This document shows positions 1 through 64,000 of a stretch of DNA of 64,000 nucleotides, in pieces (within the stretch, counting starts at the first letter, position 1; the number at the start of each line of letters is the position of its first letter). The translations under genes and the position numbers were made by a program. The DNA comes from Candidatus Omnitrophota bacterium. GTDB taxonomy: Bacteria; Omnitrophota; Gorgyraeia; Duberdicusellales; Duberdicusellaceae. Under the pieces are notes generated by a model, which saw nothing but the letters and a program-made list of their open reading frames with translations, was not told where the DNA came from and searched no databases. Where the stretch lies: the NCBI GenBank assembly GCA_016932855.1, contig JAFGCB010000014.1, positions 6,496-70,495 on the forward strand. Direction: 5' to 3'.

Positions 1-865
1 CAAGCATTGCCGAAGATAAGATTAATCTTCGAAAAGTCAAATAATATATAGCTTTGCAGGCATAATGCATAGCAGTCTTTATAAGCTGAACGCCTCCCGC
101 TCCCAAGGCCCCGCCGGTTAAACAAGGATCTCCCTGCGTCGGCTCTGAAACCTCTATCGCAATAATTTCCAAGCCCGCCCTTTCTAAAATCTTTCTTATT
201 GTTTTCGGAGAAAAAGTATAAGGGTGAAAAATACTGGGCTTAAGCTTAAGCTTCCGGTTGATAACCGCCAAAATTCGTAAGAGACGTTGAAAAAATAATT
301 GAAATATTGCGTTATGCACCCGAATCCCGACAATTCCCTCAGGCTTTAAGATTCTCCTGGTTTCCTTAAGTTCCGCCAAGGGGTCATAAAAAAGAGCTAC
401 GACATCCCACAAGGTAACAACATCAAAAAAATTTTCGCTAAAACCAGCTTTTCGTAAAGTTGTCTTTTGTATATTATCAAGCTTAAACTCTTCTCTTGCA
501 TGCTCGTATGCCGAGCGGGATGGCTCAACTCCCCAAACTTGCCAGCCGTTCTCTAGTGCCAGCTTTAAAAATAGACCGTAGCCGCAACCCACGTCAAGAA
601 GTCTTCCTTTAGCCTGTAATACCTCTATTCTTTTAAGATTTCTTTCAAATAATTTTATTTTTGAATCATGCCAGACTTCTCTTCTATGCTCGGGTATAAT
701 GCCGTCAGATTCTACTTGTTTTAATGCCTCCTCTTCGGTAAGCCTTGGATTTTTGTAAACAAGGCCGCATCTTTTGCATTTAACAATCCTAAAGGGGCTG
801 CCCGGGATTAAAACCTTATATTCATTACTTTTACAAATATTACAACTGACCTGGCTTAACATCAT
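1..865 (-). CDS. Class I SAM-dependent methyltransferase with N-terminal Cys4 Zn-ribbon; 3' end runs off the window
   Basis: Minus-strand translation starts MMLSQVSCNICKSNEY..CKRCGL (CxxC..CxxC). Motif I LLDVGCGYG sits near 575-600, and post-I/II motifs LKPEGIVGIRV follow. No stop before position 1. Confidence 0.7.
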   Translation of the reverse strand, partial: MMLSQVSCNICKSNEYKVLIPGSPFRIVKCKRCGLVYKNPRLTEEEALKQVESDGIIPEHRREVWHDSKIKLFERNLKRIEVLQAKGRLLDVGCGYGLFLKLALENGWQVWGVEPSRSAYEHAREEFKLDNIQKTTLRKAGFSENFFDVVTLWDVVALFYDPLAELKETRRILKPEGIVGIRVHNAIFQLFFQRLLRILAVINRKLKLKPSIFHPYTFSPKTIRKILERAGLEIIAIEVSEPTQGDPCLTGGALGAGGVQLIKTAMHYACKAIYYLTFRRLILSSAML

Positions 866-875
866 TAATAAAAAT

Positions 876-2024
876 CTAGGGCTTTATTGCGGTCCTAATC
901 CTTTCTGCAAGCGCTCTCCAAGAAAAATATTTCTCCACCCGCTCTTTTCCGTTTTTACCCAATCTTACGGCATGCTCTTTATTTGTAAGTAACTCGTAAA
1001 TTAAATCTGATAATTTCTTAGCATCATAAGGATCAACTAATAACCCGGTCTCTTGGTCAATAACCGCATCAACTACCCCGCCTGACAAGCCGCCGATAAC
1101 AGGCTTGGCGCAGGCGTTAGCCTCCAGGTAGGCAATGCCAAAACCCTCAAACCAATGACGCCTTCCTTGCGTCTCCCTGCTTGGCATAACAAATACATCG
1201 CAAAGCGAAAAATATGGCGGCGTATCCTCATGAGCAACGTGGCCAACAAAGATTACGTTATCTTCCAGCTTTAACCTGGAAACTAGCTCTTCCAGATTCT
1301 TTCTTTCTCTGCCGTCTCCTACGATTAAGTACTTAACATCCGCCATTTTTTTCAAAAGATAAGAAAGGGCTTTAATTACTACGTCGTGGCCTTTATGATC
1401 ATCCAGGCGGGCTACGGTCAAAATGACCTTTTTACCAGTAAGTTTATATCTATCTATAATATCTCTGCAATCGGCATTAACTCCGAATTTTTCAATATCA
1501 ACGCCGCCCGGTATAACCAATAAATGTTCGGATTTAACTTGCCGGGCTTCAAGAAATCTTTTAGTAAACTCGGATATGGGAAAACATTTTACGGCCTTAT
1601 TAAATACTAGTCTTGCCAGCCATCTTAAATGCTGCTTAATAGTTCTTTTTAAAAGGGAGGTAGCATCGAATATCTCGGCGCCAAAGGCAACCACCGAATA
1701 AGAAAAACCGAATAAAAAAGAAGTAAAATATGAAATAGCGGCGCAAGGAAACCATACTATATTAAGCACATGCTGAATTCGATGTTTTCGAACTAAATAA
1801 ATAAACTTAAAGAAAAACTGAACTTCGCGCAAAAACAATATATTCGACACCCTCACAATCTTGAATTTCTGGCGAGAATCAAACTCTAAGCTTTCTTTAT
1901 GCTTTTGAGCCAAGACTATTACCTCTTCGCCCAGTTCATTCAATTGCGCTGTAATCCCGTAGGCGTATGTCGATATACCTCCGGGGATAGGAGGAAAATC
2001 AACAGTAAATATTAATATCCGCAT
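876..2024 (-). CDS. Glycosyltransferase family 4 (GT-B)
   Basis: N-terminus MRILIFTVDFPPIPGGISTYAYG. C-terminal GT4 signature EGFGIAYLEANACAKPVIGGLSGGVVDAVIDQETGLLVDP. Confidence 0.8.
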   Translation of the reverse strand: MRILIFTVDFPPIPGGISTYAYGITAQLNELGEEVIVLAQKHKESLEFDSRQKFKIVRVSNILFLREVQFFFKFIYLVRKHRIQHVLNIVWFPCAAISYFTSFLFGFSYSVVAFGAEIFDATSLLKRTIKQHLRWLARLVFNKAVKCFPISEFTKRFLEARQVKSEHLLVIPGGVDIEKFGVNADCRDIIDRYKLTGKKVILTVARLDDHKGHDVVIKALSYLLKKMADVKYLIVGDGRERKNLEELVSRLKLEDNVIFVGHVAHEDTPPYFSLCDVFVMPSRETQGRRHWFEGFGIAYLEANACAKPVIGGLSGGVVDAVIDQETGLLVDPYDAKKLSDLIYELLTNKEHAVRLGKNGKERVEKYFSWRALAERIRTAIKP

Positions 2025-2059
2025 TGGAAAAACCGGCTTTGATTAAGACCAGCAAATTT

Positions 2060-3205
2060 CTAAATCTCTTTTCCAGATTGAGCTACAAGCTCTTCGTATA
2101 AAAGCTGATATTGGGCCACCTTGTCTTTTATATTAAATTCAATATTTACAGCTAATTTCGCTTGCCGCGTTATTTTCTCGCTTCTTTCCCTGTTATCAAA
2201 AGTCTCTATTATTGCCCTGGCTAAAGCCATAGGGTCTTGTGCCGATACAAGGATGCCGGTCGTACCATTTTGTATTGTCTCCTTAACCCCTTCAATATCG
2301 GTAGCAATAATCAGAACCCCTTCTGCCATTGCCTCCAAAAGTACAATCGGCTGGCCTTCCCGGATTGAAGGCAAAACAAAAATATCCAAAGCCTGTAGAA
2401 TTTCTTTAATATCAGACCTAAAACCAGTAAAAATAACCCTTTCTTTTATACCTAGCCTCCCAGCCAAACTTTCTAATTTTCCTCTTAAAGGCCCTTCACC
2501 AACAATTAAATATCGGGTGTCGGGTATCGGGCATCGGGTATCGAGGATTTTTGCTGCTTCAATAAAGTATTTGAACCCCTTCTGCCAAACCAACCTTCCT
2601 ATCGTCCCCACAAGCCTTACATCCTCCGCAATTCCCAACTCCTTTCTAATCTTTATTCTGTTCTCTGTTCTCTGTTCTCTGTTCTCGGAACTAATTTCCA
2701 CTCCATTATAAATCCTGACAACCTTATCCGCAGGAACCTTATGGACCTTAATCAATCTATTCTTTAAAGCTTCGGATACCACAATAAATTTATCCACGAA
2801 TCTTTCGCTATAACGGTCTAAGCTCACATATAAAGCTTTTTGCAATAAATTTACATCATACCCTTCAGGCGGCATTACTATAGTATTAACTATAAAAACG
2901 CGCTTATCTCTTGCGGCCATTCGGGTAAAAAAGTCTGACCGCAAACCCTGGCTATGTACGATATCTATATTGCGCTGCTGGATTATCTGCGAAAGATAAC
3001 GGAAATTATTTAAATTATAAAGATTCTTAAGCGAAAGTGGTATTATTTTAGCCGAATCTTTTATCCTATCGGAAAATCCTCCCCCGGGATTACAGGCGAC
3101 AAAAATATCGTATTGGGATTTATCCAGAGAATTTATAATCTGGCTAAACGACCTTTCTCCTCCGCCGAAAAACACATTCTCGATAACAAACAATATTCTT
3201 ACCAT
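2060..3205 (-). CDS. Glycosyltransferase family 4 (GT-B); contains two heptanucleotide tandem-repeat tracts
   Basis: GT4 motif FVLPSIREGQPIVLLEAMAEGVLIIATDIEGVKETIQNGTTGILV. Internal repeats (ctgttct)x4 at about 2653-2680 and imperfect (atcgggN)x3-4 at about 2511-2545. Confidence 0.8.
   Translation of the reverse strand: MVRILFVIENVFFGGGERSFSQIINSLDKSQYDIFVACNPGGGFSDRIKDSAKIIPLSLKNLYNLNNFRYLSQIIQQRNIDIVHSQGLRSDFFTRMAARDKRVFIVNTIVMPPEGYDVNLLQKALYVSLDRYSERFVDKFIVVSEALKNRLIKVHKVPADKVVRIYNGVEISSENREQRTENRIKIRKELGIAEDVRLVGTIGRLVWQKGFKYFIEAAKILDTRCPIPDTRYLIVGEGPLRGKLESLAGRLGIKERVIFTGFRSDIKEILQALDIFVLPSIREGQPIVLLEAMAEGVLIIATDIEGVKETIQNGTTGILVSAQDPMALARAIIETFDNRERSEKITRQAKLAVNIEFNIKDKVAQYQLLYEELVAQSGKEI
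2511..2545. repeat. Imperfect heptanucleotide tandem repeat (atcgggN)x3-4 inside the GT4 gene
   Basis: gtcgggt atcgggc atcgggt atcgagg. Confidence 0.5.
2653..2680. repeat. Perfect heptanucleotide tandem repeat (ctgttct)x4 inside the GT4 gene
   Basis: ctttatt ctgttct ctgttct ctgttct ctgttct cgg. The unit length is not a multiple of 3. Confidence 0.8.
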
Positions 3206-3213
3206 AATTATAG

Positions 3214-3981
3214 CTAGCCTCTTCTTCCAACAAGCACCAGGGAATAGCCGAAATAATCATCAAAGATTGTCGGCACTTCAAGATACCGGGTATTTATCAT
3301 TATTCGCCATCTAAGTAAATGTAATATATAGCGCAGCAATAAAAAAAATATCGAATCTTTTATAACTGAGCTGCCTACAAGACTATATGACGAAAAACCT
3401 ATCGACTCTGCGATTTTTTTCAGCTCTTTACGGGTGAAAGGAATTTCCATAATATCGGAATATCCCAGTATATCCGATAACCACATAAAAACCCTATAGG
3501 CAAAGCAATCCTTATTAGGAACAGCCACGAAAGAAATGCCCCTTTCAGCCAGAAGGCTCTTATGTATGTCAAAAATATCAATACGTTCAGGATACGTAAA
3601 ATGCTCGGCTAATCCAAAAGACATCGATATATCGAATTTGCCGATAAGATCATCTGGGATATCAAAAATATCCGCTTTTATAAAACTGGCACTTAGGCCA
3701 AATGCTTTGAACAATTCGCCGGCCTTATCCAGGGCAACATCACTGTAATCTAAAAGACTTACCCTTGCTCCTTTTAAGGCAAATAAAAGGGCGTTTTCTC
3801 CCCGGCCTGAACCGATTTCAACAACTTTCAATCCTTCAAAGGAACCGAATCTTTCAATTACGCTCTTTTCAATCTTCCTAAAGCGCACGGAAGCCAGTTC
3901 ATTTTCGATAATCCGCTTATCAAACTTAGCGCCGGCTTTAAAATTTACCCAAAAATTATCCCAGGATTTCCGCTGATCCAT
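3214..3981 (-). CDS. Class I SAM-dependent methyltransferase
   Basis: Motif I VVEIGSGRGENALLFALKGARVSLLDYSDVALDKAGELF. Adjacent to GT genes. Confidence 0.75.
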   Translation of the reverse strand: MDQRKSWDNFWVNFKAGAKFDKRIIENELASVRFRKIEKSVIERFGSFEGLKVVEIGSGRGENALLFALKGARVSLLDYSDVALDKAGELFKAFGLSASFIKADIFDIPDDLIGKFDISMSFGLAEHFTYPERIDIFDIHKSLLAERGISFVAVPNKDCFAYRVFMWLSDILGYSDIMEIPFTRKELKKIAESIGFSSYSLVGSSVIKDSIFFLLLRYILHLLRWRIMINTRYLEVPTIFDDYFGYSLVLVGRRG

Positions 3982-4006
3982 CTAGAAATATATTTTATTT
4001 TCGATA

Positions 4007-5161
4007 TTAAATAACTTGGCGTAAACTTTCTTCAATCTGCCCTGCCCTAAGAACCCAGGTGCAATTCCTAACCACAAATTCTCTGCCTCTTCTGCCCATG
4101 TCTTTCCTCAACGTCTCGTCCCTGATTAATTTAATTATGGCCTCGGATACCTCCTTCTTATTATTGGCATCAACCGAAATCCCTGCTCCTATATCTTCCA
4201 CAAAATCACCGTAACCTTCCACATTGCTGGCTACAACCGGCTTACCGCAAGCCAGATATTCGTATAGTTTTATAGGATCGCCCGGGTCTAAACGCACTGA
4301 CTTAAAGAAAACCGCACAAACGTCAAAGGCATTAATATATAAGGCAATGTCCTTGAAAGGGACTGCTCCTGAGAAAATAAAAGCCTCATCAAGGCTCTTT
4401 GCCTTAACTTGTTGAATTAGCTTATCTTTCATTTGACCCTGGCCAACAATAACAAACTTCACATTAGGTATCTGTTCTAAGATTAAGGGCGAGCTTTCGA
4501 TTAATAAATCCAGCCCATGCCAGGGAAAAAGACCCCCTACAAAGCCGACCAAAAAATCATTCGTAGAAAAATTTAGCCTGATTTTAGCTTCTTTTACGTC
4601 GGAAGGTTTAAATAAATCTACATCAACTCCGTTTTTAACGATATCTATCTTATCGTCCTCAATCGCAAATCTTTTTACCAAATTATTTTTTAATACTTTG
4701 GTAACTACAAAAACCTTATTAGCTAACCTTAAGCACATCTTCTGAAATATACTTACCAAAAATATATAAAGTGGATTCCGGCCGGTCAAGCCTAACTCAT
4801 CTGCGGCTATGCCGTTAACATAAATAATAAGAGGTTTTTTAAATATCTTCGACAAAAACACCGGCCAGAAATCCAGATACACTTCAAAAAATAAGACTAT
4901 ATCCGGCCTAAACTTAAAGAGGTTTTTAATGAAATAAAAGGGCGAAAGAATCAAATATGAAAAATACTTAAGAACCGGCATATTTATAGTCCGTACATAC
5001 TCTGTATCAAAACCATCAAAGGATTGAAAGCTGCCCATAAAAGGTGCGCGAACCTTAATTTCATTACCGCTGCGGCTTAAAGCTTTGGCAATCTCTAAGA
5101 CCTGTCTCTTCCCCCCGCCGTATCCTGCCATGTCTTCATAACAAACAAAAAGAATCTTCAT
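4007..5161 (-). CDS. Glycosyltransferase family 4 (GT-B)
   Basis: N-terminus MKILFVCYEDMAGYGGGKRQ. C-terminus EYLACGKPVVASNVEGYGDFVEDIGAGISVD. Confidence 0.8.
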   Translation of the reverse strand: MKILFVCYEDMAGYGGGKRQVLEIAKALSRSGNEIKVRAPFMGSFQSFDGFDTEYVRTINMPVLKYFSYLILSPFYFIKNLFKFRPDIVLFFEVYLDFWPVFLSKIFKKPLIIYVNGIAADELGLTGRNPLYIFLVSIFQKMCLRLANKVFVVTKVLKNNLVKRFAIEDDKIDIVKNGVDVDLFKPSDVKEAKIRLNFSTNDFLVGFVGGLFPWHGLDLLIESSPLILEQIPNVKFVIVGQGQMKDKLIQQVKAKSLDEAFIFSGAVPFKDIALYINAFDVCAVFFKSVRLDPGDPIKLYEYLACGKPVVASNVEGYGDFVEDIGAGISVDANNKKEVSEAIIKLIRDETLRKDMGRRGREFVVRNCTWVLRAGQIEESLRQVI

Positions 5162-5168
5162 TTAAACC

Positions 5169-7115
5169 TCAATATATCTGCTTTAGGATAATGTTTTCTC
5201 TTTCTTTCCACCTGGGAAGCATATTGCTCTTGCCGTCAACGATTAATTTCTGACGAATCCTAATGACATTTAAAAAATTAAGTGCCGGTATTACATCGTA
5301 AGAAAAACCTACTTCCCGGCAATACTTCTTAAGTAAACTATCGGTCAATTTACTGCCTGCATAAGTAAGCTTGCATATCTTTGCCAAATCAGTCCCGGGA
5401 AGACCGTCCTCCTCCATACTCTTCCAGTCGATTATCTTAAACCTTATAGGCCAAATGCTTTGAATAACAAAATTATGCAAGTTAAGATCATTATGCGCAT
5501 ACACAAGTGGAATGCCGATCCACGTTTTCCTTAAAGTCTCTAAGTGCGTTCCTGCAGATTGACTTAAAGCATTATCGGATTTTTCTTCCAGAAAATCAGC
5601 AATGGGCTTTTCGGCATAATCAAAAAAAGAAAGATTATTATCTTTTCTGCTCTTTAAGCCCAGTTCAAGCAAGAAGTCAAATACCTCCGGTAAAAATCTT
5701 CTTCCTAAAAAAGTAAACATGATTAACTTCTGAACAAAATTTCGGTTATAAATCTTTAAGCTTTTGTAAAAAGGTAGTACTGAATAAGGAAATCCTCCAA
5801 TATTGCCATGAGCAATAATCTCAGGTAAAAGCTTAAGCCTGCTAAGCTGTAAAGATTTTAACTTTTCCAGATTCTCGACCTCTCTATTTAAAAAAGGCAG
5901 GCTTTCAAAGCGCGCGAACTTACAGATAAATTCGGAATTTTGTTTTCTTAAATTGACTGTAACCGAAGAGGTTAAGCTTGACCCTGTTCCGGCGACAAGA
6001 GAAGTAAAATATGCACCCTTTAGAAACGGTTCCCTATCGATAAGGCTCTCAACAATGCTTAGGAGCGGGGTTTGATTGAATCTTTTTTTTCTTAAAATAA
6101 ACATGTGCGAAATGCATAAATTTTTCTTAATACTGAAAGGTAAAAACGTTAGAGAGCAGCGATAAAGTCTTGACGCATGAAAAGACTGGGATCTTTTCCT
6201 GCTTTTGCAACGGCTGCGATAATAATCGAAGATTTCCTCGGGATAGCGGGAATCAGGCAAAGGAACCCGGACTTTATCTACAGAAAAATTAGCCTCTTTA
6301 AAAAAATCTATGTATTGTGAAACGCCCAGTAATCCGCTCAAATATTCCTTTCCTTTAAGTTTGGACACGCTGTTTATCAGCTTATCCGGAAATAAAAGCA
6401 GCCCCGGCATACCATTATTATGGTAGTTCTTGCTTATATTAAGCTCAAAAGAATATTTATTTCTGGTTGTAATATAGAAGACTCCTTTATCCTTTAATAC
6501 CCGGTATACTTCGTCTAAAAGCTTTCTTTGAATATTTTTTACATCTGGAAAACTTGCCTCAAATCCTAACCATTCAAAGACACCGTTTAGGATAACAATA
6601 TCAAACATATTGTCTTTATAAGGCAATAAGCAACCGCCGCCGCCTTGAGCCACTGATAGATTATCTACTCCATCCTCCTTTGCCCTAATATGCATAAATT
6701 GGCAATTTGCCGATACTTTCTCCAGGGCATATACCGACTTTACGGTCTTGGCAAGATTTAGAGAAATAAGACCGTGGCCTGCTCCGATGTCCAGAATCTG
6801 GGAATCCTTGGTAATAGGAAGTAAATATTTAAAATCCACCCGGCTTAAATCAGTAAGATAATCCAATAAGCCTAGCCTTCTTATCTGAACTTCAATCAAA
6901 GCCTGCGCATATCCTTTCTTCTTTGAAAGCTCAACTAATTCAGAAAGAACTTTATTAAAAGAAGAATCGCCGCTTAAAAAACGAGGCTTTTCTTTAAGAA
7001 AAACAGGTATTTCTTCCAAAATAGGATATTCTTCCTTACATTGAAGACAACGAAATAATTCCGGCTGTCTTTCCAAATCGCCTTTGCATTTAAGACAACA
7101 ATATACTTCAAACAT
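5169..7115 (-). CDS. Bifunctional methyltransferase/kinase-like protein: Zn-ribbon + SAM MTase + APH/eukaryotic-like kinase domain; WbdD-like candidate polysaccharide chain terminator
   Basis: N-terminal CxxC..CxxC. Motif I LDIGAGHGLISLNLAK. C-terminal Brenner kinase motif HNDLNLHNFVIQ ... IIDWKSM. Confidence 0.5.
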   Translation of the reverse strand: MFEVYCCLKCKGDLERQPELFRCLQCKEEYPILEEIPVFLKEKPRFLSGDSSFNKVLSELVELSKKKGYAQALIEVQIRRLGLLDYLTDLSRVDFKYLLPITKDSQILDIGAGHGLISLNLAKTVKSVYALEKVSANCQFMHIRAKEDGVDNLSVAQGGGGCLLPYKDNMFDIVILNGVFEWLGFEASFPDVKNIQRKLLDEVYRVLKDKGVFYITTRNKYSFELNISKNYHNNGMPGLLLFPDKLINSVSKLKGKEYLSGLLGVSQYIDFFKEANFSVDKVRVPLPDSRYPEEIFDYYRSRCKSRKRSQSFHASRLYRCSLTFLPFSIKKNLCISHMFILRKKRFNQTPLLSIVESLIDREPFLKGAYFTSLVAGTGSSLTSSVTVNLRKQNSEFICKFARFESLPFLNREVENLEKLKSLQLSRLKLLPEIIAHGNIGGFPYSVLPFYKSLKIYNRNFVQKLIMFTFLGRRFLPEVFDFLLELGLKSRKDNNLSFFDYAEKPIADFLEEKSDNALSQSAGTHLETLRKTWIGIPLVYAHNDLNLHNFVIQSIWPIRFKIIDWKSMEEDGLPGTDLAKICKLTYAGSKLTDSLLKKYCREVGFSYDVIPALNFLNVIRIRQKLIVDGKSNMLPRWKERENIILKQIY

Positions 7116-7127
7116 AATACTTTTAGA

Positions 7128-8693
7128 TTAAAGCAGAAGCCTTCCGATAATCGGCACTCTCTGTTTAATAAACAGCTTATCCCGGCTGTCAAAAATCCTA
7201 AAAACAAAAATAAAAACTATATAAATAATTGAAAAAACAGCGGCTTTTAGCAAAATGATGACTAGCCCTTCAAGCCGTCCGATACCACCTGAGAAAAAAT
7301 TAGAAAACAGCTTACTTAAATATAGGATGAATATATTAGCCCCCATGCTTGCCATTAGCGGCTTGCAGATAAGGATAAAAAAAGCTCCCAAGGGCTTGTT
7401 TAAATAATTATGGAATATCTTAATAAGAAATAATGCCCCGACAAAAAGAGACGCAGCCGTGCCTATGCAGGCTCCTATAATCCCCATCTTTATGATTAAG
7501 GCGATGCTTAAAATAATATTTAAGGGCGCAACCAGAATACTGTATTTCATCTCAAAATCAGGCCTGCCCAATCCTAAAGCGGTAGTAGTGGCCGTTCCGG
7601 TAAGGACATTCAGAAAATAGCCCACACAAAGAACCTGAAGAACTAAAACCGATGCGCTAAACCCCTGACCCAGCCAAGTCCTAAGTATCAATGAAGCATT
7701 AAATATCGCAAAAGAAAACAAAGGCATGCTTAAAAGAATTAAATATTTAGAACTTCTTAAATAAAACTCATATATTTCATCTCTGCTTTTTGTTGCGCCT
7801 ATTTCGGAAACAGCCGGTATAATCGCCGAAACCAATAAAAAGGCTAGTCTTCTTAAGGTAAAGGTAATCTTAAACCCTAATTCATAAAAGCTAACCGCAT
7901 TTATATTGATAAGCCGGCCAAGAAGGACTTTATCGGCATGGAAATTGACTAAAAAAGCAATCCGGGCGACATTAACCTTTAAGCTAAAGCCGAACAGCAT
8001 CTTAAAAATAGCTTTGTCGAATTTAAGAGGGCTAAAGCTTATCTGGGGCAAATTCCTTAAAGCAAATAATGCCGTAAGTATTCCTTTAATAAAGATAAGG
8101 ATTAGATTATTTATAACCAAACCTACAAGGCCGTATCCTTTTTTTAAGACAAAAACCGTTCCCGCCGCGGTTAAAAAGCTAATTACAATCAATATCTTGT
8201 TGGTAATATCCATACGCTGCAGACCGGAAAGAATAGAAGTAAAAATATCGAAAGCAACTATCAAAATAAATGAAGCTATGCCCAGACGGATAACCAGTAA
8301 GGCCTGTCTTTGTAAGCTTGGGGGTAAATCAAAAAAGCTTACGATTAATTCTGAAAAGATAAAAGCCAAAGCCCCTATTACCAAAGCAAGCAAAGCATAA
8401 AAAACAAAGCTTGTATTAATCAATTGGCTAAGCTTAAGGAAGTCTTCTTTAGCATGAAACTCCGATACATACTTGATTACCGGGGCTCTTATGCTGATAT
8501 CAAAAAAACCGAGATAAGAAATAAAAATATTAACAATTATCCATATTCCGAATCTTTCAAGACCCAAGTAATTAAGGATGTAAGGAGTAAGAACCAAGCT
8601 TAAAATTACCGAAAAAAATGCACCCATGGCGTTATAAAAAGTGTTCTTTACTACCTTCTGCGATATAGTAATATTGGCATTACCTGTATTCAT
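7128..8693 (-). CDS. wzx: Polysaccharide biosynthesis protein, MOP-superfamily oligosaccharide flippase (Wzx-like)
   Basis: 521 aa, about 12-14 predicted TM helices. Polysacc_synt-like N-terminus. Located in a GT-rich locus. Confidence 0.65.
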   Translation of the reverse strand: MNTGNANITISQKVVKNTFYNAMGAFFSVILSLVLTPYILNYLGLERFGIWIIVNIFISYLGFFDISIRAPVIKYVSEFHAKEDFLKLSQLINTSFVFYALLALVIGALAFIFSELIVSFFDLPPSLQRQALLVIRLGIASFILIVAFDIFTSILSGLQRMDITNKILIVISFLTAAGTVFVLKKGYGLVGLVINNLILIFIKGILTALFALRNLPQISFSPLKFDKAIFKMLFGFSLKVNVARIAFLVNFHADKVLLGRLININAVSFYELGFKITFTLRRLAFLLVSAIIPAVSEIGATKSRDEIYEFYLRSSKYLILLSMPLFSFAIFNASLILRTWLGQGFSASVLVLQVLCVGYFLNVLTGTATTTALGLGRPDFEMKYSILVAPLNIILSIALIIKMGIIGACIGTAASLFVGALFLIKIFHNYLNKPLGAFFILICKPLMASMGANIFILYLSKLFSNFFSGGIGRLEGLVIILLKAAVFSIIYIVFIFVFRIFDSRDKLFIKQRVPIIGRLLL

Positions 8694-8708
8694 GATAAAT
8701 ATCCTAAA

Positions 8709-9875
8709 TCACACTGGACTTTTATTGTTTAGAACCTCCTTACATACCCGGACTGTCATTTTTGCCAATATATCCCAGCTGTAATTATTAACAACAAATT
8801 CCCGGCCGTTCTTTCCCAATGTATCTCTTTTTTCTTTATCCGGCAAAAGATCTATTATGGCCTGCGAAAGAGCTTGGGGATTCTCGGGAGGGACTAAAAT
8901 CCCGCCTTTACTATTTGCAATCAATGAGTGGCTGCATTCAACATCGCTTGCCACTACAGGACGGCCGCTTGCAAAATAATCAAATATCTTAACCGGAGAG
9001 GCAGAGCCTCTTGATTTCAAAAAAGGCGCAACGCAGACATCCATGGCACTTATAAACGAAGGCATTTCATAGTAGGAAATATGCCCGGTAAAGATAAAGC
9101 TCTCCGATAAGCCTAAGTAGCGTACTTCTTTATCCAAATAACCGCGGACAGGCCCGTCGCCGACAATCAAAAATATTGCCTTACTAAATTTACCTAATAT
9201 AGCCGGCGCTGCCCGGACTAAAACTTCTATTCCCTGATGCTCGTAAAGAGTCCCTATAAAACCGACATAATATATATCCGGCTTTAGACCTAATTTATTA
9301 CGGGCCTCTTCGGCCTCAATCGGCCGGAATAAAGAAATATTAGATCCGCTGGTAATAACCGCGATCTTTGACGTGGGGACTTTTTGAAGTAGCTTAAGTG
9401 TCTCTTTTAATTCATAGGTAAGAGATACTATCTTGTCACAAAGAGCAAGATTAAATCTCTCCTTTGTCTTACTTATAAAATCTTTTATCCTGTTTGTGGT
9501 CTTATAAACGCAAGAAGCATGATGCACCTCTAAAACCAAAGCCGCGCCGAAGCACTTGGCTAAAACCTTCGATAGAAAGGTATCCATTTGCCGCAAGTAT
9601 ACTATGTCGGGCCTAAGTCTTAAAGCGTAAAAAACCGACATAAAAAATGATATTAAATAAAAAGACATGTAGTGGCAGAATTTAATTCTCAAAAAAGGCA
9701 CCTCTACTATCTTAAAACTTACTTTTGCATAAGAATTGCGATATTTGGGAACGAATACAACGACTTTGTTGCCGAGACTACAAAGGCCTTCTGATATCTC
9801 CCAGACTCTTACCAGGCCTATCTCTTTTACATCAATATAATTCTGAGGCCAATAAGCAAAAACAAAAATATTCAT
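8709..9875 (-). CDS. Glycosyltransferase family 4 (GT-B)
   Basis: FASGRPVVASDVECSHSLIANSKGGILVPPENPQALSQAI. GT4 C-terminal domain. Confidence 0.8.
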   Translation of the reverse strand: MNIFVFAYWPQNYIDVKEIGLVRVWEISEGLCSLGNKVVVFVPKYRNSYAKVSFKIVEVPFLRIKFCHYMSFYLISFFMSVFYALRLRPDIVYLRQMDTFLSKVLAKCFGAALVLEVHHASCVYKTTNRIKDFISKTKERFNLALCDKIVSLTYELKETLKLLQKVPTSKIAVITSGSNISLFRPIEAEEARNKLGLKPDIYYVGFIGTLYEHQGIEVLVRAAPAILGKFSKAIFLIVGDGPVRGYLDKEVRYLGLSESFIFTGHISYYEMPSFISAMDVCVAPFLKSRGSASPVKIFDYFASGRPVVASDVECSHSLIANSKGGILVPPENPQALSQAIIDLLPDKEKRDTLGKNGREFVVNNYSWDILAKMTVRVCKEVLNNKSPV

Positions 9876-9901
9876 AGCTATTTATCTTCTAACGGCTAAG
9901 G

Positions 9902-10792
9902 TTAATCTTTCCTGCAATTTACGACCACGTAAAGATCTTGACCCTCTTTTATAAAAATCCTGCCAATAGCTGCCAGCAACTTGTAAAAAGCAACCCTAAG
10001 CTTGCATAAACTATAATAAATAAGAGGAAAAAAAATGTTCTTGGACCCCGCCCTAATCTTTCTTTCTAAAGTCCTGGTGCCGAAACCGAAATTAAACAGA
10101 TAATATACATCATCGCAAAGTAAAGGGGCGGTTATAATCTTATCTACTCTGTAACTATGGGTCTCAAAGAACATCCTGATACTCTTCTTATCCCAGCGGG
10201 TTAAATGATGCGGCGGATAATCCCAGACCGATTTTTGAGGATAAATCCTGTCGCGATTGGGTATAGATAAAAACAGCTTAGCGTCATAAGCTAAAAAACC
10301 TTTAAGGAGCCTAAAAACCTCACCGGGAGCCTCCAAGTGCTCGAGAACCTGAAAAATAATTATAATATCGAACTTGGATTTTTCTTCATTTATACCTAAC
10401 TTATAAACATCCGATACGAAAGACTTATCTATGCCTAGGACGTTCTTGGTGAACTTAACTATATCCTTATTAATATCAACGGCTGTAACATCGCATCCTT
10501 TATCTTTAAGTTCTTTCAGAAAAATATTCCTCGAACACCCGATATTTAGAACCTTTTTTAAGTCCCATTCAATATCCTCTTTTAAAAAAGTCTTTTCATA
10601 CCAGCGAAGATAATCTAGCGACGCTCCTGATAAATCATACCACCACAGCTTCTCATACCAGGAGGCTGTGCCTGACTTCATGGGATTAGCAAAGATAACT
10701 TCGCAATCCCGGCATTTACGAAACCTATAACCCTGTGAAGTATATGTATTAATTTCATTATTATTATTAGAGAAGCATCCCGGACATTGCAT
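9902..10792 (-). CDS. Class I SAM-dependent methyltransferase with N-terminal Zn-ribbon
   Basis: MQCPGC...CRDC zinc ribbon. Motif I VLNIGCSRNIFLKELKDKGCDVTAVD. FDIIIIFQVLEHL. Confidence 0.75.
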   Translation of the reverse strand: MQCPGCFSNNNNEINTYTSQGYRFRKCRDCEVIFANPMKSGTASWYEKLWWYDLSGASLDYLRWYEKTFLKEDIEWDLKKVLNIGCSRNIFLKELKDKGCDVTAVDINKDIVKFTKNVLGIDKSFVSDVYKLGINEEKSKFDIIIIFQVLEHLEAPGEVFRLLKGFLAYDAKLFLSIPNRDRIYPQKSVWDYPPHHLTRWDKKSIRMFFETHSYRVDKIITAPLLCDDVYYLFNFGFGTRTLERKIRAGSKNIFFPLIYYSLCKLRVAFYKLLAAIGRIFIKEGQDLYVVVNCRKD

Positions 10793-10824
10793 TTTTAAAA
10801 AAGTTTTCGATTAATTATTTTATT

Positions 10825-12387
10825 CTAAAACAACACTCTATAGAGACGCACTTTGCCAAACGTATACAATAGCTCCCATTTTCCGGGGGGACGCTTAATA
10901 AATTCGGGAATCTCTTTAAATCTGGAAACCTTGCTGCCCTGGGGGCCTAGGAAAAATAAATCCGACTCATCTATTATTACATAAGTATCATCTAGCTCCC
11001 GATATTCTTTAACCCTAAAAATATTCTTAAATAGCGACTTTCTATTCTCTTCTTGCGAAAACAGCAAAAACCCCGAAAGAGGGTTCTGATAACTAGGCCC
11101 GGTTTTATATTTGGAATAATAATTGAGTCTCAAAGGCCAATTAACGCCCGTGCAATACACCGGCTTCAAAGGAAGACCTTTGATATAGTCGTAGACAAGT
11201 TGATATTTAACTTCTTCATCCTGATTATAAAGGCGCATCCGGTAAGAACCATATATTGAAGTAGCCAGAAGAAAAACCACTATTAGCGTCCTAAGGAACG
11301 AAAAAGAAATATTCCTACCTCTAAAATTCGCCTTGCTATTTGCCAAGCAATTATTTAAGAAAAAAGACAATATTAAGACTGCCGGGGCAGTTAAGACTGT
11401 CAAATACCTAAAACACTTGGGAATAAAATGCTGGGTCAAACTCCAGGCCCCAAATTCCAAGTATAAAAAAACTGTAAAAAACCAAAAAAGCAAAACATAA
11501 GCTTTTCTTAGCTTCTTAATAATAATCATAAGGGCCGAAAACAAAACAAAATAATAGAAAAATCCAAAACTTGAAAGCCCGTAGAGATTAAATCCGAACA
11601 TACCCTTAGGATATACTAATAAATTATGTTTTTGAATAACGAATTCGGGGGTTACCGCCATATACTCTCTAGCGAAGTGAGCATGAATCCGTAGTTGGAA
11701 GAGAAAATCTCCTGTTGAAAAGTATAAAAAAATCCAAAAGCATAATCCGAATAGAGCTGCCGCCACAAAGGGCAGGAAAAATGCTTTTTCATATTTACGC
11801 TTATAAGTAACATAAACGGCGAAAAACAATAATAATACCGCTGATACCTCTTTAACAAGAAAGCCTGCCCCAACAGCCAATCCGGAAGCGAACAGAGCCA
11901 AGATTCTTAAGAAATTGTTTTTTATTTGTTCAGCCTTAAGAAAAATAAATACCGATAAAATCATGAAAAATGCTGATACTACATCAGGAAACAACCGGGT
12001 GGCATAATTGATTTCCAAAGGAAAAAAAGAAAATAAAAAGGCTGCCAAGAGGGCGGTCTTATCGTCAAGGATAAGCTTTCCTAAATAAAAAACAAGGACA
12101 ATGCTTGCCAAAGAACAAACAAGAGGCCAAAGAACAGCCGCTATATCATTTACGCCTAAAATCAAAAACGATAAAGCAGTAGGCAAAGTTATTAAAAATC
12201 TGAACTCATAAGGGTTAGAAATATTCGCAACCTCAAAATTACCGCCTACTATAACCCTTGAACTGTGCGCATAAAGAAAAGAATCAAAACCTCCCATTCC
12301 TCCAAAAAGAAATAATCGTACGCCTAAGCCAAAAAGCAATATCAATGCCAATATATATCTGGGCTTAAGCCCTACGGAGCTAAACAT
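10825..12387 (-). CDS. Polytopic membrane glycosyltransferase, GT-C fold (PMT/ArnT, GT39/GT83-like)
   Basis: 520 aa, more than 10 TM helices. N-terminal LFLFGGMGGFDSFLYAH resembles the first-loop acidic motif of ArnT/PMT-type transferases. Confidence 0.45.
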   Translation of the reverse strand: MFSSVGLKPRYILALILLFGLGVRLFLFGGMGGFDSFLYAHSSRVIVGGNFEVANISNPYEFRFLITLPTALSFLILGVNDIAAVLWPLVCSLASIVLVFYLGKLILDDKTALLAAFLFSFFPLEINYATRLFPDVVSAFFMILSVFIFLKAEQIKNNFLRILALFASGLAVGAGFLVKEVSAVLLLFFAVYVTYKRKYEKAFFLPFVAAALFGLCFWIFLYFSTGDFLFQLRIHAHFAREYMAVTPEFVIQKHNLLVYPKGMFGFNLYGLSSFGFFYYFVLFSALMIIIKKLRKAYVLLFWFFTVFLYLEFGAWSLTQHFIPKCFRYLTVLTAPAVLILSFFLNNCLANSKANFRGRNISFSFLRTLIVVFLLATSIYGSYRMRLYNQDEEVKYQLVYDYIKGLPLKPVYCTGVNWPLRLNYYSKYKTGPSYQNPLSGFLLFSQEENRKSLFKNIFRVKEYRELDDTYVIIDESDLFFLGPQGSKVSRFKEIPEFIKRPPGKWELLYTFGKVRLYRVLF

Positions 12388-13786
12388 CGACCACCTCGAA
12401 TTCTTCCAAATAAGGAAGCATCATTACTATTGCCGCTAAAAACCAAAACGGCTCCATAATACGCACGATAATAAAAGTGTTAGCGCCAAAACCTTGAACA
12501 AGCAATCCTGTAAATCCGGCTAAAAAACCTAAAGACAAACCCTTGGCCCAGCTATTCTTTACGCCCTTAAAAATGGCTAAGGAATTTCGAAAAATCAATA
12601 TCAATAACCAGATAAATATCACAAAGCCTATAATCCCCGTTTCTCCCAAGACTCTGGGGTATTGAATATCAACAAGGCCAACCCCGGTAACTCCATAGCC
12701 TAATATTGGACTCTTAAGCCAATACCTGAACACTGTCCTCCAGCCCTCCACCCGGGCAACTGCTGATTGCTCCAAAGGAAGATTTTTTCCGAAGGCGTGA
12801 TAAGTCTTGTAGGGAGTAAAAGTTGATGCGATACGGCCGGTTATTGTATCCACTACCTGGGGAAGAAATACAAACACAATACAAACCACCAAAAGGGCCC
12901 CGGCGATAAGAAATAACCTTTTACTTCTGGATACCAAAATTATAACTGAGTACATTACAATAAAAGCAAGATAGCTGCTTCGGGAAAGAGTAAATATAAA
13001 AGAAGGAATTATGAAAAAACAAACTATGCCTGTAAATATTTTCCATGTTCTTGAACGACTGTATAAAAAGATGCCTATAGATACCGCGAACAATAAAACA
13101 AGATACCCTGCCAGGGTATTAGCCTCTCCGGCTTTTCCCTCAAAGGGAGCAGTTGTCCGGGATAAAACTCCGATTTGTGGCAAGGTGTAAATACAAACTA
13201 TAACACAGGTAAGTAGCAAGGCTATAATAAAGGTCTTAACTTGCTTTTGGTCGCGTATATTATTTGTGACCAAAAAATATAACATAAAATATTGAATGTA
13301 TTTTAGGACATAAAAAAAACTCGTAAGTGGGATGATATAAGCGTTTACTATTCCGACAATAGTCGAAATGATGCATACTGCAATATAACCTAATATAAGC
13401 GAAGTAAGAGAAGTCCGCCGTAAAAGCCCTAAGTCCTTATTCAAGGCCATCTTTGCAAGCCAGCCGAAAAAAACAACTCCTAAAAGGATATCATCCATCC
13501 TGACCACCACTTCTCTAGCTGGGACTTCGGCAAGTTTGAATTCAGGAGAAAGAAGCATGGAGAAAATCAATATAATTAAAGCCATATCAGTGTTTACAAA
13601 AGTGATTATCAAGACAACGAGTGAAAAAATAAGGGAAAAAACAAACAAAGGCAATTTTCCGGAAGCAAGATTAAGTTCGGGCTCAGAGGTTGGTGAATAA
13701 AAAATAAAGAAGATTATGATTATAAAGGCAATTAATAATAAGGCAGCTGAAATTTGCGATATGGCCTGGCCTTTTTTTCTACACAT
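12380..13786 (-). CDS. O-antigen ligase / Wzy_C-domain membrane protein (putative polymerase or O-glycosylation ligase)
   Basis: 468 aa polytopic protein. FTLSRSSYLAFIVMYSVIIL and a large periplasmic loop with GEANTLAGYL are typical of the Wzy_C/O-antigen-ligase family. Overlaps the upstream gene by 8 nt. Confidence 0.6.
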   Translation of the reverse strand: MCRKKGQAISQISAALLLIAFIIIIFFIFYSPTSEPELNLASGKLPLFVFSLIFSLVVLIITFVNTDMALIILIFSMLLSPEFKLAEVPAREVVVRMDDILLGVVFFGWLAKMALNKDLGLLRRTSLTSLILGYIAVCIISTIVGIVNAYIIPLTSFFYVLKYIQYFMLYFLVTNNIRDQKQVKTFIIALLLTCVIVCIYTLPQIGVLSRTTAPFEGKAGEANTLAGYLVLLFAVSIGIFLYSRSRTWKIFTGIVCFFIIPSFIFTLSRSSYLAFIVMYSVIILVSRSKRLFLIAGALLVVCIVFVFLPQVVDTITGRIASTFTPYKTYHAFGKNLPLEQSAVARVEGWRTVFRYWLKSPILGYGVTGVGLVDIQYPRVLGETGIIGFVIFIWLLILIFRNSLAIFKGVKNSWAKGLSLGFLAGFTGLLVQGFGANTFIIVRIMEPFWFLAAIVMMLPYLEEFEVVDV

Positions 13787-13816
13787 GAAAAACAGCTATA
13801 TTTATTACATTGAAAA

Positions 13817-13846
13817 TAAAAAAACGGGGCCGCGCCCCTATGCTCG
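13817..13846 (-). terminator. Rho-independent terminator downstream of the wzc-like gene
   Basis: Plus strand aaaaaaacGGGGCcgcGCCCC; on the minus strand this is a GC stem-loop followed by a U-run. Confidence 0.5.
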
Positions 13847-13903
13847 ATTTCCGCTTGATAATTCTAAGAGTAAAAACACTACTTGTTTACTGCATTTTCC
13901 TTT

Positions 13904-15814
13904 TTACTTCTCAGACCTGCTCTCGTCATCTCTGGTATAGTAGCCGTATTTTTTATAACGGTAGTAGTAAGGATAGGGCTCTATGGGCTCGGTCTGAGGC
14001 CGAGTATGATTAAGAACTATTCCGGAAATATTGGTATTTACTGAATCTAACTGTGCTTTGCAGCGCAGAAGAGCTTCCCGGGAAACTCTGCCAGTTTCAT
14101 AGCAGACAACGATAGAATCTACTAAATTAGCGATAAGAGAAGCGTCGGTTACCGGAAGGACCGGGGGCGAATCAAAAAATACCACATCAAATTCACTACG
14201 CAGCTGTTCAAGCAAGGAAGAAAACCTGCTCGAGGCTAAAAGTTCCGCCGGATTATGAGGTATAGTCCCGCAAGGAAGAACCCAGATATTCCTAAGCCCC
14301 GAGGGCTTTACCGCCTCATCGAATTCCATATCCCCCAATATAATGTCGGTAATGTTTCTTAAGGCGTCTTTTAAATTATCCAGACCCGACAGAACTTCAC
14401 TTAAGCCCGGCCGAGGCTCTATGCCGAAAGTCTTAGCCAAAGCAGGCCGGCGCATATCCGAAGAAACTAATAAGGTGCGCAGGCCCTCTTGTGCGGTAGC
14501 CAATCCTAAATTTGTCAAAATAGTAGTCTTTCCTTCCTGGGGAGAAGAGCTTGTAATAAGAATTACTTTTTTTGAAGGGCTTATCTTAAGATTAGTCCTT
14601 ATATTTCTGAAAGATTCCGATATAGGCGCAGTAGGCTTGTAATGAACTGCCAGACGGATATATTTCTCCTCCTCTTCGCTTTTGGGAGGAATAAAAAATC
14701 TTCTTTTTATCCTGTCTAAAATATTTCCTTTCGCCCTGGCTCCGGCCTCAATAGAAGGGACAACTCCCAATACCGACAATTTTGTGATATTTTCAACGTC
14801 TTCTATTGTACCTATAGAAGTATCAAGGGTCTCGGTAACAAAAGCTAAGACACTTCCCAAAATCAGGCCCATTATTCCGCCCAAAACCAAAGACAGCTTC
14901 CCCTGAGAGCCTATTGCAACCGGGGGCATGACCGCCGGATTGACCACTGAAACATCGGAAACTTCCTCAGCCTCGGTAATACGGGCCTGCTCCAGCTTTT
15001 CTTTAAGCATGGAATAAAGCTTTCTATTATCTTCCGTTTCCCTTTTTAGGCGGGCGTATTCCAGGGCCTCTTCAGAAAATCCTTTTATCTGATTCTTTAA
15101 ATCTACGACCTGCTCCTTAAGTTGTATCACTGTAGGGTGTTTTTCGGTATATTTCTGCAATAAGGCCGCGAGCTGAAATTCCAAATCTACAATCTTTTCT
15201 TGAATAGGTTCGGCAATGCTTATATTATCTATTTTATCATCGTATTCCTTAAGCCTGTTCTCGGTATCACTTAGTCGCACTTTAAGGGAATTGAGCTGCT
15301 CTTCGACAAATTCACGCACGCTGCGGGCCTGCTTATTCTTGCTAAGAAGGTTCTCCTCAACATATACCCGGGCGACAGCATTTGCTAAATCAACTGCTTC
15401 CTGAGGCTTTTTGGATGTAGCCATAATCTTTATTATATTTGTCCTTCCGATGAGCTCGGTTTCAACCTGCGAGCTTATTCTTGTTACCGCTTCATTAACC
15501 GCATCCAAAGGAGAGTTTTCTTCAATAAAACCAAGATGCAAGGCTACTTTCTTGATAACCGGATAGCCTTTAATGATCTTGGCCTGAGACTCCATAATAT
15601 CGCCGGGATTATAGGAAATCCATTCGGTAAGCAGCCCGGCGATTGTCTTTCTTTCTTCATATTTTACGGTAGTTGTAGACTGATAAAGGGTTATTTGACG
15701 GGAGGAATGAAAGCCGAAGAGTAGGACCGATAAGATAAAAGTAACAATAACGATAAACTTGCGTTTCCGGAAAATCCTTATATAATCGCGCAAATTTAGC
15801 TCGTATTGTACCAT
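13904..15814 (-). CDS. wzc: Polysaccharide co-polymerase / BY-kinase (Wzc-like tyrosine autokinase)
   Basis: N-terminal Wzz domain with TM helix. Walker A SSSPQEGKTT, Walker B VVFFDSPPV. C-terminal tyrosine cluster PYPYYYRYKKYGYYT. Confidence 0.8.
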   Translation of the reverse strand: MVQYELNLRDYIRIFRKRKFIVIVTFILSVLLFGFHSSRQITLYQSTTTVKYEERKTIAGLLTEWISYNPGDIMESQAKIIKGYPVIKKVALHLGFIEENSPLDAVNEAVTRISSQVETELIGRTNIIKIMATSKKPQEAVDLANAVARVYVEENLLSKNKQARSVREFVEEQLNSLKVRLSDTENRLKEYDDKIDNISIAEPIQEKIVDLEFQLAALLQKYTEKHPTVIQLKEQVVDLKNQIKGFSEEALEYARLKRETEDNRKLYSMLKEKLEQARITEAEEVSDVSVVNPAVMPPVAIGSQGKLSLVLGGIMGLILGSVLAFVTETLDTSIGTIEDVENITKLSVLGVVPSIEAGARAKGNILDRIKRRFFIPPKSEEEEKYIRLAVHYKPTAPISESFRNIRTNLKISPSKKVILITSSSPQEGKTTILTNLGLATAQEGLRTLLVSSDMRRPALAKTFGIEPRPGLSEVLSGLDNLKDALRNITDIILGDMEFDEAVKPSGLRNIWVLPCGTIPHNPAELLASSRFSSLLEQLRSEFDVVFFDSPPVLPVTDASLIANLVDSIVVCYETGRVSREALLRCKAQLDSVNTNISGIVLNHTRPQTEPIEPYPYYYRYKKYGYYTRDDESRSEK

Positions 15815-15933
15815 AATATTCTAGAAAAATTCTATCAGATTTACCCACCCCAATCAAGAAGATTAAGCGCTATTTGGCTTTCCTAATTACCCTTAAGCTT
15901 GACGCCTAAATTCTTATCTGATACCCTATCCTC
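15815..15933. promoter_or_regulatory. Divergent promoter region between wzc (-) and the ABC transporter (+); candidate -35 TTGACG
   Basis: Only strand switch in the first 17 kb. TTGACG-17nt-TACCCT lies upstream of the ATG at 15934. Confidence 0.3.
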
Positions 15934-16722
15934 ATGAATACAACAATAATAGAAACAAAAGAGATAACTAAACTCTTTTGGTCTCCTCTTTCTCTATCGA
16001 AAATATCAAGGTTAGATCTTAAAAGAACAAAGCCGGTCAAAGCCCTAGATCAAATATCTTTTAAATGCGACAAAGGCTCAACCTTAGTTGTTTTAGGGCC
16101 GAACGGTGCAGGAAAAACCACGCTACTTAAGATAATCTCTACTCTTGTGCTTGCCGACAAAGGCGAGGTTAAGATAGCCGGGTATAAGGTTGGTAAGGAT
16201 GATGAGAAAATAAAGTCGAAAATAGGCTTAGCTAGCGGGGAAGAGCGAAGTTTCTATTGGCGCCTTACCGGAAGACAGAATTTAGAGTTTTTTGCAAGCC
16301 TCTACGGCATGGATAAAAACGAAATTAAATCCCGGCTTGAGATATTATTTAAATTATTTAAGATTGACTACCAGGAAAAACGCTTTGATACCTACTCCAC
16401 TGGTATGAAAAGGCGATTTTCCCTTATAAGGGCCCTTATTCATGATCCGGAAATCTTACTTTTGGACGAACCCACAAAAAGCCTGGATTATAACTGCCGG
16501 CAGGAACTAACCAAGCTTATAAAAGAACTGACAATGAAGGGCAAAACCGTAATCTTGGCCACACATGATATACAAGAAGCCGAGAATTTATCTAGTTTAT
16601 TTATGATTCTTAACAAAGGAAGGCTCTGCGGATTCGGCTCTAAAGAAGAATTAAGTAAAAAGATAGGATTAGGCGCAACGAATCTGGCTAAAGTCTATTT
16701 AACCCTTACCGAGAATGTCTAA
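15934..16722 (+). CDS. ABC transporter ATP-binding protein (ABC-2 type; Wzt/TagH-like, no C-terminal CBM)
   Basis: Walker A LGPNGAGKTT, signature YSTGMKRR, Walker B LLLDEPT. Confidence 0.85.
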   Translation: MNTTIIETKEITKLFWSPLSLSKISRLDLKRTKPVKALDQISFKCDKGSTLVVLGPNGAGKTTLLKIISTLVLADKGEVKIAGYKVGKDDEKIKSKIGLASGEERSFYWRLTGRQNLEFFASLYGMDKNEIKSRLEILFKLFKIDYQEKRFDTYSTGMKRRFSLIRALIHDPEILLLDEPTKSLDYNCRQELTKLIKELTMKGKTVILATHDIQEAENLSSLFMILNKGRLCGFGSKEELSKKIGLGATNLAKVYLTLTENV

Positions 16723-17518
16723 AATAATTTCTCTACTAAAGAAAGATTTTTTAATTGAAACAAGTTACAAATTAGCCTTTTTATTCAATATCTTCGGCGT
16801 CATTAGCAGCCTGCTTATTTATTTCTTTATTGACAAACTTTTCGGCCAAAGAATAAGCCCGCACTTGGAAGAATTCGGAATAAATTATTTTTCTTATGTG
16901 CTTTTAAGCATGGCTTTCTTCAGTTATATCGGCGTAGGCATCGGCTCTTTTTCCTCCCGGATTAGAGCCGAACAAATACAGGGGACGCTGGAATCACTTC
17001 TGGTCACTCCCACCAAAATATCAATAATCCTCTTAAGTATGGGTCTCTGGAACCTCATCTTCGCCACAATCGACGTTTTTATATATATTTCTTTAGGGGT
17101 AATATTATTTAACATAAACTTTACTAATGTAAACCTTATTTCAACGCTCGCAGTATTAATCTTGACTATTATATCCTTTAGCAGCCTAGGCATACTTTCC
17201 GCCAGTTTTATAATGATTTTTAAACGGGGAAATCCTGTAGCCTGGATTATAAATACCCTAGAGGGCCTTTTAGGCGGTGTATATTTTCCGGTTAAGGTTA
17301 TGCCGGCTTTCCTGCAGTTTCTGGCTAGATTCCTACCGATTACCTATGCCATACGGGCAATGCAACTGGCTGTATACAAAGGACATACTGTCTTTGAGCT
17401 TAAAAATGAACTTCTTTTTCTTTTCTTGTTCTCCTGCCTGCTTCTACCTCTAAGCTTTACCTCTTTTAGCTACGCTCTTAAGAAAGCTCGCCTCCAAGGA
17501 AGCCTCCTGCAATACTAG
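16715..17518 (+). CDS. ABC-2 type transporter permease (Wzm-like)
   Basis: 267 aa, 6 TM. Overlaps the ATPase gene by 8 nt. ABC-2 permease topology. Confidence 0.7.
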   Translation: MSKIISLLKKDFLIETSYKLAFLFNIFGVISSLLIYFFIDKLFGQRISPHLEEFGINYFSYVLLSMAFFSYIGVGIGSFSSRIRAEQIQGTLESLLVTPTKISIILLSMGLWNLIFATIDVFIYISLGVILFNINFTNVNLISTLAVLILTIISFSSLGILSASFIMIFKRGNPVAWIINTLEGLLGGVYFPVKVMPAFLQFLARFLPITYAIRAMQLAVYKGHTVFELKNELLFLFLFSCLLLPLSFTSFSYALKKARLQGSLLQY

Positions 17519-17551
17519 CTTTACAGAAATGATTCAAACGGTTTTGTAACG

Positions 17552-18694
17552 TTAGGGGGTGAGGAGATTTTTTAAGCGGTGCAGGTAGTGGGTAGGGCGG
17601 ATTCTTGAAGGAGGCAAACCAAGGTTGTGGGCCAAAATAAGGGATGAAGGTAGAAAGCTCCTTTTAACAAAACGCAGTTTAGGAGAAAATCCTTTTTGTA
17701 GAAAAAGAAAAGCTAGCCAGCACATCCTGTAAGAACGCAGCCCTCTCTTGGCCAAATAGGAATAAATAAATTTCTGAAAGCCCGGCTTTAGCATTCCGGT
17801 ATATTTGGAATTAAGACTTTTCAAACCAAGTAATTCTTCCGTAAGAGCGAGGCTAAAATAGACAATCCCAGATATGCCCCACTCTCGGGAAAAATAATCA
17901 ATCCTTTGCCAATCCAGGTTTTCCGCGTAAGAAGATAAAACCATGGCAATATCCGACAATCTCATTAAGTTATCGAAAGAATGGATAAAAGCATGCAGAC
18001 ACAAATAAATTAAAAGATGCTCGGGACATAAAGCAAGAGCATCAACTCCGCCTATTTTAGTAGATTGTACTTTGCTCCAAACACTAAACATATCTATACG
18101 ACTGACTAAATCCTCCAAAGGCCAAGTGGTATTTACAAGGTGCCAGTGAAGATGTAAACAGTATTTAAAGGGCCTTTCTTTTTTGTACATAAGCGTGTTA
18201 AGAGGTAAGATGCGGGAATTTTTAAGAAAATCAAAGTAAGAGTCGGGGGTTATGTAGCCTAAAGAATTTAAAAGAAGGTTAGCCTCTTTAAGATTATCCT
18301 TGGCAATAAGTAAGTCTATATCGCTCATCGGACGTAAGGCTATATTCTTGTAAACATGTTCTGCCAGAAAAACCCCTTTAATAGCAATTGTTTTTATGTT
18401 TTTTTCGGAAAATTTAGCTATTATCTTTTCTGCCTCTTCGAATACAAGAGTATTACTCAAAGAATTAGCATAATACTTCCTCTTAAATTCCTCCCTAACA
18501 CTTAAAGGAACAAGACCGTTTAAATTCTTCAAACCCCGGTAAATAAGAGGATAAACTTTCTCCCTATAAGACTTATTAAGGATATATTGCCAGTCCACAC
18601 TGGAACCGGATAAGATCTGTTCAACCTGCTTTAAATAAGCGGCTCTGGCATTTAAGCCCAGCAAACAAGTTAATAATTCATCTTCTCTGCGCAT
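17552..18694 (-). CDS. Nucleotidyltransferase family protein (PF14907-like)
   Basis: Conserved RPMSDIDLLI (hG[GS]x..DxD-type NTase motif), about 380 aa. This family is commonly clustered with PqqD and HprK-like kinases. Confidence 0.45.
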   Translation of the reverse strand: MRREDELLTCLLGLNARAAYLKQVEQILSGSSVDWQYILNKSYREKVYPLIYRGLKNLNGLVPLSVREEFKRKYYANSLSNTLVFEEAEKIIAKFSEKNIKTIAIKGVFLAEHVYKNIALRPMSDIDLLIAKDNLKEANLLLNSLGYITPDSYFDFLKNSRILPLNTLMYKKERPFKYCLHLHWHLVNTTWPLEDLVSRIDMFSVWSKVQSTKIGGVDALALCPEHLLIYLCLHAFIHSFDNLMRLSDIAMVLSSYAENLDWQRIDYFSREWGISGIVYFSLALTEELLGLKSLNSKYTGMLKPGFQKFIYSYLAKRGLRSYRMCWLAFLFLQKGFSPKLRFVKRSFLPSSLILAHNLGLPPSRIRPTHYLHRLKNLLTP

Positions 18695-18699
18695 ACCTT

Positions 18700-19590
18700 T
18701 TATAGGACTTTACTCATGATAATTCGCTCTTTTTTAGTCTTTCTATCGCCTCTTCTTAACTCCCGGTCAATCGCAGGAACAGATACTTGATTAAACCCGA
18801 GCTTGCTGTATAAATTAACTGCCGGCTTATTATCCTTAAATACAAAGAGCCTCACTTGAGTAGCCCCTTCTTCTTTTAAAAACCTTAAGGCCGTATACGT
18901 AAGCTTGTAAGCAATGCCTAAACGCCGGTAAAACCAATGCACCTGCGTAGAATAAATCCACCATCCCCTATAAGCCTCATTATCGGTGAAATTATTAAGG
19001 TTTAAACCGGCAATAACCTTATCCTCTCTCTTGGCCAGGATACGTTTATCCAAACCATCTAAAGATTCAATCTCATAGTTTACTTTTACCCTAATAAGCG
19101 TTCTTACTATATAACGATAAACTTTAAAACCCTGCACCCAACGTAGCAACATACCAGCTATTTTACGCATAGCTTCTACAGCAAAATTAATCCTGGCGTA
19201 GAATAAAGCTATGGCCTTAAACAAGGGGCTATCGGGAAATATTCTCCTGTCCCCTCTTTGGATAAACTTAACCTTACCTAAAAGATCACCTGAAGCGACT
19301 TCTTCAGGCTCTATATTAGAATCCCCCCTGGCTATTAAAATAAGCTTTCCTTCGCGAAGACGCCTCTTTATAAACCTGTGGGCGGCCAGGCGTTTATCCG
19401 GAGTCTTATAAAATATCACCTCGCCCAAACGTATTTTATCGGCCGCGGCCCTTTCAACAGTAAGGATATCCCCGTCCAAGATAGACGGACACATACTTTT
19501 CCCCCTGGCCTTAAAGCGAAGAAGGCCTGCCTTATTAATAATATCCCGGCTTAACTTAAGAAATTCTATTTTGTCCAGCTTCACGGGCAA
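18700..19590 (-). CDS. Fusion protein: S24/S26 (LexA/signal-peptidase-like) serine peptidase domain + GNAT acetyltransferase domain
   Basis: N-terminal RGKSMCPSILDGDILTV (Ser of the Ser/Lys dyad) ... HRFIKRR ... GDLLGKV. C-terminal GATQVRLFVFKDNKPAVNLYSKLGFNQV (GNAT motif A/B). Confidence 0.45.
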   Translation of the reverse strand: MPVKLDKIEFLKLSRDIINKAGLLRFKARGKSMCPSILDGDILTVERAAADKIRLGEVIFYKTPDKRLAAHRFIKRRLREGKLILIARGDSNIEPEEVASGDLLGKVKFIQRGDRRIFPDSPLFKAIALFYARINFAVEAMRKIAGMLLRWVQGFKVYRYIVRTLIRVKVNYEIESLDGLDKRILAKREDKVIAGLNLNNFTDNEAYRGWWIYSTQVHWFYRRLGIAYKLTYTALRFLKEEGATQVRLFVFKDNKPAVNLYSKLGFNQVSVPAIDRELRRGDRKTKKERIIMSKVL

Positions 19591-20432
19591 CTATCTATAA
19601 AATCTAAAGAGCTTTGATCGGGAAGAAAACCGAAATCATGGCAGGAAACAGCGCCGGCTAAGCAGCCACAAAAATCAAGAGTAAAATCCGTTCCTTGCTT
19701 ATCCCAAAAAGGAGGAAAAGAGCAGACAAAAAGTCGCGAAACAGCTTCAATCTCTTTTAAGGCTTTAAGGCTATTTTCAGCGGCGTGTCTTAAGAAAAAT
19801 ATTTTCTCTAAAGGAACCTTACCGGAAGAACAAGCCTTTACATCTCCATACCAGGGCGTTCCGTACATCCAGAATCCCTGCTTGTCTTTACGGACAATAA
19901 TCCTATCGTCATTTAAGATATCCACCCCTTCTTTATCCTTCCATAACTTAGCGATGGTACTTTTGCCGGCTCCAGAGCTACCAACAAACAAAAAACCCTT
20001 ATTTTTATAACTGACCCCGCAGGAATGAAGAATTATACCCTTTCCCTTGGAAAGCAGATTTATCATAAGTATTTCCCCTAAAGGATATTCCAAAGGGAAA
20101 TTATAGCCGTCATTACTGTCCCGGTCATCCAGGTAAATACTGCCGGAAGTAAAGACCTTATCAAAAACAGCCGTAGCCGAAGTAGTCCTTAATATCCGCA
20201 AATCACCCTGCTTTGATATGCTCCATGTCCCGGAGACATCAAAAAAAGCCTCCTCTTGAATCTGATTATCATAAAGCCTTTCAATAATCTTAAGATTTAT
20301 ATCAGCTTTTTCTTTAGTTACGAACCGACGATAGGAATTATTATACAAACGGCAGGAATTAATACTTGCCGGATTAAGAGATATTACTATATCTCCCAAA
20401 GAAAATCTTAATTCATTTCCTGCCTTAGCCAT
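19581..20432 (-). CDS. HPr kinase-related P-loop kinase (HprK C-terminal domain-like)
   Basis: Walker A FLFVGSSGAGKSTIAKLW in an HprK-like context. 283 aa. Overlaps the downstream gene by 10 nt. Confidence 0.5.
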   Translation of the reverse strand: MAKAGNELRFSLGDIVISLNPASINSCRLYNNSYRRFVTKEKADINLKIIERLYDNQIQEEAFFDVSGTWSISKQGDLRILRTTSATAVFDKVFTSGSIYLDDRDSNDGYNFPLEYPLGEILMINLLSKGKGIILHSCGVSYKNKGFLFVGSSGAGKSTIAKLWKDKEGVDILNDDRIIVRKDKQGFWMYGTPWYGDVKACSSGKVPLEKIFFLRHAAENSLKALKEIEAVSRLFVCSFPPFWDKQGTDFTLDFCGCLAGAVSCHDFGFLPDQSSLDFIDSCP

Positions 20433-20488
20433 ATTATCTACCCAAAAAGAAATAGTTTCATTCCGAAGGTAAGAAATTTATACGGCTG

Positions 20489-20653
20489 TTAACTTCCGCT
20501 GTCCTTAGAGCACTTACCAGGATTAACAGGCGGACAAGACTCGCTTTTTCCGTTTGAGCCGTCGCTTCTTTTGCATCCTGTAAGCAAGGCTTCCTGGGGA
20601 ACTAAGTCAACTTGGCTTAGTGCCGGTTTTTGATAGGTTTTTTTTGTCATCAT
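20489..20653 (-). CDS. Unannotated 54-aa peptide; candidate RiPP precursor: MMTKKTYQKPALSQVDLVPQEALLTGCKRSDGSNGKSESCPPVNPGKCSKDSGS
   Basis: Hand-translated. Start ATGATG preceded by AAGGAGG 10 nt upstream. Lies between the rSAM/SPASM and kinase genes on the same strand. Core rich in Cys/Ser/Gly/Pro. Missing from the ORF track because it is under 60 aa. Confidence 0.5.
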   Translation of the reverse strand: MMTKKTYQKPALSQVDLVPQEALLTGCKRSDGSNGKSESCPPVNPGKCSKDSGS

Positions 20654-20697
20654 ACTCTGTATACCTCCTTAAAAATAATCCGCTTTTAAGCGTTCTT

Positions 20698-21777
20698 TTA
20701 ATAAACTGCCGGCTTAATCAAGCCTAAAGCCTCAGCCCTTAGATGAGCGACCTTGCAAAGATACTCGACCGGCTTTTGGGGATCGGAATTTTCAAGCTGG
20801 CCCCAGCCCGGACACTGTCCGCAAAGAGAGATTAGTTCACAGCTGTTACATCTGTAATCACTGCTGCACTTCCGGGATAAGACTTCAGGGACTCTATCAT
20901 ACCAGACTTCCTTAAAGCTGTTTTTTAGAAGACTAAAACTCTGGGCCCGGGACATCTCGCAGACAGTCAAATACCCGTAAGGGTCGATATTAAAGGAATT
21001 TACTCCCGCTCCGCAGATATAGAGATTATCCGAGCCTGTGCCACCCCAGAACTGCTCACAGAACTGTCTTAACTCCTGGGCCCTCTTGTAAGAAGCAAAA
21101 TCAAGCTCAACTACCTGACTGGGCAGAACTCTAAACTTACAGGGCTCTTTACAGCCGTCAAGTCTGGGGTTAATTCCTGTATCTAATCTAAAACTTAAGC
21201 CTAAATCTTGAGCAAACTTCTCCATGCTCCGGACTTCATCAAAGTTTAAATTCATAACCATAGTCTTTAAGCTAAGGGGTAATTTACGCTCTCTTAAAAT
21301 ATCAATTCCTTTAAGGCACTCTTTGAAAGAGCCGGGCACTCCGGTAATCTTCTCGTGGGTTTCCTTAGATGCACCGTAGATACTTACTTCTATGCGGAAA
21401 GGCGGATACTCTCTTAAATAATCGGCGATATAATCGGTAACCAGCGTAGCGTTAGTAAACAAAGTAATAATCATGCCTTTATTTTTTGCATAGCCATAGA
21501 TATCCAAAAAGTCTTTCCTTAAAAGCGGCTCTCCGCCGGTTATAAGAAGCCAAAGACAGCCGGAAGCGGCAATCTCGTCCAGAAGACGGCTAATCTCCTT
21601 AAAGCTTAGCTCCTTTTCTTTAATATCATGAAGGCAGTAGCAATGCACACAACCCATGTTGCAGCGGAAAGTAAGCTCTATGGTCCCGCAAATAGGAGTA
21701 CGGTCCTTCTTTACTTTGGAATGAATCTTTTGGCTAAACTTACTGTAAGGTATTTTTACCAGGGGACGGCAATCCAT
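20698..21777 (-). CDS. Radical SAM / SPASM-domain peptide-modifying enzyme
   Basis: CNMGCVHC (Cx3Cx2C). Cys-rich C-terminus CGAGVNS...CNSCELISLCGQCPGW is typical of SPASM auxiliary clusters. Confidence 0.8.
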   Translation of the reverse strand: MDCRPLVKIPYSKFSQKIHSKVKKDRTPICGTIELTFRCNMGCVHCYCLHDIKEKELSFKEISRLLDEIAASGCLWLLITGGEPLLRKDFLDIYGYAKNKGMIITLFTNATLVTDYIADYLREYPPFRIEVSIYGASKETHEKITGVPGSFKECLKGIDILRERKLPLSLKTMVMNLNFDEVRSMEKFAQDLGLSFRLDTGINPRLDGCKEPCKFRVLPSQVVELDFASYKRAQELRQFCEQFWGGTGSDNLYICGAGVNSFNIDPYGYLTVCEMSRAQSFSLLKNSFKEVWYDRVPEVLSRKCSSDYRCNSCELISLCGQCPGWGQLENSDPQKPVEYLCKVAHLRAEALGLIKPAVY

Positions 21778-21779
21778 CT

Positions 21780-22073
21780 TTAAACTTCCTCTATCCCTTT
21801 TATCCGTAATAAATTATCTAAGAATTCCTTAAGGTCCTGCTCTGCTTCTTTAACAGATACGTCAAATTCCTCAGCAAGCTTGTCCCTGATGCGGGTTAAG
21901 CTTATTTCCGGGTCAATTAATTCCCAAATCCTGGAAGCGACTTCATTTAAGGTATAAATACTCTGCAGATCACCTACGTTATTACTAATAGGCACCAAGA
22001 TAGACTCCTCAGCGATTTTTCTAAAGACAATATCGGGATTTTTCTTATAGCGTTTATCCAAGACTTGCATATT
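21780..22073 (-). CDS. PqqD-family peptide chaperone (RiPP recognition element)
   Basis: IYTLNEVASRIWELIDPEISLTRIRDKLAEEFDVSVKEAEQDLKEFLDNLL matches the PqqD fold consensus. The ORF-track start at 22124 overlaps the upstream gene; the internal Met at 22073 is more likely. Confidence 0.7.
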   Translation of the reverse strand, partial: NMQVLDKRYKKNPDIVFRKIAEESILVPISNNVGDLQSIYTLNEVASRIWELIDPEISLTRIRDKLAEEFDVSVKEAEQDLKEFLDNLLRIKGIEEV

Positions 22074-22077
22074 TTTA

Positions 22078-22950
22078 TTACCAGACTTTAGCCCCGCGGG
22101 AAAAGCCTTGGGCTTTGGTAGCATTATCTAAGATAGGTCCGAATAAGGTGCTTAGAAAATAATTTACATCAGCGATAAACTTCTTAGGGACAAATACAAT
22201 ATTTCCGGATGCCAAAGTAATGTTCTGCTGACTTGAAGGCTTATGGATAGCTTTATTTAAATCAAACCTTTCGGCCTTGGGATTATCAAAGCCGTCTTTT
22301 ACCACGATAACGCTTGAAGCAACCGAATGACTGGTAAAGCCTCCGGCTAAAGCTATAACTTCCAAAAGATTAGTTGCCCCGGAAATAGAATATACACCGG
22401 GATAAACCACTTCACCCAAGACGATTACTTTACCTAAGCCTATCTTGCGCAAAGAGATAGAAACATCAGGAAAACGAATGTATTCCTTTAACTTTGCGGT
22501 TATCTTTTCATCAAGCTGACCCACGCTAAGACCTGAAGCCTGGACTTCGTCTACTAAGGGTAAGGAAATCTTTCCGTCAGGCCTTACAATTGTCTCCTGA
22601 TCAAGGTCAGGGTTCTCCCAAACCGATATAAAAAGGGTATCTCCCTGACCGATAATATAGGCTCCGGATTGAGCATCGGCAGCAGTAACTGGCTGAGCTT
22701 CCTCTAATCCTAAAGGCTCTTCAACCCTGGCGACACGGGAAAGCCTTTCTTTATCTTTAAGAAATTGAAGGGATCTTTTGAACTCTCTTTCCGCTTCCTT
22801 ATAAAGACCGTGCTCGTAATAAATCGTCCCCACCCGGTAATGCTGGCGGGCCTTCTGCTCAAGGTCCTGGGAATAAAGAAGGCTACCGGCTGCTAAAAAT
22901 AAAATAAAACTTACGCTTAAAAAAGATAATCTCATGCCATTTGCAGACAT
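22078..22950 (-). CDS. wza: Polysaccharide export protein, Wza/OPX family (Poly_export + SLBB)
   Basis: Signal peptide. YIIGQGDTLFISVWENPDL..VRPDGKISLPLVDEVQASGLSVGQLDEKI is the Poly_export signature. SLBB-like C-terminus. Confidence 0.7.
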   Translation of the reverse strand: MSANGMRLSFLSVSFILFLAAGSLLYSQDLEQKARQHYRVGTIYYEHGLYKEAEREFKRSLQFLKDKERLSRVARVEEPLGLEEAQPVTAADAQSGAYIIGQGDTLFISVWENPDLDQETIVRPDGKISLPLVDEVQASGLSVGQLDEKITAKLKEYIRFPDVSISLRKIGLGKVIVLGEVVYPGVYSISGATNLLEVIALAGGFTSHSVASSVIVVKDGFDNPKAERFDLNKAIHKPSSQQNITLASGNIVFVPKKFIADVNYFLSTLFGPILDNATKAQGFSRGAKVW

Positions 22951-22991
22951 AGCGGATAAAAACCTTTTTCTTTTTAATCCTGCTTTACCGC

Positions 22992-24410
22992 CTATTCAAG
23001 TTCCTGCCCGGAAGCCTGGCCGCTCTCGATAGACTGAAGAATCACCTCGACTTTGCTGCGCAGCTCATCAGCGTCCTCTTCCTTAGATAAGTCATCCTGC
23101 AGGCTTCCTCCCAAATCCATCTGACCTATCTTTTCTTTGGTAAGCGGCTCTGCCTCTAAAGTTACGTCTTCGCCCAAAAGATTGGATACCTCCCGCAGGC
23201 GTTCCTGAAGGGCGGTATTCAAACTCGTAGTTTGAGAAAGTCTTTCCAATATCTTTCTCTGATTCTCTTCGCTGCTTTTAAAAGCCTCTTCTAATTTTTC
23301 GGATTTCTCCTTTAGATAAGAAATCTGGTCTTTAATTCCGGTGATCTGCTTCTCCTTTTCGTCCAGCTCCAAGTCTTTTCGATAAAGGACATCGGAAAGC
23401 TCTTTAAGCTGGTCCCGTAATCTGTTATAAAGAGAAGTTACTGTTCTTAATCTTTCGTTCTGCAGCCTTACTTTCTCCTGCAATGCTATGGATTCGGTGC
23501 TACCGGCTATCTGGTATTCTTTCAGTTTTTCCTCAAGATCATAGACGGCTTTGCTCTTTTGGTCTAAATCAGAGTTTAGCTTAACTATCTGGTCCTGAAA
23601 ACTTTTATTGCGAAACTGAAGTTCCTCTATATCCCTTTTATATCCTTCGATCTCTACTATCAAATCGTCTTTGTTTTTATTATACGACGAGAGCTTGTCC
23701 TCAAAAGCAAGCTTCTCTTTGTCCTTTTCCTCCAATTGCCTGGTAAGCTCTTCTATGCGTCTCTGCAAAAATTGAGAGGGCTTTTCGCCGGCCAACTCCT
23801 TCTGGTATCTTTCTATGTTTTTCTTAAGAAAGTCTCTTTCTTTTATGCTTTGGGCATACCTATCTTTAAGCTCTCCCAACTCCCTGATAAGACTCTGGGT
23901 CTGTCTGTCTTTTTCTTTTATCTGCATCTTTAAACGGTTAAACTGTTCTTGCTCAAAAGCGATGTCCTGTCTGCTTTCTAAATTTAATATTTTTACCTTA
24001 GCCTCCTGCAACTGGCTTGAAAAAGTATCCAATTCTTTGATATTGGCCTGCATTTGGTTTTTCAAGGCAAAATTTTCACCTCGCAAGACATCGGATTGAG
24101 CCTTAATACTGGTCAACTCAGAGTTTAAGCTGTTAATCATATCCTGAGCGGCTGAAAGCGCCCTTTTTAAACGCTGGGGATAACTCAATTCATCTACCTT
24201 ATCGCCTAAATCATCAAGTTCGGCTTGTTTGTCTACTAAAGAAGCTGTAAGCTGCTCAATCTTTTCCTCATAAGAGCTAACTTTCTCAAGAAGTGCGGCT
24301 TTTTCTCTTTGAAGAGAGCCTAAACTAAATCCGGAAAAAATAATAAAATAACCTGCTAACAAGGCTATGCTTGCGGCTAAAACCAAAAGGATAATATTTT
24401 TTTTAAACAT
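22992..24410 (-). CDS. Membrane-anchored coiled-coil protein (possible PCP/chain-length or scaffold protein)
   Basis: N-terminal TM helix followed by about 440 aa of heptad-rich coiled coil. Confidence 0.4.
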   Translation of the reverse strand: MFKKNIILLVLAASIALLAGYFIIFSGFSLGSLQREKAALLEKVSSYEEKIEQLTASLVDKQAELDDLGDKVDELSYPQRLKRALSAAQDMINSLNSELTSIKAQSDVLRGENFALKNQMQANIKELDTFSSQLQEAKVKILNLESRQDIAFEQEQFNRLKMQIKEKDRQTQSLIRELGELKDRYAQSIKERDFLKKNIERYQKELAGEKPSQFLQRRIEELTRQLEEKDKEKLAFEDKLSSYNKNKDDLIVEIEGYKRDIEELQFRNKSFQDQIVKLNSDLDQKSKAVYDLEEKLKEYQIAGSTESIALQEKVRLQNERLRTVTSLYNRLRDQLKELSDVLYRKDLELDEKEKQITGIKDQISYLKEKSEKLEEAFKSSEENQRKILERLSQTTSLNTALQERLREVSNLLGEDVTLEAEPLTKEKIGQMDLGGSLQDDLSKEEDADELRSKVEVILQSIESGQASGQELE

Positions 24411-24420
24411 ATTCTTAAGC

Positions 24421-25476
24421 TTATGCGATATAAAACCCCGGGCTTCTGCTTAAATCTATTTCTTTGGGTTTTTCCAGGCGTCTTCCCTGAGAATCAATCA
24501 GAACTTTGACTAAAGGCGAGGTCGGCAAAGCGGGATTACGCCTTACGACAAAAGCTAACTCCTGGGTGTTTAAGGTAACCGGGGTTCCTCTGGGATAGAG
24601 GCCGACCTTCTCCAACAAAGCCTTTATAACTTTTTTACTGAAACTTTCTTTATTATTCAGAATTATTTTTATACACTCTTTGGCTGTATGTGCCGGCCGA
24701 TAAGGCCGTTTATGAGTAAGAGCCTCGTATACGTCAGCTAAGCCGACGATTCTGGCAAAATCATTTATCTGCTCGGCCTTAAGGCCACGGGGGTAACCTA
24801 GGCCGTTAAAACGTTCATGCTCCTGCTCCAGGGCAGCCAGTATAGAAACATCAATATCGAGCCTTATCTTTTTCAAGGCTTCCGAACCCTGTAGAGGGTG
24901 ATCTTTTATCTTTCGAAAATCAGATATGCTTAAACGCTGAGGCAGGCTGGCAATAGGTAAATAACGGCGCATACCTATGTCGTGAAGAAAGCCCGCCGCA
25001 CCAAGCTTTATTAGATCATCCTTTGATAAACTAAACCAATGTCCGATTTCTAAAGAAAGAATACAGACATTTACCAAATTCAGAGAAAGATAGTGCCCTG
25101 AAAAAGAATCATCGGAGAATATAAAATCAAAAAGCTCCTGGGTATCCTTTTCGATAAAATCCGAAAGCTCCCGTACGCAAGAAAAAATGTCACTGATGTT
25201 TATCTTCGGTGCCTCGCCTTTAAATACCTCCTCGGCTAGATTTAAAGCCCGGGAATATAAACTCTTAGCCTTGACGGAGCCTTTTTCATCAGAAAGGCTC
25301 TTTGGAATATTTAAATCTTTTTTAATCTTTGAAGAATCTAAGCTTTTTGCGCTCGATGTATCGCTCTGCCGGAAAGAAGGGAAATTAAGTTTATGAAGAG
25401 AAATTCTATCATCAACAGGTTCTTTGGAAGATTTTCTTTCATCTTCTCCTTTAGGAATCTTAGAAAAATCAACCAT
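24421..25476 (-). CDS. HD-GYP domain protein (c-di-GMP phosphodiesterase family; possibly a degenerate metal site)
   Basis: FLHDIGM ... EQEHERFNGLGYPRGLKAEQINDFARIVGLADVYEALTHKRPYR. The HHExxDGxGYP consensus is present with one His replaced. Confidence 0.6.
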   Translation of the reverse strand: MVDFSKIPKGEDERKSSKEPVDDRISLHKLNFPSFRQSDTSSAKSLDSSKIKKDLNIPKSLSDEKGSVKAKSLYSRALNLAEEVFKGEAPKINISDIFSCVRELSDFIEKDTQELFDFIFSDDSFSGHYLSLNLVNVCILSLEIGHWFSLSKDDLIKLGAAGFLHDIGMRRYLPIASLPQRLSISDFRKIKDHPLQGSEALKKIRLDIDVSILAALEQEHERFNGLGYPRGLKAEQINDFARIVGLADVYEALTHKRPYRPAHTAKECIKIILNNKESFSKKVIKALLEKVGLYPRGTPVTLNTQELAFVVRRNPALPTSPLVKVLIDSQGRRLEKPKEIDLSRSPGFYIA

Positions 25477-26209
25477 CTCCTTTTTCGCCTACTTGCTTGC
25501 AAAAACACTCCTCTAAATCTTTTTCAGCTTGAATTATTATTTCCTTATCGATTATGTCCAAATGCTTAATAAAACCGGTAAGAAGCGCCAGGTCGCAAAT
25601 ATTATTGATTATCCGGGGTATGCCGCCGGATAGCTCGTAAATCTGGCTATAGGCAGGCTCGGTAAATATGGCCCGATCAAGACCTGCGACATTCAAACGA
25701 TGAGCGATATATCTGGCTGTCTGTATGCTGTCAAAGGGATGAAGGTAATAACGGATAGAAAACCTCTGCTTAAGCTGAGGCGAACGGGATATATTCTCCA
25801 AAATAGAAGATTGACCCAAAAGAAGCAAGGTAAACAAGAAAGAATCATCGCGCTGAATATTCAAAAGAAGTCTTAATTCCTCGAGAAAATCCTCTTGGGC
25901 TATGCTCTGGGCTTCATCAACAACAAGCGCAGTATAAAAACCGCTGTCAAAATTATCTTGAAGACTCCTACTTATGGCGTGAAGTAAATCTACTTTATCC
26001 ATGGATGAGAATCCATCAGAGCCGGACAACTGATATTGTATCTCTTTTAATAAATCAACCGGGCTTAAGCGGGGATTGGATATGACCACGAATCTGAACT
26101 GATTCTGGCCGCACTCCCTTATAAGAGCTTTGCTTAAAAGGGTCTTTCCCATGCCGTATTCTCCGGTCAAGAAAAAAGCGGGCTTATGCTCCCAAACCGC
26201 ATAACTCAT
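25469..26209 (-). CDS. ExeA/GspA/MshM-like AAA ATPase
   Basis: P-loop GEYGMGKT, VVDEAQ box, C-terminal GGIPRIINNICDLAL. Resembles the secretin-associated ATPases of T2SS/MSHA and PEP-CTERM loci. Confidence 0.6.
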   Translation of the reverse strand: MSYAVWEHKPAFFLTGEYGMGKTLLSKALIRECGQNQFRFVVISNPRLSPVDLLKEIQYQLSGSDGFSSMDKVDLLHAISRSLQDNFDSGFYTALVVDEAQSIAQEDFLEELRLLLNIQRDDSFLFTLLLLGQSSILENISRSPQLKQRFSIRYYLHPFDSIQTARYIAHRLNVAGLDRAIFTEPAYSQIYELSGGIPRIINNICDLALLTGFIKHLDIIDKEIIIQAEKDLEECFCKQVGEKGDG

Positions 26210-26325
26210 ACGCGATAAAGCTTCCCTGTGCTCGGGAGAATAATAAAAAAAAGTAGGATCAACCGTATTTTCGAAAGGCTTTTTTATAAGCTTCCAATAC
26301 TCGTTATATATAGTTACCTCCTGTT

Positions 26326-26856
26326 TTATTGTTGCGGCTCTTGGGCCAAGATCTTCCTCTTGGAAAGACTCTTAAAAGAATAATCTTCGGAACCCTCGGG
26401 CTTGGGAAAGCTTATTACGCCGCCCATGCTACTTAAATCCGGGGATATTTCGCCTCGAAAGAAGGTAACCTGGTTTTCGCTTGACTGCATAGTCTCCCAA
26501 ACCACTTGTCCGTCATCCTTAAGAGATAAGGTGTAATTGGAAGGGCTAAACCCCTCTGCGACAAGCTTCTTTGAAGAAACCTGATAACCGCTAAAGACAA
26601 GGACATCTTTACTGGTATTTCCTTTCTGGGGACCGGAAGAAACCCTCATTTCAACATCCCACTCGGTATCGTTTAAAGCTTCCTGCTTCTGAGAAATCAC
26701 TTCTCTTTTTCTCTGCATCTCCAATTCCGCCTGAGATAAAGCTTTTTCTTTCCCGGCATCTTTGGCCTTGGAAGGGACTCTTCCGGAAGAGCCGTTACAG
26801 CCATATCCTACAAATACACAGATAACAAACACCGCGATAGAAATAAACCGCGTCAT
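26326..26856 (-). CDS. Putative lipoprotein, unknown function
   Basis: Signal peptide MTRFISIAVFVICVFVGYGC. The ORF-track TTG start at 26871 is less likely than the ATG at 26856 with GGGGGAAGG upstream. Confidence 0.4.
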   Translation of the reverse strand: MTRFISIAVFVICVFVGYGCNGSSGRVPSKAKDAGKEKALSQAELEMQRKREVISQKQEALNDTEWDVEMRVSSGPQKGNTSKDVLVFSGYQVSSKKLVAEGFSPSNYTLSLKDDGQVVWETMQSSENQVTFFRGEISPDLSSMGGVISFPKPEGSEDYSFKSLSKRKILAQEPQQ

Positions 26857-27040
26857 CCTTCCCCCTTTCAATGACCCCGCGCCTTTGTTTTATCCACGAT
26901 GAATGGCTCAAAGGTGCGGGGGGAATTGACCTCGAACCCCGGCTTCGCCGGGATAAGAGATCTTATTTAGATTGATCCGTTTTCAACAAGTCCTGCTTCC
27001 AGCGGGACGAAATATCTTATCTAGATTAATCAACCGCAGT

Positions 27041-27985
27041 TCACTTAATCGGTGTTTCAGCTTCCCAGGCCTGCCAAGTAAGAATGTATTTTTTTACCCA
27101 ATCCACATCCTTATCCTCTTTGCTGGCAAGCCTTAAATATTTACGGAAATAATCAATCGCCTTATTTCTATCTACCAGATATTCAGCGTAAATATAGCCT
27201 AAATTAAAATAGGCGTAGACATCTTCGGGATTAAGCCTAAGAGCCTTTTCAAACTCGGCAATCGCTCGTTTATATTGACCCTCACCGGTGTAAAAAACGC
27301 CCAGATTATAATGCATAAGGGCTGTCTCTTTGATGAGGACTTTGTTTTCCCGGGCGATCTCGGCAAATTCCTTAGGAAGCTTGCTCAACTTCTTCTCTAA
27401 TTCTTTATTAGCGCTAAGGGCTTGGTTATACTTTTTCTTAAGCTCTGAATGCTGCCTTCGGTAAAGCTTGCTCTCGGCTTTTACCGATATCTTATCGCCC
27501 TCTAACTTTTCAATTTCTTTCTCCAGACCGCTGATTTTGCGCTCCAGAAGCAGGTTATCCTTTTTAGCCTGGTCAAGCTCCCTCTTGATATCATCTACTA
27601 TTTTATATTCAACTTCCATTTTTTCAATATAATTCTTAAGTACCTCCATCTGGCTTTTAAGCTCTGAATTTTGGGCCGCAAGTTCGTCTATATACTCCTT
27701 TAAATCGGTTATTTCGGCATTCAGAGCAATCTTGTCTTGCTCAAGCTGATTATTCTTGCCCTGGACAATCCTGGCTTCATCCTGCATTTGGCGTATCTCA
27801 GTTTTATATTGAAGAAGGTTTTTGCTCTGGGCTAAAATATTGTCCCGGTCTTTAAGAAGACGCTCGTACTCCTTCTTTAACTTCTCCAGCTCAACTCTTA
27901 AGGTTGCTGCGTCTTGAGCATAGACAAGGCTAGACCCCAAAATACAGGCCACTATGAAAACTGATAAATATATGCTGTTTCTCAT
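27041..27985 (-). CDS. Signal/TM + coiled-coil + C-terminal TPR protein (secretin partner; MshN-like?)
   Basis: N-terminal hydrophobic segment, about 180 aa coiled coil, TPR repeats LGVFYTGEGQYKRAIAEFEKALRLNPEDVYAYFNLGYIY. Paralog of 29889-31019. Confidence 0.55.
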   Translation of the reverse strand: MRNSIYLSVFIVACILGSSLVYAQDAATLRVELEKLKKEYERLLKDRDNILAQSKNLLQYKTEIRQMQDEARIVQGKNNQLEQDKIALNAEITDLKEYIDELAAQNSELKSQMEVLKNYIEKMEVEYKIVDDIKRELDQAKKDNLLLERKISGLEKEIEKLEGDKISVKAESKLYRRQHSELKKKYNQALSANKELEKKLSKLPKEFAEIARENKVLIKETALMHYNLGVFYTGEGQYKRAIAEFEKALRLNPEDVYAYFNLGYIYAEYLVDRNKAIDYFRKYLRLASKEDKDVDWVKKYILTWQAWEAETPIK

Positions 27986-27991
27986 AAGTAA

Positions 27992-29779
27992 TTAAAATTC
28001 CTGAACAGGTTTTATGCCGGCTTTCTCCCCGTCCTTTTGAATATCAAGATAAGGCTGGTAAGTCTTAAAAGTCCCCAAGGCTTCTTGTTCATCAAAAGGT
28101 TTATAATCCTGATATTCCTCATCGATTTTATCCCCGAAATCCCTGCGATTGCCGGTAAACAGCTCGTCTCCTTCTATAATATGCGGAGTAACCATAACCA
28201 GAAGCTCTGTACGTTTCTTGGTCTTGCTTGAAGAACTAAAAATATTACCTAAAATAGGGATCCTACCCAGAAAAGGAACTTCTTCTCTGTTGTCGGTATC
28301 GCTTTCTTCTTTCAAGCCTCCGATAATGACGCTTGCTCCGTCCTTTACCATAACAGTAGTCTCGGTAGTGGAAGTATTAAGAATGGGTATCTTATTATCC
28401 TGAGAAGTAGTAAGATAGGAAGTAACGCTACTTATTTCGGGCTTAAGATTCAAAGTAACAAAACCTTCGTCATTAATCGTGGGGGTTATGAAAAGCTGGA
28501 TACCCACATCTAAAAATGTCACCTCTTCCGCAACCGTGGTAGTGGAAGCGGTCTGAGTAGTAGTATTGGTTATATAGGCCTGCCTTTCTCCGATATGAAT
28601 TCTTGCTTCCCGATTATTGATAACCGCTATCTTGGGAGTAGCCACAATCTTGACATCGCCTATAGTCCTTAAATACTTAAATACGACGTCAAAATCATGC
28701 TTTCCCACAATACCTACGTGCATGTTCTCGGCACCGGTAGACTTTGTTGCTGAATCATAATCAGTAGTGGTGCCGCTAAAAGGATAGCTGCCTACATAAT
28801 CCACCGGCTCTATAGACGTTCCGTCGGGTGCAAGACCTCCTTTTAAGACTGTCTGGCGTGAACGCCAGGGGTCGCTATCGCCCATAACAGCTGAAAAAGG
28901 ATATGAACCCAGGTACATCATGCCGAATTTCTCACCCACATTAAACAAACCCTCCCATTCAACTCCCTTTTCTAAAGTATCGGAAAGTCTGATCTGAATA
29001 ATCCGCACCTCAACCAAAACCTCTTTTGTCTTACGGTCCAAGCCCTGTATCAAAGTCTCTATATCCTTCATTCTCTCAGGAAGAGTCTGAACAACCACCT
29101 GATTAGTCCTCGTATCAGGCTTTATATAACCTACCTTTTTTAAATCTAATTGGCTCTTAAGCTGCTCTGTAATCTCTTTAGCCTCGGCGTATTTTAAATC
29201 AAACATCTTTATGATCGTATTCTTATTCTCCAAAGAACTGATGGCGTCTTCTATCTCTTTTATTTTCTCAGGGGTGTCCATAACCAGCAAAGTCCCCGAA
29301 TCTTCGTTTACAAAAATTTTTCCGATATCGCTTTTTAAAGCATCACACAAATCGTCGGCATGGGCAGGCACTACGTATTTAAGCCTAAAAATCTTAACTT
29401 TTCTTAAATCAGAAAAAGCTTTTCCGTAAAGATCAGAATACTCTTTCTCGGTCATAATATTCAAGATCTCGCCTCTTCTGTCATAAGCAAGGCCGTTTGA
29501 GCGGAGCATAATATCAAAGACATCCTTAATCGGAGCATCCTCAACCATAAGGGTGATCCTTCCCCTGGCGTTTTTGGTAGGTATGATATTAAGCCCGGCG
29601 GTAGTGGACAAAAATTTAAGAGCATCAGTTATATCGATATCTTTAAAATCGAGAGTTACTCTCTTTCTCATCTTAAACTCAACGCTGTCCTCGGAAAAAG
29701 CTTTTGTTAGGCTTAAGCCCGAAATAATTATAATGATTAAGAGTAAAATTGCAAATTTCCTATTCAAACCTATCTCCAC
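27992..29779 (-). CDS. Secretin (GspD/PilQ/MshL family) outer-membrane channel
   Basis: STN/secretin-N-like FKDIDITDALKFLSTTAGLNIIP. Secretin C-domain VLVEVRIIQI...TPKIAVINNREARIHIG...VMVKDGASVIIGGL...EVPFLGRIPILGNIFS...ELLVMVTPHII. Confidence 0.8.
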   Translation of the reverse strand: MEIGLNRKFAILLLIIIIISGLSLTKAFSEDSVEFKMRKRVTLDFKDIDITDALKFLSTTAGLNIIPTKNARGRITLMVEDAPIKDVFDIMLRSNGLAYDRRGEILNIMTEKEYSDLYGKAFSDLRKVKIFRLKYVVPAHADDLCDALKSDIGKIFVNEDSGTLLVMDTPEKIKEIEDAISSLENKNTIIKMFDLKYAEAKEITEQLKSQLDLKKVGYIKPDTRTNQVVVQTLPERMKDIETLIQGLDRKTKEVLVEVRIIQIRLSDTLEKGVEWEGLFNVGEKFGMMYLGSYPFSAVMGDSDPWRSRQTVLKGGLAPDGTSIEPVDYVGSYPFSGTTTDYDSATKSTGAENMHVGIVGKHDFDVVFKYLRTIGDVKIVATPKIAVINNREARIHIGERQAYITNTTTQTASTTTVAEEVTFLDVGIQLFITPTINDEGFVTLNLKPEISSVTSYLTTSQDNKIPILNTSTTETTVMVKDGASVIIGGLKEESDTDNREEVPFLGRIPILGNIFSSSSKTKKRTELLVMVTPHIIEGDELFTGNRRDFGDKIDEEYQDYKPFDEQEALGTFKTYQPYLDIQKDGEKAGIKPVQEF

Positions 29780-29888
29780 TCAACCCCGTACCTTTGAATT
29801 ATTCATCGCAGATACAGCAAAGGTGCGGGGTAAATCCGGACATAGACTTATGTTCGTCGCTTTGCTCCTCCATAAGTCTCGCCCTCAT

Positions 29889-31019
29889 TTAACTGCCTTC
29901 TATGGCCTCCTGCATAAGAAGATATTTTCTGGCCCGATCCGAATCTTCATCGGAAGGCGTAAGGCCCAAATACTTGCGGAAATGGGCGATCGCCCTGTCT
30001 CTGTCCAAAATATATTCTGAGTATATAACCCCCAAGTTGTAGTGAGCGTCGGAATCATTAGGGTCTACTTTTAGAACTTCCTGAAATTCGCTGATTGCCT
30101 TGCGGTAATCTTCCTTCTGGGTATAAAAAACCCCCAGATTATAATGAAGCACCGCTTTCTCTTTAAGAATCTCCTTATTAAGCCGGTTAAGCTCTGAAAG
30201 CTTTCTGGGAATAGTCTTGGTCTTTGACTGAAGTTCTTTGTTGTCCTTAAGCAGCTGGGTATAATTATCTTCAATACCTTTCCAGCGCTTCATCTGGGCA
30301 TCAAACAAAGCCAAGGTCTTTTCGTACTGCTTCTGGTAATAAGCCGCTTCCTTCCGGGAACTTGCCGCATCCCGCTCGTAATCTTTGCTCTGCCTGGCTA
30401 GATCGTTTTTCTGCTTAGTAACTTCTTTAAGCTTTGCCTGCAAGCTTTCTATCTTCGGGGTAAATTTTTTACTGGCTTTCTCTAAAGAGACGCTTTCTCT
30501 CTGACAGCGGGAAAGCTCCCGCTCCAAAGTGCTGTAGTTTTTCTCAAGTTCAAGATACTCGCGTTTGATATTCGCCGATACCGCTTCCAAATCATAATAC
30601 TTGCTGTCAAAACTGCTTATTTCTTTTTTGTAAGCGCTAAGCTCCTCTTTGGCCATGTTTTTCTCTTCGGTTAAAGCCTCGTTCGCCTGAAAAACAATAT
30701 CAAGCTGTTCTTTAAGTTCAACAACCTCGCCTTCAAGCTCGGCGTACTGACTTTCCAAATCTTTGTAATCCAGCTTAGCTTTATCCAAATCCCCTGCAAG
30801 AGACTCGTTCTCCTGCCCGAGGACTTTCTTTTCCTGTTTTAAAGACGTAAGTTCATCTTTGATTTTTTTATAGTCTTTATTAAGCTGGGTATATTTTTCA
30901 CGCAGAGAAGAAACATCCTTATTAAAGCCGAATAAGAACTTACCTACAAGAGCCAATAGACAGATTAAAAGGACTAAAGAAATGCCGATTTTTATTCCGA
31001 TACTAATCTTTTTAGCCAT
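29889..31019 (-). CDS. TM + coiled-coil + C-terminal TPR protein (paralog of 27041-27985)
   Basis: Same architecture. TPR LHYNLGVFYTQKEDYRKAISEFQEVLKVDPNDSDAHYNLGVIYSEY. Confidence 0.55.
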   Translation of the reverse strand: MAKKISIGIKIGISLVLLICLLALVGKFLFGFNKDVSSLREKYTQLNKDYKKIKDELTSLKQEKKVLGQENESLAGDLDKAKLDYKDLESQYAELEGEVVELKEQLDIVFQANEALTEEKNMAKEELSAYKKEISSFDSKYYDLEAVSANIKREYLELEKNYSTLERELSRCQRESVSLEKASKKFTPKIESLQAKLKEVTKQKNDLARQSKDYERDAASSRKEAAYYQKQYEKTLALFDAQMKRWKGIEDNYTQLLKDNKELQSKTKTIPRKLSELNRLNKEILKEKAVLHYNLGVFYTQKEDYRKAISEFQEVLKVDPNDSDAHYNLGVIYSEYILDRDRAIAHFRKYLGLTPSDEDSDRARKYLLMQEAIEGS

Positions 31020-31022
31020 AGC

Positions 31023-32828
31023 TCACCTTTCAGGTTTAAAAGATTTAAATTTTACCTCTTTCTCCTCTTTGGCTTCGAGTTTTAAACCTTCTCGGTAATA
31101 GCCTTTGGTCGACTTGGTGGGCTGCGTTCCGATAGGTTCTCCGCGTTCGCCCACCAGGACATCGCCGCTAATCAAAGTAGGAGTAATCATAATCAAAAGT
31201 TCGGTTCTCTCATCGTGAGGCGCGTTTGAAGTGAAAAACTTACCCAGGAAAGGTATGCTCCCCAAAAAAGGAGTAGTCTTTTTCTTTACCCCTTTTACTT
31301 CCCCCCGCAAACCTCCGATAACAATCGTAGAACCGCTCTTGGCCATAACCGTTGTCTCGGCCAGAGAAGTATCAATAATGGGGATCTTATTATCCGAGGG
31401 CGTAGTTAATACCGAAACTACGCTGCTTACCTCAGTTTTAATCTTAAGAGTAATGTAGCCCTCTTCGTTTATATTGGGAGTTATATACAGCTGAGTTCCT
31501 ACATCGACAAAAGTGACTTCTTCGGATACGGTACTGGTAGTCTGGCCGGTAGTGGTAGTGGTGGTTACATAAGCCTGTTTCTCTCCGACGTGGATCTTTG
31601 CTTCCTGGTCATCGGTAATGGTTATCTTAGGGGTAGCAAGAATATTAGTCTCTTCTATTTCTTTAAAAAATTTCATAATAATATCGAAATCGTGCTTTCC
31701 GACAATACCCAGGTGTATCTCGTCTAAACCGGAAGTTTTATTGCCGGCGGTAACGTCTACAGCTGTACCGCTAAAAGGATAGGCTCCGACATAGCCTGCG
31801 CCGACCACTGTTGTTGTCCCATCGCCTATTTTGCCTCCGTCCATAACTACCTTGCGCGAACGCCAGGGATCAGCCGCTGCCTGAACCGAAGCAAAAGGAG
31901 TCGAGCCCAGATAAGTAAGGCCGTGTTCCCGGGCCACATCAAAAAGACCCTCCCACTCAACGTCCTCGGTTAAATCATCGGTGAGTTTTACTTTTATTAT
32001 TTTGGCTTCGATAAGTACTTCCCTGGTCTTTCTATCTAATCTCTTAATTAATTCCTCGATTTGGCGCATCCTTTCGGGAAGAGTCTGAACAAGAACTTGA
32101 TTCGTCCTTTCGTCAGCCCGTACTGAGCCGACCTTCTTAGCTTCAAGCTGAGTTTTAAGCTGGGCAGCGACGTCTTCTGCTTTGGCATAATTAATATTAA
32201 ATGCTTTTACGACATTCCTTTCTTCAAAACTCTTTATAGCCTCTTCTATTTGAGCGATGGAAGCCTCGGAATCCATAAGCACAACTGTCCCGGACTCAGG
32301 GGAAACCAGAACCCTTCCTACATCGCTCTTTAAAGTGTCGCATAAGTTAAAGATCTGCTCAGGAATAGCATAAGCAAGATTGATTATTTTTACCTTACGG
32401 ATATCGGAAAAATTCTTTCCGTATAAGGCCTTGTACTCCTGCTCGGTCATAACATTATAAATACCTGATTTTTTATCATAGGCCAGGTCATTGGCCCTTA
32501 GCATTACATCAAAAATATCCTTAATAGGCGTATCTCTAACGCTTAAGCTTACTCTTCCTTCAACCTGGTTAGTGGTTACGATGTTTACCTCGGCCTTCAT
32601 GGCCAGAAATTTCAAAGCCTCAACCACATCGATATTTTTTAAATCCAGAGAGATACTTCCTTTCATATCCGAAGTATTTGGCGCCGGCAACGAGGAATCC
32701 AGGGAAGCCAGTTCCAAGACCTCTTCTTGAGCATACACAAAAGAAACCGCTGCTATGCAAAAAATAAAAAATAATGACCGTCTAAGCTTATGTCTTTCGG
32801 CTCGGGCTATAAATCTTTTCCTCTTCAT
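31023..32828 (-). CDS. Secretin (second paralog)
   Basis: Same domain order and motifs as 27992-29779: VLIEAKIIKV..., TPKITITDDQEAKIHVG, VMAKSGSTIVIGGL..TTPFLGSIPFLGKFF..ELLIMITPTLI. Confidence 0.8.
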   Translation of the reverse strand: MKRKRFIARAERHKLRRSLFFIFCIAAVSFVYAQEEVLELASLDSSLPAPNTSDMKGSISLDLKNIDVVEALKFLAMKAEVNIVTTNQVEGRVSLSVRDTPIKDIFDVMLRANDLAYDKKSGIYNVMTEQEYKALYGKNFSDIRKVKIINLAYAIPEQIFNLCDTLKSDVGRVLVSPESGTVVLMDSEASIAQIEEAIKSFEERNVVKAFNINYAKAEDVAAQLKTQLEAKKVGSVRADERTNQVLVQTLPERMRQIEELIKRLDRKTREVLIEAKIIKVKLTDDLTEDVEWEGLFDVAREHGLTYLGSTPFASVQAAADPWRSRKVVMDGGKIGDGTTTVVGAGYVGAYPFSGTAVDVTAGNKTSGLDEIHLGIVGKHDFDIIMKFFKEIEETNILATPKITITDDQEAKIHVGEKQAYVTTTTTTGQTTSTVSEEVTFVDVGTQLYITPNINEEGYITLKIKTEVSSVVSVLTTPSDNKIPIIDTSLAETTVMAKSGSTIVIGGLRGEVKGVKKKTTPFLGSIPFLGKFFTSNAPHDERTELLIMITPTLISGDVLVGERGEPIGTQPTKSTKGYYREGLKLEAKEEKEVKFKSFKPER

Positions 32829-33511
32829 TTCAGCTCTTTTTCCTGCCCCTGGTATCGTAATATCACTTTATCTTTAAAAATACCGGCCACTTCAACCTCG
32901 CCTATGAAATCGCCGCGTTTTAAAAAAAAGGTTTTCTGGGCTTTAGTGTCCTCTATCATCGCATCAGGGTCATCCGACCAGGAAATACCCACCAGCTTAA
33001 GATTGGCGGTCATCTTCGCTACCTCTTTTACAGGATCTTGTTTGGCCGCCTCTTCGCCTTCTTTTTTAGCTTCATCCTTTATCTCTTTGGAAGTCATCTT
33101 GAAAATATCTCTTTTTCGTGCTTTCTCAAGATAGAAAGAAGGATTTTTTAAAAAAGCAATATCCTTAACATTAAAGCCCTTAATGTCTCTATCAATTTTA
33201 AAGGCAGAATCAACCTGCTCTTTGATCCCCAGCATCGAGGTTGCCAAGTCAAAAGACATGAAAGAAAAAATCCCTAAAGCAGCGATGATTAAAAGCTTAT
33301 TTATATCAGTGATATCCAGGCTTACTTGCCCGGAGAAAACCTTAAACAAACTTACCTTAAAGAAGGAAAACCTGCCTCTAAGCCCTCCCAAAGAAAAAAG
33401 GCTTAAGCCTTTGCGCAGAGAACCTTTACCGGCAAAGGAAGAACCTGCCTTTTTTTCTTCGATCAATTTAAGTAATTCCCTCTCGGGAGTGGGAGACTGA
33501 TTCTCAGCCAT
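32825..33511 (-). CDS. Inner-membrane secretin-associated protein, GspC/PilP-like (tentative)
   Basis: Single TM. C-terminal beta-rich FFLKRGDFIGEVEVAGIFKDKVILRYQGQEKEL resembles the PilP/GspC homology region. 4-nt overlap with the secretin gene. Confidence 0.35.
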   Translation of the reverse strand: MAENQSPTPERELLKLIEEKKAGSSFAGKGSLRKGLSLFSLGGLRGRFSFFKVSLFKVFSGQVSLDITDINKLLIIAALGIFSFMSFDLATSMLGIKEQVDSAFKIDRDIKGFNVKDIAFLKNPSFYLEKARKRDIFKMTSKEIKDEAKKEGEEAAKQDPVKEVAKMTANLKLVGISWSDDPDAMIEDTKAQKTFFLKRGDFIGEVEVAGIFKDKVILRYQGQEKELK

Positions 33512-34982
33512 CGCCTTCTTTTTGCTTATCCGGCATACTGTCCGGCGTTATGTATACCTTAACATCAGCGCTTCTTTTTAATTCTTCTTTCCATTCGCCG
33601 AAGGCTTTATGTTTTTTAATGTTTCTTACCAGCTCAAAATAGCCTTCTTTTCTAGGCTCGAATCCCTCGGGATTGGCTCTGCGTATTTTTAAGATTTTAA
33701 AAGCACCGTATCCTTTATATATCGGAAAAGGCGTGTAGAAAGAGCCAGGAGGCTCTTTAAGCATGTCATAAGCGCCTTCTCTTTGGAAACCCCAGATATT
33801 AATAAGAAAATCCAAGGCTACAAATCCCGGCCGTTTAAAGGATTTTGGCTTCCTGCGCCTCTCTTCCTGCCAAGCTCCGGGGCCTCTATCGATTTTCTTG
33901 TAAAATTCCTTGGCATTATTGAAGGTATCAAAACGAAGCATGTCTTTACCTTCGGAGTGTTTGTCAAAAAAGTTACTATAAGCTTTCTCTACGCTACGGC
34001 TATCTTTAAGAAATTCCTGATAATCTGCTTCATTAACTTCCGGTTCCTCGCCTTGGAAAATTTTCTGTCTTAAAATATCGACCTTAACCAGATGGGCTAT
34101 TCGGGCCCTAAAATCCTCTTCGGATAAATTAAAGTCATCTTCCAGCCAGGCCTTAAAATCATCCTTATCTGTCTGCCAATTAAAATCGACATCCAAATCT
34201 ATTAATAAATACTTAATGGTTCCGTCTACCAGAGAAGCCTCGACTTCTATTCCCCGCTGTAAGGCCGCAAGGGAAAAAACAAGGTCCTGCCAGATTAAAT
34301 CCTCTAAATCTTTTTCGGTAGTAGGCATTGCTGCCTGCTCATAAAAATCCTGGGCTTCTTTTAAATCATCGAACTGGACAAGCTCTACCGAAAGGCTATT
34401 GTATTCATCAAGAAACTTCTGTCTTGCTTCTTCTTCGCTTACCTCGGGCTCGATGCCGTCAATAACCTGAAGTCTTAGCTTTTCAAGCTTAACCAAATGT
34501 TCGACAAGATTCTCGAAAAACTCAACCGAAACCTTTAAATTTTCAGTTACCCAATCCTCGTAAGCCTGCCTGTCGGTTTTCCAATCAAAAGACACTTTTT
34601 CTGCCTGTAAAATCTTTTCTATCTCCGCGCTCTTTTCCTCCGGCGTTGCCTGAATGCCCCTTCTGAAAGCTTCGAAAGAAAGAAGAAGCTCCTGCCAGGT
34701 AAGTTCCTCCAGCTCCTCTTCGGTTTGCGGCGTTTTACCCCTCCACTTGGCGCTAAATGATAAAACCGCAGTCTTGGCAAAGTAGTAATTTCCTATGGGA
34801 ACCGGCACGCCGAAAAATTCTCCGGCAAGCTGAGAAGTATCCGGTATTTCTTCTCTGGCCGACGGCTCTGCTAACTCGACTATTTGGTCAGGAATATTTT
34901 CTTCTACAGGCTTACTGCAGGACAAAACAAACCCCAGCATAAAAAAGATAAGATACTTAAAAATTCTAGTTGGTTGCATCAA
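33504..34982 (-). CDS. Lipoprotein with two internal about 100-aa repeats; possible SurA/parvulin-like periplasmic chaperone
   Basis: Lipobox FVLSCS. Repeats ELTWQELLLSFEAFRRGIQ / DLIWQDLVFSLAALQRGIE. The C-terminus FYTPFPIYKGYGAFKILKI is parvulin-like. Confidence 0.3.
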   Translation of the reverse strand: MMQPTRIFKYLIFFMLGFVLSCSKPVEENIPDQIVELAEPSAREEIPDTSQLAGEFFGVPVPIGNYYFAKTAVLSFSAKWRGKTPQTEEELEELTWQELLLSFEAFRRGIQATPEEKSAEIEKILQAEKVSFDWKTDRQAYEDWVTENLKVSVEFFENLVEHLVKLEKLRLQVIDGIEPEVSEEEARQKFLDEYNSLSVELVQFDDLKEAQDFYEQAAMPTTEKDLEDLIWQDLVFSLAALQRGIEVEASLVDGTIKYLLIDLDVDFNWQTDKDDFKAWLEDDFNLSEEDFRARIAHLVKVDILRQKIFQGEEPEVNEADYQEFLKDSRSVEKAYSNFFDKHSEGKDMLRFDTFNNAKEFYKKIDRGPGAWQEERRRKPKSFKRPGFVALDFLINIWGFQREGAYDMLKEPPGSFYTPFPIYKGYGAFKILKIRRANPEGFEPRKEGYFELVRNIKKHKAFGEWKEELKRSADVKVYITPDSMPDKQKEGDG

Positions 34983-35836
34983 CTCTCTCTGGCCAAGGAA
35001 ACAGCCGTATGCCAGCCTTTCTGAATATCTTTCTGGACCAAATCATTTATTAAACGCGCGTCAACCGCGTGCCTGTTACGCAGTATAAGCTCCTTTAAAG
35101 CCCTGTGGCAAAGCAGGGTTATTTTCCTAGGATAACCACCGGTATAACTATATATTTGCCCGATTGCATCATCTAAAAAAAGATGCATGTTGGAGGTGTA
35201 GCCAGCTTCTTTTATCCGGAACTCAATCATCTCTTTAGTCTCCGCGCGGCTTAAAGGATTAAGGGTGTATTTAAAGCTTACCCTGTCGAGAAAATTAGAG
35301 ATATTGACAACCTTGGAATGAAGCTCAAGCTGGCCCAAAAGCACAAGCTGCAAGAGCTTGAATTCATTGGTCTCGTAGTTAAGCAAAACCCTTAATGTCT
35401 CAAGAGAGCTTTCGTTTAGCTTCTGGGCCTCATCGATAATCAAAACTACTGTCTTTGACTCGATAACGCCTTTCTGAAAAAGAAACTTCTCCAGGGCTTC
35501 TTTCAGAGAAACTCTGGTATCCTGGCTTTGAGCGGAAATAGCGAAGCTGCGGGTAAGATAATCAAGAAAGGTCCTCTCGTCATCAAAAGAAGGGTCTAAA
35601 ACAATATGGAAAATGAAATCATCCCTGTCTTTCAACTCCTGGATAAGCTTGCGGGATAAAGAAGTCTTACCCGTGCCCACATCGCCTAAGATTACGCTTA
35701 AACCTCTCTTAAGACGCAACTCTATAAGAATATTAGCTAAAGCTGTATCGTGGTCTTTGGCCAAATAGAGAAAATCCGGATCGGGGCTGGTGGAAAAAGG
35801 CTCTTTATTAAAACCCAATATTTTAAAGTAACTCAT
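34979..35836 (-). CDS. ExeA/GspA/MshM-like AAA ATPase (second copy)
   Basis: P-loop GDVGTGKTS, IIDEAQ box, C-terminal GGYPRKITLLCHRAL. Confidence 0.6.
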   Translation of the reverse strand: MSYFKILGFNKEPFSTSPDPDFLYLAKDHDTALANILIELRLKRGLSVILGDVGTGKTSLSRKLIQELKDRDDFIFHIVLDPSFDDERTFLDYLTRSFAISAQSQDTRVSLKEALEKFLFQKGVIESKTVVLIIDEAQKLNESSLETLRVLLNYETNEFKLLQLVLLGQLELHSKVVNISNFLDRVSFKYTLNPLSRAETKEMIEFRIKEAGYTSNMHLFLDDAIGQIYSYTGGYPRKITLLCHRALKELILRNRHAVDARLINDLVQKDIQKGWHTAVSLARES

Positions 35837-36025
35837 ATTCCTCCTTATAAATATACGGATCTACGAATCCTTACCAATATACTAATGAGATTATTCCTAA
35901 TAGATTCGTAAATATATTTGTGGTTATCTAGAGTCATTTTTATTTTTTTATTAAAACTTGCATAATTATCAAATCACCTCTACTATTCTCACCTGGGTTT
36001 CTTAAAAAATGATAAATAGAAAACT

Positions 36026-36265
36026 TTATGCGTGCTTTCGCAACATGTTGCGGATAAGCCTTAAAGGATAGCCCTCGTCCTTGAGGCGGGAAATCCGGTC
36101 TAATACCGCCAGGACTTCCTTCTCCTCGTAGAGGCGCTTATTGCCCTTACGCTTTACCACCGATAAAAAACCCAAGTTAGTGTAATGATTGATAGTAGGG
36201 TAAGAAATATCATACCTGGAAGATATCTCCTTGGCTGAAATCAATTTACTGTTTGTTCCCATCAT
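36026..36265 (-). CDS. MerR-family HTH DNA-binding protein (small)
   Basis: ISAKEISSRYDISYPTINHYTNLGFLSVVKRKGNKRLYEEKEV is a MerR-type wing-HTH. Confidence 0.5.
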   Translation of the reverse strand: MMGTNSKLISAKEISSRYDISYPTINHYTNLGFLSVVKRKGNKRLYEEKEVLAVLDRISRLKDEGYPLRLIRNMLRKHA

Positions 36266-36517
36266 ATCCGGTCTTCTTTTAACCTAATACAAAACCTTAA
36301 GCAGATACAAAAAGTGCCTAGAAAACTTAAGATAAGTCTTATCCCCGTACTTAATGTAAGTACTTTAAGTAGTGCATATGTAACGCATATCCAAATTATT
36401 ATATATTTTGCAAGTTGTCAAGATAAAAAATGGGGTTAACTGTTTGAAGTACAAGATGTTGTGGGTTGTGTCTTAAAACACCCCTACAGGAAGGTATAAA
36501 AAAGGCAGAGTTTTTTC

Positions 36518-37816
36518 TTAAATCACTGAGTAACCTTTCTTAAACATGTTTTTAGGAAGGTTAAAATAACCAAATATAATACGGGGGTTTTTCTCTCGTA
36601 TACGCTTAATCATCCCATAAACACCTAAAGGATTTAAGTTTTGTCCGGGTATATTCTTTAATAAATAGTCGCTATCTATACAAAGATTGCGCCATTGAAT
36701 CATATCGACGTAGCCTTTGTTTAAAAAATCGGATAGATGGTCTACTTCCTCCTCTGTGTCAGTCACTCCCGGAAAAACCAAAAGATTAACTGCTACAAAA
36801 AGACCGCTTTTCTTGGCTGTCTTTATCGAAGAAATCACTTCCTTTAGCCCGTATCCCTTGGGTCTGAAATAAGCATCATAAAGCGCCGGCTTAAGACTAT
36901 TAAGGCTTATTCGTATGCTGTCTAGACCGGCTTCTTTAAGCTGCTTGATCTTTTCCGGACTATAAGCATTAGTATTTAAATGAATAGTTCCTTTATCGGT
37001 GTTTTTTCGTATACCTAGAATTGCCTCTCTTAATGTTTTAAACTCAAGCAAAGGCTCTCCTTCACAGCCTTGGCCGAAACTTACAATAGGCTCCTTGGCA
37101 TTACGAATGTGAATTAAGGCTACCTCCTCTACTTCTTGAGGGCTGGGCACAAAGGTAATTCTACTATGAGAAGCCACAGGACAGCTTGAGGCCTGAAGGG
37201 ATAAACACCCCAAACAGCGGGCATTACAAGAGGGAGCAACCGGCAAAGGCGCTTCCCAGCGTCCAAAGAAGAAATTCTGGGCAGCTAAACAGTTGTAATT
37301 AAGGGCGCAATTGAATAAATGCCGGATAAGCCTGTTTTTTCGATGCTTTTTTACCATATTCCTTGCTTTTCTCCCTAAAAGAGCTCTATCTTTATAATAA
37401 GAAGGTCTTTGGCGACTGCGACGGTCTATCTTTATTGCCGAAGTTATAAATCTTCCCTGTCTAAATCCCACTGCCGCATAAGCCCAAAGAGGAAGAACGG
37501 TTTTTAAATCTATTTTCCTGGCCGCCGGATGAAGAAGACGGGTAAACCCCGGGATAAGAAAAGCCGATAAAGGATAAACCAGCCGTCCTTTATAGTCCGC
37601 AACCGCTACAGCCTCTCCCTGAACAGGGCTATAGCCGAAACTTATATGGCCGACCATAAAAAAAAGCTTGCTTGCTCTAGGCAGAACAATAAGCTCCTCC
37701 TCTCGCGGCAACCTCATGGCCTTGCCGTCGAAAGCAAGCATCACAAGCTTTGGGTGGACAAAGATATTACCCTTAGAATCAGAAACAACTAATCTCGGTA
37801 AATCACTCATAAGCAA
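36518..37816 (-). CDS. Radical SAM domain protein with about 190-aa N-terminal extension of unknown function
   Basis: CNARCLGC (Cx3Cx2C) at about residue 200. TIM-barrel-like IHLNTN...SIRISLNS. Confidence 0.6.
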   Translation of the reverse strand: MLMSDLPRLVVSDSKGNIFVHPKLVMLAFDGKAMRLPREEELIVLPRASKLFFMVGHISFGYSPVQGEAVAVADYKGRLVYPLSAFLIPGFTRLLHPAARKIDLKTVLPLWAYAAVGFRQGRFITSAIKIDRRSRQRPSYYKDRALLGRKARNMVKKHRKNRLIRHLFNCALNYNCLAAQNFFFGRWEAPLPVAPSCNARCLGCLSLQASSCPVASHSRITFVPSPQEVEEVALIHIRNAKEPIVSFGQGCEGEPLLEFKTLREAILGIRKNTDKGTIHLNTNAYSPEKIKQLKEAGLDSIRISLNSLKPALYDAYFRPKGYGLKEVISSIKTAKKSGLFVAVNLLVFPGVTDTEEEVDHLSDFLNKGYVDMIQWRNLCIDSDYLLKNIPGQNLNPLGVYGMIKRIREKNPRIIFGYFNLPKNMFKKGYSVI

Positions 37817-37922
37817 GATAACGCACTCTTAAGGGATAAACGGGTTAGAAGAAATAGAGGGATAGTTGATCTATCCCCTATATCCCTTACAACCCCTATA
37901 ACCCTTATAACCCCTATTACTG

Positions 37923-38657
37923 CTAATAACTGCGATTAACTGCTTTTAAGTCAGCTCCCAGTCCTGCCTCTCTATAGAGACTTCTGACTTCTTCTTTAGT
38001 GAGCTGCCTGAACTTACCCTCCGGCAGGCTTCCCAGGCTTAAACAGCCTTCTCTTACTCTTTTCAGTTCCAAGACCCTGTACCCCAAAGATTCAAACATC
38101 CTCCGTACTTGGCGCTTTCTTCCCTCGCGAAGAGTAACCTCAACCTTAAACTTAGATTCAATTCTAACCTTGCAAGGAAGAGTAAGGCCGTCCTCTAATA
38201 TTAACCCTCTGGCAATCCTTAGAAGATCATTCTTATTTAAGGGCTTATCCAATAAAGCCTTATAGGTTTTTTCTACCTTGAACTTAGGGTGAGTTATCCT
38301 AAAGGTAAGCTCTCCGTCATTGGTAAGAAGGAGCAGTCCTTTGGTGTCTCTGTCAAGCCTTCCTACAGGATGAAGGTGAGCGTATTGCCTGGGAAGTATA
38401 TCGCTTAGAGTTTTTGCGGCGAAGGGGTCGCTTCGGGTTGTAGTAATCCCCTTGGGTTTATTAAAAAGAAGGTAGGTATTATTTTTAAGGCTGATTTTTC
38501 GTCCGTCGAAAAAGACTATATTCTTAGAAGGAACCACCTGGCAAGAAGGCTCTAAAATCTTTTGTCTATCTACGCTTACTCTGCCCTGTTTAATAAATTC
38601 CAAGGCCTTGCGTCTAGAACAAATACCTGCCCGGGCTAGAAATAACTGAAGTCGCAT
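37923..38657 (-). CDS. rRNA pseudouridine synthase, RsuA/RluB family (S4 + PseudoU_synth_2)
   Basis: S4 domain MRLQLFLARAGICSRRKALEFIKQGRVSV. Catalytic HPVGRLDRDTKGLLLLTNDGEL. Confidence 0.8.
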   Translation of the reverse strand: MRLQLFLARAGICSRRKALEFIKQGRVSVDRQKILEPSCQVVPSKNIVFFDGRKISLKNNTYLLFNKPKGITTTRSDPFAAKTLSDILPRQYAHLHPVGRLDRDTKGLLLLTNDGELTFRITHPKFKVEKTYKALLDKPLNKNDLLRIARGLILEDGLTLPCKVRIESKFKVEVTLREGRKRQVRRMFESLGYRVLELKRVREGCLSLGSLPEGKFRQLTKEEVRSLYREAGLGADLKAVNRSY

Positions 38658-38686
38658 AGGAATCTTGGGATAATAAGGCGCTTTTT

Positions 38687-39907
38687 TTACAGGTTAACCT
38701 CATCGTCTCTATTAAACAAAGAAAGGAAAAGAAGAAGATAATCCTGGATATGGCGGGTTATAAGAAAGTTATTCTTAACATGCTGCTTGCCATGCTGACC
38801 TAATATCTTGGCATACTCCGGCTCATGGAGTAAGTGCTTAATCCAATAAGCAGTGCCTTCGACGGTATAGGTAAGAATCCCTGAATACTTGTGAGCTATT
38901 TGAAGAGGTATGCCTCCCACTGCGCCGGCAATTACCGGCTTTTCCTTCCACAAGCCCTCGCAGACAGTCAAACCAAACCCCTCTTTAAGCGACTTCTGCA
39001 GGATAACACTTGAGGCCCTTTGCAGGGCATTAATTTCCAGATTGCTGTCCGAAGGCAGAAGAAGAACAAATATATCCTTATCAGCCTCTGCTTCATCCAT
39101 AACCTCTTTAAGAACTTTCTGGCCTTCAGGATCGTCTTTAGCCCCTCCGCCGGCTAAGACCAGCTGGCAATCGGTATATTTTTTAACTAGCCTATAGGCC
39201 TTGATTACTCCCACGGGGTCTTTTAAGTAGTCAAAACGGGATACCTGGGTAATAATCGGCTTGTCCTTATCGATACCGAACCGCGAGAGGACCGAATCAA
39301 TAAAGCCTTGCTCTAACTCTTTATTTTTATCGCTTAAGGGATCTATGGAAGGAGCGACAAGAACCTGAGGTATGGAAAGCCTGCGGGAAAAAGCAGGGGC
39401 CGAGAAGACGCTTGCGTCATATTTCTCTATAAATTTTTTAAGAAACAGCCAGATATCTCTTTGAGGCTTGGAAAAATCTATATGGCAGCGCCAAATCCAT
39501 TTATTCTTAAACTGTTTTCTCTTCTTGACCAGCCCTATCGGCTGGGGATCATGAATATACATAATATCAGCCCAGTTCTTGAAGTCTTCCGAATTCTTCT
39601 GATTTATTTCCAAAAAATGCTTAAATTCCTGACGGGTGATGCTTACCTCGACTCCATGCAGCCCGTTATGAATTTTTTTCGTGATATCGAAAAAAACATC
39701 GTCTCCTTTTATAACTTCCCAAAATACGGATAAACCCAAATTCCTCATCAGGGGTATCATCCTGTTAAGTATCTCGGCGACTCCTCCTCCCATGGCGGTT
39801 GAATTGACGTTAGTAATGCTGAACCCTTTCAGCTTTTCTGCCAAAATGTAAAGCTCGTCAATTACCTGATTGCCTACTATCGAACGATATTCATTTATGT
39901 GCAGCAT
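38687..39907 (-). CDS. treT: Trehalose glycosyltransferring synthase (TreT-like, GT4)
   Basis: VNSTAMGGGVAEIL, HDPQP, WIWRCHIDFS, KPIITQVSRFD, DDPEG, LQRASSVILQKSLKEGFGLTVCEG closely recall archaeal/Thermotoga TreT motifs. Confidence 0.6.
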   Translation of the reverse strand: MLHINEYRSIVGNQVIDELYILAEKLKGFSITNVNSTAMGGGVAEILNRMIPLMRNLGLSVFWEVIKGDDVFFDITKKIHNGLHGVEVSITRQEFKHFLEINQKNSEDFKNWADIMYIHDPQPIGLVKKRKQFKNKWIWRCHIDFSKPQRDIWLFLKKFIEKYDASVFSAPAFSRRLSIPQVLVAPSIDPLSDKNKELEQGFIDSVLSRFGIDKDKPIITQVSRFDYLKDPVGVIKAYRLVKKYTDCQLVLAGGGAKDDPEGQKVLKEVMDEAEADKDIFVLLLPSDSNLEINALQRASSVILQKSLKEGFGLTVCEGLWKEKPVIAGAVGGIPLQIAHKYSGILTYTVEGTAYWIKHLLHEPEYAKILGQHGKQHVKNNFLITRHIQDYLLLFLSLFNRDDEVNL

Positions 39908-40580
39908 CGCTTTGCATCTGTTGGGTTACCGCCTCTATTATTTTTCGGCGTATACCTTCTAAAGTATAGGTGTAAGGATCGAATCTTGAAAGCCTGTCCG
40001 CAAGCCCGGGATATCCTGTAGTGCGCAGCCAGTATGAAAAATCGTTGTCTCCTTTCTTTAAACGGACCCTGGCTTCAAACATATGAAAATAAATCGAGTG
40101 GATGCTCGCTTTTCCTATACAGTCTTTGAATTCTTCCAGGTTTTTGGCGGTGAAATTTGTAGGGATAATAAAAATCCTTGAAGAAAGAAAATTAAATTCT
40201 TCGCCGGGGATACAATTCCGCAAGCTAGGCGTCTTAACTAAATAATCCTTAAGAATCTTTATAAGCTCTCTGCGCAGGTCTTCTATGTCTCTAAACTGAA
40301 AAATATCAAGGCTGGCAACCAATTCGCCTAGCTTCTTAAGCCCCAGAGAATTGTTTATCCAGTAGGAAAAATCATTGGGATGTTCAGGCGAAAAATATCT
40401 ATGCTGCTCTAGATACCTGTGGGTATGATGATAAATACTTGCCGAAGGCACGTTGGCCAAAGCCTCGCTAAGCTCTTTTACATTACGGCTAACCCGGCCC
40501 AGAAGTTTTACCTGAGTAATTCTTGTATAAAACTTAAAAAAATTCATTTCAATATTATTACCTATATCCTGGCTGTTCAT
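39891..40580 (-). CDS. Hypothetical protein with internal NDFSYW repeat
   Basis: 229-aa ORF overlapping the treT start by 17 nt. No recognisable domain. Confidence 0.3.
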   Translation of the reverse strand: MNSQDIGNNIEMNFFKFYTRITQVKLLGRVSRNVKELSEALANVPSASIYHHTHRYLEQHRYFSPEHPNDFSYWINNSLGLKKLGELVASLDIFQFRDIEDLRRELIKILKDYLVKTPSLRNCIPGEEFNFLSSRIFIIPTNFTAKNLEEFKDCIGKASIHSIYFHMFEARVRLKKGDNDFSYWLRTTGYPGLADRLSRFDPYTYTLEGIRRKIIEAVTQQMQSDAAHK

Positions 40581-43012
40581 GACAGCGACTTATCCTTATC
40601 CCTTAAAGGTATTTTATATATTTTTCCAGAAAAAAGATCGTGAATCTGCCGGTTTACTTCAACTCTAAAGCTCAACGGCTTTGCTCCTAAAGCATGGATA
40701 AAAATAATAACCTGGCTTTTTCTTATAGTCAAGGAAATCCACCTGCCCCGATAAAAAAACTTGAATTCCAGTTTATGCCAGCTTTTAGGAAGAGAAGGCT
40801 CGATTCTAATCCTGTCTTTCAGAAATTCGACTCCGGCAAAGGCCTTGCGCACGATATAGACCGTACCTCCCATTACACCGAGATGAATCCCTTCAAGAGC
40901 AGTGCCGCCCTGAATATCGTAAAAATCGGCTTCCAGAGACTCAACGAAGAGATCCCAGGAATCATTATAAAATCCAAGCTTGTGGGCTATGAAGCAATGA
41001 ACCACCTTGCTTAAGGACGAACCGTGCGAGGTCCGCTTTATATAATACTGGTAATTCTTTCTAAGCTTTTCTGCGTCGAAGCTGTAGCCGAGATTCTTAA
41101 AAATATCCTCTGCTTCGGAAAGAGTAAACAAATAAAATATCATAAGGCTATCGGCCTGCTTGGAGACTTTGTAGTCATCGGGCGAATTTCCTTCCGCCTT
41201 TAAAATCCTGTCCAGGCGGTGGATATTATGATATTTTGCCCGGTAGCGCTCCCAGTTAATCTCCCGAAGCTTAAAATAACCTTCAAACTGGCTGATAATA
41301 CCTTTTTCGTTAAAAATTATTTTCATTTTCTTGGCCATATCAGCCCAATGTCTTATCTCCTTCTCCCTCAACCTCAACCTTCGCAAAAGTGACCTTTTAT
41401 GCTCCATAGGCAAAATGGTAAATATTTCGTTGGCCTTGGAAAGCACCCAGGAAATCATAAGGTTAGAATAAGCGTTGTCGCGAAGGCCGGGAGTGCGGGA
41501 TAAAGGAAGTTTCTCATGAAATTCATCAGGGCCCATGATTCCTTGAGTATGAAAACGCCCGTCTTTGGGGTCGTACCTTATAAGGCTTGCGCAAAACTGG
41601 GCAATTGAAAGGAAGATTTCAGCGCCGTATTTTAGAAAGAAATTAAAATCACCGGTCAAAGAATAATGCTTCCAGACATTATAGGCAATGGCAAAAGAAA
41701 TGTGTCTTTGGCGGGAGCTTAAATCCGGACCCCACTTTCCGGACATGGGGTTAAGATGGATAACTTGGGTTTCTTCTCTGCCTGATGAGCCGCTCTGCCA
41801 GGGAAACATCGCTCCTCTATAAGCGTTAGCTCTGGCATAGCGCCTGGCCTCAGACAGCCTCCTGTATCTATAGAGAAGCAAAGATTCAGTAACCTCGGGG
41901 ATATGTAAATCATAAAAAGGTCTCGCGAAAAGCTCATCCCAGAAGATATGCCCCCGATAGGCTTCGCCGTGAAGACCCCTGGCCGGAAGCCCGGCATCAA
42001 TCCTGGCGCTATGCGGGCTTGCGGTCTGAAGAAGATGAAATATGTGAAGCCTTAGAATCTTCTGCGAAAAAGTATCTCCTTCTACCCGTATATCTGCTTT
42101 ATCCCAAAGCCTAAGCCAAGCTTTCTCGTGATTATTGCAGACTTCATCAAATGAACCTGTATTCTTTAAAGCCTTAACAGCGGCTTTGGACGGATAAGCC
42201 GTATCTTTTTCTTTTGAAGAATAAATAGAGACTGTCTTATCTACAACATAAGACTTGTTTCTATGGACAAATATCTTAAACTCCTGGCCGACGGCCTCTT
42301 TACCTTCAAGAATGTTTTTTGTTTCAGGCGTAAGCGCCTGCCCTTCGGAATAAATCCTTACCCGGCAAGCCTGGGAAACCAAAGTCCTCGACTGGCTCGT
42401 CCTCATCGATAAGAAAGCTGTGTTATCATCATAAAAACCCAAGGAAAAAGGACGCCAGTGCTTTGAATTCAATTTCTTGTAACGCTCTACTCCCTGATTA
42501 ACCACGCTTCCGTCAAGCATTGATTTTACGGTAATCCAATTGCTGTAATTTTTCGGCGTAATCACATACTTAAGGGCCCCGATATGAGGATTAGCCATGC
42601 TTACTAAAAAAACCGTCTCAATCAAGGTCTGTTTGCGATAAAGGTCCTCGAAAAGAATACGCCTTGAACATCGGCCTCTGCGCATATCAAGCTCCTGATG
42701 GAAAGATACGATATTATCAGTGGAAGGCCTAAACCAATCGCTAGTGCCGATCTTAAAGGTAAGAAAAAGCCAATTAGGACAGTTTACAAAATCCTCATTT
42801 TCTACTGTCTTTCCGGATATGCGGGTCTTAAGGCGGTTATAAAGGCCGGCCATGTAGGTTCCGGGGTAGTGGACCTTGGAAGCGGATGCTTCCGGAGCCG
42901 CGGCCCTGGTGCCGAAGTAACCGTTAGCTAAAGTGCATAAAGCCTCTCGCAACCTTTCCTGCTCCGGCTTAAAGTGATTATAGGAAATTTTCCATTCGTA
43001 TGGGGTGGCCAT
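40577..43012 (-). CDS. Glycoside hydrolase family 65 disaccharide phosphorylase (trehalose/kojibiose/maltose phosphorylase family)
   Basis: 811 aa. Central (alpha/alpha)6 catalytic region GEAYRGHIFWDELFARPFYDLHIPEVTESLLLYRYRRL. Confidence 0.8.
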   Translation of the reverse strand: MATPYEWKISYNHFKPEQERLREALCTLANGYFGTRAAAPEASASKVHYPGTYMAGLYNRLKTRISGKTVENEDFVNCPNWLFLTFKIGTSDWFRPSTDNIVSFHQELDMRRGRCSRRILFEDLYRKQTLIETVFLVSMANPHIGALKYVITPKNYSNWITVKSMLDGSVVNQGVERYKKLNSKHWRPFSLGFYDDNTAFLSMRTSQSRTLVSQACRVRIYSEGQALTPETKNILEGKEAVGQEFKIFVHRNKSYVVDKTVSIYSSKEKDTAYPSKAAVKALKNTGSFDEVCNNHEKAWLRLWDKADIRVEGDTFSQKILRLHIFHLLQTASPHSARIDAGLPARGLHGEAYRGHIFWDELFARPFYDLHIPEVTESLLLYRYRRLSEARRYARANAYRGAMFPWQSGSSGREETQVIHLNPMSGKWGPDLSSRQRHISFAIAYNVWKHYSLTGDFNFFLKYGAEIFLSIAQFCASLIRYDPKDGRFHTQGIMGPDEFHEKLPLSRTPGLRDNAYSNLMISWVLSKANEIFTILPMEHKRSLLRRLRLREKEIRHWADMAKKMKIIFNEKGIISQFEGYFKLREINWERYRAKYHNIHRLDRILKAEGNSPDDYKVSKQADSLMIFYLFTLSEAEDIFKNLGYSFDAEKLRKNYQYYIKRTSHGSSLSKVVHCFIAHKLGFYNDSWDLFVESLEADFYDIQGGTALEGIHLGVMGGTVYIVRKAFAGVEFLKDRIRIEPSLPKSWHKLEFKFFYRGRWISLTIRKSQVIIFIHALGAKPLSFRVEVNRQIHDLFSGKIYKIPLRDKDKSLS

Positions 43013-43137
43013 AATTATTAAAGATTCGCGGTGCGTTTATGATATATAGTCATACTGTAGCCATGCTATTGTCATACATAGTCATACAATTGTTTAACTA
43101 ATGTATGACTTTCTATTATTAAGGTAACCTGTAACGG

Positions 43138-44754
43138 TTAACCATTATTAATAATATCTTCAAATAGTTTTTTTACTTCTTCTACGGAAGATAAACGAAA
43201 ATCAGCGCAAGAGGTGCGGTTATCCTCTGCTACCAATACAGGCATGCCCCGGGTGCGTATCATCCTAAAAGCGTCTTCATCGGTAGTATCGTCGCCTATA
43301 TAAACAACATTGGCCCTATCCCAGGATAATCCCAGGGCCGCAATAATCCAGCGTATAGCTTTTCCTTTGTCCCAATCAATAGCCGGAAGTATCTCAAAGA
43401 CTTTCTTGCCCTTCATAAGCCGAAGCTCGTTATGCGAGACGACTTTTTTATTCACCGCTTCTTCAATCCCGGGCAAGTGCTTTTCATCAACAAGACGATA
43501 GTGCACGGCGAGGCTGAATTTCTTTTCTTCAATCAGAACTCCTTCGATGCCGGCCAGTTCTCTAGAAATTTCTTTAGTAACGGCGGCGATAAGAGGTATT
43601 GTCTTTTCTGCCCTGGGCTCTACCATAACGAACGAAGGGCCTAGGATATCAAAGCCGTGACTTCCGGCATAAAAAACTCCCTTAAGGCCCACTAAGTTTT
43701 CCACATCCTCGCGCATTCTTCCGCTTACAATAAAAACCTGAAACTTTCCAGATAAATCTGCAAGGGTTTGCCTCATCTTATCATCCAAAATCGCAAGATC
43801 AGGTCTACTTACTATAGGGGTTAAAGTTCCGTCATAATCAAGAAAAAAGACAGGCTTCTTATTGCCGGAAAAACCCTCTTTGGCGCTGCGTAAATAATAA
43901 GGATTAATCTTTGCTTTCGGACACAGCGCTTGCAAATCCTTGGGGGTGTTTATCTTTTCCGGGGGGCTTTGCCAGTTTTCAAACAAAGAGCAAGGCCTTC
44001 TTTTAAACCAGCTCTCTATCCACTCCAAGCTTATCTGGGAAAGATCTTCAACCGCGGCATCAGCGCCGTTCTCAAGAAGCCCTTTAACATTATTTTCCCG
44101 GCCTACTCCCAGCACTAAACCAAAACCGCCGTTTCTTCCGGCTTGCACCCCAGATGTAGCGTCTTCAATAACTACCGACTTTGAAACATTTGCTCCAACA
44201 TTATGGGCGGCAACAACAAATATATCGCCTTCGGGCTTGCCTTTAAGGCCCAGCTTAACGGAAACCACTCCGTCAACCCGCGTCTCAAATAAATCCTCTA
44301 TACCGCAAGATTTAAGAATCAATTGACAGTTTTTAGAAGACGAAGCAATGCCTACCTTTATCCCGGCCCTCCTAAGTTCTTTAATCAGGTTGATTGATGA
44401 AGGATACATTTGGGCACCCTGTTTCTCTACAATTTTCTGAAACTGGACATTTTTTTTATTCCCGATACCGCAGACTGTCTCTTTATCCGGCGCATCTTCC
44501 GGCTGGCCGAAAGGGATATTTATATCTCTGGATTCAAGAAAACTTTGAACTCCTTTATAGCGGGGCTTGCCGTCAACATAAGGCAAGTAATCGGCTTCAT
44601 GAGTAAATTCCTTAAAAGCCCTGCCATCCCTGACTTGCAGCATGCGCAGGTATTCCTCAAAAGCTTCTTTCCAGGCCTGAAAGTGGACTTGAGCTGTCTT
44701 TGTAATAACCCCGTCTAAATCAAAAATAACCGCTTCAAAAGAATAGTGACTCAT
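43138..44754 (-). CDS. Fusion: beta-phosphoglucomutase (HAD) + trehalose-6-phosphate phosphatase (OtsB-like HAD-IIB)
   Basis: N-terminus AVIFDLDGVITKT...GIASSSKN (beta-PGM). C-terminus VFFLDYDGTLTPIVSRPDLA...VYIGDDTTDEDAF (T6PP). Confidence 0.7.
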   Translation of the reverse strand: MSHYSFEAVIFDLDGVITKTAQVHFQAWKEAFEEYLRMLQVRDGRAFKEFTHEADYLPYVDGKPRYKGVQSFLESRDINIPFGQPEDAPDKETVCGIGNKKNVQFQKIVEKQGAQMYPSSINLIKELRRAGIKVGIASSSKNCQLILKSCGIEDLFETRVDGVVSVKLGLKGKPEGDIFVVAAHNVGANVSKSVVIEDATSGVQAGRNGGFGLVLGVGRENNVKGLLENGADAAVEDLSQISLEWIESWFKRRPCSLFENWQSPPEKINTPKDLQALCPKAKINPYYLRSAKEGFSGNKKPVFFLDYDGTLTPIVSRPDLAILDDKMRQTLADLSGKFQVFIVSGRMREDVENLVGLKGVFYAGSHGFDILGPSFVMVEPRAEKTIPLIAAVTKEISRELAGIEGVLIEEKKFSLAVHYRLVDEKHLPGIEEAVNKKVVSHNELRLMKGKKVFEILPAIDWDKGKAIRWIIAALGLSWDRANVVYIGDDTTDEDAFRMIRTRGMPVLVAEDNRTSCADFRLSSVEEVKKLFEDIINNG

Positions 44755-44883
44755 AATTAATCTTTTAGATTAAATACAACAACTGGATCCTAGATCCTCG
44801 CTTTAAAACATAAGCACCTAGCACCTGGCACCTATGGTCTTTAAGAGCGCTTATCGAGGATCGAAGAAAAGTCTCAGGTTGTT

Positions 44884-46065
44884 CTATAGGAATTTATGGT
44901 AGATAGAAACCGTATCCTGGGCAACCCTGTCTTTGGTGTACTGGGATTCTACAATCTGCCTTCCGGTATAACCTAAACGCATTCTTAGTTTGTAATCATC
45001 TATAAGTTGGATAATTCTTGAAGCTAAAACTTCAAAGTCTCTTATGGGAATAACGTATCCGTTAATGCCGTCTCTTACAATCTCGGGCATGCCCCCGGAA
45101 TTAGTGACTATTATGGGCTTTCCCGAGGCCAAGGATTCAAGCATAGTCAGGCCAAACGGCTCGCCCGACGACGAAGGATAAACGCAGACCGTTGATACTC
45201 CGTAAAGGTCGCACATATCTTCCAAACTGTATACATCAATAAGTACGTTTTTCTTAAGATTAAAATGGTTGATAAGGCCTACGATGTAAGCTATGTCTTT
45301 CTGCTGAGTCTCTCCCCAGTCAATTATATTTTTCGAACCGGCCAATACCAGGATAACATTGGGATGCTTCTTTTTTACTAAATGCAAGGCCTTTACGCTT
45401 ATGTCGCATCCCTTAGCCAAGCCGATTCTTGCCGGATGGAATACTACCGGCCTATTCTTAAGTTCGGGATATTTGGCAAGGATTTCTTTAGAGCTGATGC
45501 CGGGCTTAAATTTCTCCTCGTCGACTCCGTGATGAATAACCGTAATCTTCCTATCATCTATGCCCGCGCCCATAAGTTCTTTTTTTATGAAGTGACTTAC
45601 GGCAATTATATGGGTCCACTTAACCTTATGGGCAAGCTCCAGAAACAAAAGGTCATCCCAGGCATTATGGGCGGTAAGAAATAAGGGGCATCCTTTTTTC
45701 CTGGCCAGGGTTTCCAAAGTTTTAACATGAGTTTCGCTAAAATAATGCATGTTATGGGCGTGAAGTACGTCCGGCTTGGTCTTATCGATAAATTTGGAGA
45801 AAGTTGTAGATATCTCTTCTTCTAATCCCTTAAGCCCTCTTTTATAAAGCCAGTTTAAATCCATAAGAGGGGTTCTAAAGATTTCAACATCGTTATATTT
45901 ATAATAACCCTTAACTCCTTCAACGGCACCGGTAAGCAAACTAACCTTGTGCCCGTGTTTTACCATTTGGGGCAGTATTATGGTAAGATGGGTCTCTACC
46001 CCGCCTATAATTGGCGGAAAGCCCCAGTGCAAATGAACAATACTAAGTTTTTTATTCTTATCCAT
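44884..46065 (-). CDS. Glycosyltransferase family 4 (GT-B)
   Basis: SIVHLHWGFPPIIGGVETH...EPFGLTMLESLASGKPIIVTNSGGMPEIV. Confidence 0.75.
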   Translation of the reverse strand: MDKNKKLSIVHLHWGFPPIIGGVETHLTIILPQMVKHGHKVSLLTGAVEGVKGYYKYNDVEIFRTPLMDLNWLYKRGLKGLEEEISTTFSKFIDKTKPDVLHAHNMHYFSETHVKTLETLARKKGCPLFLTAHNAWDDLLFLELAHKVKWTHIIAVSHFIKKELMGAGIDDRKITVIHHGVDEEKFKPGISSKEILAKYPELKNRPVVFHPARIGLAKGCDISVKALHLVKKKHPNVILVLAGSKNIIDWGETQQKDIAYIVGLINHFNLKKNVLIDVYSLEDMCDLYGVSTVCVYPSSSGEPFGLTMLESLASGKPIIVTNSGGMPEIVRDGINGYVIPIRDFEVLASRIIQLIDDYKLRMRLGYTGRQIVESQYTKDRVAQDTVSIYHKFL

Positions 46066-46067
46066 TG

Positions 46068-48395
46068 TTAGTAGTGCACATCCTGTATATATTTTCTACG
46101 AGATCTTGAAAAAATATAGGTCCTATTGGGCTTTAAGGTCTGAACCGCGTCAAAAACCCCTATTTCTAAAGCTTTTTTAGCCTTCGATTTTATTTTAATC
46201 TTAACCTTATCGTTTGTAAGCTCTAATTGTATCAAATTCTGCCTCCAAATTAAAGAAAAAATCATCCCTTTCCAAATCCGGGGCATCTGAGGATTTATGT
46301 ATAATTTCTCCCGCTTAAGGCTTATGCCGGCGAAACCGAAAACAACTGTCTGCCAAGTTCCTCCCAGGTTTGCGGCATGAACCCCCTCAAAAGTATTGCC
46401 GCAGAGATTGCTTATATCTGTAAGTAGCGAAACAGTAAAAAAATTATAGGCTATCTGCAGATCATTTATCCTGCTGGCGATAAGAGCATGCATGGAAGCG
46501 CTCAAAGACGACTTATGCACGGTACGGGGCATGTAAAAATTATAATTTGCCAGCTTTGTCTTCTTATCAAAGACATCGTCAAGAAGACATAAAAGCATCA
46601 AAACATCGGCCTGTTTTACCAACTGGGTATTTTTTAGACCCCTTACTTTTATGTTTCGAGGAATTATGGGCATGCCGCTTTCGTCCGTCTCTTTCGGCAA
46701 AACCTCCCTTAACTTAAAATATCCGTCAAATTGCTCGATAACTCTATCTTTATTGATATTAATTGATATCCTTGCGGCAATCCTCTGCCATGAAGAGACT
46801 TCCCTCTGTGTTAAAGAAAGGTTTTTCTCCAGAATCCTGCAAAGCGAAAAATTCTTATTTTTAAGCTTAGAATGCATTTTATAAGCGGTAACCAGGTTCC
46901 ATTTAGCCATCATATTAGTAAAGGCGTTATTATTGACGCCGATATGGAACTCGTCAGGACCGATCACATTATTTATTTCGTAGCGCCTTTTCTTCTTATT
47001 AAACTCAACTCTCGAAGCCCAGAAGCGGGCGCTCTCAAACATGATCTCATACCCGCAATACTCCATAAACTTCTCGTCACCGGTAAATACGTAATACTTA
47101 TACACGGCATAGGCAACATCGCTGGTGATATGGTGCTCCATCTGGTGGGTATGAATCTTTATTACTGTGCCGTCTATATCTTTAGCCCAGGCAGGAGTCT
47201 CTTCCTCTCCGGTATAGGCCGACTCCCAGGGAATTTTGGCGCCCCGGTAACCTTCTTTTTTAGCCAGCTCCCTTGCTTTATTGATTCTACGGTATCTGTA
47301 AAGGAGTAAATTCTTTGCAACTTGAGGAAATATCGCCAGGTAGAAAGGCATAAGAAAAATCTCGGTATCCCAGAAAACATGGCCGCGGTATCCTTCGCCG
47401 CTTAAAGTCCGGGCCCCGACGCTCGAAAGACCGTAGTCATAATGCTGGCAGATAAGCATGTGGTAAATATTAAATCTTAAATTCGTCTGCACATCCTGTG
47501 TTGCCTCAACAAGAATATCGGCCCTTCTCCATAATTTCTCCCAGGCCTTTACGTGGTCATCAAGAAGGCTTATAAATTTCCCCCGGAATGCCTTAGAGAA
47601 TATCTTATATGTCTCATCCTTAAAGCAACCATGATCCCTATGAGGAGGAAATCTCTTTATGCAGAAAATTTTGGTAAATATTACAGTCTGATTCTTCTTT
47701 ATTTTCAGGCGGAAAACATTGTCTTGGGCGTAAATCTTCTTTTTCTTAATTTGGTAATAAAATCCACTCCAGTAAACTATAGGCTGTTTTTTCTCCAGAG
47801 TCTCTGCCACCAGGAATCCTGCTTTGTGAGCTTGACCCAATTCCTTAACCCGAAAATGCTTCTTTCTTCCCTCGCTTAAAACTCCGGCATTAAAGACAGA
47901 AGTGTCTATTCCGGTATTTATGTCCAGAACGCAGGAAGTATCAAGAGGAGTAAAAACTATCTGAAGAGCTCCGATATTCTTATTGTGCATGCTAACGAAG
48001 CGTAAAGACTGGTAATCGAAGCGTCTTTTTTTATTATCGCTGTATAAAGTCTGCCTTATAAGCAGGCCTTTCTTCATGTTGAGGACCCTGCGATGTTCTA
48101 GAGAATTCATTGCTATTAAATCGAATTTTTCGCCTTTGCATGTAAATTTAAAGTTAATCGGATTGGGAAGATTCACCAGCTCCGCGACCTGGGAAGCCAT
48201 TTTATCATATAGGCCGGCAATGTAGGTTCCCGGCTGGGCATCGTAAGGTATCTCTTCTAAGACTGCGCGGGTGCCCAAATAGCCGTTGCCTAGGGCAAAC
48301 TGGGATTCCCGTATATTCTGCAAGGGACGCACCCATTTACTTTCTCTTATAAGCCAAAGTTCATCTTTAAGATAGTCGGAATAAAAATCCTTCAT
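46068..48395 (-). CDS. Glycoside hydrolase family 65 phosphorylase (second copy)
   Basis: 775 aa. GEGYRGHVFWDTEIFLMPFYLAIFPQVAKNLLLYRYRRI. Confidence 0.8.
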   Translation of the reverse strand: MKDFYSDYLKDELWLIRESKWVRPLQNIRESQFALGNGYLGTRAVLEEIPYDAQPGTYIAGLYDKMASQVAELVNLPNPINFKFTCKGEKFDLIAMNSLEHRRVLNMKKGLLIRQTLYSDNKKRRFDYQSLRFVSMHNKNIGALQIVFTPLDTSCVLDINTGIDTSVFNAGVLSEGRKKHFRVKELGQAHKAGFLVAETLEKKQPIVYWSGFYYQIKKKKIYAQDNVFRLKIKKNQTVIFTKIFCIKRFPPHRDHGCFKDETYKIFSKAFRGKFISLLDDHVKAWEKLWRRADILVEATQDVQTNLRFNIYHMLICQHYDYGLSSVGARTLSGEGYRGHVFWDTEIFLMPFYLAIFPQVAKNLLLYRYRRINKARELAKKEGYRGAKIPWESAYTGEEETPAWAKDIDGTVIKIHTHQMEHHITSDVAYAVYKYYVFTGDEKFMEYCGYEIMFESARFWASRVEFNKKKRRYEINNVIGPDEFHIGVNNNAFTNMMAKWNLVTAYKMHSKLKNKNFSLCRILEKNLSLTQREVSSWQRIAARISININKDRVIEQFDGYFKLREVLPKETDESGMPIIPRNIKVRGLKNTQLVKQADVLMLLCLLDDVFDKKTKLANYNFYMPRTVHKSSLSASMHALIASRINDLQIAYNFFTVSLLTDISNLCGNTFEGVHAANLGGTWQTVVFGFAGISLKREKLYINPQMPRIWKGMIFSLIWRQNLIQLELTNDKVKIKIKSKAKKALEIGVFDAVQTLKPNRTYIFSRSRRKYIQDVHY

Positions 48396-49054
48396 AATAA
48401 ATCCTCTAGAATATCCAAGTTTACCCTGGATAAATCGCTTACCACTATATCAGCCTTATCCAGCCTCCAGGGATTCTGGTAACGGTCAATTCCTACGGTA
48501 AGAAAGCCGCCGCTTTTGCCTGCTTCAACTCCTAATACCGCGTCTTCAAAGACCACACACTGACCGGGCTTAAAACCCAGCTTCTTACAAGCTAAAAGAA
48601 AAATCTCGGGGTCGGGCTTGCCTTTTTCCACTTCACTGCCGCCGACAACCACATCAAACAAATTTGTGATACCTGCTTTTTCCAGTATGGAATAACAATT
48701 TTTGCTGGAAGATATCACACCCGCCTTAAGGGCTTGAGCCTTAAATCGTTTTATTAAATCTATTGCCTCTGGATACACATCCACACCGTATTCCTCTAAA
48801 AATTCCAGGAAATAATTGTGTTTTCGCAAGGAAGCTTGCTTAAGTTCTTCCTCGGTTAAATTATTTAATATGGCCCGGGCTCCGTCTATTCCCGGGATAC
48901 CATCTACTTTGGCTTTATAATCCTGGAAATTGAAACTTTTACCATATTCGGAAAACATTCTCTGCCAGGCTTGGAAATGAAGTTTTACCGTATCTACGAT
49001 GACCCCGTCTAAATCAAATATAGCCGCCTTAAGCCTTCTTTCTTTCTTCTCCAT
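48392..49054 (-). CDS. pgmB: Beta-phosphoglucomutase (HAD superfamily)
   Basis: AAIFDLDGVIVDT...GVISSSKN...VVFEDAVLGVEAGKSGG. 4-nt overlap with the GH65 gene. Confidence 0.75.
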   Translation of the reverse strand: MEKKERRLKAAIFDLDGVIVDTVKLHFQAWQRMFSEYGKSFNFQDYKAKVDGIPGIDGARAILNNLTEEELKQASLRKHNYFLEFLEEYGVDVYPEAIDLIKRFKAQALKAGVISSSKNCYSILEKAGITNLFDVVVGGSEVEKGKPDPEIFLLACKKLGFKPGQCVVFEDAVLGVEAGKSGGFLTVGIDRYQNPWRLDKADIVVSDLSRVNLDILEDLL

Positions 49055-49676
49055 AGGTGTAGTTTACTATCTTGCTCTTACTTAAATCCAGGTTCGGCAC
49101 TATTATAATGGACTTATCTTCAGCTAAAAACCTGGACCGGCGCACGCCGATGCTTAAAACCTCCACAATTTCACCGGTAGGGATTTTAATCTTATCTTTT
49201 ACTGTAAAGGGCTTATCGATCATAATAAGAAACCCGGCAATTATATTGGCGATAGTATCCTGGGCAGCCAGAGCAATAGCCAGTGAACTTACGCCTAAAG
49301 CAGTTATAAGCGCGCTTATATTGACTCCGTAGAAGGGAAGAATCACAAGAAAAGCTACAACCCAGATAATAAGCTTAAGTGTCCTGCGGGCGATAGGTAT
49401 CAACTCATCATCAAGCGTGGTTGTGGTCTTTACAGCTATATTATCTCTATACCACTCCAGCATAGCTGACACAATCCTGTGAATAATAAAGGCCGCGCAG
49501 ATAATAAAAGCGGTAGCAATGTATTTTTTAAGAGACGCCTTAAGAGCCTCTGAGATTAAAGGATATATCCTTGTTCTGTAAATGACGTAGTTTGCGATAA
49601 ACAAAACCAGAACAATCAAAGGCAGTATTGACTTCTTTATTATTTCCCAGGAAATCTTCTTAGAAATTCTGCTCAT
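49029..49676 (-). CDS. Mechanosensitive ion channel family protein (short MscS-like)
   Basis: LAAQDTIANIIAGFLIMIDKPFTVKDKIKI matches the MscS pore-helix/beta-domain signature. 215 aa with 3 TM. Confidence 0.6.
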   Translation of the reverse strand: MSRISKKISWEIIKKSILPLIVLVLFIANYVIYRTRIYPLISEALKASLKKYIATAFIICAAFIIHRIVSAMLEWYRDNIAVKTTTTLDDELIPIARRTLKLIIWVVAFLVILPFYGVNISALITALGVSSLAIALAAQDTIANIIAGFLIMIDKPFTVKDKIKIPTGEIVEVLSIGVRRSRFLAEDKSIIIVPNLDLSKSKIVNYTYGEERKKA

Positions 49677-49819
49677 GTTACCTTCTTCTTTTGAACGGCC
49701 AAAAAAAGCAGCTAAATCAAACCTGCCTTAGAAAGCCTGTTAATCATATATTATATAGAAAAATAGAGGTTTTTAAAGGATTTTGTTAGGCCGCAAGCAG
49801 AGACAGAAAATAAGGTTTT

Positions 49820-50473
49820 TTAGCGGTGTCTTTCTACCTTCTTCCGGGGACAAAGCTTCTTAGCCCTGCATTTACCGCAAAAAGGCGAAACAGGTAAGCA
49901 GATATTCTGACCGAAAGCCACGAAAACTGTATTAAGTCTTATCCAATATTTTTCAGGCATTATCTTCATTAATTCCTGCTCGGTCTCCAAAGGCTTCTTG
50001 GTAGCTACCCAGCCAAGCCTGTTGGATATCCGGTGCACATGGGTATCAACGCATATAGAAGAAACCCCGTAGCTTAAGCCTAAAACCAGATTAGCGGTTT
50101 TTCTTCCCACTCCTTTAAGCCCAAGCAATTTTTCTAAACTGGAAGGAACTTTGCCTTTGTATGTATCAATGATGTCTTTGCTTAAACTCAAGATAACCTT
50201 TGCTTTGTTGCGGTAAAAGCCTACCGGATAGATTAGCCTGGCTATATCCCTGCCGGAAAGCTTTAGCATCTGGCCGGGATTAGATACTTTTGCAAAAAGC
50301 CTTCCCGAAGCCTCGGCTGTTGTCTTATCTTTAGTCCTTAAACTTAAGATGCAGGAAATCAGGACCTTGTATGGATCTTTGTCTTTATCGGATACTTTGG
50401 TAACCCAAGGAACATTTAACCCCTTGACCTGCCTTTCGATTAACTTGAATATTCTAACGTATTTATTATTCAA
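49820..50473 (-). CDS. nth: Endonuclease III (HhH-GPD base-excision glycosylase with 4Fe-4S)
   Basis: HhH LKGVGRKTANLVL, catalytic VDTHVHRISNRLGW, Cys cluster CLPVSPFCGKCRAKKLC. Confidence 0.85.
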   Translation of the reverse strand: MNNKYVRIFKLIERQVKGLNVPWVTKVSDKDKDPYKVLISCILSLRTKDKTTAEASGRLFAKVSNPGQMLKLSGRDIARLIYPVGFYRNKAKVILSLSKDIIDTYKGKVPSSLEKLLGLKGVGRKTANLVLGLSYGVSSICVDTHVHRISNRLGWVATKKPLETEQELMKIMPEKYWIRLNTVFVAFGQNICLPVSPFCGKCRAKKLCPRKKVERHR

Positions 50474-50648
50474 AATATTCCTTCGTTATCCGGTTACGTA
50501 GCGTCTGGAAAAATATATTAGGCAATCTTTTATTTAGCCTTTCAACGCTTGCCGATTAACTTTTCCAGCTACGCAACCGATTGACGATTAGCCAGCATCC
50601 CCAATTGCTAATTTTTCATTGATAATTTCAAATTGAATATCGCGGAGA

Positions 50649-51578
50649 CTAAAATTTATTTTTAAGGTAGTCTCGAACTGATATAGCAGCGATTGTGCCT
50701 TCGGCGCAGGCTGTGTCTATCTGGCGGACTTCCTTGGAGCGGATATCTCCGGCCGCAAACACGCCCTCAAGAGAGGTCTTCATGCGCTCATCTGTAACAA
50801 TATAACCGTGTTGGTCCAACTCGATTAGGCCTTTTACGAAATCAGAATTAGGCAGATACCCCGCATATATAAATACCCCCTGAACAGGTATATCTTTTTC
50901 CTTATCAGTCGCTCTGTCTTTTATAATAACAGCCTCGACAATATCTTTTCCCTTTATGACGGTAAGCTTATGATTTAAGAAAAACTTTGCTTTTTCATTC
51001 TTTTGAATTCTTTCCTGCAAAATCTTTTGAGCGGTCATATAGGGCAAAAATTCAATGAAAGTAACGCTTTTGGTATATTTCAAAAGAGCCTCGCCCTCCT
51101 GAAGTCCTGAATTTCCGCATCCGATAACAGAAACGTCCTTGCCTTTAAATAAGGGGCCGTCGCAGGTGGCACAATAGGAAACCCCCTTACCCTTAAAAAC
51201 ATCTTCCCCGGGAATATCAAGCCTTTTGGGAACGCTGCCTGAAGCTACTATCACTGCCCAGGCCTTAAAAACCTCTTGATCGGTCTTTAAAACAAATTCT
51301 TTGTTATTTAAAGAGAGGTTGTTTACTTCCTTAAACTCGGTTATCTCAGCCCCGAAACGGCCTGCCTGCTCCTTGAATCTATCCATAAGCTCCATGCCGC
51401 TTATTCCTTCGGCAAACCCGGGATAATTCTCAACCAAATCAGTGGAAGCCGCAAGACCTCCAGTAAGGTTTTTTTCTAAGACAAGAGTCTTGATTGACTC
51501 CCTGGAAGTATAAATAGCCGCGGTGAGTCCGGCGGCGCCGCCGCCGATAATAATCACATCGTAAATTTTAGTCTCCAT
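50649..51578 (-). CDS. trxB: Thioredoxin-disulfide reductase
   Basis: FAD GxGxxG DVIIIGGGAAGLTAAIY, redox CATCDG, NADPH site, C-terminal GDIR. Confidence 0.85.
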   Translation of the reverse strand: METKIYDVIIIGGGAAGLTAAIYTSRESIKTLVLEKNLTGGLAASTDLVENYPGFAEGISGMELMDRFKEQAGRFGAEITEFKEVNNLSLNNKEFVLKTDQEVFKAWAVIVASGSVPKRLDIPGEDVFKGKGVSYCATCDGPLFKGKDVSVIGCGNSGLQEGEALLKYTKSVTFIEFLPYMTAQKILQERIQKNEKAKFFLNHKLTVIKGKDIVEAVIIKDRATDKEKDIPVQGVFIYAGYLPNSDFVKGLIELDQHGYIVTDERMKTSLEGVFAAGDIRSKEVRQIDTACAEGTIAAISVRDYLKNKF

Positions 51579-51639
51579 AACGATATCTCATTATACTACC
51601 AGCAAATAATCTGGTTAATCGCCAATTCTTTAATGACCA

Positions 51640-51775
51640 ATGACTAATGAAATCCCAAATCCCAATACTACCAAATCCCAAATAAATCCCAAATCCAAAA
51701 TCCAAATATTGGGATTTGGAAATTAGGATTTGTTTGGTAGTATTGGTAGTATTTGACATTGGGATTTGATTTTTT
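51640..51775. repeat. About 130-bp imperfect palindrome built from AAATCCCAAAT-type units
   Basis: Left arm aaatcccaaatcccaatactaccaaatcccaaataaatcccaaatccaaaatccaaatatt is mirrored by gggatttgg...tttggtagtattggtagtatttg...gggatttga. Confidence 0.6.
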
Positions 51776-51867
51776 TATTCGCAATTCGGACTTGGTCATC
51801 AGACATTAAAATGCATATATATTTTGAAATATGAAATTCGTTTATAGTTTGGTGTCTTTAGTCTGAT

Positions 51868-52260
51868 TTAGGACGGCTGGTCTTTGTCAATTTCTTTCTG
51901 CTGTAAATCAGTCAGGAATTCATCCAGATACTTCTCCGCTGCTTCCATGGTTGAGAAATAATTATCGGGCAAAACTTGCACTGCCTCAAAAACCTTCTTT
52001 ATCTGAGGCTGAAGGTTTATTATAGCTAAGGTGCCTTCGTACTCGGCAAGGGCCATCTTGGTTTTAAATATGACGCTTAAGCCCATGCTGCTTATATAGG
52101 TTACACCCTGCATATCAAACATAATTGCCTTTGTTGTTTTAACTAGAATAGGCTTAAGCTGCTCTTCTAAAATAGTATAGGTCTCTGTATCAATAGAGCC
52201 GACAGGCGCAACGGTAAATACCCCTTCTTCCTTCTTGGTCAATGTGACTTTAAGTGGCAT
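51868..52260 (-). CDS. STAS-domain protein (anti-sigma-factor antagonist, SpoIIAA/RsbV-like)
   Basis: 130 aa. DMQGVTYISSMGLSVIF (the phosphorylatable Ser region). Confidence 0.65.
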   Translation of the reverse strand: MPLKVTLTKKEEGVFTVAPVGSIDTETYTILEEQLKPILVKTTKAIMFDMQGVTYISSMGLSVIFKTKMALAEYEGTLAIINLQPQIKKVFEAVQVLPDNYFSTMEAAEKYLDEFLTDLQQKEIDKDQPS

Positions 52261-52334
52261 ATTACGACCTCCGGTCTTAGTATTTTATCTCTTTATGAAA
52301 TTTATTCAAGGGAATTGATTTCCGGCTTCCCGGG

Positions 52335-52727
52335 CTACCGGGGATTAATAATCTCCCAGTATTCAAGCTCGCCGTTAGGATTGAAAAACAGATAGATTTT
52401 CTCGCCTTCAAACCAATCACTCTGGCCTTCTTTATATACCCACTTGTCGCCGTATTCCTTAGAAAAGACTATTACCGGCTTACCGAATAACTTTAAGGCC
52501 CTTTCTTTGGAAATGCCTTTTTCTATCGTATTATCCTCTATGTGTTTTTTGACTCTTAAGAAATTTACGGTTTCCTCATGTAAGGCTCTTTCTTTTAATT
52601 TGTCGCTTTTACCCACCTGCATCAAAGTATTAAGTCCGCTTAATTTTGCGCATCCGCTGAAATAGATAAGGGCTGCCCCGCATAAAACACTGACCTGGAT
52701 TATCCTAAGGGAATTTCTTTTCTTCAT
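52335..52727 (-). CDS. Putative lipoprotein, unknown function
   Basis: Signal peptide + LIYFSGC lipobox. Confidence 0.4.
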   Translation of the reverse strand: MKKRNSLRIIQVSVLCGAALIYFSGCAKLSGLNTLMQVGKSDKLKERALHEETVNFLRVKKHIEDNTIEKGISKERALKLFGKPVIVFSKEYGDKWVYKEGQSDWFEGEKIYLFFNPNGELEYWEIINPR

Positions 52728-52774
52728 GTCTATTTACTTAAGATTATAGCAAATTATCGCCATTGAACCCAGCC

Positions 52775-54739
52775 TTAATTAACGCTGTCGCCGGCGGGCT
52801 TTTCCGCGCCCACTTCAAGTAAAATAAGCGTTATGTCATCATGCTGGCTAAGGCCTTTGGAAAACTGAAAAAGCTTATCCTTAATAATATTTAAAATAAC
52901 CTCTGCGCAAGACCCCCTATTCTCAAACAAAAGCCTCTTGGCCGGCTCAAGCTCAAACTCCGCTCCTTTCTTGTCCCGGGCTTCGGTCAATCCGTCGGTA
53001 TAGAGAAGAAACTTATCCTTATCATTCAGGACCCTTTCAAAAGAGCTGTACTCCAATGATCCCACTACGCCTAAAGGAGGGCCTGAATCCGGCAAAAACT
53101 CAATAACCTCATCAGCCTTGGAATCATAAAAGGCAATAGGAGAATGCCCGGCGCAGGAAGCAGTCATCAGATGACTGTCCATATCTATAATCAGGTAAAG
53201 GGCGGTAACAAACCTGCCTTTAAGAACCCTTGAAAGCTCGGTGTTTAGTTTAGTTAAGACTTCAGCCGGATTATCCAGGTTAGTTGCGAAGACCCGGAAC
53301 AAGGATACTGTTTGGGCCATAATCAAAGAGGCGGGAACGCCCTTGCCGGATACATCACCGATGAAAACTCCCATTTTATTTTCTGACAGAGGCACGACAT
53401 CGTAAAGGTCTCCGGCAACGAATTTAGCCGGCTTAAAAAAACAAGCCAGGTTAAGCCCGGGACATTCTTTTATCTTTTGGGGGAGAAAACTATCCTGGAT
53501 TTTATGGGCGATCTCCAGCTCCTTTTCTATAAGCTCTCTTTTTCTTATCTCCTTAATCACTCTATAAAGGGTCGAACCGGCGTAGGTAAAAACAATAATA
53601 AATAAGGGAAAGAATAAGTCTGTCCATAACCCGCAGAAAATAAAGGCGCTAAAAGATAAAATAAAATAACCTAAGCCCAGCCCCAGGCTTCCTAAAAAAG
53701 ACTTCAGAGGAATAAACTTAAGACAAATAAACAGACATAAAATAAAAATACTAATATTTATAAGAGTATTTAGAAAATCAGGGGCTTCTCTTATAAATTT
53801 CTGGGTAAGAATGCTGTTTAATACGCTTGCCTGAAGGCCGACCATAGGATAGATATTATCCAAAGGCGTGGGCTTAAAATCCGATGTCCCGGAAGCGGTA
53901 AGACCTATAATGCAGATTGCATCTTTAATCTCGGACAAGTCTATGGCGGGTCTTAGGCCCTGCTGGACATCGGTATAAGCTTGAAGAATCGAAAGAAAAG
54001 ATAAATGCTTAAAAGACTTCTCCCAGACATCAGGATAATTCACCAGAAGAGATGCGTTAGAAGATACGGGAAGAGAAAGCTTTTTGTCGATAGTAAGGAT
54101 TCCTTTCTTGAACTCTGCATTATTACTATTCAACCCTAAAAAATCACAAGCTACCTTCAAAGCCAGATGCGGCACTAATCCATCTTTGTATTTTATAAAT
54201 AGGGGGACTTTCCTTCGCTTTCCGTCGGAATCAGGAGGAGAATTTATATGACCCATGCCCTTAGCATAATCAGAAAAATCTTTAAAAACCCCGGCGTCAA
54301 TACTCGCGGCTTCCAAAGGCTTATATCCTCCTGTCTTTGCTCTATTAATCCCGAAAGCTAAAGGAAGATAGACGTTTTCCGCCTTTTGTATAGACCGAGA
54401 AAGATACTCATCATGCAGACTAAGGGCGCCCCGGTCACTGAAAATAATGTCAAAGACTATGCTCTTTGCCTTATATTCCTTTAAAACATCTACCAGGGCT
54501 GCGTGGAATTCACGGGGGATAGGCCAAGTGCCTAATCTTTTCAAGGCATCATCGGATATTTCAATAAGAACTATTTTTGGCGAGACTTTTTGAGACGGCC
54601 GCAGCCTAAACCTTAAATCATAAAAGAGAAGCTCGTAATTATCAAAGGCTCTAAAATAAGAAACACTGAAAATAACTAAAAAACTTATAATAATTATCCA
54701 TGATCCCAAAGAAATATTCTTCAGAGATTTCATCGGCAA
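52775..54739 (-). CDS. CHASE2 sensor domain + PP2C/SpoIIE-type Ser/Thr phosphatase (RsbU-like)
   Basis: CHASE2 LGTWPIPREFHAALVDVL...FDIIFSD; TM segments. PPM domain GDVSGKGVPASLIMAQT. Confidence 0.7.
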   Translation of the reverse strand: MPMKSLKNISLGSWIIIISFLVIFSVSYFRAFDNYELLFYDLRFRLRPSQKVSPKIVLIEISDDALKRLGTWPIPREFHAALVDVLKEYKAKSIVFDIIFSDRGALSLHDEYLSRSIQKAENVYLPLAFGINRAKTGGYKPLEAASIDAGVFKDFSDYAKGMGHINSPPDSDGKRRKVPLFIKYKDGLVPHLALKVACDFLGLNSNNAEFKKGILTIDKKLSLPVSSNASLLVNYPDVWEKSFKHLSFLSILQAYTDVQQGLRPAIDLSEIKDAICIIGLTASGTSDFKPTPLDNIYPMVGLQASVLNSILTQKFIREAPDFLNTLINISIFILCLFICLKFIPLKSFLGSLGLGLGYFILSFSAFIFCGLWTDLFFPLFIIVFTYAGSTLYRVIKEIRKRELIEKELEIAHKIQDSFLPQKIKECPGLNLACFFKPAKFVAGDLYDVVPLSENKMGVFIGDVSGKGVPASLIMAQTVSLFRVFATNLDNPAEVLTKLNTELSRVLKGRFVTALYLIIDMDSHLMTASCAGHSPIAFYDSKADEVIEFLPDSGPPLGVVGSLEYSSFERVLNDKDKFLLYTDGLTEARDKKGAEFELEPAKRLLFENRGSCAEVILNIIKDKLFQFSKGLSQHDDITLILLEVGAEKPAGDSVN

Positions 54740-54800
54740 AAGGCAAGTGTTTCACAAAGAATAAATGAGTCCGGAATCGGCCTTAAGGCCGGGGTTTTGT

Positions 54801-55481
54801 TTATTTTTTTTCTTTTCCTTTATGCAGAATTTTCCAGGGATGCAGCTTTATATCTTGGCTGAACTCCTCGAAATTTCCGGTCGTGGCCTCCAAATTCTCG
54901 ATAATCGCTGTTATCCTGTCCTGATTGGCCTCCACGGTATAATTAAGGTTCTTGGCCAGCTTCTTGACCTCGTCGGTTAAGCTGTTCACGTTTACTATAA
55001 GAGAATCCAGGTTTTCGGATATACCTTCGGCTTCCTCCATCAAAACATCCAAATCCATAGAGGATGTTCCTTCAAGAAGCGACCCGGGTTTTATGAAGGC
55101 TTCTCCTTTACTGGAGGCGATTTGGATGAACTTTTCTCCCATAAGCCCCAGGGTTTTTATGGTAATTTTGGGATCCGCCCAGATTTTTATGCCTTTATTG
55201 ATTAATAATTTTAATTTTACCTGGGTTTGGCCTTCGTTATATGAAACATCTATCTGCTGAACTCTGCCTACTTCAAGGCCGTTTACCATTACCGGAGAAT
55301 TTTTTTGAATACCAGAGACGTCGTCAAAGACAACGTATACATTGTAGCCTTCGTCCCGGACGTGCAGCTTTCCGGTGCTAAGAATCAAATACAAGAAACC
55401 CGCCACGCAGGCAAAAAAGAAAATCCCCACCTTAACCTCATTGCTAAATTTTTTCATGCGACTCTCCTTTAACGACGACAC
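54801..55481 (-). CDS. mlaD: MCE-domain protein, MlaD-like
   Basis: N-terminal TM. MCE fold YNVYVVFDDVSGIQKNSPVMVNGLEVGRVQQIDV. Confidence 0.7.
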   Translation of the reverse strand: MSSLKESRMKKFSNEVKVGIFFFACVAGFLYLILSTGKLHVRDEGYNVYVVFDDVSGIQKNSPVMVNGLEVGRVQQIDVSYNEGQTQVKLKLLINKGIKIWADPKITIKTLGLMGEKFIQIASSKGEAFIKPGSLLEGTSSMDLDVLMEEAEGISENLDSLIVNVNSLTDEVKKLAKNLNYTVEANQDRITAIIENLEATTGNFEEFSQDIKLHPWKILHKGKEKK

Positions 55482-55716
55482 AATTTATGGAGCCCCGAAT
55501 CTTAGGAACGACATAAATTGTACGTCGGAGTTCCCCGCCTCATTAATAATATTATTCTTAAGCGGGGTCCCGCTAAATATTAGAAAATATTTGGGAGCGG
55601 GAAAACCCAACACCTTTATTTTATTCCTGTAAACACCCCAGGGGTATAGGGGTGAAATTCGGCCAACCTGCTTGCGTTAGGCAACTTCGCTGCCTAACGT
55701 AAGCGCAGGCCTCATT

Positions 55717-56526
55717 TCATTTCCCGAATTCTTCAAAAAGATCAACGTCCTCGGTAAAAAAATCTATCGGCCCTTCGGGAAGACCGTTTATAAACTGTTT
55801 TATATATTCATTATCGGAATTCTTTATCTCCTCGGGCGTGCCTACTTTAACAATGCTTCCCTGATGAACCATGGCCACTCTATCGGCGATTCTGAAAACG
55901 CTCTGCATATCGTGAGTCACTACCACCGAGGTAATAAGCAGCTTAGCGCTTAAGTCTTTGATTAGTTTATCGATTACTCCTCCTACAACAGGATCAAGCC
56001 CTGAAGTAGGCTCATCATAAAAGACGACATAAGGGTCCAAAGCAATGGCCCGGGCAAGGCCTACGCGCTTGCGCATGCCTCCGGAAATCTTGGAAGGGTA
56101 ATAAGATTCAAAACCCCGCAAGCCCACTAAAGAAAGCTTCATTTTAACAATTATCCTTATGATATTCTCATCCAGCTTAGTATGTTCTCTAAGAGGCAAA
56201 GCCACGTTTTCGTCCACCGTCAAGGAATCCAAAAGAGCTGAATATTGAAAAAGCATTCCGAAAGACTTTCTTATCTGATCTAATTCTTCGATGTCTATGC
56301 GGCTTATATCTTTTCCTCTAATAAATATATTTCCTTCATCGGGTTTGATAATCCCGGTCATAAGTCTTAAAAGGGTGCTTTTACCCGAACCCGAACAGCC
56401 CATGATGACAAAAGTTTCTCCGCTGTAAATATCAAAATTTACGTTATCGATAATCTTTCGACCGTCGAAAAACTTGCTCACACCTTTTAAAGATATTACT
56501 TTTTCCTTGGAAATATTTTGGCTCAT
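55717..56526 (-). CDS. mlaF: ABC transporter ATP-binding protein, MlaF-like
   Basis: Walker A GCSGSGKSTLL, signature ISGGMRKRV, Walker B VFYDEPTSGLDP. The start is moved to the internal Met to avoid a 47-nt overlap. Confidence 0.8.
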   Translation of the reverse strand: MSQNISKEKVISLKGVSKFFDGRKIIDNVNFDIYSGETFVIMGCSGSGKSTLLRLMTGIIKPDEGNIFIRGKDISRIDIEELDQIRKSFGMLFQYSALLDSLTVDENVALPLREHTKLDENIIRIIVKMKLSLVGLRGFESYYPSKISGGMRKRVGLARAIALDPYVVFYDEPTSGLDPVVGGVIDKLIKDLSAKLLITSVVVTHDMQSVFRIADRVAMVHQGSIVKVGTPEEIKNSDNEYIKQFINGLPEGPIDFFTEDVDLFEEFGK

Positions 56527-56527
56527 T

Positions 56528-57316
56528 TTATATATTAGAGAAATAAAATATTGCGGTAAGAAAACAATCAGCAAGAATAATAAGAATAAAACTGATCACG
56601 ACGCTTCGGGTAGTAGACCTTCCTACGCCCTCAGCGCCCTTTGTAGTATTTAAGCCTTCAAAACAAGCAATAAGAGCAATGATCATGGCGAATACAAAAG
56701 ATTTCAAAAGTCCGGTATATACGTCCTTTAGCTCCAAATATTTAAAACTAGTCTGCATGTATAAATAGGGGTTTATATTCAGACTTCCTGACCCCACTAT
56801 GAATCCTCCCATGATTCCCGAAATATTACCCACCACAGTAAGACAGGGCAACATGAAAAATAAGGCTAAAAACCTAGGCACCGCTAAAAATCTTATAGGA
56901 TTTATAGCCATGGTCTCCAGGGCCTCTATCTGCTCGGTGACTTTCATTGTTCCCAGTTCCGCGGCAATTGCCGAGCCAACCCTGCCGGCAACCACCAAAG
57001 CCGTAAGCACAGGGCTTAACTCCCTGCATAAAGATATTGAAACAAGAGAGGCCACATAGATAACAGCGCCCATTTTTTCCAACTGATAGGCTGACTGCAT
57101 AGCAAGGACTATCCCCGTAAATATCGCCACGAAGAATACTATTACAATAGAGCGAAGCCCGGCAAACCCCATTTGGTAAAATATGCTCTCAAGCTTAGCG
57201 GTCTTTTTCTTAAAAGGGCCGAAGACTATCCAGTATACAATCTGAATGAATAAAGACCCTATGCCTTTTGCTCCTTTAAAAATATCAAGAATAAATCTGC
57301 CTACGCGAGTAACCAT
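56528..57316 (-). CDS. mlaE: ABC transporter permease, MlaE-like
   Basis: About 260 aa, 5-6 TM. Directly upstream of mlaF. Start placed at the internal Met. Confidence 0.65.
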   Translation of the reverse strand: MVTRVGRFILDIFKGAKGIGSLFIQIVYWIVFGPFKKKTAKLESIFYQMGFAGLRSIVIVFFVAIFTGIVLAMQSAYQLEKMGAVIYVASLVSISLCRELSPVLTALVVAGRVGSAIAAELGTMKVTEQIEALETMAINPIRFLAVPRFLALFFMLPCLTVVGNISGIMGGFIVGSGSLNINPYLYMQTSFKYLELKDVYTGLLKSFVFAMIIALIACFEGLNTTKGAEGVGRSTTRSVVISFILIILADCFLTAIFYFSNI

Positions 57317-57317
57317 A

Positions 57318-57650
57318 TTATAAGCTTTGCAAGGCCTCCTGGCGGCTCTCGAAGATCTCAAAAAGTTTATCGAGCTTGGTTATCTCAAAGACATTCTTTA
57401 CCTTCTGGCTCATATTACTAAAACACAGCCTTCCTCCGGCGCGTTTTAAGCGCTGCAGCATTTCAATCAAAGTAGCAAGGCCGGAACTATCGATGTAGGA
57501 AACGCTGGAAAAATCAACAAGAACTTTGCTCTCCTTGTTGCGTATAATTTCATCAAAGGCCTTCCTTAATTCGGGAGAAGTATTGATATTTACTTCGCCT
57601 TCCAAAATACATACAAGCACTCCGTTAGCTCTTTCTTCTTTTACATTCAC
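57318..57650 (-). CDS. STAS-domain protein (MlaB-like or anti-sigma antagonist)
   Basis: VDFSSVSYIDSSGLATLIEML. First gene of the mla operon and adjacent to the RsbW-like kinase. Confidence 0.65.
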   Translation of the reverse strand: MNVKEERANGVLVCILEGEVNINTSPELRKAFDEIIRNKESKVLVDFSSVSYIDSSGLATLIEMLQRLKRAGGRLCFSNMSQKVKNVFEITKLDKLFEIFESRQEALQSL

Positions 57651-57936
57651 GGCCTTCCTCCTTCAATGACCCCGAACCCTGAAAGGGTGAGGGGGAATTC
57701 CCCGCCTCATTAACAGTATTATTTTCGGCGGGGTCCCGCCTTACATAAATACGCCATATTTAGGTGGCGGGAGATCTCGGACCCCGACGAAGTCAGGGTG
57801 AAAGATCTTATTTAGGTTAATTTCATTCTACATAGAGCGTTTAATGAGACCATCCCCTTTATTAAGAGAGGTGATCGCTTTTTTTTCAGACTTTAATATA
57901 TTTAATAAATTAAATACCAATGATAATGAGGCGGGC

Positions 57937-58344
57937 TTATTCGTCCTTGTTAAAGACTTTTACCATTTTTATCTGGCTGCCCCCATCAGAAAATTCAACC
58001 TCATCCATGAGATTTTTTATTAAGAATATGCCTCTGCCTGAGGTTTTTTCAAGATTTTCCACTTTGGTCGGATCAAGAACATTATCAAAATCAAAACCTT
58101 GACCTTTATCCTTGACTATGATAATCAACTTATCGCCCTGGGATTCCACGACAACATCTACAAATAACTGGGGGTCCATTTTATTGCCGTACTTAATGGC
58201 GTTAACCAAGGCCTCCTCCAGAGACAGCCTTATATTGAAAAATTGTTCGCTAGATATGCCTAAAGGCTTGATTTTCTCGGCAAGGGAAGATATAAATTCG
58301 GGTATTATCTCTAGTCTCGAAGGTACTTTTTCTGAAATATTCAT
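57937..58344 (-). CDS. Anti-sigma regulatory factor, RsbW/SpoIIAB-like Ser/Thr kinase (HATPase_c)
   Basis: EALVNAIKYGN (N-box), DKGQGFD, SGRGIFLIKNLMDEV (G-boxes). Confidence 0.6.
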   Translation of the reverse strand: MNISEKVPSRLEIIPEFISSLAEKIKPLGISSEQFFNIRLSLEEALVNAIKYGNKMDPQLFVDVVVESQGDKLIIIVKDKGQGFDFDNVLDPTKVENLEKTSGRGIFLIKNLMDEVEFSDGGSQIKMVKVFNKDE

Positions 58345-58451
58345 AATATAAAAGTTAAAGTTGTTTGTAAAATTATATCCTAGAATCTTAAATTTCCAAC
58401 TTTTTTCTTAAAGCTCCTGAGAGCCTCTATTAAAAAAGATAAGCTTTTTTA

Positions 58452-61400
58452 TTACTGGGAAAAATAGCCCCCTGAAAGCTTCTTTAATTTTTCCATCGTT
58501 GTCTTAATCACCTCTTTTAAGTATTCGATCTCTTTATCTTTATCGGCTATATCCTCAAGGAGCTTATCTACCTGCCTGCCGTCGTAAGGAGATTTTAAGC
58601 CGGCTCTTTCTTTTAGCACCTTGATCTCAGCGTCTTTGCTTCGAAGTTCTTGGCTGGTTTCAGTCAATCTCTGCTGAAGGGATTTAAGCTCTTTCGTCAA
58701 AAGAACGACTTCCTGGTTTAAGCGGTCTATCTCCTTATCAGCGCCGGCTGAAGTAATCACTTGATCCGCGGGTTGTTGCGAAAGCGAAGCCTCAACATCT
58801 TTAAGTTTTGCATCTTTAAGCCTTAAATCGTTCTTCAAGGAATTGATCTCTTGGGTTAAAAAATTAATTTTCTCAGAAGCTTGAGAAAGCTCAAGCGCAA
58901 GTTCTTTTTCCTTACGGAAAGAATCTCTTATTCTTGAGCTTAAAACCTGTTTCTCGTCAAGAAGAAGAGATTTACTCTTCTGGTATTCACTCACGCTTGC
59001 CTTGCTTATGGCCATTTCGTCTTTAAAAGCGGTATTCTCTTTAAGAATCGCATCCATTTGGCCTTTAAGTTCCTCAAGAGCCTCATCTTTAGACTCTAGA
59101 TTTTTCCTTAATCTTATGCTTTCTTCCAAAAAGGCAGCACTATCTTTCTGCTGTTTTGCAAGCTCATTGTCTTTAGCCTTTATTTGGCTGCGCAGAATGG
59201 CTATCTGCTCCTGGGCTTTAGAAAGGCTTGATGCTAAATTTTCTTCTTTATCTAAAAAAGCCTGCATCTTAGAATTAAGCGCTTTTTTTTCTTCGTCGAA
59301 TCCCTCCAGCTCTTTAATCTTTTTTTCCTTCTGGGCCAGCCTATTATCAAGAGAAAAAATAGTCTTATTAAGAGAGGCTATTTTCATGTTTGCCTCGTCA
59401 AGTTTTAGAACGGCGTCTTTGTTGTCCTGGGAGAAACTACTGAGCTTGGAAATAAGGCTTTCCTTTTCTTTAAGGATTCTTTCTTTGTTTTTTAACTCTT
59501 CCTGAAAAGCCCTATCCTTGGATTCCAACTCTTCTTTAAGAGAGGCTACGTCTTTATTTAAAGAGGCGGTTTGCTGGGTCGCCTGCTTAAGCTGAGAAAC
59601 AAAAAGGTCTCTTTCGGAAAGAAGCTTGGCCTGTTCTTTAAGCTTCTTTTCTTTAGCCTCAAGATCCCTCTTTAAAGACTCGCGTTCTTGCTCTATCTGT
59701 TTCATCTCCTCAATAAACTTGTCTCTTTCTTTAGAAAACTTGACATACTTACGCAGCTGGCTGTCTTTTTCCTGTATTTCTTTACTCAGAGATTTCTGCT
59801 CTTTAAGCATTTTTTCCTCTTTGCCGGAAATTTCTTTCCTTAAGGAGCTTAAACCGTCGCTTAATCGTAAAACCTCATCCTGTTTTTCTTTAAGCTGTAA
59901 AGCCAGCTGCTCGCTGCTCTTGGAGCTTTCTTCTAATCGGGATTTTAGCGACGCTATTTCTTCCGAAAGGCCGCGTCTATCTTTTGTCTCTTTCAACAAA
60001 AGGTCTTGCACTTCTTTTAGCTTCTTATCTTTTTGGGAAATATCGCTGTTAAGTGCGTTTAACTTGCCGGTTGAATCTTCAAGCTTTAAAGTAAGCTCCT
60101 TTTCCTTTCCGGAGAAACTTTCAAGCTGCTCTTTAAGCCGCGAGGAAAGTGAGGTATTTTCTTTAAGTAGCTTTCCGGCCTGCCCGAGCTCCTCTTCTTT
60201 AGCCTTAACTATATCCTGTATTTCTTTAAGTCTTTCTTCTTGAGTTTTAAGCCTTTTCTTTAAAAGGTCGATTTCCTTGTCGCGAGCCGCTATTTCTTGA
60301 TCAGCCCGGCCATACTTTTCAAAAGAATCTTTCTCTTTAGCAGAAGCCTTCAAAAGATCTTCTTCAAGCTTTGCTATCCTTAAATCTTTATCTTTAGCCA
60401 GGTTTTCCAGCGCCTTAAGCTGCTGGTCTTTATCTTTAATCTCGCCGCCCAACGAAACCATCCCTTGCTTTGCCTGGTCAAGCTTCGAAACTAATTCCTT
60501 TTCTTTCCGGGAAGACTCTATAAGATGACCCTTAACTTCTGAAGATAAAGCCTTTTCTTCTTCGAGAGCCTCTTTTGCTTCTTTAAGCTGACTGTCTTTT
60601 ATTTGGATATCGTTTTTAAGAGAGGTTAACTCTTTGCTTAGCGAACCTACCTTTTGATTAACCTCAACTAGCTTTTCTTCAAGCTGTTTAAGGAGTCCTT
60701 CTTTCTCTTCAAGAATACCCGGGGCTTCTTTTAATTGCTCTTCTTTTAAAGCAAGGTCTTTCTTTAAAAAGACAATTTCATCCTCAAGAGAGGCTATTTT
60801 CTTGCCTTGCTGTTCAACTTGAGAAGATAACTCCTTTTCTTTCCGGGAGCTTTCGATAAGGCGCTGCTTGACTAAATCAGCAAGCTCCTGCTCTTCGGCA
60901 AGGGTTTGCTTTGCCTCTTTAAGCTGAGCTTCCTTAATATTAAGATCGTTAGTTAAAGAAGCTACCTTCATGCTTAAGGCATCGATATCTTGGTTTACCT
61001 GGTTAAGCTTTAAAGATAACTCCTTTTCTTTCCGGGAGCTTTCGATAAAATCTCCTTTGATTTTAGTCGCGCGGAACTTTTCGTCCTCAATAGCCTGGGC
61101 TGCTTCTTTAAGCTGGGAGTCTCTTATTTGGAAAGACTTACGTAAAGAAGCGAGGTCCTGACTTAAAGAATTTATTTTCTTAGTGGCCTGGGCAAACTCT
61201 AAACTAAGACCTTTTTCTCTGCTCGAGGAAAGCTCGAAGTCTTCTTTAAGTTTGTTTAAATTTAAGTCTTTTTCCTGAATAAGCTCTTGGGCCTTGCTTA
61301 ATTGCCCTTCTTTGATTTTAAGACTAGTGCTCAATGAAGCGATATCGTCATTAAGGGATTTAATCCTGGCCATACTTTGACTTAGCTGAACCTGCAAATC

Positions 61401-62111
61401 TTTTACCTCCTGAACAGAAGAAGCTAAATCAGCCTTTCGTTGGTCAGCGATGGTTTGTTTGGCGCTAAGAAGTTTTTGAGAATCCAGGAGTTGTTCCTGC
61501 TTTTCCTCTAATTCCTTTTTTAAAAACTTAAAATCGGCGTCAAGAGAGGCTATTTCCCGGGCTTGTTCTTTGAGTTTAATCTTAAGCTCGCCATCTTCCT
61601 GAGAAAGATCAGCTAGCTGGGAAATAAGACGGTCCTTGTCTTTCTGGATCCTGGCTTTTTCATTAAGCTCTCTTTTAAGCAGCTCGTCTTTTGTTTCGCT
61701 CTCCTTTTTAAAAAAAACAAGGTTCTTCTCCAGAAGCTCTATCTCCTTCTTCAAAAGGATAATCTCTTTATTAGTTTCAACAAGCTTGTAGATAAGGTCT
61801 CTTTCTTTCTGAAGGGAAACCTTAAGCCTTTCCTGCAGCTGGGTTACGAATTCGTCCTTTTCTTTTAACTGCCTTATCCTTGTTACAATCTCGTCAGCTT
61901 CCTGCTTGACCCTTCGCAGATCCTCTTCAAAGGAATCAACGCCTTCTAATTCCCCGGCAAGCTCTTCCTCTGGATTATTTAATTCGTTTTCAGGGTCCTG
62001 GGCTGGTAAGATGGGGACAAAAAAGAAAATAACAAAAAGGAAGGCTAAAAGAAAACTTACTCTTCTAAATTTTGCCTCTGCTCTCATTTCCTTAACGAAG
62101 ATTATACACAA
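58452..62111 (-). CDS. Giant (1219 aa) signal-peptide/TM-anchored coiled-coil protein with tandem about 60-65-aa repeats
   Basis: N-terminal hydrophobic segment FLLAFLFVIFFFVPILPA, then continuous heptad coiled coil. Repeated ESSRKEKELS...QLKEA modules. The DNA shows about 190-nt periodic repeats. Confidence 0.7.
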   Translation of the reverse strand: MCIIFVKEMRAEAKFRRVSFLLAFLFVIFFFVPILPAQDPENELNNPEEELAGELEGVDSFEEDLRRVKQEADEIVTRIRQLKEKDEFVTQLQERLKVSLQKERDLIYKLVETNKEIILLKKEIELLEKNLVFFKKESETKDELLKRELNEKARIQKDKDRLISQLADLSQEDGELKIKLKEQAREIASLDADFKFLKKELEEKQEQLLDSQKLLSAKQTIADQRKADLASSVQEVKDLQVQLSQSMARIKSLNDDIASLSTSLKIKEGQLSKAQELIQEKDLNLNKLKEDFELSSSREKGLSLEFAQATKKINSLSQDLASLRKSFQIRDSQLKEAAQAIEDEKFRATKIKGDFIESSRKEKELSLKLNQVNQDIDALSMKVASLTNDLNIKEAQLKEAKQTLAEEQELADLVKQRLIESSRKEKELSSQVEQQGKKIASLEDEIVFLKKDLALKEEQLKEAPGILEEKEGLLKQLEEKLVEVNQKVGSLSKELTSLKNDIQIKDSQLKEAKEALEEEKALSSEVKGHLIESSRKEKELVSKLDQAKQGMVSLGGEIKDKDQQLKALENLAKDKDLRIAKLEEDLLKASAKEKDSFEKYGRADQEIAARDKEIDLLKKRLKTQEERLKEIQDIVKAKEEELGQAGKLLKENTSLSSRLKEQLESFSGKEKELTLKLEDSTGKLNALNSDISQKDKKLKEVQDLLLKETKDRRGLSEEIASLKSRLEESSKSSEQLALQLKEKQDEVLRLSDGLSSLRKEISGKEEKMLKEQKSLSKEIQEKDSQLRKYVKFSKERDKFIEEMKQIEQERESLKRDLEAKEKKLKEQAKLLSERDLFVSQLKQATQQTASLNKDVASLKEELESKDRAFQEELKNKERILKEKESLISKLSSFSQDNKDAVLKLDEANMKIASLNKTIFSLDNRLAQKEKKIKELEGFDEEKKALNSKMQAFLDKEENLASSLSKAQEQIAILRSQIKAKDNELAKQQKDSAAFLEESIRLRKNLESKDEALEELKGQMDAILKENTAFKDEMAISKASVSEYQKSKSLLLDEKQVLSSRIRDSFRKEKELALELSQASEKINFLTQEINSLKNDLRLKDAKLKDVEASLSQQPADQVITSAGADKEIDRLNQEVVLLTKELKSLQQRLTETSQELRSKDAEIKVLKERAGLKSPYDGRQVDKLLEDIADKDKEIEYLKEVIKTTMEKLKKLSGGYFSQ

Positions 62112-62186
62112 TCTTACAAGTATATCAAATAATTATTGTAAACTTGGCACTACCGCAATACCCCTCGCAAGACTTAAAGAAAGCGC

Positions 62187-62738
62187 TTAATCAGCCCAAA
62201 AATGATACCTTTGACCTAGCTGTACATCTATTGTCACGTGCTTATCCGGAGCAAGCCTTAAGGCCTCGTGAATGGGACGATCAAAGGTATAGAGCTCTAC
62301 GTGCTTGCCATACTGCTCTTTTATCTCGGTAATAACCTCGGCAAAGTCTGAATCGCCTGAAACAAGCGCTGCTGTGTCGTATTGATTGGTCACTGCTTTA
62401 GAGAACATATCCAAAGCAATCTTAACATCAAGCCCTTTCTGAATCCACTCATTATTAAAACGCACAAGTCTTCCGAGTTTAACCTCGAAATAAGGAATAT
62501 TTAGCTTCAAATCCTTGAAATACTCCTGCTGTTCTTGATAAGTATGAGGATTCTCCTCCTTGCTGAATTCTGCGGAATAATAATAGCAGCGGATTAGATT
62601 CCGCCTTCCTACTATCCATTTTAAAATATTCCTCCACTCGATATCCCTTCTTCTGATGGCTTTTCTTCGCCGCGTACCCAAAGCCTTCATTTTCTGAACC
62701 ACGTATTCAGCATCAATAAATACCATTATCCGGTTCAT
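62187..62738 (-). CDS. NYN/LabA-like (PIN-fold) domain protein
   Basis: MVFIDAEYV ... [13 protein letters not shown] is the NYN family acidic signature. Confidence 0.55.
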
Positions 62739-63319
62739 TTTTCTTTCCTTTCTATATTATTAGCGGTGTTCCTAATTATATTAGTTATTATACCATCACT
62801 ATTAGAAAATTTAAGTTTTAAATAAGAAAAAAATCTTTTGTGAAAAATAGCATTTTATGCAGAAAAAGCTGCTTGAAAATTAAATATATAATTTTTGGCC
62901 GGTATTAGACCGGAATATATTGAACCTTTTCTTGCGGGTAAACCGGGCTTTGGTATAAATAATCCATCCCTGCAGAGATTTAAGGCTGAATTTAAGCGGA
63001 TAGATAAAGGTAATTACTTATGAGGCGGCTTAGACAAACCGGAAATAGTGGGCAAACAGGGGAAATTATCCCCGGGGATATTAGAAGAATCTTCTTTTTT
63101 ACCGATAACAAAAAAAATGCTGGCAGCCGCAAAAAGAGGAAAATCACCTATAATCTTAAATAAAAAAGAAAACAAATCTGTTTTTTCCATATCCTCCCCT
63201 TTTTGATCCCTTTAAGTATAACATCTTTGGAATATTTTTTTCAATGGTAAGGTTTTAAAAATATAGGCTTATCGACTAAGAAAGAAAGAAAGAAAGCTAA
63301 TTAAATCTCGGAAGGTTAT

Positions 63320-63748
63320 TTAATAAAAATTCCGGTCTACCCAGTCCCGAAGCGAAGTTATTGTCCCTTCGACTGCCGGTATATTTGATATCTGCCGCAA
63401 CAACAGATCAAACAAGACTGCTAAAAAGGCAACGGCAACTATAAGAATAATTGTCATTATCGAGGATACTACAGAAAATCTTAAGACTTCCTGCAAATAA
63501 GTCTTCCAGGGTTTTACAATCATATCCCTGCCCCTGACAAGCATTGTAGCAATTATAAACACAAAATTAAGCCCGAGAAATACCGGCGAAAGAAGCCTGA
63601 GGGCTTCGATAAACAGGGAAAGAATGATGGGAAATTTTTCATAATAAATTGCCGCTATCAACAATAAAAATTCAAGAATAAATAAGCCCGAAAGGATATA
63701 GATAGTAATTACTTCTTTCCGGTTTAATTTAATTTTGAATTCAGCCAT
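63320..63748 (-). CDS. Small integral membrane protein, unknown function
   Basis: 142 aa with 3-4 TM helices. Confidence 0.35.
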   Translation of the reverse strand: MAEFKIKLNRKEVITIYILSGLFILEFLLLIAAIYYEKFPIILSLFIEALRLLSPVFLGLNFVFIIATMLVRGRDMIVKPWKTYLQEVLRFSVVSSIMTIILIVAVAFLAVLFDLLLRQISNIPAVEGTITSLRDWVDRNFY

Positions 63749-64000
63749 GTTTTTTCAATGCTAAAAAGAAGCTTTTTATTATTAAGCCTGCTTTTTTAAT
63801 ATTTTACTCCTGGAAAAAGAAATCCCAAACAAAATCTGTTTGGGATTATTCTTGTGCTCTTTTAAAAAAAATTCTAAAAAAGATTATTTTATTGGATAAA
63901 AATCCGGATAAGACGGATTAAAAGGCTGTCTATAAGATAAGGGTCTTAATTACCAGAGATTTTCGCGGAATTTTTTATCCAGGGCCATAAACCAATCAAA

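Follow-up and report, generated by a model that had tools for sequence, protein, structure and literature searches.

To our knowledge, methyl-phosphate caps have been described so far in a single role, that of signals which terminate chains and license the export of ABC-dependent O-antigens (O9a/O3, O7). WbdD of Escherichia coli O9a and Klebsiella pneumoniae O3 features a methyltransferase followed by a kinase in one chain. The kinase is ePK-like (Src/ROCK) and carries a DFG motif. The 250-aa C-terminus (aa 460–708), a coiled-coil and membrane-anchoring region, serves as ruler, forms the trimer and recruits WbdA. In the reference locus of E. coli HS genes are ordered wzm-wzt(Wzt_C)-wbdD-wbdA. 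The second characterised enzyme, ORF6 of K. pneumoniae O7, phosphorylates and then methylates O3 of the terminal Rha in vitro, as assessed by MS and 31P-1H HMBC, and its kinase is AmiN/APH-like, with D441 as catalytic residue (PMC11231755). After the kinase, O7-type proteins carry a CBM-like domain and a coiled-coil ruler, in many cases also GT2 polymerase modules; the genes are found directly after wzm-wzt(Wzt_C). Legionella Lcin_0519, a predicted kinase plus methyltransferase encoded beside O-antigen genes, is related only remotely to WbdD according to the authors; by description it belongs to a separate, bioinformatically defined family, and adjoins Wzm/Wzt (PMC9758233).

The gene analyzed here resides in a 64-kb window (the whole stretch of DNA that was analyzed). 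The sequence-only reading had described its product as a 648-aa protein combining a zinc ribbon, a class I SAM methyltransferase and a kinase. The uninterrupted ORF, Pfam and the structural model all agree with this description, and the motifs quoted at the time are found in the translation (YAHNDLNLHNFV...FKIIDWK). Gene and modules are listed below, residue counts referring to 72 family members.

5169..7115, minus strand: 648-aa zinc-ribbon/methyltransferase/APH-type kinase fusion gene (ORF translation, Pfam, AF2 model)
6996..7115, minus strand: zinc ribbon, Trm112-like, CxxC-x12-CxxC, aa 1–40 (conserved Cys, model strands)
6081..6968, minus strand: helical subdomain, class I SAM methyltransferase core and lid, aa ~50–345 (Pfam, hhalign, hmmsearch)
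6570..6587, minus strand: NGVFEW motif, aa 177–182, family signature after strand beta-4 (conservation, alignments)
5172..6068, minus strand: APH-family kinase domain, aa 350–648, to the protein end (Pfam APH, PDB profile matches, model)
5472..5495, minus strand: catalytic loop HNDLNLHN (HxDxxxxN), aa 541–548 (H541 in 70/72, D543 in 72/72, N548 in 71/72)
5421..5435, minus strand: IIDWK, metal-binding Asp motif equivalent to DFG, aa 561–565 (D563 in 72/72, W564 in 62/72)

The AF2 model was built from a 72-sequence alignment (A2), and replaces one based on 5 sequences, which had a pLDDT of 54.7 and was discarded. With a pLDDT of 92.8 and a pTM of 0.93, the arrangement of the domains is predicted to be fixed. 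The zinc ribbon is modelled as four short strands (13–16, 20–23, 29–33, 36–38); its cysteines (C7, C10, C23, C26) are kept in 66–68 of the 72 members, and in the family member of locus L016 Pfam matches Trm112p. The methyltransferase core is matched by Pfam Methyltransf_31/11/25 at aa ~100–222 (E 4e-14), and LDIGAGHG makes the SAM site. Within the NGVFEW motif, G178 is invariant, E181 and W182 are conserved in 70 members each, N177 in 66. Pfam APH (PF01636, cut-off 23.2 bits) covers aa 386–607, scoring 21.7 bits on the full-length protein and 24.8 bits, above the cut-off, on aa 350–648 alone. The beta-3 Lys, K399, is K or R in 62 of 72 members, and the catalytic residues of the kinase are all intact. 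The C-terminus features no coiled coil in the AF2 model; the last helices (606–628, 636–647) are short and packed into the kinase C-lobe, in which the protein ends at aa 648.

The gene is located between a flippase gene and a glycosyltransferase gene, at a distance of a few base pairs from both. The locus includes:

7128..8693, minus strand: Wzx-type (MOP) flippase, directly upstream, same operon, gap of 13 bp (Pfam Polysacc_synt)
4007..5161, minus strand: GT4 glycosyltransferase, directly downstream, gap of 8 bp (Pfam Glycos_transf_1 / Glyco_transf_4)
876–2024 and 2060–3205, minus strand: two more GT4 genes, same operon (Pfam)
3214–3981, minus strand: stand-alone class I methyltransferase, same operon (Pfam)
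8709–9875, minus strand: GT4 (Pfam)
9902–10792, minus strand: methyltransferase (Pfam)
10825–12387, minus strand: PMT_2/GT-C-like membrane protein (Pfam)
12380–13786, minus strand: Wzy_C polymerase/ligase-like protein (Pfam; weak match to NCBIfam PEP_O_lig_1)
13904..15814, minus strand: Wzc-like polysaccharide co-polymerase/tyrosine autokinase (Pfam GNVR, AAA_31; NCBIfam Wzc 176 bits, eps_fam 161 bits)
22078..22950, minus strand: Wza-type outer-membrane polysaccharide export protein (Pfam Poly_export, SLBB)

Wzx, Wzy_C and Wzc-like proteins, recognized in the locus at first inspection, were thus retrieved by Pfam and NCBIfam as well. No priming phosphoglycosyl transferase was found within the 64-kb window.

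O7-type comparisons were carried out with plasmid-borne orthologs of ORF6, as those of C. braakii pF217-3 (L128:8980-10929) and P. asturiensis pCC1524 (L127:8977-13350). The methyltransferase module of the A2 alignment matches the C. braakii protein over 226 columns (hhalign, 99.1%, E 1e-18). In hmmsearch runs the family methyltransferase profile scored 78–88 bits with the O7-type orthologs, and 78–81 bits over profile positions 53–343, covering positions 53–343 in the protein from C. braakii and 55–344 in that of E. coli AHM9C61I. The motifs GVLE[WY], IEN..G.KYF.G..EDH and P.PDY(K/R) are common to both groups. By these measures, methyltransferase module and lid are homologous to those of the O7 ORF6-type terminator, and the N-terminal methyltransferase-kinase of K. 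pneumoniae O7 ORF6 is the closest characterised relative of the fusion protein. HMMER found no match between the O7-type kinase and that of the family; the best local hhalign alignment, that of the catalytic loop, sets D543, N548 and D563-W564 in register with D, N and E-W, at weak values (E 0.079, 0.7% probability). O7-type proteins differ also in having no zinc ribbon, and in the kinase, which measures 223 aa, is not recognized by Pfam and does not align significantly with the family kinase. Moreover, the fusion protein ends with the kinase, in contrast to the O7 type, and its gene lies between Wzx and GT4 genes rather than next to wzm-wzt.

The protein had been originally likened to WbdD. 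The two have in common a methyltransferase-then-kinase order in a single chain, an action on glycans which is probable for the fusion protein, and a kinase scoring on Pfam APH. Structures of WbdD (PDB 4AZS, 4AZT, 4AZW, 4UW0; PMC3482155) are the only solved ones covering both domains of the model. When the entire AF2 model was used as query, Foldseek recovered WbdD as the only two-domain PDB entry (rank 3, E 1.7e-10, 650 aligned columns), at 11–12% identity. TM-scores of 0.21–0.30 and an rmsd of ~20 A denote a domain arrangement unlike that of WbdD. Sequence comparisons confine the similarity to the SAM-binding motif. WbdD was not matched at E<=10 by phmmer against the PDB. With E. coli WbdD, BLASTP gave an alignment of 108 aa at 22% identity (E 0.024), all within the SAM-binding core, and hhalign one of 82 columns (82% probability). 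Family profiles scored on WbdD 21 bits (E 1.3e-3) for the methyltransferase, 6.8 bits (E 27) for the kinase. In place of the features found in WbdD, a zinc ribbon and a lid of ~115 aa are present in the fusion protein; the coiled-coil C-terminus is missing, the kinase is of APH rather than ePK type, and Wzx and GT4 genes, not wzm-wzt and wbdA, are the neighbours. Domain order and the two-domain Foldseek match agree with the WbdD architecture, while specific sequence homology across both catalytic domains, coiled coil and wzm-wzt context are lacking. At the sequence level, the protein largely looks like an APH kinase joined to a generic methyltransferase, an outcome which speaks against WbdD. 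The APH-likeness of the kinase alone is not discriminating, since WbdD scores on Pfam APH, too. Judged from these comparisons, the fusion protein is not a WbdD family member. The broader claim, that of a methyltransferase-then-kinase glycan enzyme of the methyl-phosphate-making kind, finds support in the Foldseek match to WbdD and in the O7-homologous methyltransferase module.

Phosphate-binding residues of WbdD are H132, H133 and R203. NGVFEW aligns with GVLEY in O7-type enzymes and with FHH in WbdD, and in hhalign alignments E181/W182 correspond to H132/H133. The change is not decisive for the chemistry: in the O7-type enzyme, a phosphate methyltransferase, the two positions are occupied by E-Y. 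Glu181 had been considered as an argument against phosphate methylation, and was dropped since the proven O7 phosphate methyltransferase carries the same Glu.

The closest sequence relatives of the kinase (E 2.6e-14 to 1e-10) are in the APH/choline-kinase family, which includes macrolide 2'-phosphotransferase and the kinase domain of ACAD11. The best PDB profile matches are APH(2'')-Id (2.6e-14) and the choline kinase LicA (7e-11). An alignment (A3) was made with the kinase domain of the fusion protein and 23 kinases encoded by genes of their own in related loci; Pfam APH matches all of the 24 sequences, Choline_kinase 5. APH enzymes and family kinases share the HxDxxxxN motif, the DW(E) motif and the beta-3 Lys. 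APH enzymes occur alone or in other fusions, and act on antibiotics, choline and hydroxy-acids, whereas the family kinase is tied to a glycan methyltransferase. The methyltransferase profile also matches plant phosphoethanolamine N-methyltransferases (1e-13). NahK and AmgK phosphorylate free sugars at C1. The kinase might work at the level of precursors, on ethanolamine, choline or C1 of a free sugar, the phospho-product being methylated, and later activated and transferred. That the best PDB matches are small-molecule kinases (LicA, APH(2'')-Id, macrolide kinases), and that Choline_kinase and phosphoethanolamine N-methyltransferase matches were both obtained, fits this route. We regard it as improbable, as LicC/LicD-type or other nucleotidyltransferase/phosphotransferase partners are absent from the 25 commonest families of the 130 immediate neighbours, coupling is tight with Wzx and GT4 genes, and the enzyme to which the methyltransferase module shows homology acts on the terminus of an oligosaccharide. 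Synthesis of phosphocholine or phospho-N-methylethanolamine by a LicA-like kinase and a PMT-like methyltransferase was also considered, and rejected because no LicC/LicD-type neighbours were found among these families.

The family includes 453 representatives (50%-identity clusters, E<1e-30), identified by exhaustive profile search; two additional word-index homology searches with alignments contributed almost nothing. Most members measure 650–730 aa. For the analysis of the context, we collected 83 genome loci with the help of a peptide pattern taken from the methyltransferase motif; the set is therefore biased for the motif, and unbiased for kinase and context. More than 15 phyla are represented across the loci, among them Verrucomicrobiota, Omnitrophota, Planctomycetota, Acidobacteriota, Chloroflexota and CPR groups, as well as one Bathyarchaeia MAG. 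The lineages are those of soil, sediment and groundwater. The closest genome locus is at most 36% identical. Methyltransferase and kinase are fused in 49 loci and encoded by adjacent genes on the same strand in 26, which makes 75 of 83; seven loci have the methyltransferase only, and one is cut by the contig end. The typical neighbours are Wzx and GT4 genes: one Wzx cluster recurs in 32 loci, where a median of 61 bp separates it from the methyltransferase-kinase, and GT4 genes are less than 7 kb away in 59. Wzy_C, Wzc and Wza are recurrent, true Wzm/Wzt restricted to two loci (L065, L015). Neighbours in the census all belong to glycan biosynthesis, and comprise extra methyltransferases, DegT, B12-rSAM, pyruvyl transferases and deacetylases. 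Methyltransferases number four in the window, and 14 of the 130 immediate neighbours elsewhere. The kinase module is an obligate partner of the methyltransferase module, and is encoded in Wzx/GT4 operons.

The seven kinase-less loci suggest that the methyltransferase module can presumably methylate targets other than a phosphate made by the kinase. In L065 the gene for such a module directly follows that of a Wzt with a Wzt_C domain (CBM). This arrangement is reminiscent of E. coli O8 and K. pneumoniae O5, whose caps are methyl-only (PMC11231755). Together with the abundance of other methyltransferases in the locus, these members lend some credit to an alternative in which the two modules make separate decorations, either acting on different hydroxyls, or with O-methylation of the same sugar preceding phosphorylation. 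The product would be a phospho- and O-methyl-sugar, not a methyl-phosphate diester, and a common glycan-binding surface would keep the modules together. Replacement of the WbdD histidines by E181/W182 points in the same direction, but loses weight in front of O7-type enzymes, which methylate phosphate with Glu-Tyr at these positions. Modules fused or adjacent in 90% of loci across phyla, and joined by a confident interface (pTM 0.93), are more typical of sequential chemistry. Separate decorations are rather unlikely.

The fusion gene very likely encodes a glycan-decorating methyltransferase plus kinase of a Wzx-dependent pathway, with no connection to the ABC exporter. For the specific methyl-phosphate chemistry the odds are slightly in favour. 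The main reading, in which lipid-linked repeat units of a Wzx/Wzy pathway receive a decoration of methyl-phosphate type, is given a probability of about 0.52. The product would be a soluble, cytoplasmic, bifunctional glycan-modifying enzyme. The neighbouring GT4 enzymes would build a repeat unit linked to undecaprenyl diphosphate. The kinase (K399, D543, N548, D563) would use ATP to place a phosphate on a hydroxyl of the non-reducing sugar of the unit, and the methyltransferase (LDIGAGHG, NGVFEW) would use SAM to esterify it to methyl-phosphate, as O7 ORF6-N and O9a WbdD do. The decorated unit may then be flipped by Wzx, polymerised by Wzy_C/PMT_2, and exported via Wzc/Wza. We infer acceptor, order of the reactions and addition of the methyl group onto the phosphate. 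Handling by Wzx/Wzy would result in a decoration of the exopolysaccharide at each repeat, rather than in a cap which stops the chain and is recognized by an ABC transporter. Both characterised methyl-phosphate enzymes, in contrast, are chain terminators equipped with coiled-coil rulers and working in ABC-transporter pathways, and the fusion protein has neither the ruler nor the context.

The family is much larger than the known terminators, and its members combine an O7-homologous methyltransferase module, with no ruler, and the proximity to Wzx flippases. Should the family share the chemistry of the terminators, many uncultured bacteria would carry methyl-phosphate (or phospho/methyl) groups on the repeat units of their exopolysaccharides, and the tight linkage to Wzx would give a workable entry into an old question, that of recognition by Wzx. 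In a more speculative version, which we consider unlikely, a ruler-less terminator module was recruited into Wzx/Wzy pathways in many phyla, CPR and at least one archaeal MAG, to cap each lipid-linked repeat unit at its non-reducing end, and the co-inherited, adjacent Wzx would read the cap as 'unit complete'. If so, cap reading by Wzx would be the counterpart of the reading of WbdD/ORF6 caps by the carbohydrate-binding module of Wzt. Literature searches found no account of a WbdD-like family, of methyl phosphate or APH in conjunction with Wzx, or of an HprK-related kinase. The present annotation of family members goes no further than 'class I SAM-dependent methyltransferase' or 'UbiE', and recognition of the kinase partner improves their annotation.

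An exporter found 9 kb away from the fusion gene had been taken as Wzm/Wzt-like:

15934–17518, transcribed divergently: ABC ATPase (262 aa) and ABC-2 permease (Pfam, NCBIfam)

ATPase and ABC-2 permease are indeed there, and the ATPase lacks Wzt_C (CBM) in Pfam, as had been noticed. Their assignment is different. The best NCBIfam matches are DrrA for the ATPase (218 bits, E 1.8e-64) and DrrB for the permease. The ATPase matches E. coli O9 Wzt at 2e-17 in phmmer, and most other ABC ATPases of the set do so at 8e-08 to 8e-19; the permease did not match Wzm at E<1e-4. By the same method, true Wzt/Wzm score 2e-84/1e-38 in L065 and 3e-66/5e-27 in L015. In at least 12 related loci the ABC pair is flanked by a peptide cassette made of radical-SAM, PqqD, HprK-like and NTP_transf_5 genes. 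Relatives of the permease were found in 42 metagenome loci (24–77% identical, most 63–77%), those with the cassette included; among these the kinase module had no matches, and matches to the methyltransferase were weak and generic only. The fusion gene is very likely unconnected to the nearby ABC exporter, and co-inheritance of exporter and capping enzyme is not supported. That the protein is a WbdD-type terminator for an ABC-transporter pathway, the pair at 15934–17518 being a CBM-less Wzm/Wzt, is already largely refuted, and ranks as highly improbable. WbdD-like domain order, recovery of WbdD by Foldseek, the ABC-2 exporter at 9 kb, and the few family members in Wzm/Wzt loci (L065, L015) would favour such a terminator. 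Against it are the missing coiled-coil ruler and specific WbdD similarity, an ABC pair which is DrrAB-like, divergent and associated with peptide cassettes, and the neighbour of the fusion gene itself, which is Wzx, as in 31 other loci. A false lead is so removed: the locus, thought to hold elements of two assembly pathways, is not a hybrid, and only the Wzx/Wzy/Wzc/Wza pathway is evident. Farther along the window, the region from 36 to 64 kb hosts trehalose/GH65 and signalling genes.

The 648-aa protein is encoded by a single unbroken ORF embedded in a long minus-strand operon, and is closely flanked on both sides:

7128-8693, minus strand, Wzx-type flippase, ending 13 bp upstream of the 648-aa gene
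5169-7115, minus strand, 648-aa protein
4007-5161, minus strand, GT4 glycosyltransferase, starting 8 bp downstream of the 648-aa gene

The sequence-only reading had recognized in this one chain a zinc ribbon, a class I SAM methyltransferase and an APH/eukaryotic-like kinase. This is borne out by Pfam, by A2 (an alignment of 72 full-length family members collected by exhaustive profile search) and by an AlphaFold model, and both kinase motifs quoted in that reading, YAHNDLNLHNFV and FKIIDWK, are found in the translation. The observation is real and non-trivial. Class I methyltransferase families match aa ~100-222 (best E 4e-14), and the APH family aa 386-607, just missing the 23.2 bits cut-off with the full-length protein (21.7 bits) and scoring 24.8 bits with aa 350-648 alone. 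The four zinc-ribbon cysteines are kept in 66-68 of the 72 A2 members, the SAM motif LDxGxGxG and the family-specific NGV(L/F)EW in ~70, and kinase residues H541, D543, N548 and D563 in 70-72; position 399 is K or R in 62. The model built from A2 is confident over the whole length (pLDDT 92.8, pTM 0.93), and features a zinc ribbon (aa 1-40), a helical subdomain, a methyltransferase with a ~115-aa lid (up to aa ~345), and a kinase extending through the last residue, with no C-terminal coiled coil. Given the conserved catalytic residues and the confident model, both enzymes look active, and the domains are predicted to be fixed relative to each other.

The protein had been likened to WbdD, the methyl-phosphate chain terminator of E. 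coli O9a. The likeness holds for the architecture, as the methyltransferase-kinase order is the same, but not for family membership. Foldseek matches in the PDB are mainly single-domain methyltransferases; WbdD (4AZS), third in rank (E 1.7e-10), is the sole match covering both domains (650 aligned columns), at 11% identity, TM-scores of 0.21/0.29 and rmsd 20 A, and therefore only one domain at a time superposes. WbdD, Wzt and Wzm references for direct comparison were taken from the O9 strain E. coli HS. With WbdD, the BLASTP alignment is confined to 108 aa of the SAM-binding core, at 22% identity and E 0.024; profile-to-sequence hhalign aligns 82 columns (82% probability). On the PDB-search scale, the methyltransferase profile of the family scores 21 bits (E 1.3e-3) against WbdD, the kinase profile 6.8 bits (E 27); for the window kinase region, E-values reach 2.6e-14 with APH(2'')-Id and 7e-11 with choline kinase LicA. 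WbdD is distinguished by a 250-aa coiled-coil ruler, trimerisation and WbdA recruitment (PMC3482155), and in the E. coli HS locus its gene follows wzm and a wzt encoding the Wzt_C carbohydrate-binding module; the window protein lacks all four features.

The analogy with WbdD is useful, but is superseded by homology to ORF6 of K. pneumoniae O7, a methyltransferase-kinase terminator proven to methylate a sugar phosphate (PMC11231755). Leads to ORF6 orthologs came from the supplementary alignment of the same paper. Two plasmid-borne orthologs were compared, from C. braakii (L128:8980-10929) and P. asturiensis (L127:8977-13350), each directly 3' of wzm and wzt with Wzt_C. A2 aligns with the C. braakii ortholog over 226 columns (99.1% probability, E 1e-18) spanning helical subdomain, methyltransferase core and lid, and shares with it motifs absent from generic methyltransferases, GVLE[WY], IEN..G.KYF.G..EDH and P.PDY(K/R). 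In HMMER, the A2 methyltransferase profile scores 78-81 bits, positions 53-343 being covered in the C. braakii ortholog. By these alignments, the methyltransferase module is homologous to an enzyme of proven sugar-phosphate methylating activity. The O7-type kinase sits in the same position, that of the window protein being a clearer APH-type domain. HMMER found no match between the two kinase domains, and although the best local hhalign alignment brings the catalytic segment D-x4-N ... (D/E)W into register, its E-value of 0.079 falls short of significance; kinase homology cannot be shown from sequence.

An exhaustive search (E<1e-30) retrieved 453 family representatives (50%-identity clusters), which are fusions of ~650-730 aa or methyltransferase-only proteins of ~350 aa. 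We examined 83 loci (the window, 2 metagenome contigs, 80 genome loci) from Verrucomicrobiota, Omnitrophota, Planctomycetota, Acidobacteriota, Desulfobacterota, Chloroflexota, Gemmatimonadota, CPR groups and others, including a Firmicute and a Bathyarchaeia MAG. A fusion of the two modules is seen in 49 loci, and in 26 they are separate genes, adjacent and on one strand; seven have the methyltransferase only, and one is cut by the contig end. Methyltransferase and kinase thus form a pair that is conserved and obligate. When neighbouring ORFs were clustered without bias, GT4 glycosyltransferases appeared in 59 loci, and one Wzx cluster in 32 (median distance 61 bp), usually abutting the family gene on the same strand. 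Additional methyltransferases, DegT aminotransferases, B12-radical-SAM enzymes, pyruvyl transferases, deacetylases, Wzy_C, Wzc and Wza also occur. True Wzm/Wzt pairs were found in 2 loci only. In one locus, from Thermotalea metallivorans (L065:5513-11047), a 360-aa kinase-less member with zinc ribbon and NGVLEW overlaps the end of a wzt with Wzt_C, wzm lying upstream. This is reminiscent of E. coli O8 with its methyl-only caps, and looks like an O8-type methyl-cap terminator built, in a Firmicute, from the methyltransferase of the window family.

The ABC pair had been taken for a Wzm/Wzt-like exporter. Its two genes, led by that of the ATPase, diverge from the EPS genes. In NCBIfam they are matched best by DrrA and DrrB, and they resemble neither Wzt nor Wzm specifically. 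On its far side from the EPS genes lies a minus-strand cassette, which together with the pair spans 15934-22124:

15934-17518, ABC pair (DrrAB-like ABC-2 exporter)
17552-18694, minus strand, NTP_transf_5 protein
18700-19590, minus strand, S24-peptidase/GNAT fusion
19581-20432, minus strand, HprK-related P-loop protein
20489-20653, minus strand, 54-aa Cys-rich ORF
20698-21777, minus strand, radical-SAM/SPASM enzyme
21780-22124, minus strand, PqqD, upstream end of the cassette

In 42 metagenome loci encoding permease relatives (24-77% identical, most 63-77%), at least 12 have the pair beside the radical-SAM/PqqD cassette, as a rule with Wzc on one side and Wza on the other; the kinase module has no match in any of the 42, and methyltransferase matches are weak and generic. 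The ABC exporter is thus to be grouped with the peptide cassette, a conserved core of this type of EPS locus; the methyltransferase-kinase is part of the variable glycosyltransferase region. The supposed link of exporter and methyltransferase-kinase is refuted, and a terminator coupled to the ABC pair is highly improbable. Nor are two assembly pathways combined: the locus is a Wzx/Wzy/Wzc/Wza system, no hybrid.

The window cassette is of the RiPP-like peptide maturation type, set between Wzc and Wza; no literature on such a cassette within EPS loci was found. The permease-relative loci L089, L096, L097, L102, L103 and L120 all have the order Wzy-Wzc, ABC pair, cassette. The place of Wza varies: it comes after the cassette in L089 and L096 but before the ABC pair in L102, and in L097, L103 and L120 no Wza was detected. 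The candidate 54-aa precursor is MMTKKTYQKPALSQVDLVPQEALLTGCKRSDGSNGKSESCPPVNPGKCSKDSGS. Its leader-like N-terminal part, KKxYxKPxhxxVxLxPEEAVLxxCK, is conserved in L089, L085 and L096, where its counterparts are placed alike and share 41-55% identity across 33-40 aligned residues. The Cys-rich tail, ending in Ser, would suit a radical-SAM thioether maturase and a Ser kinase.

The window protein is a terminator-type methyltransferase-kinase without ruler, Wzx-coupled, and widespread in uncultured lineages. In the best-supported reading, the kinase would phosphorylate a hydroxyl on the non-reducing sugar of an undecaprenyl-PP-linked repeat unit, and the methyltransferase would next methylate this phosphate; the decorated unit would be flipped by Wzx, then polymerised and exported. 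In Wzy-dependent synthesis chains grow at the reducing end, and therefore methyl-phosphate would decorate each repeat rather than stop the chain. That phosphate and O-methyl are independent decorations is a less probable alternative, though one to be weighed. A role in a small-molecule precursor pathway is improbable, as the neighbour census revealed no LicC/LicD-type partners. Importance would be greater should the cap prove to be the feature recognised by the adjacent Wzx.

Some family members are longer (880-1000 aa). L016:9866-12871 (1001 aa) has two matched methyltransferase stretches and a kinase; another is L021:9905-12856 (983 aa); in L048:9464-12112 (882 aa) the methyltransferase begins only at aa ~270, which implies an N-terminal extension. 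A small second methyltransferase gene often lies 3' of the kinase gene, as in L024, L027, L030, L033, L036 and L078. Long members and extra genes point to multiply methylated glycans. ABC half-transporters of ~590-620 aa occur within ~7 kb of the methyltransferase-kinase in 8 loci (L020, L038, L041, L047, L051, L052, L060, L072). The two scanned, in L020 and L038, are MsbA/PglK-like, with fused transmembrane and ATPase domains. The half-transporters of all eight loci may stand in for Wzx as flippase.

Across the window, no gene for a priming phosphoglycosyl transferase of the EPS pathway was seen. The EPS genes are followed, on their own strand, by two sets of secretin and TPR/coiled-coil proteins, together with AAA_22 ATPases and a T2SS-C-like protein (25469-35836), which may form a dedicated apparatus, pilus-like or for secretin-based export:

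25469-26209 and 34979-35836, AAA_22 ATPases
27041-27985 and 29889-31019, TPR/coiled-coil proteins
27992-29779 and 31023-32828, secretins
32825-33511, T2SS-C-like protein

Outside the EPS region, a compatible-solute/trehalose block (36518-48395) includes a DUF5752 protein and the following genes:

38687-39907, TreT-like GT
40577-43012 and 46068-48395, GH65 phosphorylases
43138-44754, HAD/trehalose-phosphatase fusion
44884-46065, GT4

Follow-up and report, generated by a model that had tools for sequence, protein, structure and literature searches.

Six minus-strand genes of an Omnitrophica MAG form, with a probability of about three in four, a RiPP (ribosomal modified peptide) maturation cassette, one related to the LPP and phospho-lasso tailoring systems but bearing an rSAM enzyme. 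They encode a PqqD-family protein, a radical SAM (rSAM) enzyme with a SPASM-type tail, a short peptide, an HprK-like kinase, an S24/SpI-like peptidase and a PF14907 nucleotidyltransferase (NTase). All six ORFs claimed by the sequence-only reading were found at positions 17552-22124 of the window, the whole 64,000-nucleotide stretch analysed (Table 1), separated by intergenic gaps of about -10 to +56 nt. The co-occurrence of the six families was checked in other genomes. Loci fetched from these genomes, 80 in number and spread over more than 15 phyla, repeat the gene order; the grouping is far beyond chance. The rSAM enzyme served as the search query for all 80 loci, so that the counts are conditional on its presence: PqqD was found in 73, rSAM in 78, the kinase in 63, S24 in about 59, the NTase in 34, and the precursor peptide in 57 by phmmer or 71 by HMM. 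Among GTDB species genomes, 366 stretches with rSAM relatives were confirmed by tblastn. None of the six proteins reached a family-specific NCBIfam cutoff and, beyond gene content, the role of every member is assigned by analogy.

Table 1. Features of the cassette and its surroundings (window positions; the slash marks the predicted leader-core boundary).
Feature	Position	Strand	Evidence
Wzc-like chain-length determinant / tyrosine autokinase, conserved downstream context	13904..15814	-	TIGR01007 161 bits vs cutoff 108; GNVR, AAA_31
Convergent ABC-2 transporter pair, probable peptide exporter (ATPase 15934-16722, permease 16715-17518)	15934..17518	+	PF00005, PF01061; DrrA/DrrB-like
PF14907 NTase, candidate phosphate-decorating enzyme by analogy with PsmN/LppN	17552..18694	-	PF14907 E=1e-52, whole profile
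Fusion of ER/archaeal (SipW/SEC11)-type signal-peptidase-I-like domain (about 1-125) and N-alpha-acetyltransferase-like GNAT (about 150-296); candidate leader peptidase and N-acetylase	18700..19590	-	PF00717 E=2.8e-6, PF00583 E=2.6e-13
HprK/PEPCK-fold P-loop kinase, candidate peptide Ser (poly)kinase	19581..20432	-	Family profile, predicted structure
Precursor peptide, 54 aa, MMTKKTYQKPALSQVDLVPQEA / LLTGCKRSDGSNGKSESCPPVNPGKCSKDSGS	20489..20653	-	Peptide HMM, RBS; GenBank hypothetical protein JW734_01415
rSAM enzyme with C-terminal seven-Cys SPASM domain, candidate cross-linking maturase	20698..21777	-	PF04055 E=1.6e-24
PqqD-family discrete RiPP recognition element (RRE)	21780..22124	-	PF05402 E=3.5e-14
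Wza-like exporter, conserved upstream context	22078-22950	-	NCBIfam, Pfam
Coiled-coil protein, conserved upstream context	22992-24410	-	NCBIfam, Pfam
HD-domain protein, conserved upstream context	24421-25476	-	NCBIfam, Pfam
ExeA-like 'XrtA/PEP-CTERM-associated' ATPase, conserved upstream context	25469-26209	-	NCBIfam, Pfam

The 54-codon ORF, described earlier as unannotated, is real, but GenBank already holds it as a hypothetical protein. It is present in a single copy in the window and has a strong ribosome-binding site (AAGGAGG about 8 nt upstream). Homologues of the rSAM gene do neighbour a short Cys-containing ORF, since the peptide HMM finds a homologous Cys-containing peptide immediately after that gene in 71 of the 80 loci; this supports the short ORF as the precursor of a RiPP-type cassette. 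The leader motif YxKP has an invariant Tyr and Pro. Across 75 peptides, the most conserved positions are Y(-16) in 75, P(-13) in 75, L(-6) in 74, E(-2) in 70, A(-1) in 66, C(+5) in 71 and K(+6) in 69. The spacing from the Tyr to the Cys is fixed at 20 residues in 67/69 peptides, exactly three Cys are present in 65/76, and the C-terminal residue is Ser or Thr in 61 of the 62 peptides from kinase-bearing loci. The leader is predicted to span residues 1-22 (20588-20653) and the core residues 23-54 (20492-20587), with cleavage after the conserved E-E-A, a position set solely by register with the LPP leader (Y-16...T-1). The core is about 27-37 aa long among relatives.

The true start of the PqqD protein is most likely M19 at 22070, as in its homologues, giving 96 aa. 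Its best NCBIfam match is lasso_PqqD_Bac (38 bits, below the cutoff of 80). In a search of the PDB, the family profile most closely matched the lasso RRE TbiB1 (7e-13) and the PqqD-family chains 9x90_B (6e-8) and 9x8z_B (9e-8), which we take to come from the LPP study. Within the family D79 is invariant and N42 mostly conserved, and these residues presumably align with D70 and N33 of LppB. The two LppB residues hold Tyr-16 and Pro-13 of the leader (PMC13381572). Judged from the alignment, the leader-contacting residues of LppB thus appear to be conserved in the RRE of the cassette.

In the rSAM enzyme, the C39xxxC43xxC46 motif is invariant in 28 homologues. The SPASM-type Cys-rich tail noticed earlier is borne out by a complete seven-Cys pattern (C255-x12-G268-x4-C273, C310-x2-C313-x5-C319-x2-C322, C341), likewise invariant in the 28 homologues, but the Pfam SPASM model gave no match on this protein. 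No NCBIfam cutoff was met; the best full-length match is MftC (121 bits vs 265), and the curated models for PapB (68 bits vs 340) and SkfB (64 vs 300) also scored below their cutoffs. Against the PDB, SkfB is the top match by sequence (6.9e-17) and also by fold; the fold search also returned SuiB, BlsE, PqqE, CteB and anSME. SkfB and SuiB, its closest solved relatives by both measures, are peptide maturases, in line with the sequence-only reading. SuiB, PqqE and anSME score alike in the fold search, which is unable to separate thioether formation from other SPASM chemistries.

What, then, does the rSAM enzyme make? SkfB is a thioether former, and a Gly/Ser/Thr-rich core that varies around three Cys at conserved positions is the classic mark of sacti- and ranthipeptides; we infer three thioether links in the product. 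Of the earlier proposal of thioether maturation by PqqD plus rSAM/SPASM, the RiPP-type cassette stood, with the chemistry itself still a prediction. It is possible, though we hold it to be the less probable case, that the same cassette and substrate are served by an rSAM/SPASM enzyme forming a C-C or C-N cross-link, an epimer, or an oxidized Cys or C-terminus, in which case the three Cys would be disulfides, metal ligands or auxiliary-cluster ligands. The match to MftC, a mycofactocin maturase acting on the peptide C-terminus, points in this direction, as do the structural neighbours SuiB (Lys-Trp cross-link), PqqE, the epimerase EpeE and anSME, and the Lys kept beside the first Cys in 69/75 peptides. 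Against it, the core has no conserved aromatic residue, and the first rank of SkfB and the Cys signature both favour thioethers. It is very improbable that the peptide, instead of being secreted as a product, gives rise to a small redox cofactor of the PQQ or mycofactocin kind for use by an enzyme of the locus. PqqD with rSAM/SPASM is indeed the core of both cofactor pathways, and the PqqD and PqqE models match in addition to MftC, but every score lies far under the family cutoff. Moreover, the core is of variable length and, outside its Cys and C-terminus, of variable sequence, no cofactor-type oxidoreductase is a conserved partner, and the kinase, NTase, leader peptidase and exporter suit a peptide product, as in the LPP and lasso systems.

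The HprK relationship of the kinase is weak by single sequence (Pfam HprK E=0.039; NCBIfam HprK_rel_B E=1.7e-9, 37 bits vs cutoff 200, and ScmC E=1.6e-5, both below cutoff), but the family profile and the structure model place it in the HprK/PEPCK fold. HPr kinase/phosphorylase is on top when the family profile is searched against the PDB (E=0.0018), and Foldseek returns PEPCK and HprK/P for the AF2 model (pLDDT 90.7). The kinase motifs (H...GxSGxGKS...DDR) align as H136, G151xSxxGK157(S)T and D175-D176-R177, with the P-loop and the DD motif invariant in the family; the corresponding DD is required for the activity of PsmK (PMC6993621). The precomputed Pfam family is PF27840. Membership of the HPr-rel-A families, suggested earlier, was not borne out (TIGR04352, 14 bits vs 200; TIGR04353, 19 vs 35). 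By analogy, the C-terminal Ser/Thr is the most likely target, and this site is uncertain because in LPPs the kinase targets core residue Ser3 rather than a C-terminal Ser (PMC13381572).

The peptidase domain scored 50.1 bits against sigpep_I_arch of NCBIfam (cutoff 51.85). PDB matches are SEC11A/C for residues 31-94 and Naa10/20/30, RimI and an archaeal Nat for the GNAT part, which carries the acetyl-CoA motif RRLGIA at residue 222. The Ser/His/Asp set of the SipW/SEC11 type is conserved, with G30, S32, M33, P35, H71, R72, G89 and D90 kept in 55-58 of 58 homologues. The proposed leader peptidase role is backed by experiment in a related system, where deletion of LppS abolishes leader removal (PMC13381572). 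The relatives have S24 alone (39), S24-GNAT (10), S24-NTase (6) and S24-GNAT-NTase (1), and these fusions tie the activities to one substrate. The NTase, found in 34 loci and fused to the peptidase in 7, has the metal-binding motif D125-I-D127, comparable to the catalytic D134/D136 of PsmN (PMC6993621). Kinases and NTases had correctly been named as tailoring partners of lasso peptides, in which the C-terminal Ser is phosphorylated and a hexose is then added to the phosphate (PMC8498205, PMC6993621). The direct chemistry of PsmN is unproven (PMC6993621), and LppN activity was undetectable in a heterologous host (PMC13381572).

On the basis of these homologies, we propose the following pathway. 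The PqqD protein would bind the invariant leader motif Y-x-K-P-x-[ILV] and present the 54-aa precursor to the enzymes. The rSAM/SPASM enzyme would modify the core, most likely by building intramolecular thioether bridges from the three conserved Cys. The kinase may phosphorylate Ser/Thr, possibly several times; by analogy with paeninodin and pseudomycoidin, its most likely target is the C-terminal residue, which hardly varies. By analogy with PsmN, the NTase would add a further group, probably a sugar, to the phosphate, for which the surrounding polysaccharide locus could provide the substrate; the product would thus be C-terminally phospho(glyco)sylated. The SipW/SEC11-type domain would cut off the leader, as LppS does, at the predicted site after E-E-A, giving a 32-aa core starting LLTGCK. 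The fused GNAT domain would then acetylate the new N-terminus, and the adjacent ABC-2 transporter would export the product.

The closest known system is that of the LPPs, 'linear polyphosphorylated peptides' of Bacillota made by an RRE, an HprK-like kinase, a SipW-type leader peptidase and an NTP transferase inside polysaccharide loci (Popov et al., Nat Commun 2026, PMC13381572). These four components are common to both, as are the YxxP leader motif in a shared register (Y at -16, acidic residue at -2), a dedicated ABC exporter, and a place inside capsule/EPS loci beside a tyrosine autokinase; in Paenibacillus, a Wzc-like autokinase is found a few genes from the LPP cluster. Unlike the LPP systems, the cassette includes the rSAM/SPASM enzyme and often carries its peptidase as a GNAT fusion, its short core keeps three Cys and ends in a conserved Ser/Thr in contrast to the phosphorylated Ser3 of LPP, its peptides lack the remainder of the LPP leader motif (HQxIxFET), and its exporter is of the ABC-2 rather than the MsbA-like type. 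In the profile search its RRE scores better against lasso TbiB1 than against the chain presumed to be LppB. LPPs are called restricted to Bacillota (PMC13381572), whereas the cassette occurs in Omnitrophota, Desulfobacterota, Acidobacteriota, Nitrospirota, Chloroflexota and others.

The paeninodin/pseudomycoidin lasso systems (PMC8498205, PMC6993621) offer analogous activities: an HPr-kinase homologue acts on a C-terminal Ser of the precursor, and hexose is added to the phosphate by an NTP transferase. A discrete PqqD-type RRE, a Y/WxxP leader and NTase-protease fusions occur in both. A scan of the six genes and 20 neighbouring genes showed neither a lasso cyclase nor a B2 cysteine protease; in their place the cassette has the rSAM/SPASM enzyme and a serine peptidase. 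Sacti-/ranthipeptide systems (SkfB, AlbA, CteB, PapB) likewise pair an rSAM enzyme bearing a SPASM or twitch domain with a small Cys-containing precursor under RRE-dependent recognition, but there the RRE is usually fused, whereas here it is a separate protein. To our knowledge those systems have no kinase, NTase or SpI-like peptidase partners, and our literature searches found none for sacti-/ranthipeptides. The SynChlorMet cassette (NCBIfam TIGR04248-04251), uncharacterised and defined from genomes, has a PqqD homologue (ScmD), rSAM/SPASM proteins (ScmE, ScmF) and ScmC, a weak match to the kinase of the window, but the scores lie far below cutoff (ScmC 24 vs 125, ScmD 21 vs 100, ScmE 87 vs 400). 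We know of no peptidase or NTase in its definition, and a literature search found no paper on it.

The combination had been taken as undescribed, which holds only in part. Its RRE, kinase, SipW-type peptidase and NTP transferase in polysaccharide loci were published in 2026 as LPP; relative to LPPs only the rSAM/SPASM, GNAT and Cys-core additions appear new, and our literature search found no paper on an rSAM-bearing version of such a cassette. The ABC-2 exporter and the non-Bacillota distribution also differ, and the GNAT fusion is optional. GNAT, NTase and the ABC-2 pair are absent in many related loci and are therefore accessory parts. The ABC-2 pair is a probable peptide exporter and a frequent accessory, with its permease family in 16/80 loci; of the 36 loci with enough sequence on the downstream side, 13 have an ABC ATPase there within 3.5 kb of the cassette.

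The upstream block at 22078..26209 is context, not cassette enzymes. Among the 80 loci, homologues of Wza occur in 13, of the HD protein in 21, of the ExeA-like ATPase in 18 and of the Wzc-like protein in 17, and one locus (L024) is syntenic with the window across about 20 genes. The position of the cassette was earlier called unusual, wrongly: polysaccharide markers (Wza, Wzc, WecA, DegT, O-antigen-ligase or ExeA-like genes) are present in at least 25 of the 46 related loci of at least 12 kb, and LPPs share this association. Could the cassette nevertheless be a self-contained antimicrobial or competition peptide island, landing in variable polysaccharide loci by horizontal transfer with no functional tie to EPS? 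We consider this unlikely, for all that LPP and paeninodin distributions are very patchy and transfer-driven, about 21 of the 46 long loci lack recognisable polysaccharide markers, and many loci have their own ABC-2 exporter. The association recurs in distant phyla between fixed partners (ExeA-like ATPase, HD and Wza upstream; ABC-2 and Wzc downstream), and it was reported independently for the LPPs of Bacillota, whose expression rises alongside an EPS gene. In addition, the Wza stop and the likely PqqD start are just a few nucleotides apart. Across many phyla, the cassette is regularly found in polysaccharide export loci of the Wza/Wzc type, and its product therefore probably acts together with capsule or EPS. 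In many uncultured bacterial phyla it combines the phosphorylation and trimming enzymes described not long ago with one more, candidate cross-linking enzyme.

All six minus-strand open reading frames (ORFs) that the sequence-only reading had proposed as a RiPP-like island are present exactly at the positions it gave, as found by ORF calls and Pfam searches, and they are spaced by about −10 to +56 nt. The host is a Candidatus Omnitrophica MAG; GenBank lists the short ORF as JW734_01415, on a contig of 73.7 kb. The PqqD-family protein probably starts at M19 (22070), as its homologues do.

Genes of the six-gene cassette in the window
Gene	Position	Strand	Feature
PqqD-family RRE	21780-22124	minus	PF05402, E=3.5e-14
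Radical SAM (rSAM)	20698-21777	minus	PF04055, E=1.6e-24
Short ORF, 54 codons	20489-20653	minus	AAGGAGG ribosome-binding site
P-loop protein (kinase)	19581-20432	minus	
S24 + GNAT fusion	18700-19590	minus	PF00717, PF00583
PF14907 nucleotidyltransferase (NTase)	17552-18694	minus	E=1e-52

Relatives of the rSAM number in the thousands at 46-64% identity. A scan for the rSAM over one genome per GTDB species gave 366 confirmed stretches, and 80 loci were fetched. Across these loci, the genes again come in the order PqqD, rSAM, short ORF, kinase, S24 peptidase, NTase, with PqqD in 73, rSAM in 78, the kinase in 63, S24 in about 59 and the NTase in 34; the counts are conditional on the presence of the rSAM, through which all 80 loci were located. 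Among the hosts are Omnitrophota, WOR-3, Desulfobacterota, Aminicenantes/Acidobacteriota, Nitrospirota, Nitrospinota, Chloroflexota, Planctomycetia, Cloacimonadota and Patescibacteria, and even one Thermoplasmata MAG. Because of this conservation over 80 loci, a chance or artefactual origin of the grouping was dismissed, and the six-gene set is a genuine, conserved RiPP cassette. A promoter and terminator scan of 15700-23200 returned 17 and 7 predictions against 14.5 and 9.6 in shuffled sequence, no excess in either case, so operon boundaries cannot be drawn from it; an Rfam search of the whole window gave zero matches. Loci L050 (51-2542) and L070 (9-3153) carry a divergent second cassette directly upstream of the main one, with a different gene order and paralogous rSAM, kinase, S24 and PqqD genes, which is a tandem duplication of the entire system.

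The short ORF encodes the putative precursor peptide. The possibility foreseen in the sequence-only reading, that homologues of the cassette enzymes never stand beside a short Cys-containing ORF, fails decisively, because a peptide HMM matches 71 of the 80 loci, in each case directly downstream of the rSAM gene. As for the other nine loci, about five lie on contigs that end at or just past the rSAM gene, and the remaining four form a sub-branch that also lacks PqqD. The precursor is single-copy in the window; a word-based search with the 54-aa peptide returned its self-match only, and homologues were recovered by phmmer and HMM from the rSAM-fetched loci alone. The leader follows the consensus [RK]-K-x-Y-x-K-P-x-[ILV]-x-x-[VI]-x-L-x-x-E-E-A-V-L-x-x-C-K, in which the Tyr and the Pro are invariant (75 of 75 peptides) and the first Cys lies exactly 20 residues from the Tyr in 67 of 69 peptides. 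The core, of 27-37 residues, is rich in Gly, Ser and Thr; exactly three Cys occur in 65 of 76 precursors, and the last residue is Ser or Thr, mostly as Gly-Ser, in 61 of the 62 precursors from kinase-bearing loci. Counted over 16 residues from the Tyr, the predicted cleavage site falls after the conserved E-E-A, matching the E-T of the linear polyphosphorylated peptides (LPPs) of Bacillota. In the 54-aa precursor of the window this site would follow Ala22; the calculated monoisotopic masses are 5681.76 Da for the whole unmodified peptide and 3194.48 Da for the predicted core (LLTGCK...DSGS). In locus L043 (11059-12121), the rSAM gene is succeeded by three or four precursor-like ORFs in tandem, of which two may be decayed duplicates, because they stop after the leader.

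When the RRE family profile was searched against the PDB, the lasso RRE TbiB1 was the closest match (7e-13), followed by two PqqD-family chains, 9x90_B (6e-8) and 9x8z_B (8.8e-8). We take both chains to come from the LPP study, and 9x8z_B, deposited as 'PqqD family protein', to be LppB. The invariant Asp and the mostly conserved Asn of the family align with D88 and N51 of 9x8z_B, which would be D70 and N33 of LppB, assuming that the chain is LppB plus an 18-residue tag. LppB D70 and N33 have been shown to hold the leader Tyr and Pro (PMC13381572).

Membership in other named families was rejected because the scores lay under the NCBIfam cutoffs. For the HPr-rel-A families (TIGR04352/TIGR04353), which the sequence-only reading had named as the ones to search, HprK_rel_A scored 14.1 bits against 200 and PqqD_rel_X 19.1 against 35. 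The same holds for the lasso B1-type RRE (lasso_PqqD_Bac 38.1 bits against 80, lasso_PqqD_Strm 18.6 against 70), the SynChlorMet cassette (ScmC 24.4 against 125, ScmD 20.8 against 100, ScmE 87.1 against 400, ScmF 64.3 against 400), the GeoRSP models, and the mycofactocin and PQQ equivalogs (MftC 120.7 against 265, PqqE 75.1 against 381, PQQ_PqqD 31.5 against 46). MftC is nevertheless the best full-length match of the rSAM, which reaches no curated NCBIfam cutoff; that the peptide is a cofactor precursor appears highly improbable.

In the rSAM, the CxxxCxxC motif and all seven SPASM Cys are invariant over 28 homologues; the Pfam SPASM model gave no match at E<=0.1, and the SPASM domain is established by motif. 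Among proteins of solved structure, the rSAM comes closest to two RiPP maturases, SkfB (in sequence as well as in fold) and SuiB, with PqqE, CteB and anSME slightly behind. Therefore, the rSAM groups with peptide-modifying SPASM enzymes. Two features liken the cassette to sacti- and ranthipeptide systems, namely the SPASM auxiliary-cluster domain, with fold matches to SkfB and CteB, and the adjoining Cys-containing precursor. The fold itself does not disclose the chemistry, and an rSAM that performs a reaction other than thioether formation is a possible, if doubtful, alternative. Membership among the curated sacti/ranthipeptide maturases was rejected (PapB 68 against 340, SkfB 64 against 300, StsB 82 against 625 and AlbA 59 against 850 bits). 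A sub-branch of the rSAM at 46-49% identity (loci L072, L074, L075 and L077) has neither PqqD nor a recognised precursor and retains S24 and the NTase wherever the contig reaches; a CPBP intramembrane protease and sugar-modifying genes adjoin it in L072, L074 and L075. This sub-branch may act on a different substrate. A second, unrelated radical SAM protein of 432 aa (36518-37816, PF04055 E=3e-18) is encoded about 14 kb upstream of the cassette.

The HprK assignment of the kinase is weak from its single sequence (NCBIfam), and single-sequence PDB searches returned nothing useful for either the kinase or the NTase. With the family profile, in contrast to the single sequence, HPr kinase/phosphorylase is the top PDB match; His, P-loop and DDR motif all align, and the kinase model (pLDDT 90.7) matches the PEPCK/HprK fold. 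The kinase and its homologues P0122-P0241 carry the precomputed Pfam tag PF27840 in the protein database, and all are labelled 'hypothetical protein' in their source annotations. The peptidase domain is of the ER/archaeal SipW/SEC11 type, as seen from PDB matches to SEC11A/C and a sigpep_I_arch score of 50.1 bits, slightly below the cutoff of 51.85; its G-x-S32-M-x-P, H71-R and G-D90 motifs are conserved in 55-58 of 58 homologues, and an N-terminal membrane anchor is absent. After the peptidase domain, residues of about 123-141 form a moderately hydrophobic helix (Kyte-Doolittle 1.23; at least 1.6 in 9 of 59 homologues), which might be left over from the SipW-type membrane anchor or serve in membrane association. 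The GNAT part resembles N-alpha-acetyltransferases and contains the acetyl-CoA motif RRLGIA. The NTase, which has a DxD motif, has no solved relative detectable by sequence in the PDB. Among the relatives, the peptidase occurs as S24 alone (39), S24-GNAT (10), S24-NTase (6) and S24-GNAT-NTase (1), and such fusions link all three activities to a single substrate. The S24-NTase fusions (L001, L004, L031, L040, L042 and L064), with the triple fusion in L025 (3892-5973), mirror the B2-protease-NTase fusions reported in lasso clusters.

The position of the cassette within a polysaccharide export locus, which had been called unusual, turned out to be typical of the family: of the 46 loci that span at least 12 kb, 25 or more have polysaccharide markers. 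In the window, an ExeA-like ATPase, an HD protein, a coiled-coil protein and a Wza-like exporter lie upstream, and a convergent ABC-2 pair (15934-17518), a Wzc-like autokinase, a Wzy_C protein and glycosyltransferases lie downstream. In other phyla too, homologues of these neighbours adjoin the cassette, with counts of 21 loci for HD, 18 for ExeA-like, 17 for Wzc and 13 for Wza, and members of the WecA-like, DegT-like, PIG-L and Wzb families occur there as well. Locus L024 shows synteny with the window across about 20 genes. An ABC ATPase lies downstream of the cassette in 13 of the 36 loci with enough downstream sequence. As far as gene neighbourhood goes, the cassette is truly linked to EPS, and a free-standing bacteriocin island unconnected to EPS is an unlikely reading of these genes. 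In eight loci from several phyla (L007, L011, L015, L022, L034, L041, L072 and L074), the cassette is accompanied by a recurrent block of genes for a WecA-like protein, a DegT/PseC-like aminotransferase, a PIG-L deacetylase, an unknown 227-aa protein and a CehA/McbA-like metallohydrolase, which points to an amino-sugar pathway linked to the peptide. The export region upstream of the cassette in the window (25469-35836) seems duplicated, with two secretins (27992-29779 and 31023-32828), a TPR/coiled-coil protein after each (27041-27985 and 29889-31019), two ExeA-like AAA_22 ATPases (25469-26209 and 34979-35836) and a T2SS-C-like protein (32825-33511).

In the LPP system, the leader YxxPxVLxHQxIxFET is followed by cleavage and then xxS, the kinase polyphosphorylates Ser3, and the leader is no longer removed when the peptidase is deleted (Popov et al., Nat Commun 2026, PMC13381572). 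The cassette has in common with it a toolkit of three enzymes and a putative fourth, a YxxP leader with its register and a polysaccharide-locus setting, the Paenibacillus LPP cluster likewise being a few genes away from a tyrosine autokinase. The toolkit comprises a discrete RRE, which keeps the Asn and Asp for leader contact yet scores more strongly against TbiB1; an HprK-like kinase, as judged from profile and fold matches in the PDB; an archaeal/SipW-type signal peptidase I as the candidate leader peptidase; and, as the putative fourth, an NTase. LppN and its lasso counterpart PsmN are described only as 'uncharacterized NTP transferase' (PMC13381572, PMC6993621), so that their likeness to the cassette NTase is by description and a common membership in PF14907 is putative. 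The two leaders agree only in YxxPx[ILV], in register and in E(-2); the cassette peptides lack HQ, F(-3) and a conserved +3 Ser, and their conserved Ser/Thr is C-terminal, whereas the phosphorylated Ser3 of LPPs is N-proximal. Unlike the linear LPPs, the cassette has an rSAM/SPASM gene between the RRE and precursor genes, a short three-Cys core and an optional GNAT; its exporter is an ABC-2 (DrrAB-like) pair rather than MsbA-like, and its hosts are Omnitrophota and many other phyla, while LPPs are reported as confined to Bacillota (PMC13381572). In locus L068 (14756-18082, a Dehalococcoidaceae MAG), a second NTase, kinase and PqqD set without an adjacent rSAM match is followed by a different YxKP-leader ORF (MAKEPYVKPEVKSETLEPEALLNSGSPLGDNGSPGDDICDC); this set may be an LPP-like module outside Bacillota.

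The C-terminal Ser/Thr recalls the phosphorylated lasso peptides, in which HPr-kinase homologues add phosphate, sometimes repeatedly, to the side chain of the precursor C-terminal Ser (PMC8498205, PMC6993621). In pseudomycoidin, PsmN is required to place one or two hexoses on the Ser phosphate (PMC6993621), and the catalytic DD of the kinase PsmK and the DxD of PsmN have counterparts in the cassette kinase and NTase. The lasso cyclase (Asn-synthetase-like) and the transglutaminase-like B2 protease are absent from the six genes and 20 neighbours searched with Pfam, and also from the annotated recurrent neighbour clusters. By analogy, the cassette appears to be LPP and phospho-lasso tailoring joined to radical-SAM cross-linking. 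The claim that the combination is undescribed thus no longer holds for the RRE/kinase/peptidase/NTase toolkit, known from LPPs since 2026, and appears to stand for the rSAM joined to it: literature searches found no description of a RiPP cluster with an rSAM and an HprK-like kinase, nor of an rSAM-bearing cassette of this kind in the literature on SynChlorMet and on PF14907 with radical SAM. The words 'Radical' and 'SPASM' are absent from the LPP paper and the supplements examined, one of these in part (PMC13381572).

How might the six proteins act together? Gene content, conservation and motifs are directly established, and the steps of the mechanism are inferred by homology. The RRE would bind the YxKP leader, and the rSAM would cross-link the core, most likely as three Cys thioethers. 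The kinase would phosphorylate the C-terminal Ser/Thr, and the NTase would decorate this phosphate, probably with a sugar. The SipW-type domain would then cleave the leader after E-E-A, the fused GNAT would cap the new N-terminus, and the ABC-2 pair would export the mature product. In its boldest form, to which we give a probability of roughly 0.1, the proposal is that the product is a thioether-bridged peptide with a sugar on its C-terminal Ser-phosphate and belongs integrally to the neighbouring Wza/Wzc polysaccharide pathway; it might, for instance, prime, anchor or cap the exported polymer as a ribosomal peptide linked to it covalently through a phosphodiester.

On that boldest reading, 'peptide-tagged EPS' would be an ancient trait common to the LPPs of Bacillota and many uncultured phyla. 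On the main reading, the toolkit of RRE, HprK-kinase, SipW-type peptidase and NTase, regarded in 2026 as restricted to Bacillota, would span many mostly uncultured, largely anaerobic phyla, and its union with radical-SAM cross-linking would be a new hybrid, a pairing of RiPP chemistries that we did not find in the literature. The sharply defined precursor family, with its invariant YxKP, three Cys and terminal Ser/Thr, offers a concrete natural-product target with specific mass shifts. The work on LPPs and paeninodin left open what role phosphorylated RiPPs have in polysaccharide coats and biofilms (PMC13381572, PMC8498205), and the recurrence of the same capsule/EPS export genes on either side of the cassette across distantly related phyla makes this question both more pressing and more approachable.

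Follow-up and report, generated by a model that had tools for sequence, protein, structure and literature searches.

A conserved small peptide gene in an Omnitrophota polysaccharide locus is a probable RiPP precursor for a radical SAM and HprK-like kinase cassette

A Small Peptide Gene Lies Between the Radical SAM and Kinase Genes

The window (the whole 64-kb stretch of DNA that was analyzed) carries a cassette coding for a PqqD-type protein, a radical SAM/SPASM enzyme, a short peptide, an HprK-like kinase, an S24 protease, an NTP_transf_5 protein and an ABC-2 transporter, and this cassette lies within a Wza/Wzc/Wzy locus (Table 1). The stop of the radical SAM gene is at 20698 and the ATG of the kinase at 20432, and the 265-nt gap between them holds a minus-strand ORF (ATG 20653-20651, TAA 20491-20489) that is translated as MMTKKTYQKPALSQVDLVPQEALLTGCKRSDGSNGKSESCPPVNPGKCSKDSGS (54 aa). 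The original prediction had described a 54-aa ORF in this place, the motif AAGGAGG 10 nt before its ATG (found at 20670-20664) and a C-terminal stretch of 28 residues with three Cys and six Ser, and every one of these sequence details was reproduced. The ORF had also been called unannotated, which holds for the ORF track used at the time but not at NCBI, where it is entered as hypothetical protein JW734_01415, from the MAG of an uncultured Candidatus Omnitrophica.

Table 1. Positions of the peptide gene, its predicted parts and the neighboring genes in the window.
Feature	Position	Strand	Evidence or remark
Wzy_C protein	12380-13786	minus	within the 12380-15814 block
Wzc-type chain-length/tyrosine-kinase protein	13904-15814	minus	within the 12380-15814 block
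ABC-2 transporter pair	15934-17518	plus	ATPase 15934-16722, PF00005; permease 16715-17518, PF01061
NTP_transf_5 nucleotidyltransferase-fold protein (PsmN/LppN family)	17552-18694	minus	PF14907, E 1e-52
S24 archaeal-type signal-peptidase-like protease fused to GNAT	18700-19590	minus	TIGR02228, PF00583
HprK/PEPCK-fold (ScmC-type) peptide kinase (predicted)	19581-20432	minus	HprK_rel_B (TIGR04355) E 1.7e-9; ScmC (TIGR04249) E 1.6e-5
Peptide gene (predicted precursor)	20489-20653	minus	54 codons + TAA
Predicted core, residues 27-54, CKRSDGSNGKSESCPPVNPGKCSKDSGS	20492-20575	minus	alignment conservation
Predicted leader, residues 1-26, MMTKKTYQKPALSQVDLVPQEALLTG	20576-20653	minus	conserved block; predicted leader end
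YxxP motif, Tyr7-Gln-Lys-Pro10	20624-20635	minus	predicted recognition-protein contact
Shine-Dalgarno AAGGAGG	20664-20670	minus	10 nt 5' of the peptide ATG
Radical SAM/SPASM maturase (predicted)	20698-21777	minus	PF04055, E 1.6e-24
PqqD-family RiPP recognition protein (predicted)	21780-22124	minus	PF05402, E 3.5e-14
Wza-type polysaccharide export protein	22078-22950	minus	PF02563, E 2.4e-23
HD_5 (HD-GYP-like) protein and AAA_22 ATPase	24421-26209	minus	conserved upstream pair

No family was matched when the 54-aa peptide was scanned against Pfam and NCBIfam, and a word-based protein search with this single peptide returned only the peptide itself. When the window sequence was left out of the family profile, the ORF still scored 58.3 bits (E 1.2e-16), and the runner-up among the six-frame ORFs of the window reached an E-value of only 2.3; therefore, the ORF is more than a chance reading frame. 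No second copy of the peptide was found in the 64-kb window. The scan for promoters and terminators gave no signal over background, and folding of the spacer between the peptide and the kinase revealed neither unusual RNA structure (z -0.97) nor evidence of an attenuator.

The Peptide Is Conserved in Related Loci Under Many Phylum-Level Labels

The radical SAM enzyme has 576 relatives among 185,579 species genomes, and 80 related loci were collected through its gene alone. A homologous ORF of 47-73 aa was found between the radical SAM/SPASM and HprK-like kinase genes in 70 of these 80 loci, so that the conservation at syntenic loci proposed earlier as a check on the ORF was indeed observed. 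The radical SAM/SPASM gene is directly 5' of the peptide at all 80 loci, which were fetched via that gene, and the cassette gene order is common to independent metagenome contigs. The loci carry over 15 different taxon labels at the phylum level, among them Omnitrophota, Desulfobacterota, Aminicenantes, Acidobacteriota, Chloroflexota and Nitrospirota. Their hosts are mostly non-Bacillota MAGs, and Eubacteriales/Clostridia labels are carried by three of the 80.

The relatives of the peptide were recovered solely via synteny and then via a profile. The profile search yielded 59 proteins, all of them "hypothetical" or unnamed and none with a Pfam domain, and gave chance matches only (E of at least 0.43) against PDB chains. 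All 16 pairs of peptide ORFs that could be compared had pN/pS ratios of 0.27-0.70, and an SD-like motif was present 3-13 nt 5' of the start in 66 of 71 family ORFs (AGGAGG in 36). Two or more copies of the peptide stand in tandem at some loci (L050 and L043); tandem copies are common among RiPP precursors. On these sequence data, the ORF is a real and widely conserved small-peptide gene.

A Conserved Leader and a Lasso-Type Recognition Protein

Across the family, a conserved leader with the consensus YxKPx[IVL]xxVxLxxEEAVLxx is followed by a core that varies, as is typical of RiPP precursors. A leader/core split near residue 25 had been proposed, and it agrees with the alignment: conservation stops at Cys27-Lys28, and the invariant Tyr is 20 residues from the first Cys in 66 of 68 peptides. 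The YxxP motif is present in all of the family peptides (71/71). This is the motif bound by the B1 proteins of lasso peptides and by the recognition proteins of the Linear Polyphosphorylated Peptides, or LPPs, which are encoded by lpp clusters (Popov et al., Nat Commun 2026, PMC13381572). A PqqD-family gene was found in 43 of the 43 loci with sufficient upstream sequence, and the profile of this protein family matches TbiB1 (E 3.5e-12), PbaB1 (2e-8) and LppB (PDB 9x8z, chain 9x8z_B; 8.7e-8), the match to PqqD itself being weaker than all three (3e-5).

The Kinase and the C-Terminal Serine

The kinase gene was found in 46 of 47 loci, and homologues of its product are precomputed as Pfam PF27840 (ScmC). 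Sequence comparison of the kinase with PDB returned generic P-loop matches only; its AF2 model (pLDDT 92.6) was matched by Foldseek to PEPCK (4e-6) and HprK/P (5e-4). No family member deviates at His136, Lys157 or Asp175, and Asp176 is almost invariant. In the kinases of lasso peptides, the His-Lys-Asp-Asp motif is essential and the substrate is the conserved C-terminal Ser of the precursor. One 652-aa kinase homologue (P0125) was suspected to be a fusion of radical SAM enzyme and kinase and turned out to be a methyltransferase-kinase fusion.

Of 71 family members, 67 end in Ser or Thr (six of them in Thr) and 49 in Gly-Ser; four have neither Ser nor Thr at the C-terminus. The six Ser of the C-terminal part had been considered plausible phospho-acceptors, and of these only the last, the C-terminal Ser, is conserved. 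This conservation fits the C-terminal-Ser specificity of the HprK-like kinases of lasso peptides. The LPP kinase LppK did not accept Thr (PMC13381572). CPR variants of the cassette keep the radical SAM gene and the three Cys and are without the kinase; in one of these (L052), the only locus with ample downstream sequence and no kinase, the peptide ends in Lys, not Ser.

The Cysteines of the Core and the Radical SAM Enzyme

The family alignment shows no variation at Cys27, Cys40 and Cys48 and at least 90% conservation of Lys28 and Ser54; elsewhere the core varies and has many Gly, Ser and Thr residues. Of 68 peptides, 63 have Cys-Lys, and 66 of 71 contain exactly three Cys. The radical SAM enzyme itself carries the motif CNMGCVHC (Cys39/43/46) and seven C-terminal Cys (255, 273, 310, 313, 319, 322 and 341), and these Cys are invariant in its family. 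The original prediction had considered the Cys of the peptide as plausible thioether donors; their invariance is consistent with their being targets of the radical SAM enzyme, and thioether cross-links are the most likely product.

It is possible, although we consider it unlikely, that the peptide is a RiPP precursor in which no Cys thioether is made. The radical SAM enzyme would then carry out an MftC-like oxidative decarboxylation or cross-linking at the conserved C-terminus, an epimerization or another change at a backbone carbon, and the Cys would form a disulfide, bind metal or stay free. MftC, a decarboxylase and cross-linker and not a thioether synthase, acts on a conserved C-terminal dipeptide. 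Of the NCBIfam models, it matches the enzyme best over the full length (120.7 bits, residues 27-319), but this score is far under the cut-off of 265, and among solved proteins the nearest relative is SkfB (E 1.8e-19), a thioether synthase. The C-terminal Gly-Ser is conserved as much as the Cys, and the family peptides share no acceptor residue at a constant distance from one of the Cys; the conserved Ser is, however, already accounted for by the kinase. Moreover, the CPR variants retain the enzyme and the three Cys without a kinase and, in L052, without a C-terminal Ser, which ties the radical SAM enzyme to the Cys and not to the C-terminus.

Protease, Nucleotidyltransferase and Transporter

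Of 47 loci, 37 have the S24 protease and 8 the GNAT. The S24 part of the window protein scored 50.1 bits with TIGR02228 (E 2.6e-13; curated cut-off 51.85) and the GNAT part gave an E-value of 2.6e-13 with PF00583. The former shows the motifs GKS32M, AH71R and GD90S (Ser32, His71, Asp90) and no membrane segment. The spacing of 39 between Ser32 and His71 equals that of the catalytic Ser29 and His68 in LppS, compared by published residue positions only (PMC13381572), and LppS has been proven to remove leaders in the cytoplasm in dependence on a recognition protein (PMC13381572).

The nucleotidyltransferase, with the motif D125-x-D127, was found in about half of the loci (24 of 47) within the 6-kb flank examined. 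The LPP paper places its "putative NTP transferase" under the same family, NTP_transf_5, PF14907 (PMC13381572). PsmN, of an uncharacterised nucleotidyltransferase family, puts a hexose on phospho-Ser, and LppN was inactive when tested (PMC13381572). The ABC-2 pair is convergent with the cassette, and a convergent pair directly after the nucleotidyltransferase gene was observed in L001, L003, L012, L018, L022, L024, L025, L031, L039, L042, L081, L085 and L086. The pair may export the peptide; it could instead serve the polysaccharide pathway.

Comparison With Known Systems

The cassette appears to be an undescribed, radical-SAM-containing relative of the LPP peptide family, which was first reported in 2026. 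Both have a discrete PqqD-type recognition protein (the profile of the window family matches LppB), an HprK-like kinase matched by the same TIGR04249 and TIGR04355 models, an NTP_transf_5 protein, an ABC exporter and the leader motif YxxPx[VIL], and both are embedded in polysaccharide biosynthesis loci (PMC13381572). The leader peptidase of LPP is of the archaeal type and signal peptidase I-like (TIGR02228), with a Ser/His/Asp triad; the window S24 protein, which has Ser32, His71 and Asp90, lies just under the cut-off of that model. By contrast, radical SAM enzymes are not mentioned in the LPP paper or its supplements, whereas the window family has one with a SPASM domain; LPP cores are described as linear with no conserved Cys reported, against three invariant Cys here, and the phosphorylation site of LPP is core Ser3 instead of a conserved C-terminal Ser (PMC13381572). 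Beyond YxxPx[IVL], the LPP leader (YxxPxVLxHQxIxFETxxS) also differs, with HQxIxFET against xxVxLxxEEAVLxxCK in the window family. The LPP transporter is MsbA-like and the window pair is ABC-2, and LPP were stated to be restricted to Bacillota, whereas the window family occurs under many non-Bacillota labels (PMC13381572). No description of a RiPP variant with radical SAM enzyme, HprK-like kinase and signal-peptidase-like protease was found in a literature search.

The lasso peptides of the paeninodin and pseudomycoidin type share with the window a YxxP-type leader, a discrete B1 recognition protein, an HprK-like kinase with His-Lys-Asp-Asp and an "extremely conserved" C-terminal Ser, and their NTP-transferase PsmN and ABC exporter also have counterparts here. 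They differ in that neither an Asn-synthase-like macrolactam synthetase nor a B2 transglutaminase-like protease was found among the Pfam-scanned ORFs of at least 100 aa in the 64-kb window, and in that the window family has no conserved Asp/Glu at core position 7-9; the radical SAM/SPASM enzyme and the S24 protease replace the cyclase and the B2 protease.

Sactipeptide and ranthipeptide maturases (SkfB, AlbA, PapB, CteB) have, like the window enzyme, a radical SAM CX3CX2C motif and a SPASM domain with full auxiliary-cluster Cys, and these systems also share with the window a recognition domain and a Cys-bearing core, the thioether being putative in the present family. Their recognition domain is fused to the radical SAM enzyme, whereas the window protein is discrete and of lasso type, and the scores of the window enzyme are far under the curated cut-offs (PapB 68/340, SkfB 64/300, AlbA 59/850 and StsB 82/625). 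We know of no sactipeptide or ranthipeptide class that pairs a radical SAM enzyme with a kinase, a nucleotidyltransferase and a signal-peptidase-like protease.

The combination of a PqqD homologue, radical SAM/SPASM and an HprK-like/ScmC protein is also seen in the SynChlorMet (ScmC/D/E/F), HprK-related kinase A/B and GeoRSP cassettes. SynChlorMet has two radical SAM/SPASM proteins (ScmE and ScmF) and the window one, and the window proteins again score far under the curated cut-offs (ScmC 24/125, ScmD 21/100, ScmE 87/400, ScmF 64/400, HprK_rel_B 37/200 and GeoRSP radical SAM 85/400). To our knowledge, the curators of the SynChlorMet and HprK-related cassettes reported no identified precursor, and a literature search found nothing on these or on the GeoRSP cassettes. 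Mycofactocin resembles the window in its short precursor with a conserved C-terminus, its PqqD-like MftB and its radical SAM/SPASM protein MftC, and its product is later glycosylated. However, MftA ends in Gly-Val-Tyr and the window peptide in Gly-Ser, MftD, MftE and MftF are absent from the window, where the kinase, the S24 protease and the nucleotidyltransferase are present instead, and the context is redox metabolism in mycofactocin and polysaccharide synthesis here.

The Peptide as the Probable Substrate of the Cassette

The ORF is very probably a RiPP precursor, the substrate around which the cassette is built. Support for this reading comes from 70 of 80 loci, which hold in the same slot an ORF whose leader is conserved and whose core varies; the conservation is an observation, and the pathway steps are proposals built on it. 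The neighboring enzymes most likely cross-link, phosphorylate, glycosylate and trim the peptide. A further candidate substrate was seen neither at the slot between the radical SAM and kinase genes nor in three gene-called loci; the remaining ORFs there are locus-specific or toxin-antitoxin insertions.

The ORF could instead code for a small unmodified protein, either a metal or redox binder acting through its Cys or a regulator of the polysaccharide locus, which is merely co-transcribed with enzymes that act elsewhere. Three invariant Cys could bind metal, the locus does have regulators (HD_5 and AAA_22), and SynChlorMet is itself not known to have an identified precursor. However, the conserved half of the peptide contains the very YxxPx[IVL] motif that is bound by the family of the recognition protein encoded two genes upstream, and conservation divides into a leader and a variable core. 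This arrangement, the position of the ORF and its co-occurrence with the radical SAM, PqqD and kinase genes across more than 15 phylum-level labels, together with the lack of another noticed substrate, make such a protein very unlikely.

The sequence L-x-[A/G]-C around Cys27 (Leu in 62 of 68 peptides, Ala or Gly in 44 of 68) resembles a lipobox and the S24 protease is of signal peptidase I type, so that a secreted lipoprotein-like peptide, from which the protease removes a secretion signal and not a RiPP leader, was also considered. This reading was rejected as extremely improbable. The N-terminus is charged (Asp16, Glu21 and the conserved Glu-Glu) and has no hydrophobic core (maximum hydropathy 0.93 over 11 residues), lipoproteins are cut by signal peptidase II and not by an S24/S26 enzyme, and the S24 protein is soluble, with no membrane segment; the related LppS acts in the cytoplasm on a leader and with a recognition protein (PMC13381572). 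Finally, a spurious ORF in an untranslated intergenic region or in the leader of the kinase mRNA, to which the short length (54 codons) and the lack of a database family might point, has a negligible probability and was rejected, since it is contradicted by amino-acid conservation and by start and stop placement kept in 70 loci, by pN/pS below 1 in 16 of 16 pairs, by the strong SD motif and the leave-one-out profile match, and by the unremarkable structure of the downstream intergenic RNA.

With the peptide taken as a RiPP precursor, the following pathway can be proposed. The PqqD-family protein, encoded two genes upstream, would bind the leader at Tyr7-x-x-Pro10, as lasso B1 and LppB do, and present the bound peptide to the radical SAM/SPASM enzyme, which would act on Cys27, Cys40 and Cys48, thioethers being the most likely outcome. 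The HprK-like kinase would then phosphorylate the C-terminal Ser54, and the NTP_transf_5 protein may extend the phosphate, for example with a hexose as described for PsmN. The leader would be removed by the soluble Ser/His S24 protease, most likely within L-x-[A/G]-C-K and before the Cys, to give a 28-residue core with Cys-Lys first. This site is suggested by the residue pattern only, and cleavage after Glu-Glu-Ala is an alternative that would match the spacing of 16 between Tyr and the cleavage site in LPP. The core may also be acetylated in this genome by the GNAT that is fused to the protease, and the convergent ABC-2 transporter would carry the product out.

Polysaccharide Context and Implications

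The surroundings of the cassette recur as well. A Wza-type gene was found beside the cassette at other loci, the HD_5/AAA_22 pair lies upstream of the PqqD gene also in L081, L085 and L086, and the genes for Wzc and Wzy_C follow the cassette in L085 and L086 too. The location inside a Wza/Wzc/Wzy exopolysaccharide locus suggests a role in the cell envelope or in biofilms. A more speculative idea, to which we give little weight, is that the matured peptide works as a component of the exopolysaccharide machinery and not as an antibiotic or a signal. A thioether-stapled peptide with a phosphoglycosylated Ser would serve as primer, acceptor or anchor of the polysaccharide, a "peptide carrier" replacing or standing beside the lipid carrier, with Wzy_C, Wzc and Wza as partners. 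If true, this would explain the siting of such cassettes in Wza/Wzc/Wzy loci under several distantly related labels (among them Omnitrophota, Planctomycetia and Deltaproteobacteria), as well as the occurrence of their relatives, the LPPs and paeninodins, in capsule loci of Bacilli. More generally, the recurrent siting in polysaccharide export loci may point to a link between RiPPs and the assembly of capsules or biofilms, a link between RiPPs and polysaccharides that was likewise left open by the authors of the LPP report (PMC13381572).

The module of recognition protein, kinase, nucleotidyltransferase and signal-peptidase-like protease is present in the window family and is therefore not confined to Bacillota. 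It is combined with at least three options for forming a scaffold: a radical SAM enzyme, a lasso cyclase, or no scaffold-forming enzyme at all. The peptide gene described here, carried by at least 70 loci, would supply the substrate for a widespread and uncharacterised cassette of radical SAM enzyme and kinase, which can now be linked to the LPP and phosphorylated-lasso families.

The small ORF and its surroundings

The minus strand was read over window positions 20400-20760. Downstream of the stop codon of the radical SAM (rSAM) gene, a Shine-Dalgarno (SD) motif precedes an ATG immediately followed by a second ATG, and the resulting ORF, which is followed by the kinase gene, takes up most of the 265-nt gap between these two same-strand genes. 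Its translation was identical to the peptide of the original prediction, which had also called the ORF unannotated. This was correct for the ORF track then used, but in public data the peptide is recorded as "hypothetical protein JW734_01415" (Candidatus Omnitrophica MAG, 73.7-kb contig). No family was found for it in Pfam or NCBIfam, and none of the neighbourhood proteins reached a curated NCBIfam equivalog cut-off. Beyond the ABC-2 pair lie genes for Wzc, Wzy_C, a PMT-type transferase, a flippase, GT4 glycosyltransferases and methyltransferases.

Features of the window (positions in nucleotides)
Feature	Position	Strand	Remarks
ABC-2 transporter pair	15934-17518	+	opposite to cassette; after NTP_transf_5 gene
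NTP_transf_5 protein (NTase)	17552-18694	-	E 1e-52
S24 peptidase-GNAT fusion	18700-19590	-	starts at TTG; overlaps kinase stop by 10 nt
P-loop protein (kinase)	19581-20432	-	gene start 20432; weak HprK_rel_B, ScmC and PEPCK matches
Peptide ORF	20489..20653	-	54 aa in ORF list; ATG 20653-20651, TAA 20491-20489
L-x-[A/G]-C junction	20573-20584		peptide residues 24-27
SD motif AAGGAGG	20670-20664	-	minus-strand reading
Radical SAM enzyme	20698-21777	-	stop codon TAA 20700-20698
PqqD-family protein	21780-22124	-	
Wza-type exporter	22078-22950	-	
Coiled-coil protein	22992-24410	-	
HD_5 protein	24421-25476	-	
AAA_22 ATPase	25469-26209	-	
Duplicated two-gene unit	27041-32828		upstream of AAA_22/HD_5 genes
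Coiled-coil/TPR copies	27041-27985; 29889-31019		
Secretin copies	27992-29779; 31023-32828		
Two ORFs	32825-34982		no Pfam match at E <= 1e-8
Second AAA_22 ATPase	34979-35836		upstream of duplicated unit
Second radical SAM protein	36518-37816		432 aa, domain at residues 193-358
Trehalose/maltose-type cluster	38687-49054		
1219-aa ORF	58452-62111		no Pfam family at E <= 1e-3

Elsewhere in the window, a unit of a coiled-coil/TPR protein and a secretin is duplicated in tandem, and no small ORF that could be its partner is obvious for a second radical SAM protein. The trehalose/maltose-type cluster encodes a TreT-like glycosyltransferase, DUF5752, two GH65 phosphorylases, a trehalose-phosphatase/HAD fusion, a GT4 and a HAD hydrolase, and has no relation to the peptide cassette.

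Conservation of the peptide and its cassette

Thousands of relatives share 50-64% identity with the rSAM protein. A scan using one genome per species gave 576 rSAM loci, and the best 80 of these were fetched. Their record titles carry more than 15 phylum-level labels, including Omnitrophota, Desulfobacterota/"Deltaproteobacteria", Aminicenantes, Acidobacteriota, Chloroflexota, Nitrospirota, WOR-3, KSB1 and Planctomycetia, together with two CPR lineages and two archaeal MAGs. In tblastn searches with the window proteins, the order PqqD, rSAM, small ORF, kinase, S24 and NTase was observed in nearly all of the loci long enough, and the peptide as lone query matched the rSAM-kinase spacer in most of them.

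Listing of the spacer ORFs combined with a motif scan detected a family member in 70 of the 80 loci, so that the conservation in syntenic loci on which the original prediction depended was found; those without one were mostly contigs cut near the rSAM gene. The 71 peptides, including that of the window, follow the pattern M-(basic)-Y-x-K-P-x-[IVL]-x-x-V-x-L-x-x-E-E-A-V-L-x-[A/G]-C-K-(11-18 residues)-C-(3-9 residues)-C-(3-5 residues)-G-S-stop. YxxP is present in all 71, exactly three Cys in 66/71, and the distance from Tyr to the first Cys is exactly 20 in 66/68, with Cys-Lys opening the core in 63/68. The last residue is Ser in 61 and Thr in six of the 71 peptides, 49 of which end in Gly-Ser. 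The residues between the cysteines vary, with a high content of Gly, Ser, Thr, Ala and Pro, and the core has a mean net charge of +2.4. An SD-like motif lies 3-13 nt upstream of 66/71 ORFs (AGGAGG in 36 of the 71). Against a profile built without the window sequence, the window ORF scored 58.3 bits (E 1.2e-16), and no second match better than E 2.3 was found among the six-frame ORFs of the window. Sixteen peptide pairs that were equally long and at least 60% identical gave pN/pS values of 0.27-0.70. Judged from these sequence comparisons, the peptide ORF is a genuine gene under purifying selection. When 5.8 billion proteins were searched with a profile, 59 family members were retrieved, all unnamed or "hypothetical" and none with a Pfam domain. 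The precursor gene is present in two full tandem copies in one locus (L050:4011-4523) and in three or four in another (L043:7104-7947), of which some break off after the leader and one is split by a run of N.

Cassette genes were counted in loci with at least 5.5 kb downstream (n=47) or at least 4.5 kb upstream (n=43) of the rSAM gene. PqqD was present in 43/43 of the upstream set, and the kinase in 46/47, the S24 peptidase in 37/47, the NTase in 24/47 and ABC-2 proteins in 11-14 of the 47 downstream loci. A downstream GNAT was detected in just 8/47, and therefore acetylation would be a lineage-specific extra. Moreover, by gene calls and precomputed Pfam matches, three independent metagenome contigs have the same extended layout: AAA_22, HD_5, PqqD, Radical_SAM, peptide, ScmC (PF27840), Peptidase_S24, NTP_transf_5, convergent ABC2_membrane and ABC_tran, and Poly_export. 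Two of them (L085 and L086) have a second AAA_22 before Poly_export, and a Wzz/GNVR kinase and Wzy_C after it. Since this layout recurs on independent contigs, the peptide cassette is repeatedly embedded in a Wza/Wzc/Wzy-type polysaccharide locus. In one deltaproteobacterial lineage (L081-L084), toxin-antitoxin pairs (PIN, ParE and two HepT/nucleotidyltransferase pairs; for example L081:4124-5988, 7425-7909, 9224-9869 and 10490-11330) lie between almost every two cassette genes, with the cassette order intact.

Predicted maturation of the peptide

Each conserved feature of the peptide was matched by an adjacent enzyme family. A PqqD profile from the cassette loci matched, in the PDB, the lasso B1 protein TbiB1 (E 3.5e-12), PbaB1 (2e-8) and LppB (8.7e-8), and PqqD itself more weakly (3e-5 to 7e-5). 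Proteins of the TbiB1, PbaB1 and LppB type bind [Y/W]xxPx[L/V/I] leader motifs (PMC13381572), exactly the invariant part of the window-family peptide.

The rSAM protein carries CNMGCVHC and seven C-terminal cysteines with SPASM-like spacing, invariant among its relatives. Among solved structures its closest relative is the thioether synthase SkfB (E 1.8e-19), with PqqE next, and MftC gave the top full-length match among curated models. Because the substrate has three invariant Cys, thioether cross-links are tentatively put forward as the simplest guess for the product of the enzyme.

The kinase family has an invariant His136, the P-loop GxSGAGK157T, an invariant Asp175 and a nearly invariant Asp176, so that all four residue types essential in lasso-peptide kinases (His-Lys-Asp-Asp) are present. 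A confident AF2 model (pLDDT 92.6) matched PEP carboxykinases (E 4e-6) and HPr kinase/phosphorylases (5e-4) best, and one homologue matched Hpr_kinase_C at E 2.8e-5 (24.1 bits, under the cut-off of 33.3). PadeK, ThcoK, SyanK and PsmK act on the linear precursor, in which they phosphorylate a conserved C-terminal Ser. In the peptide family this is the sole conserved Ser, and the peptide of L052, the only kinase-less locus among those with enough downstream sequence, ends in Lys. The kinase thus probably phosphorylates the C-terminal Ser. Another homologue (P0125, 652 aa) has a SAM-dependent methyltransferase domain fused N-terminally to its kinase domain (residues 379-649), which hints at further tailoring variants in the kinase family. 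The NTase belongs to PF14907 and has a D125-x-D127 motif. The addition of one or two hexoses to phospho-Ser requires PsmN, whose D134A/D136A variant is inactive.

The S24 domain matched the model for archaeal-type signal peptidase I best (TIGR02228; E 2.6e-13), its 50.1 bits lying slightly under the cut-off of 51.85. The protease carries GKS32M, AH71R and GD90S, and no membrane segment was found in its sequence. LppS, the leader peptidase of the Linear Polyphosphorylated Peptides (LPPs), is of the same kind (catalytic Ser29, His68 and Asp93), cleaves solely when the recognition protein presents the leader, and requires a hydrophobic residue at -3 and Thr at -1 (PMC13381572). Relative to the first Cys, position -3 is Leu in 62/68 peptides and -1 is Ala, Gly, Asn, Ser or Thr in 60/68. 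From comparison with the LppS requirement, the cut was placed at L-x-[A/G]|C-K, and cleavage before Cys27 is about as probable as not. The alternative, a cut after Glu-Glu-Ala, would lie 16 residues from Tyr, which is the LPP spacing. The family-wide L-x-[A/G]-C junction also resembles a lipoprotein lipobox, but the leader is without a hydrophobic core, and the junction is read as the -3/-1 rule of a signal-peptidase-like protease.

Two CPR loci (Portnoybacteria and Saccharibacteria; L049:1731-2791 and L052:7002-8034) have a variant peptide after the rSAM gene, with Cys-Ser replacing Cys-Lys and the core SPGEKMTSPW(Y/N)PCLYTCNKDR(S/K). A C39-like cysteine peptidase (Pfam 1e-9) is encoded where other loci have the kinase and S24 genes. 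No kinase was found within 5 kb at L052; L049 stops ~1.2 kb past the rSAM gene, too short to judge.

Comparison with known systems

LPPs were described in 2026 in Bacillota, to which they and the paeninodins are stated to be restricted, with their role unknown (PMC13381572). Their clusters, frequently within capsular polysaccharide loci, encode a signal-peptidase-I-like protease, a discrete recognition protein, an HprK-like kinase, a "putative NTP transferase" of NTP_transf_5, the family of the window NTase, and an MsbA-like exporter; the precursor has the leader YxxPxVLxHQxIxFETxxS, removed in an LppS-dependent manner, and core Ser3 is polyphosphorylated (PMC13381572). Four of the five core enzyme families recur in the window cassette by matches to the same models, the protease as a putative member, and the YxxP motif and the location in a polysaccharide locus are also common to both. 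By contrast, the window cassette has an rSAM/SPASM enzyme, three invariant Cys in its peptide, a transporter of the ABC-2 type and a very different taxonomic range, and the C-terminal Gly-Ser would offer a paeninodin-like rather than LPP-like acceptor position. No radical SAM enzyme is mentioned in the text or supplements of the LPP paper (PMC13381572), and in the incomplete body of literature covered by our searches an rSAM-containing variant was not described. A lasso system was rejected, as neither a cyclase nor a B2 protease was found in Pfam scans of the window's large ORFs, and the cassette fell outside the curated NCBIfam definitions of the SynChlorMet, GeoRSP, HprK-related and mycofactocin systems.

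The proposal of a candidate precursor is supported by purely comparative evidence, namely position, leader/core architecture, purifying selection and the correspondence between peptide features and enzyme families, and the peptide is likely a RiPP precursor. By gene content and motifs, the window system is a predicted rSAM-bearing sister of LPPs and phosphorylated lasso peptides, mostly outside Bacillota. A widespread uncharacterised cassette gains a testable substrate, and a sharper question can be asked: why such peptides reside inside polysaccharide export loci.
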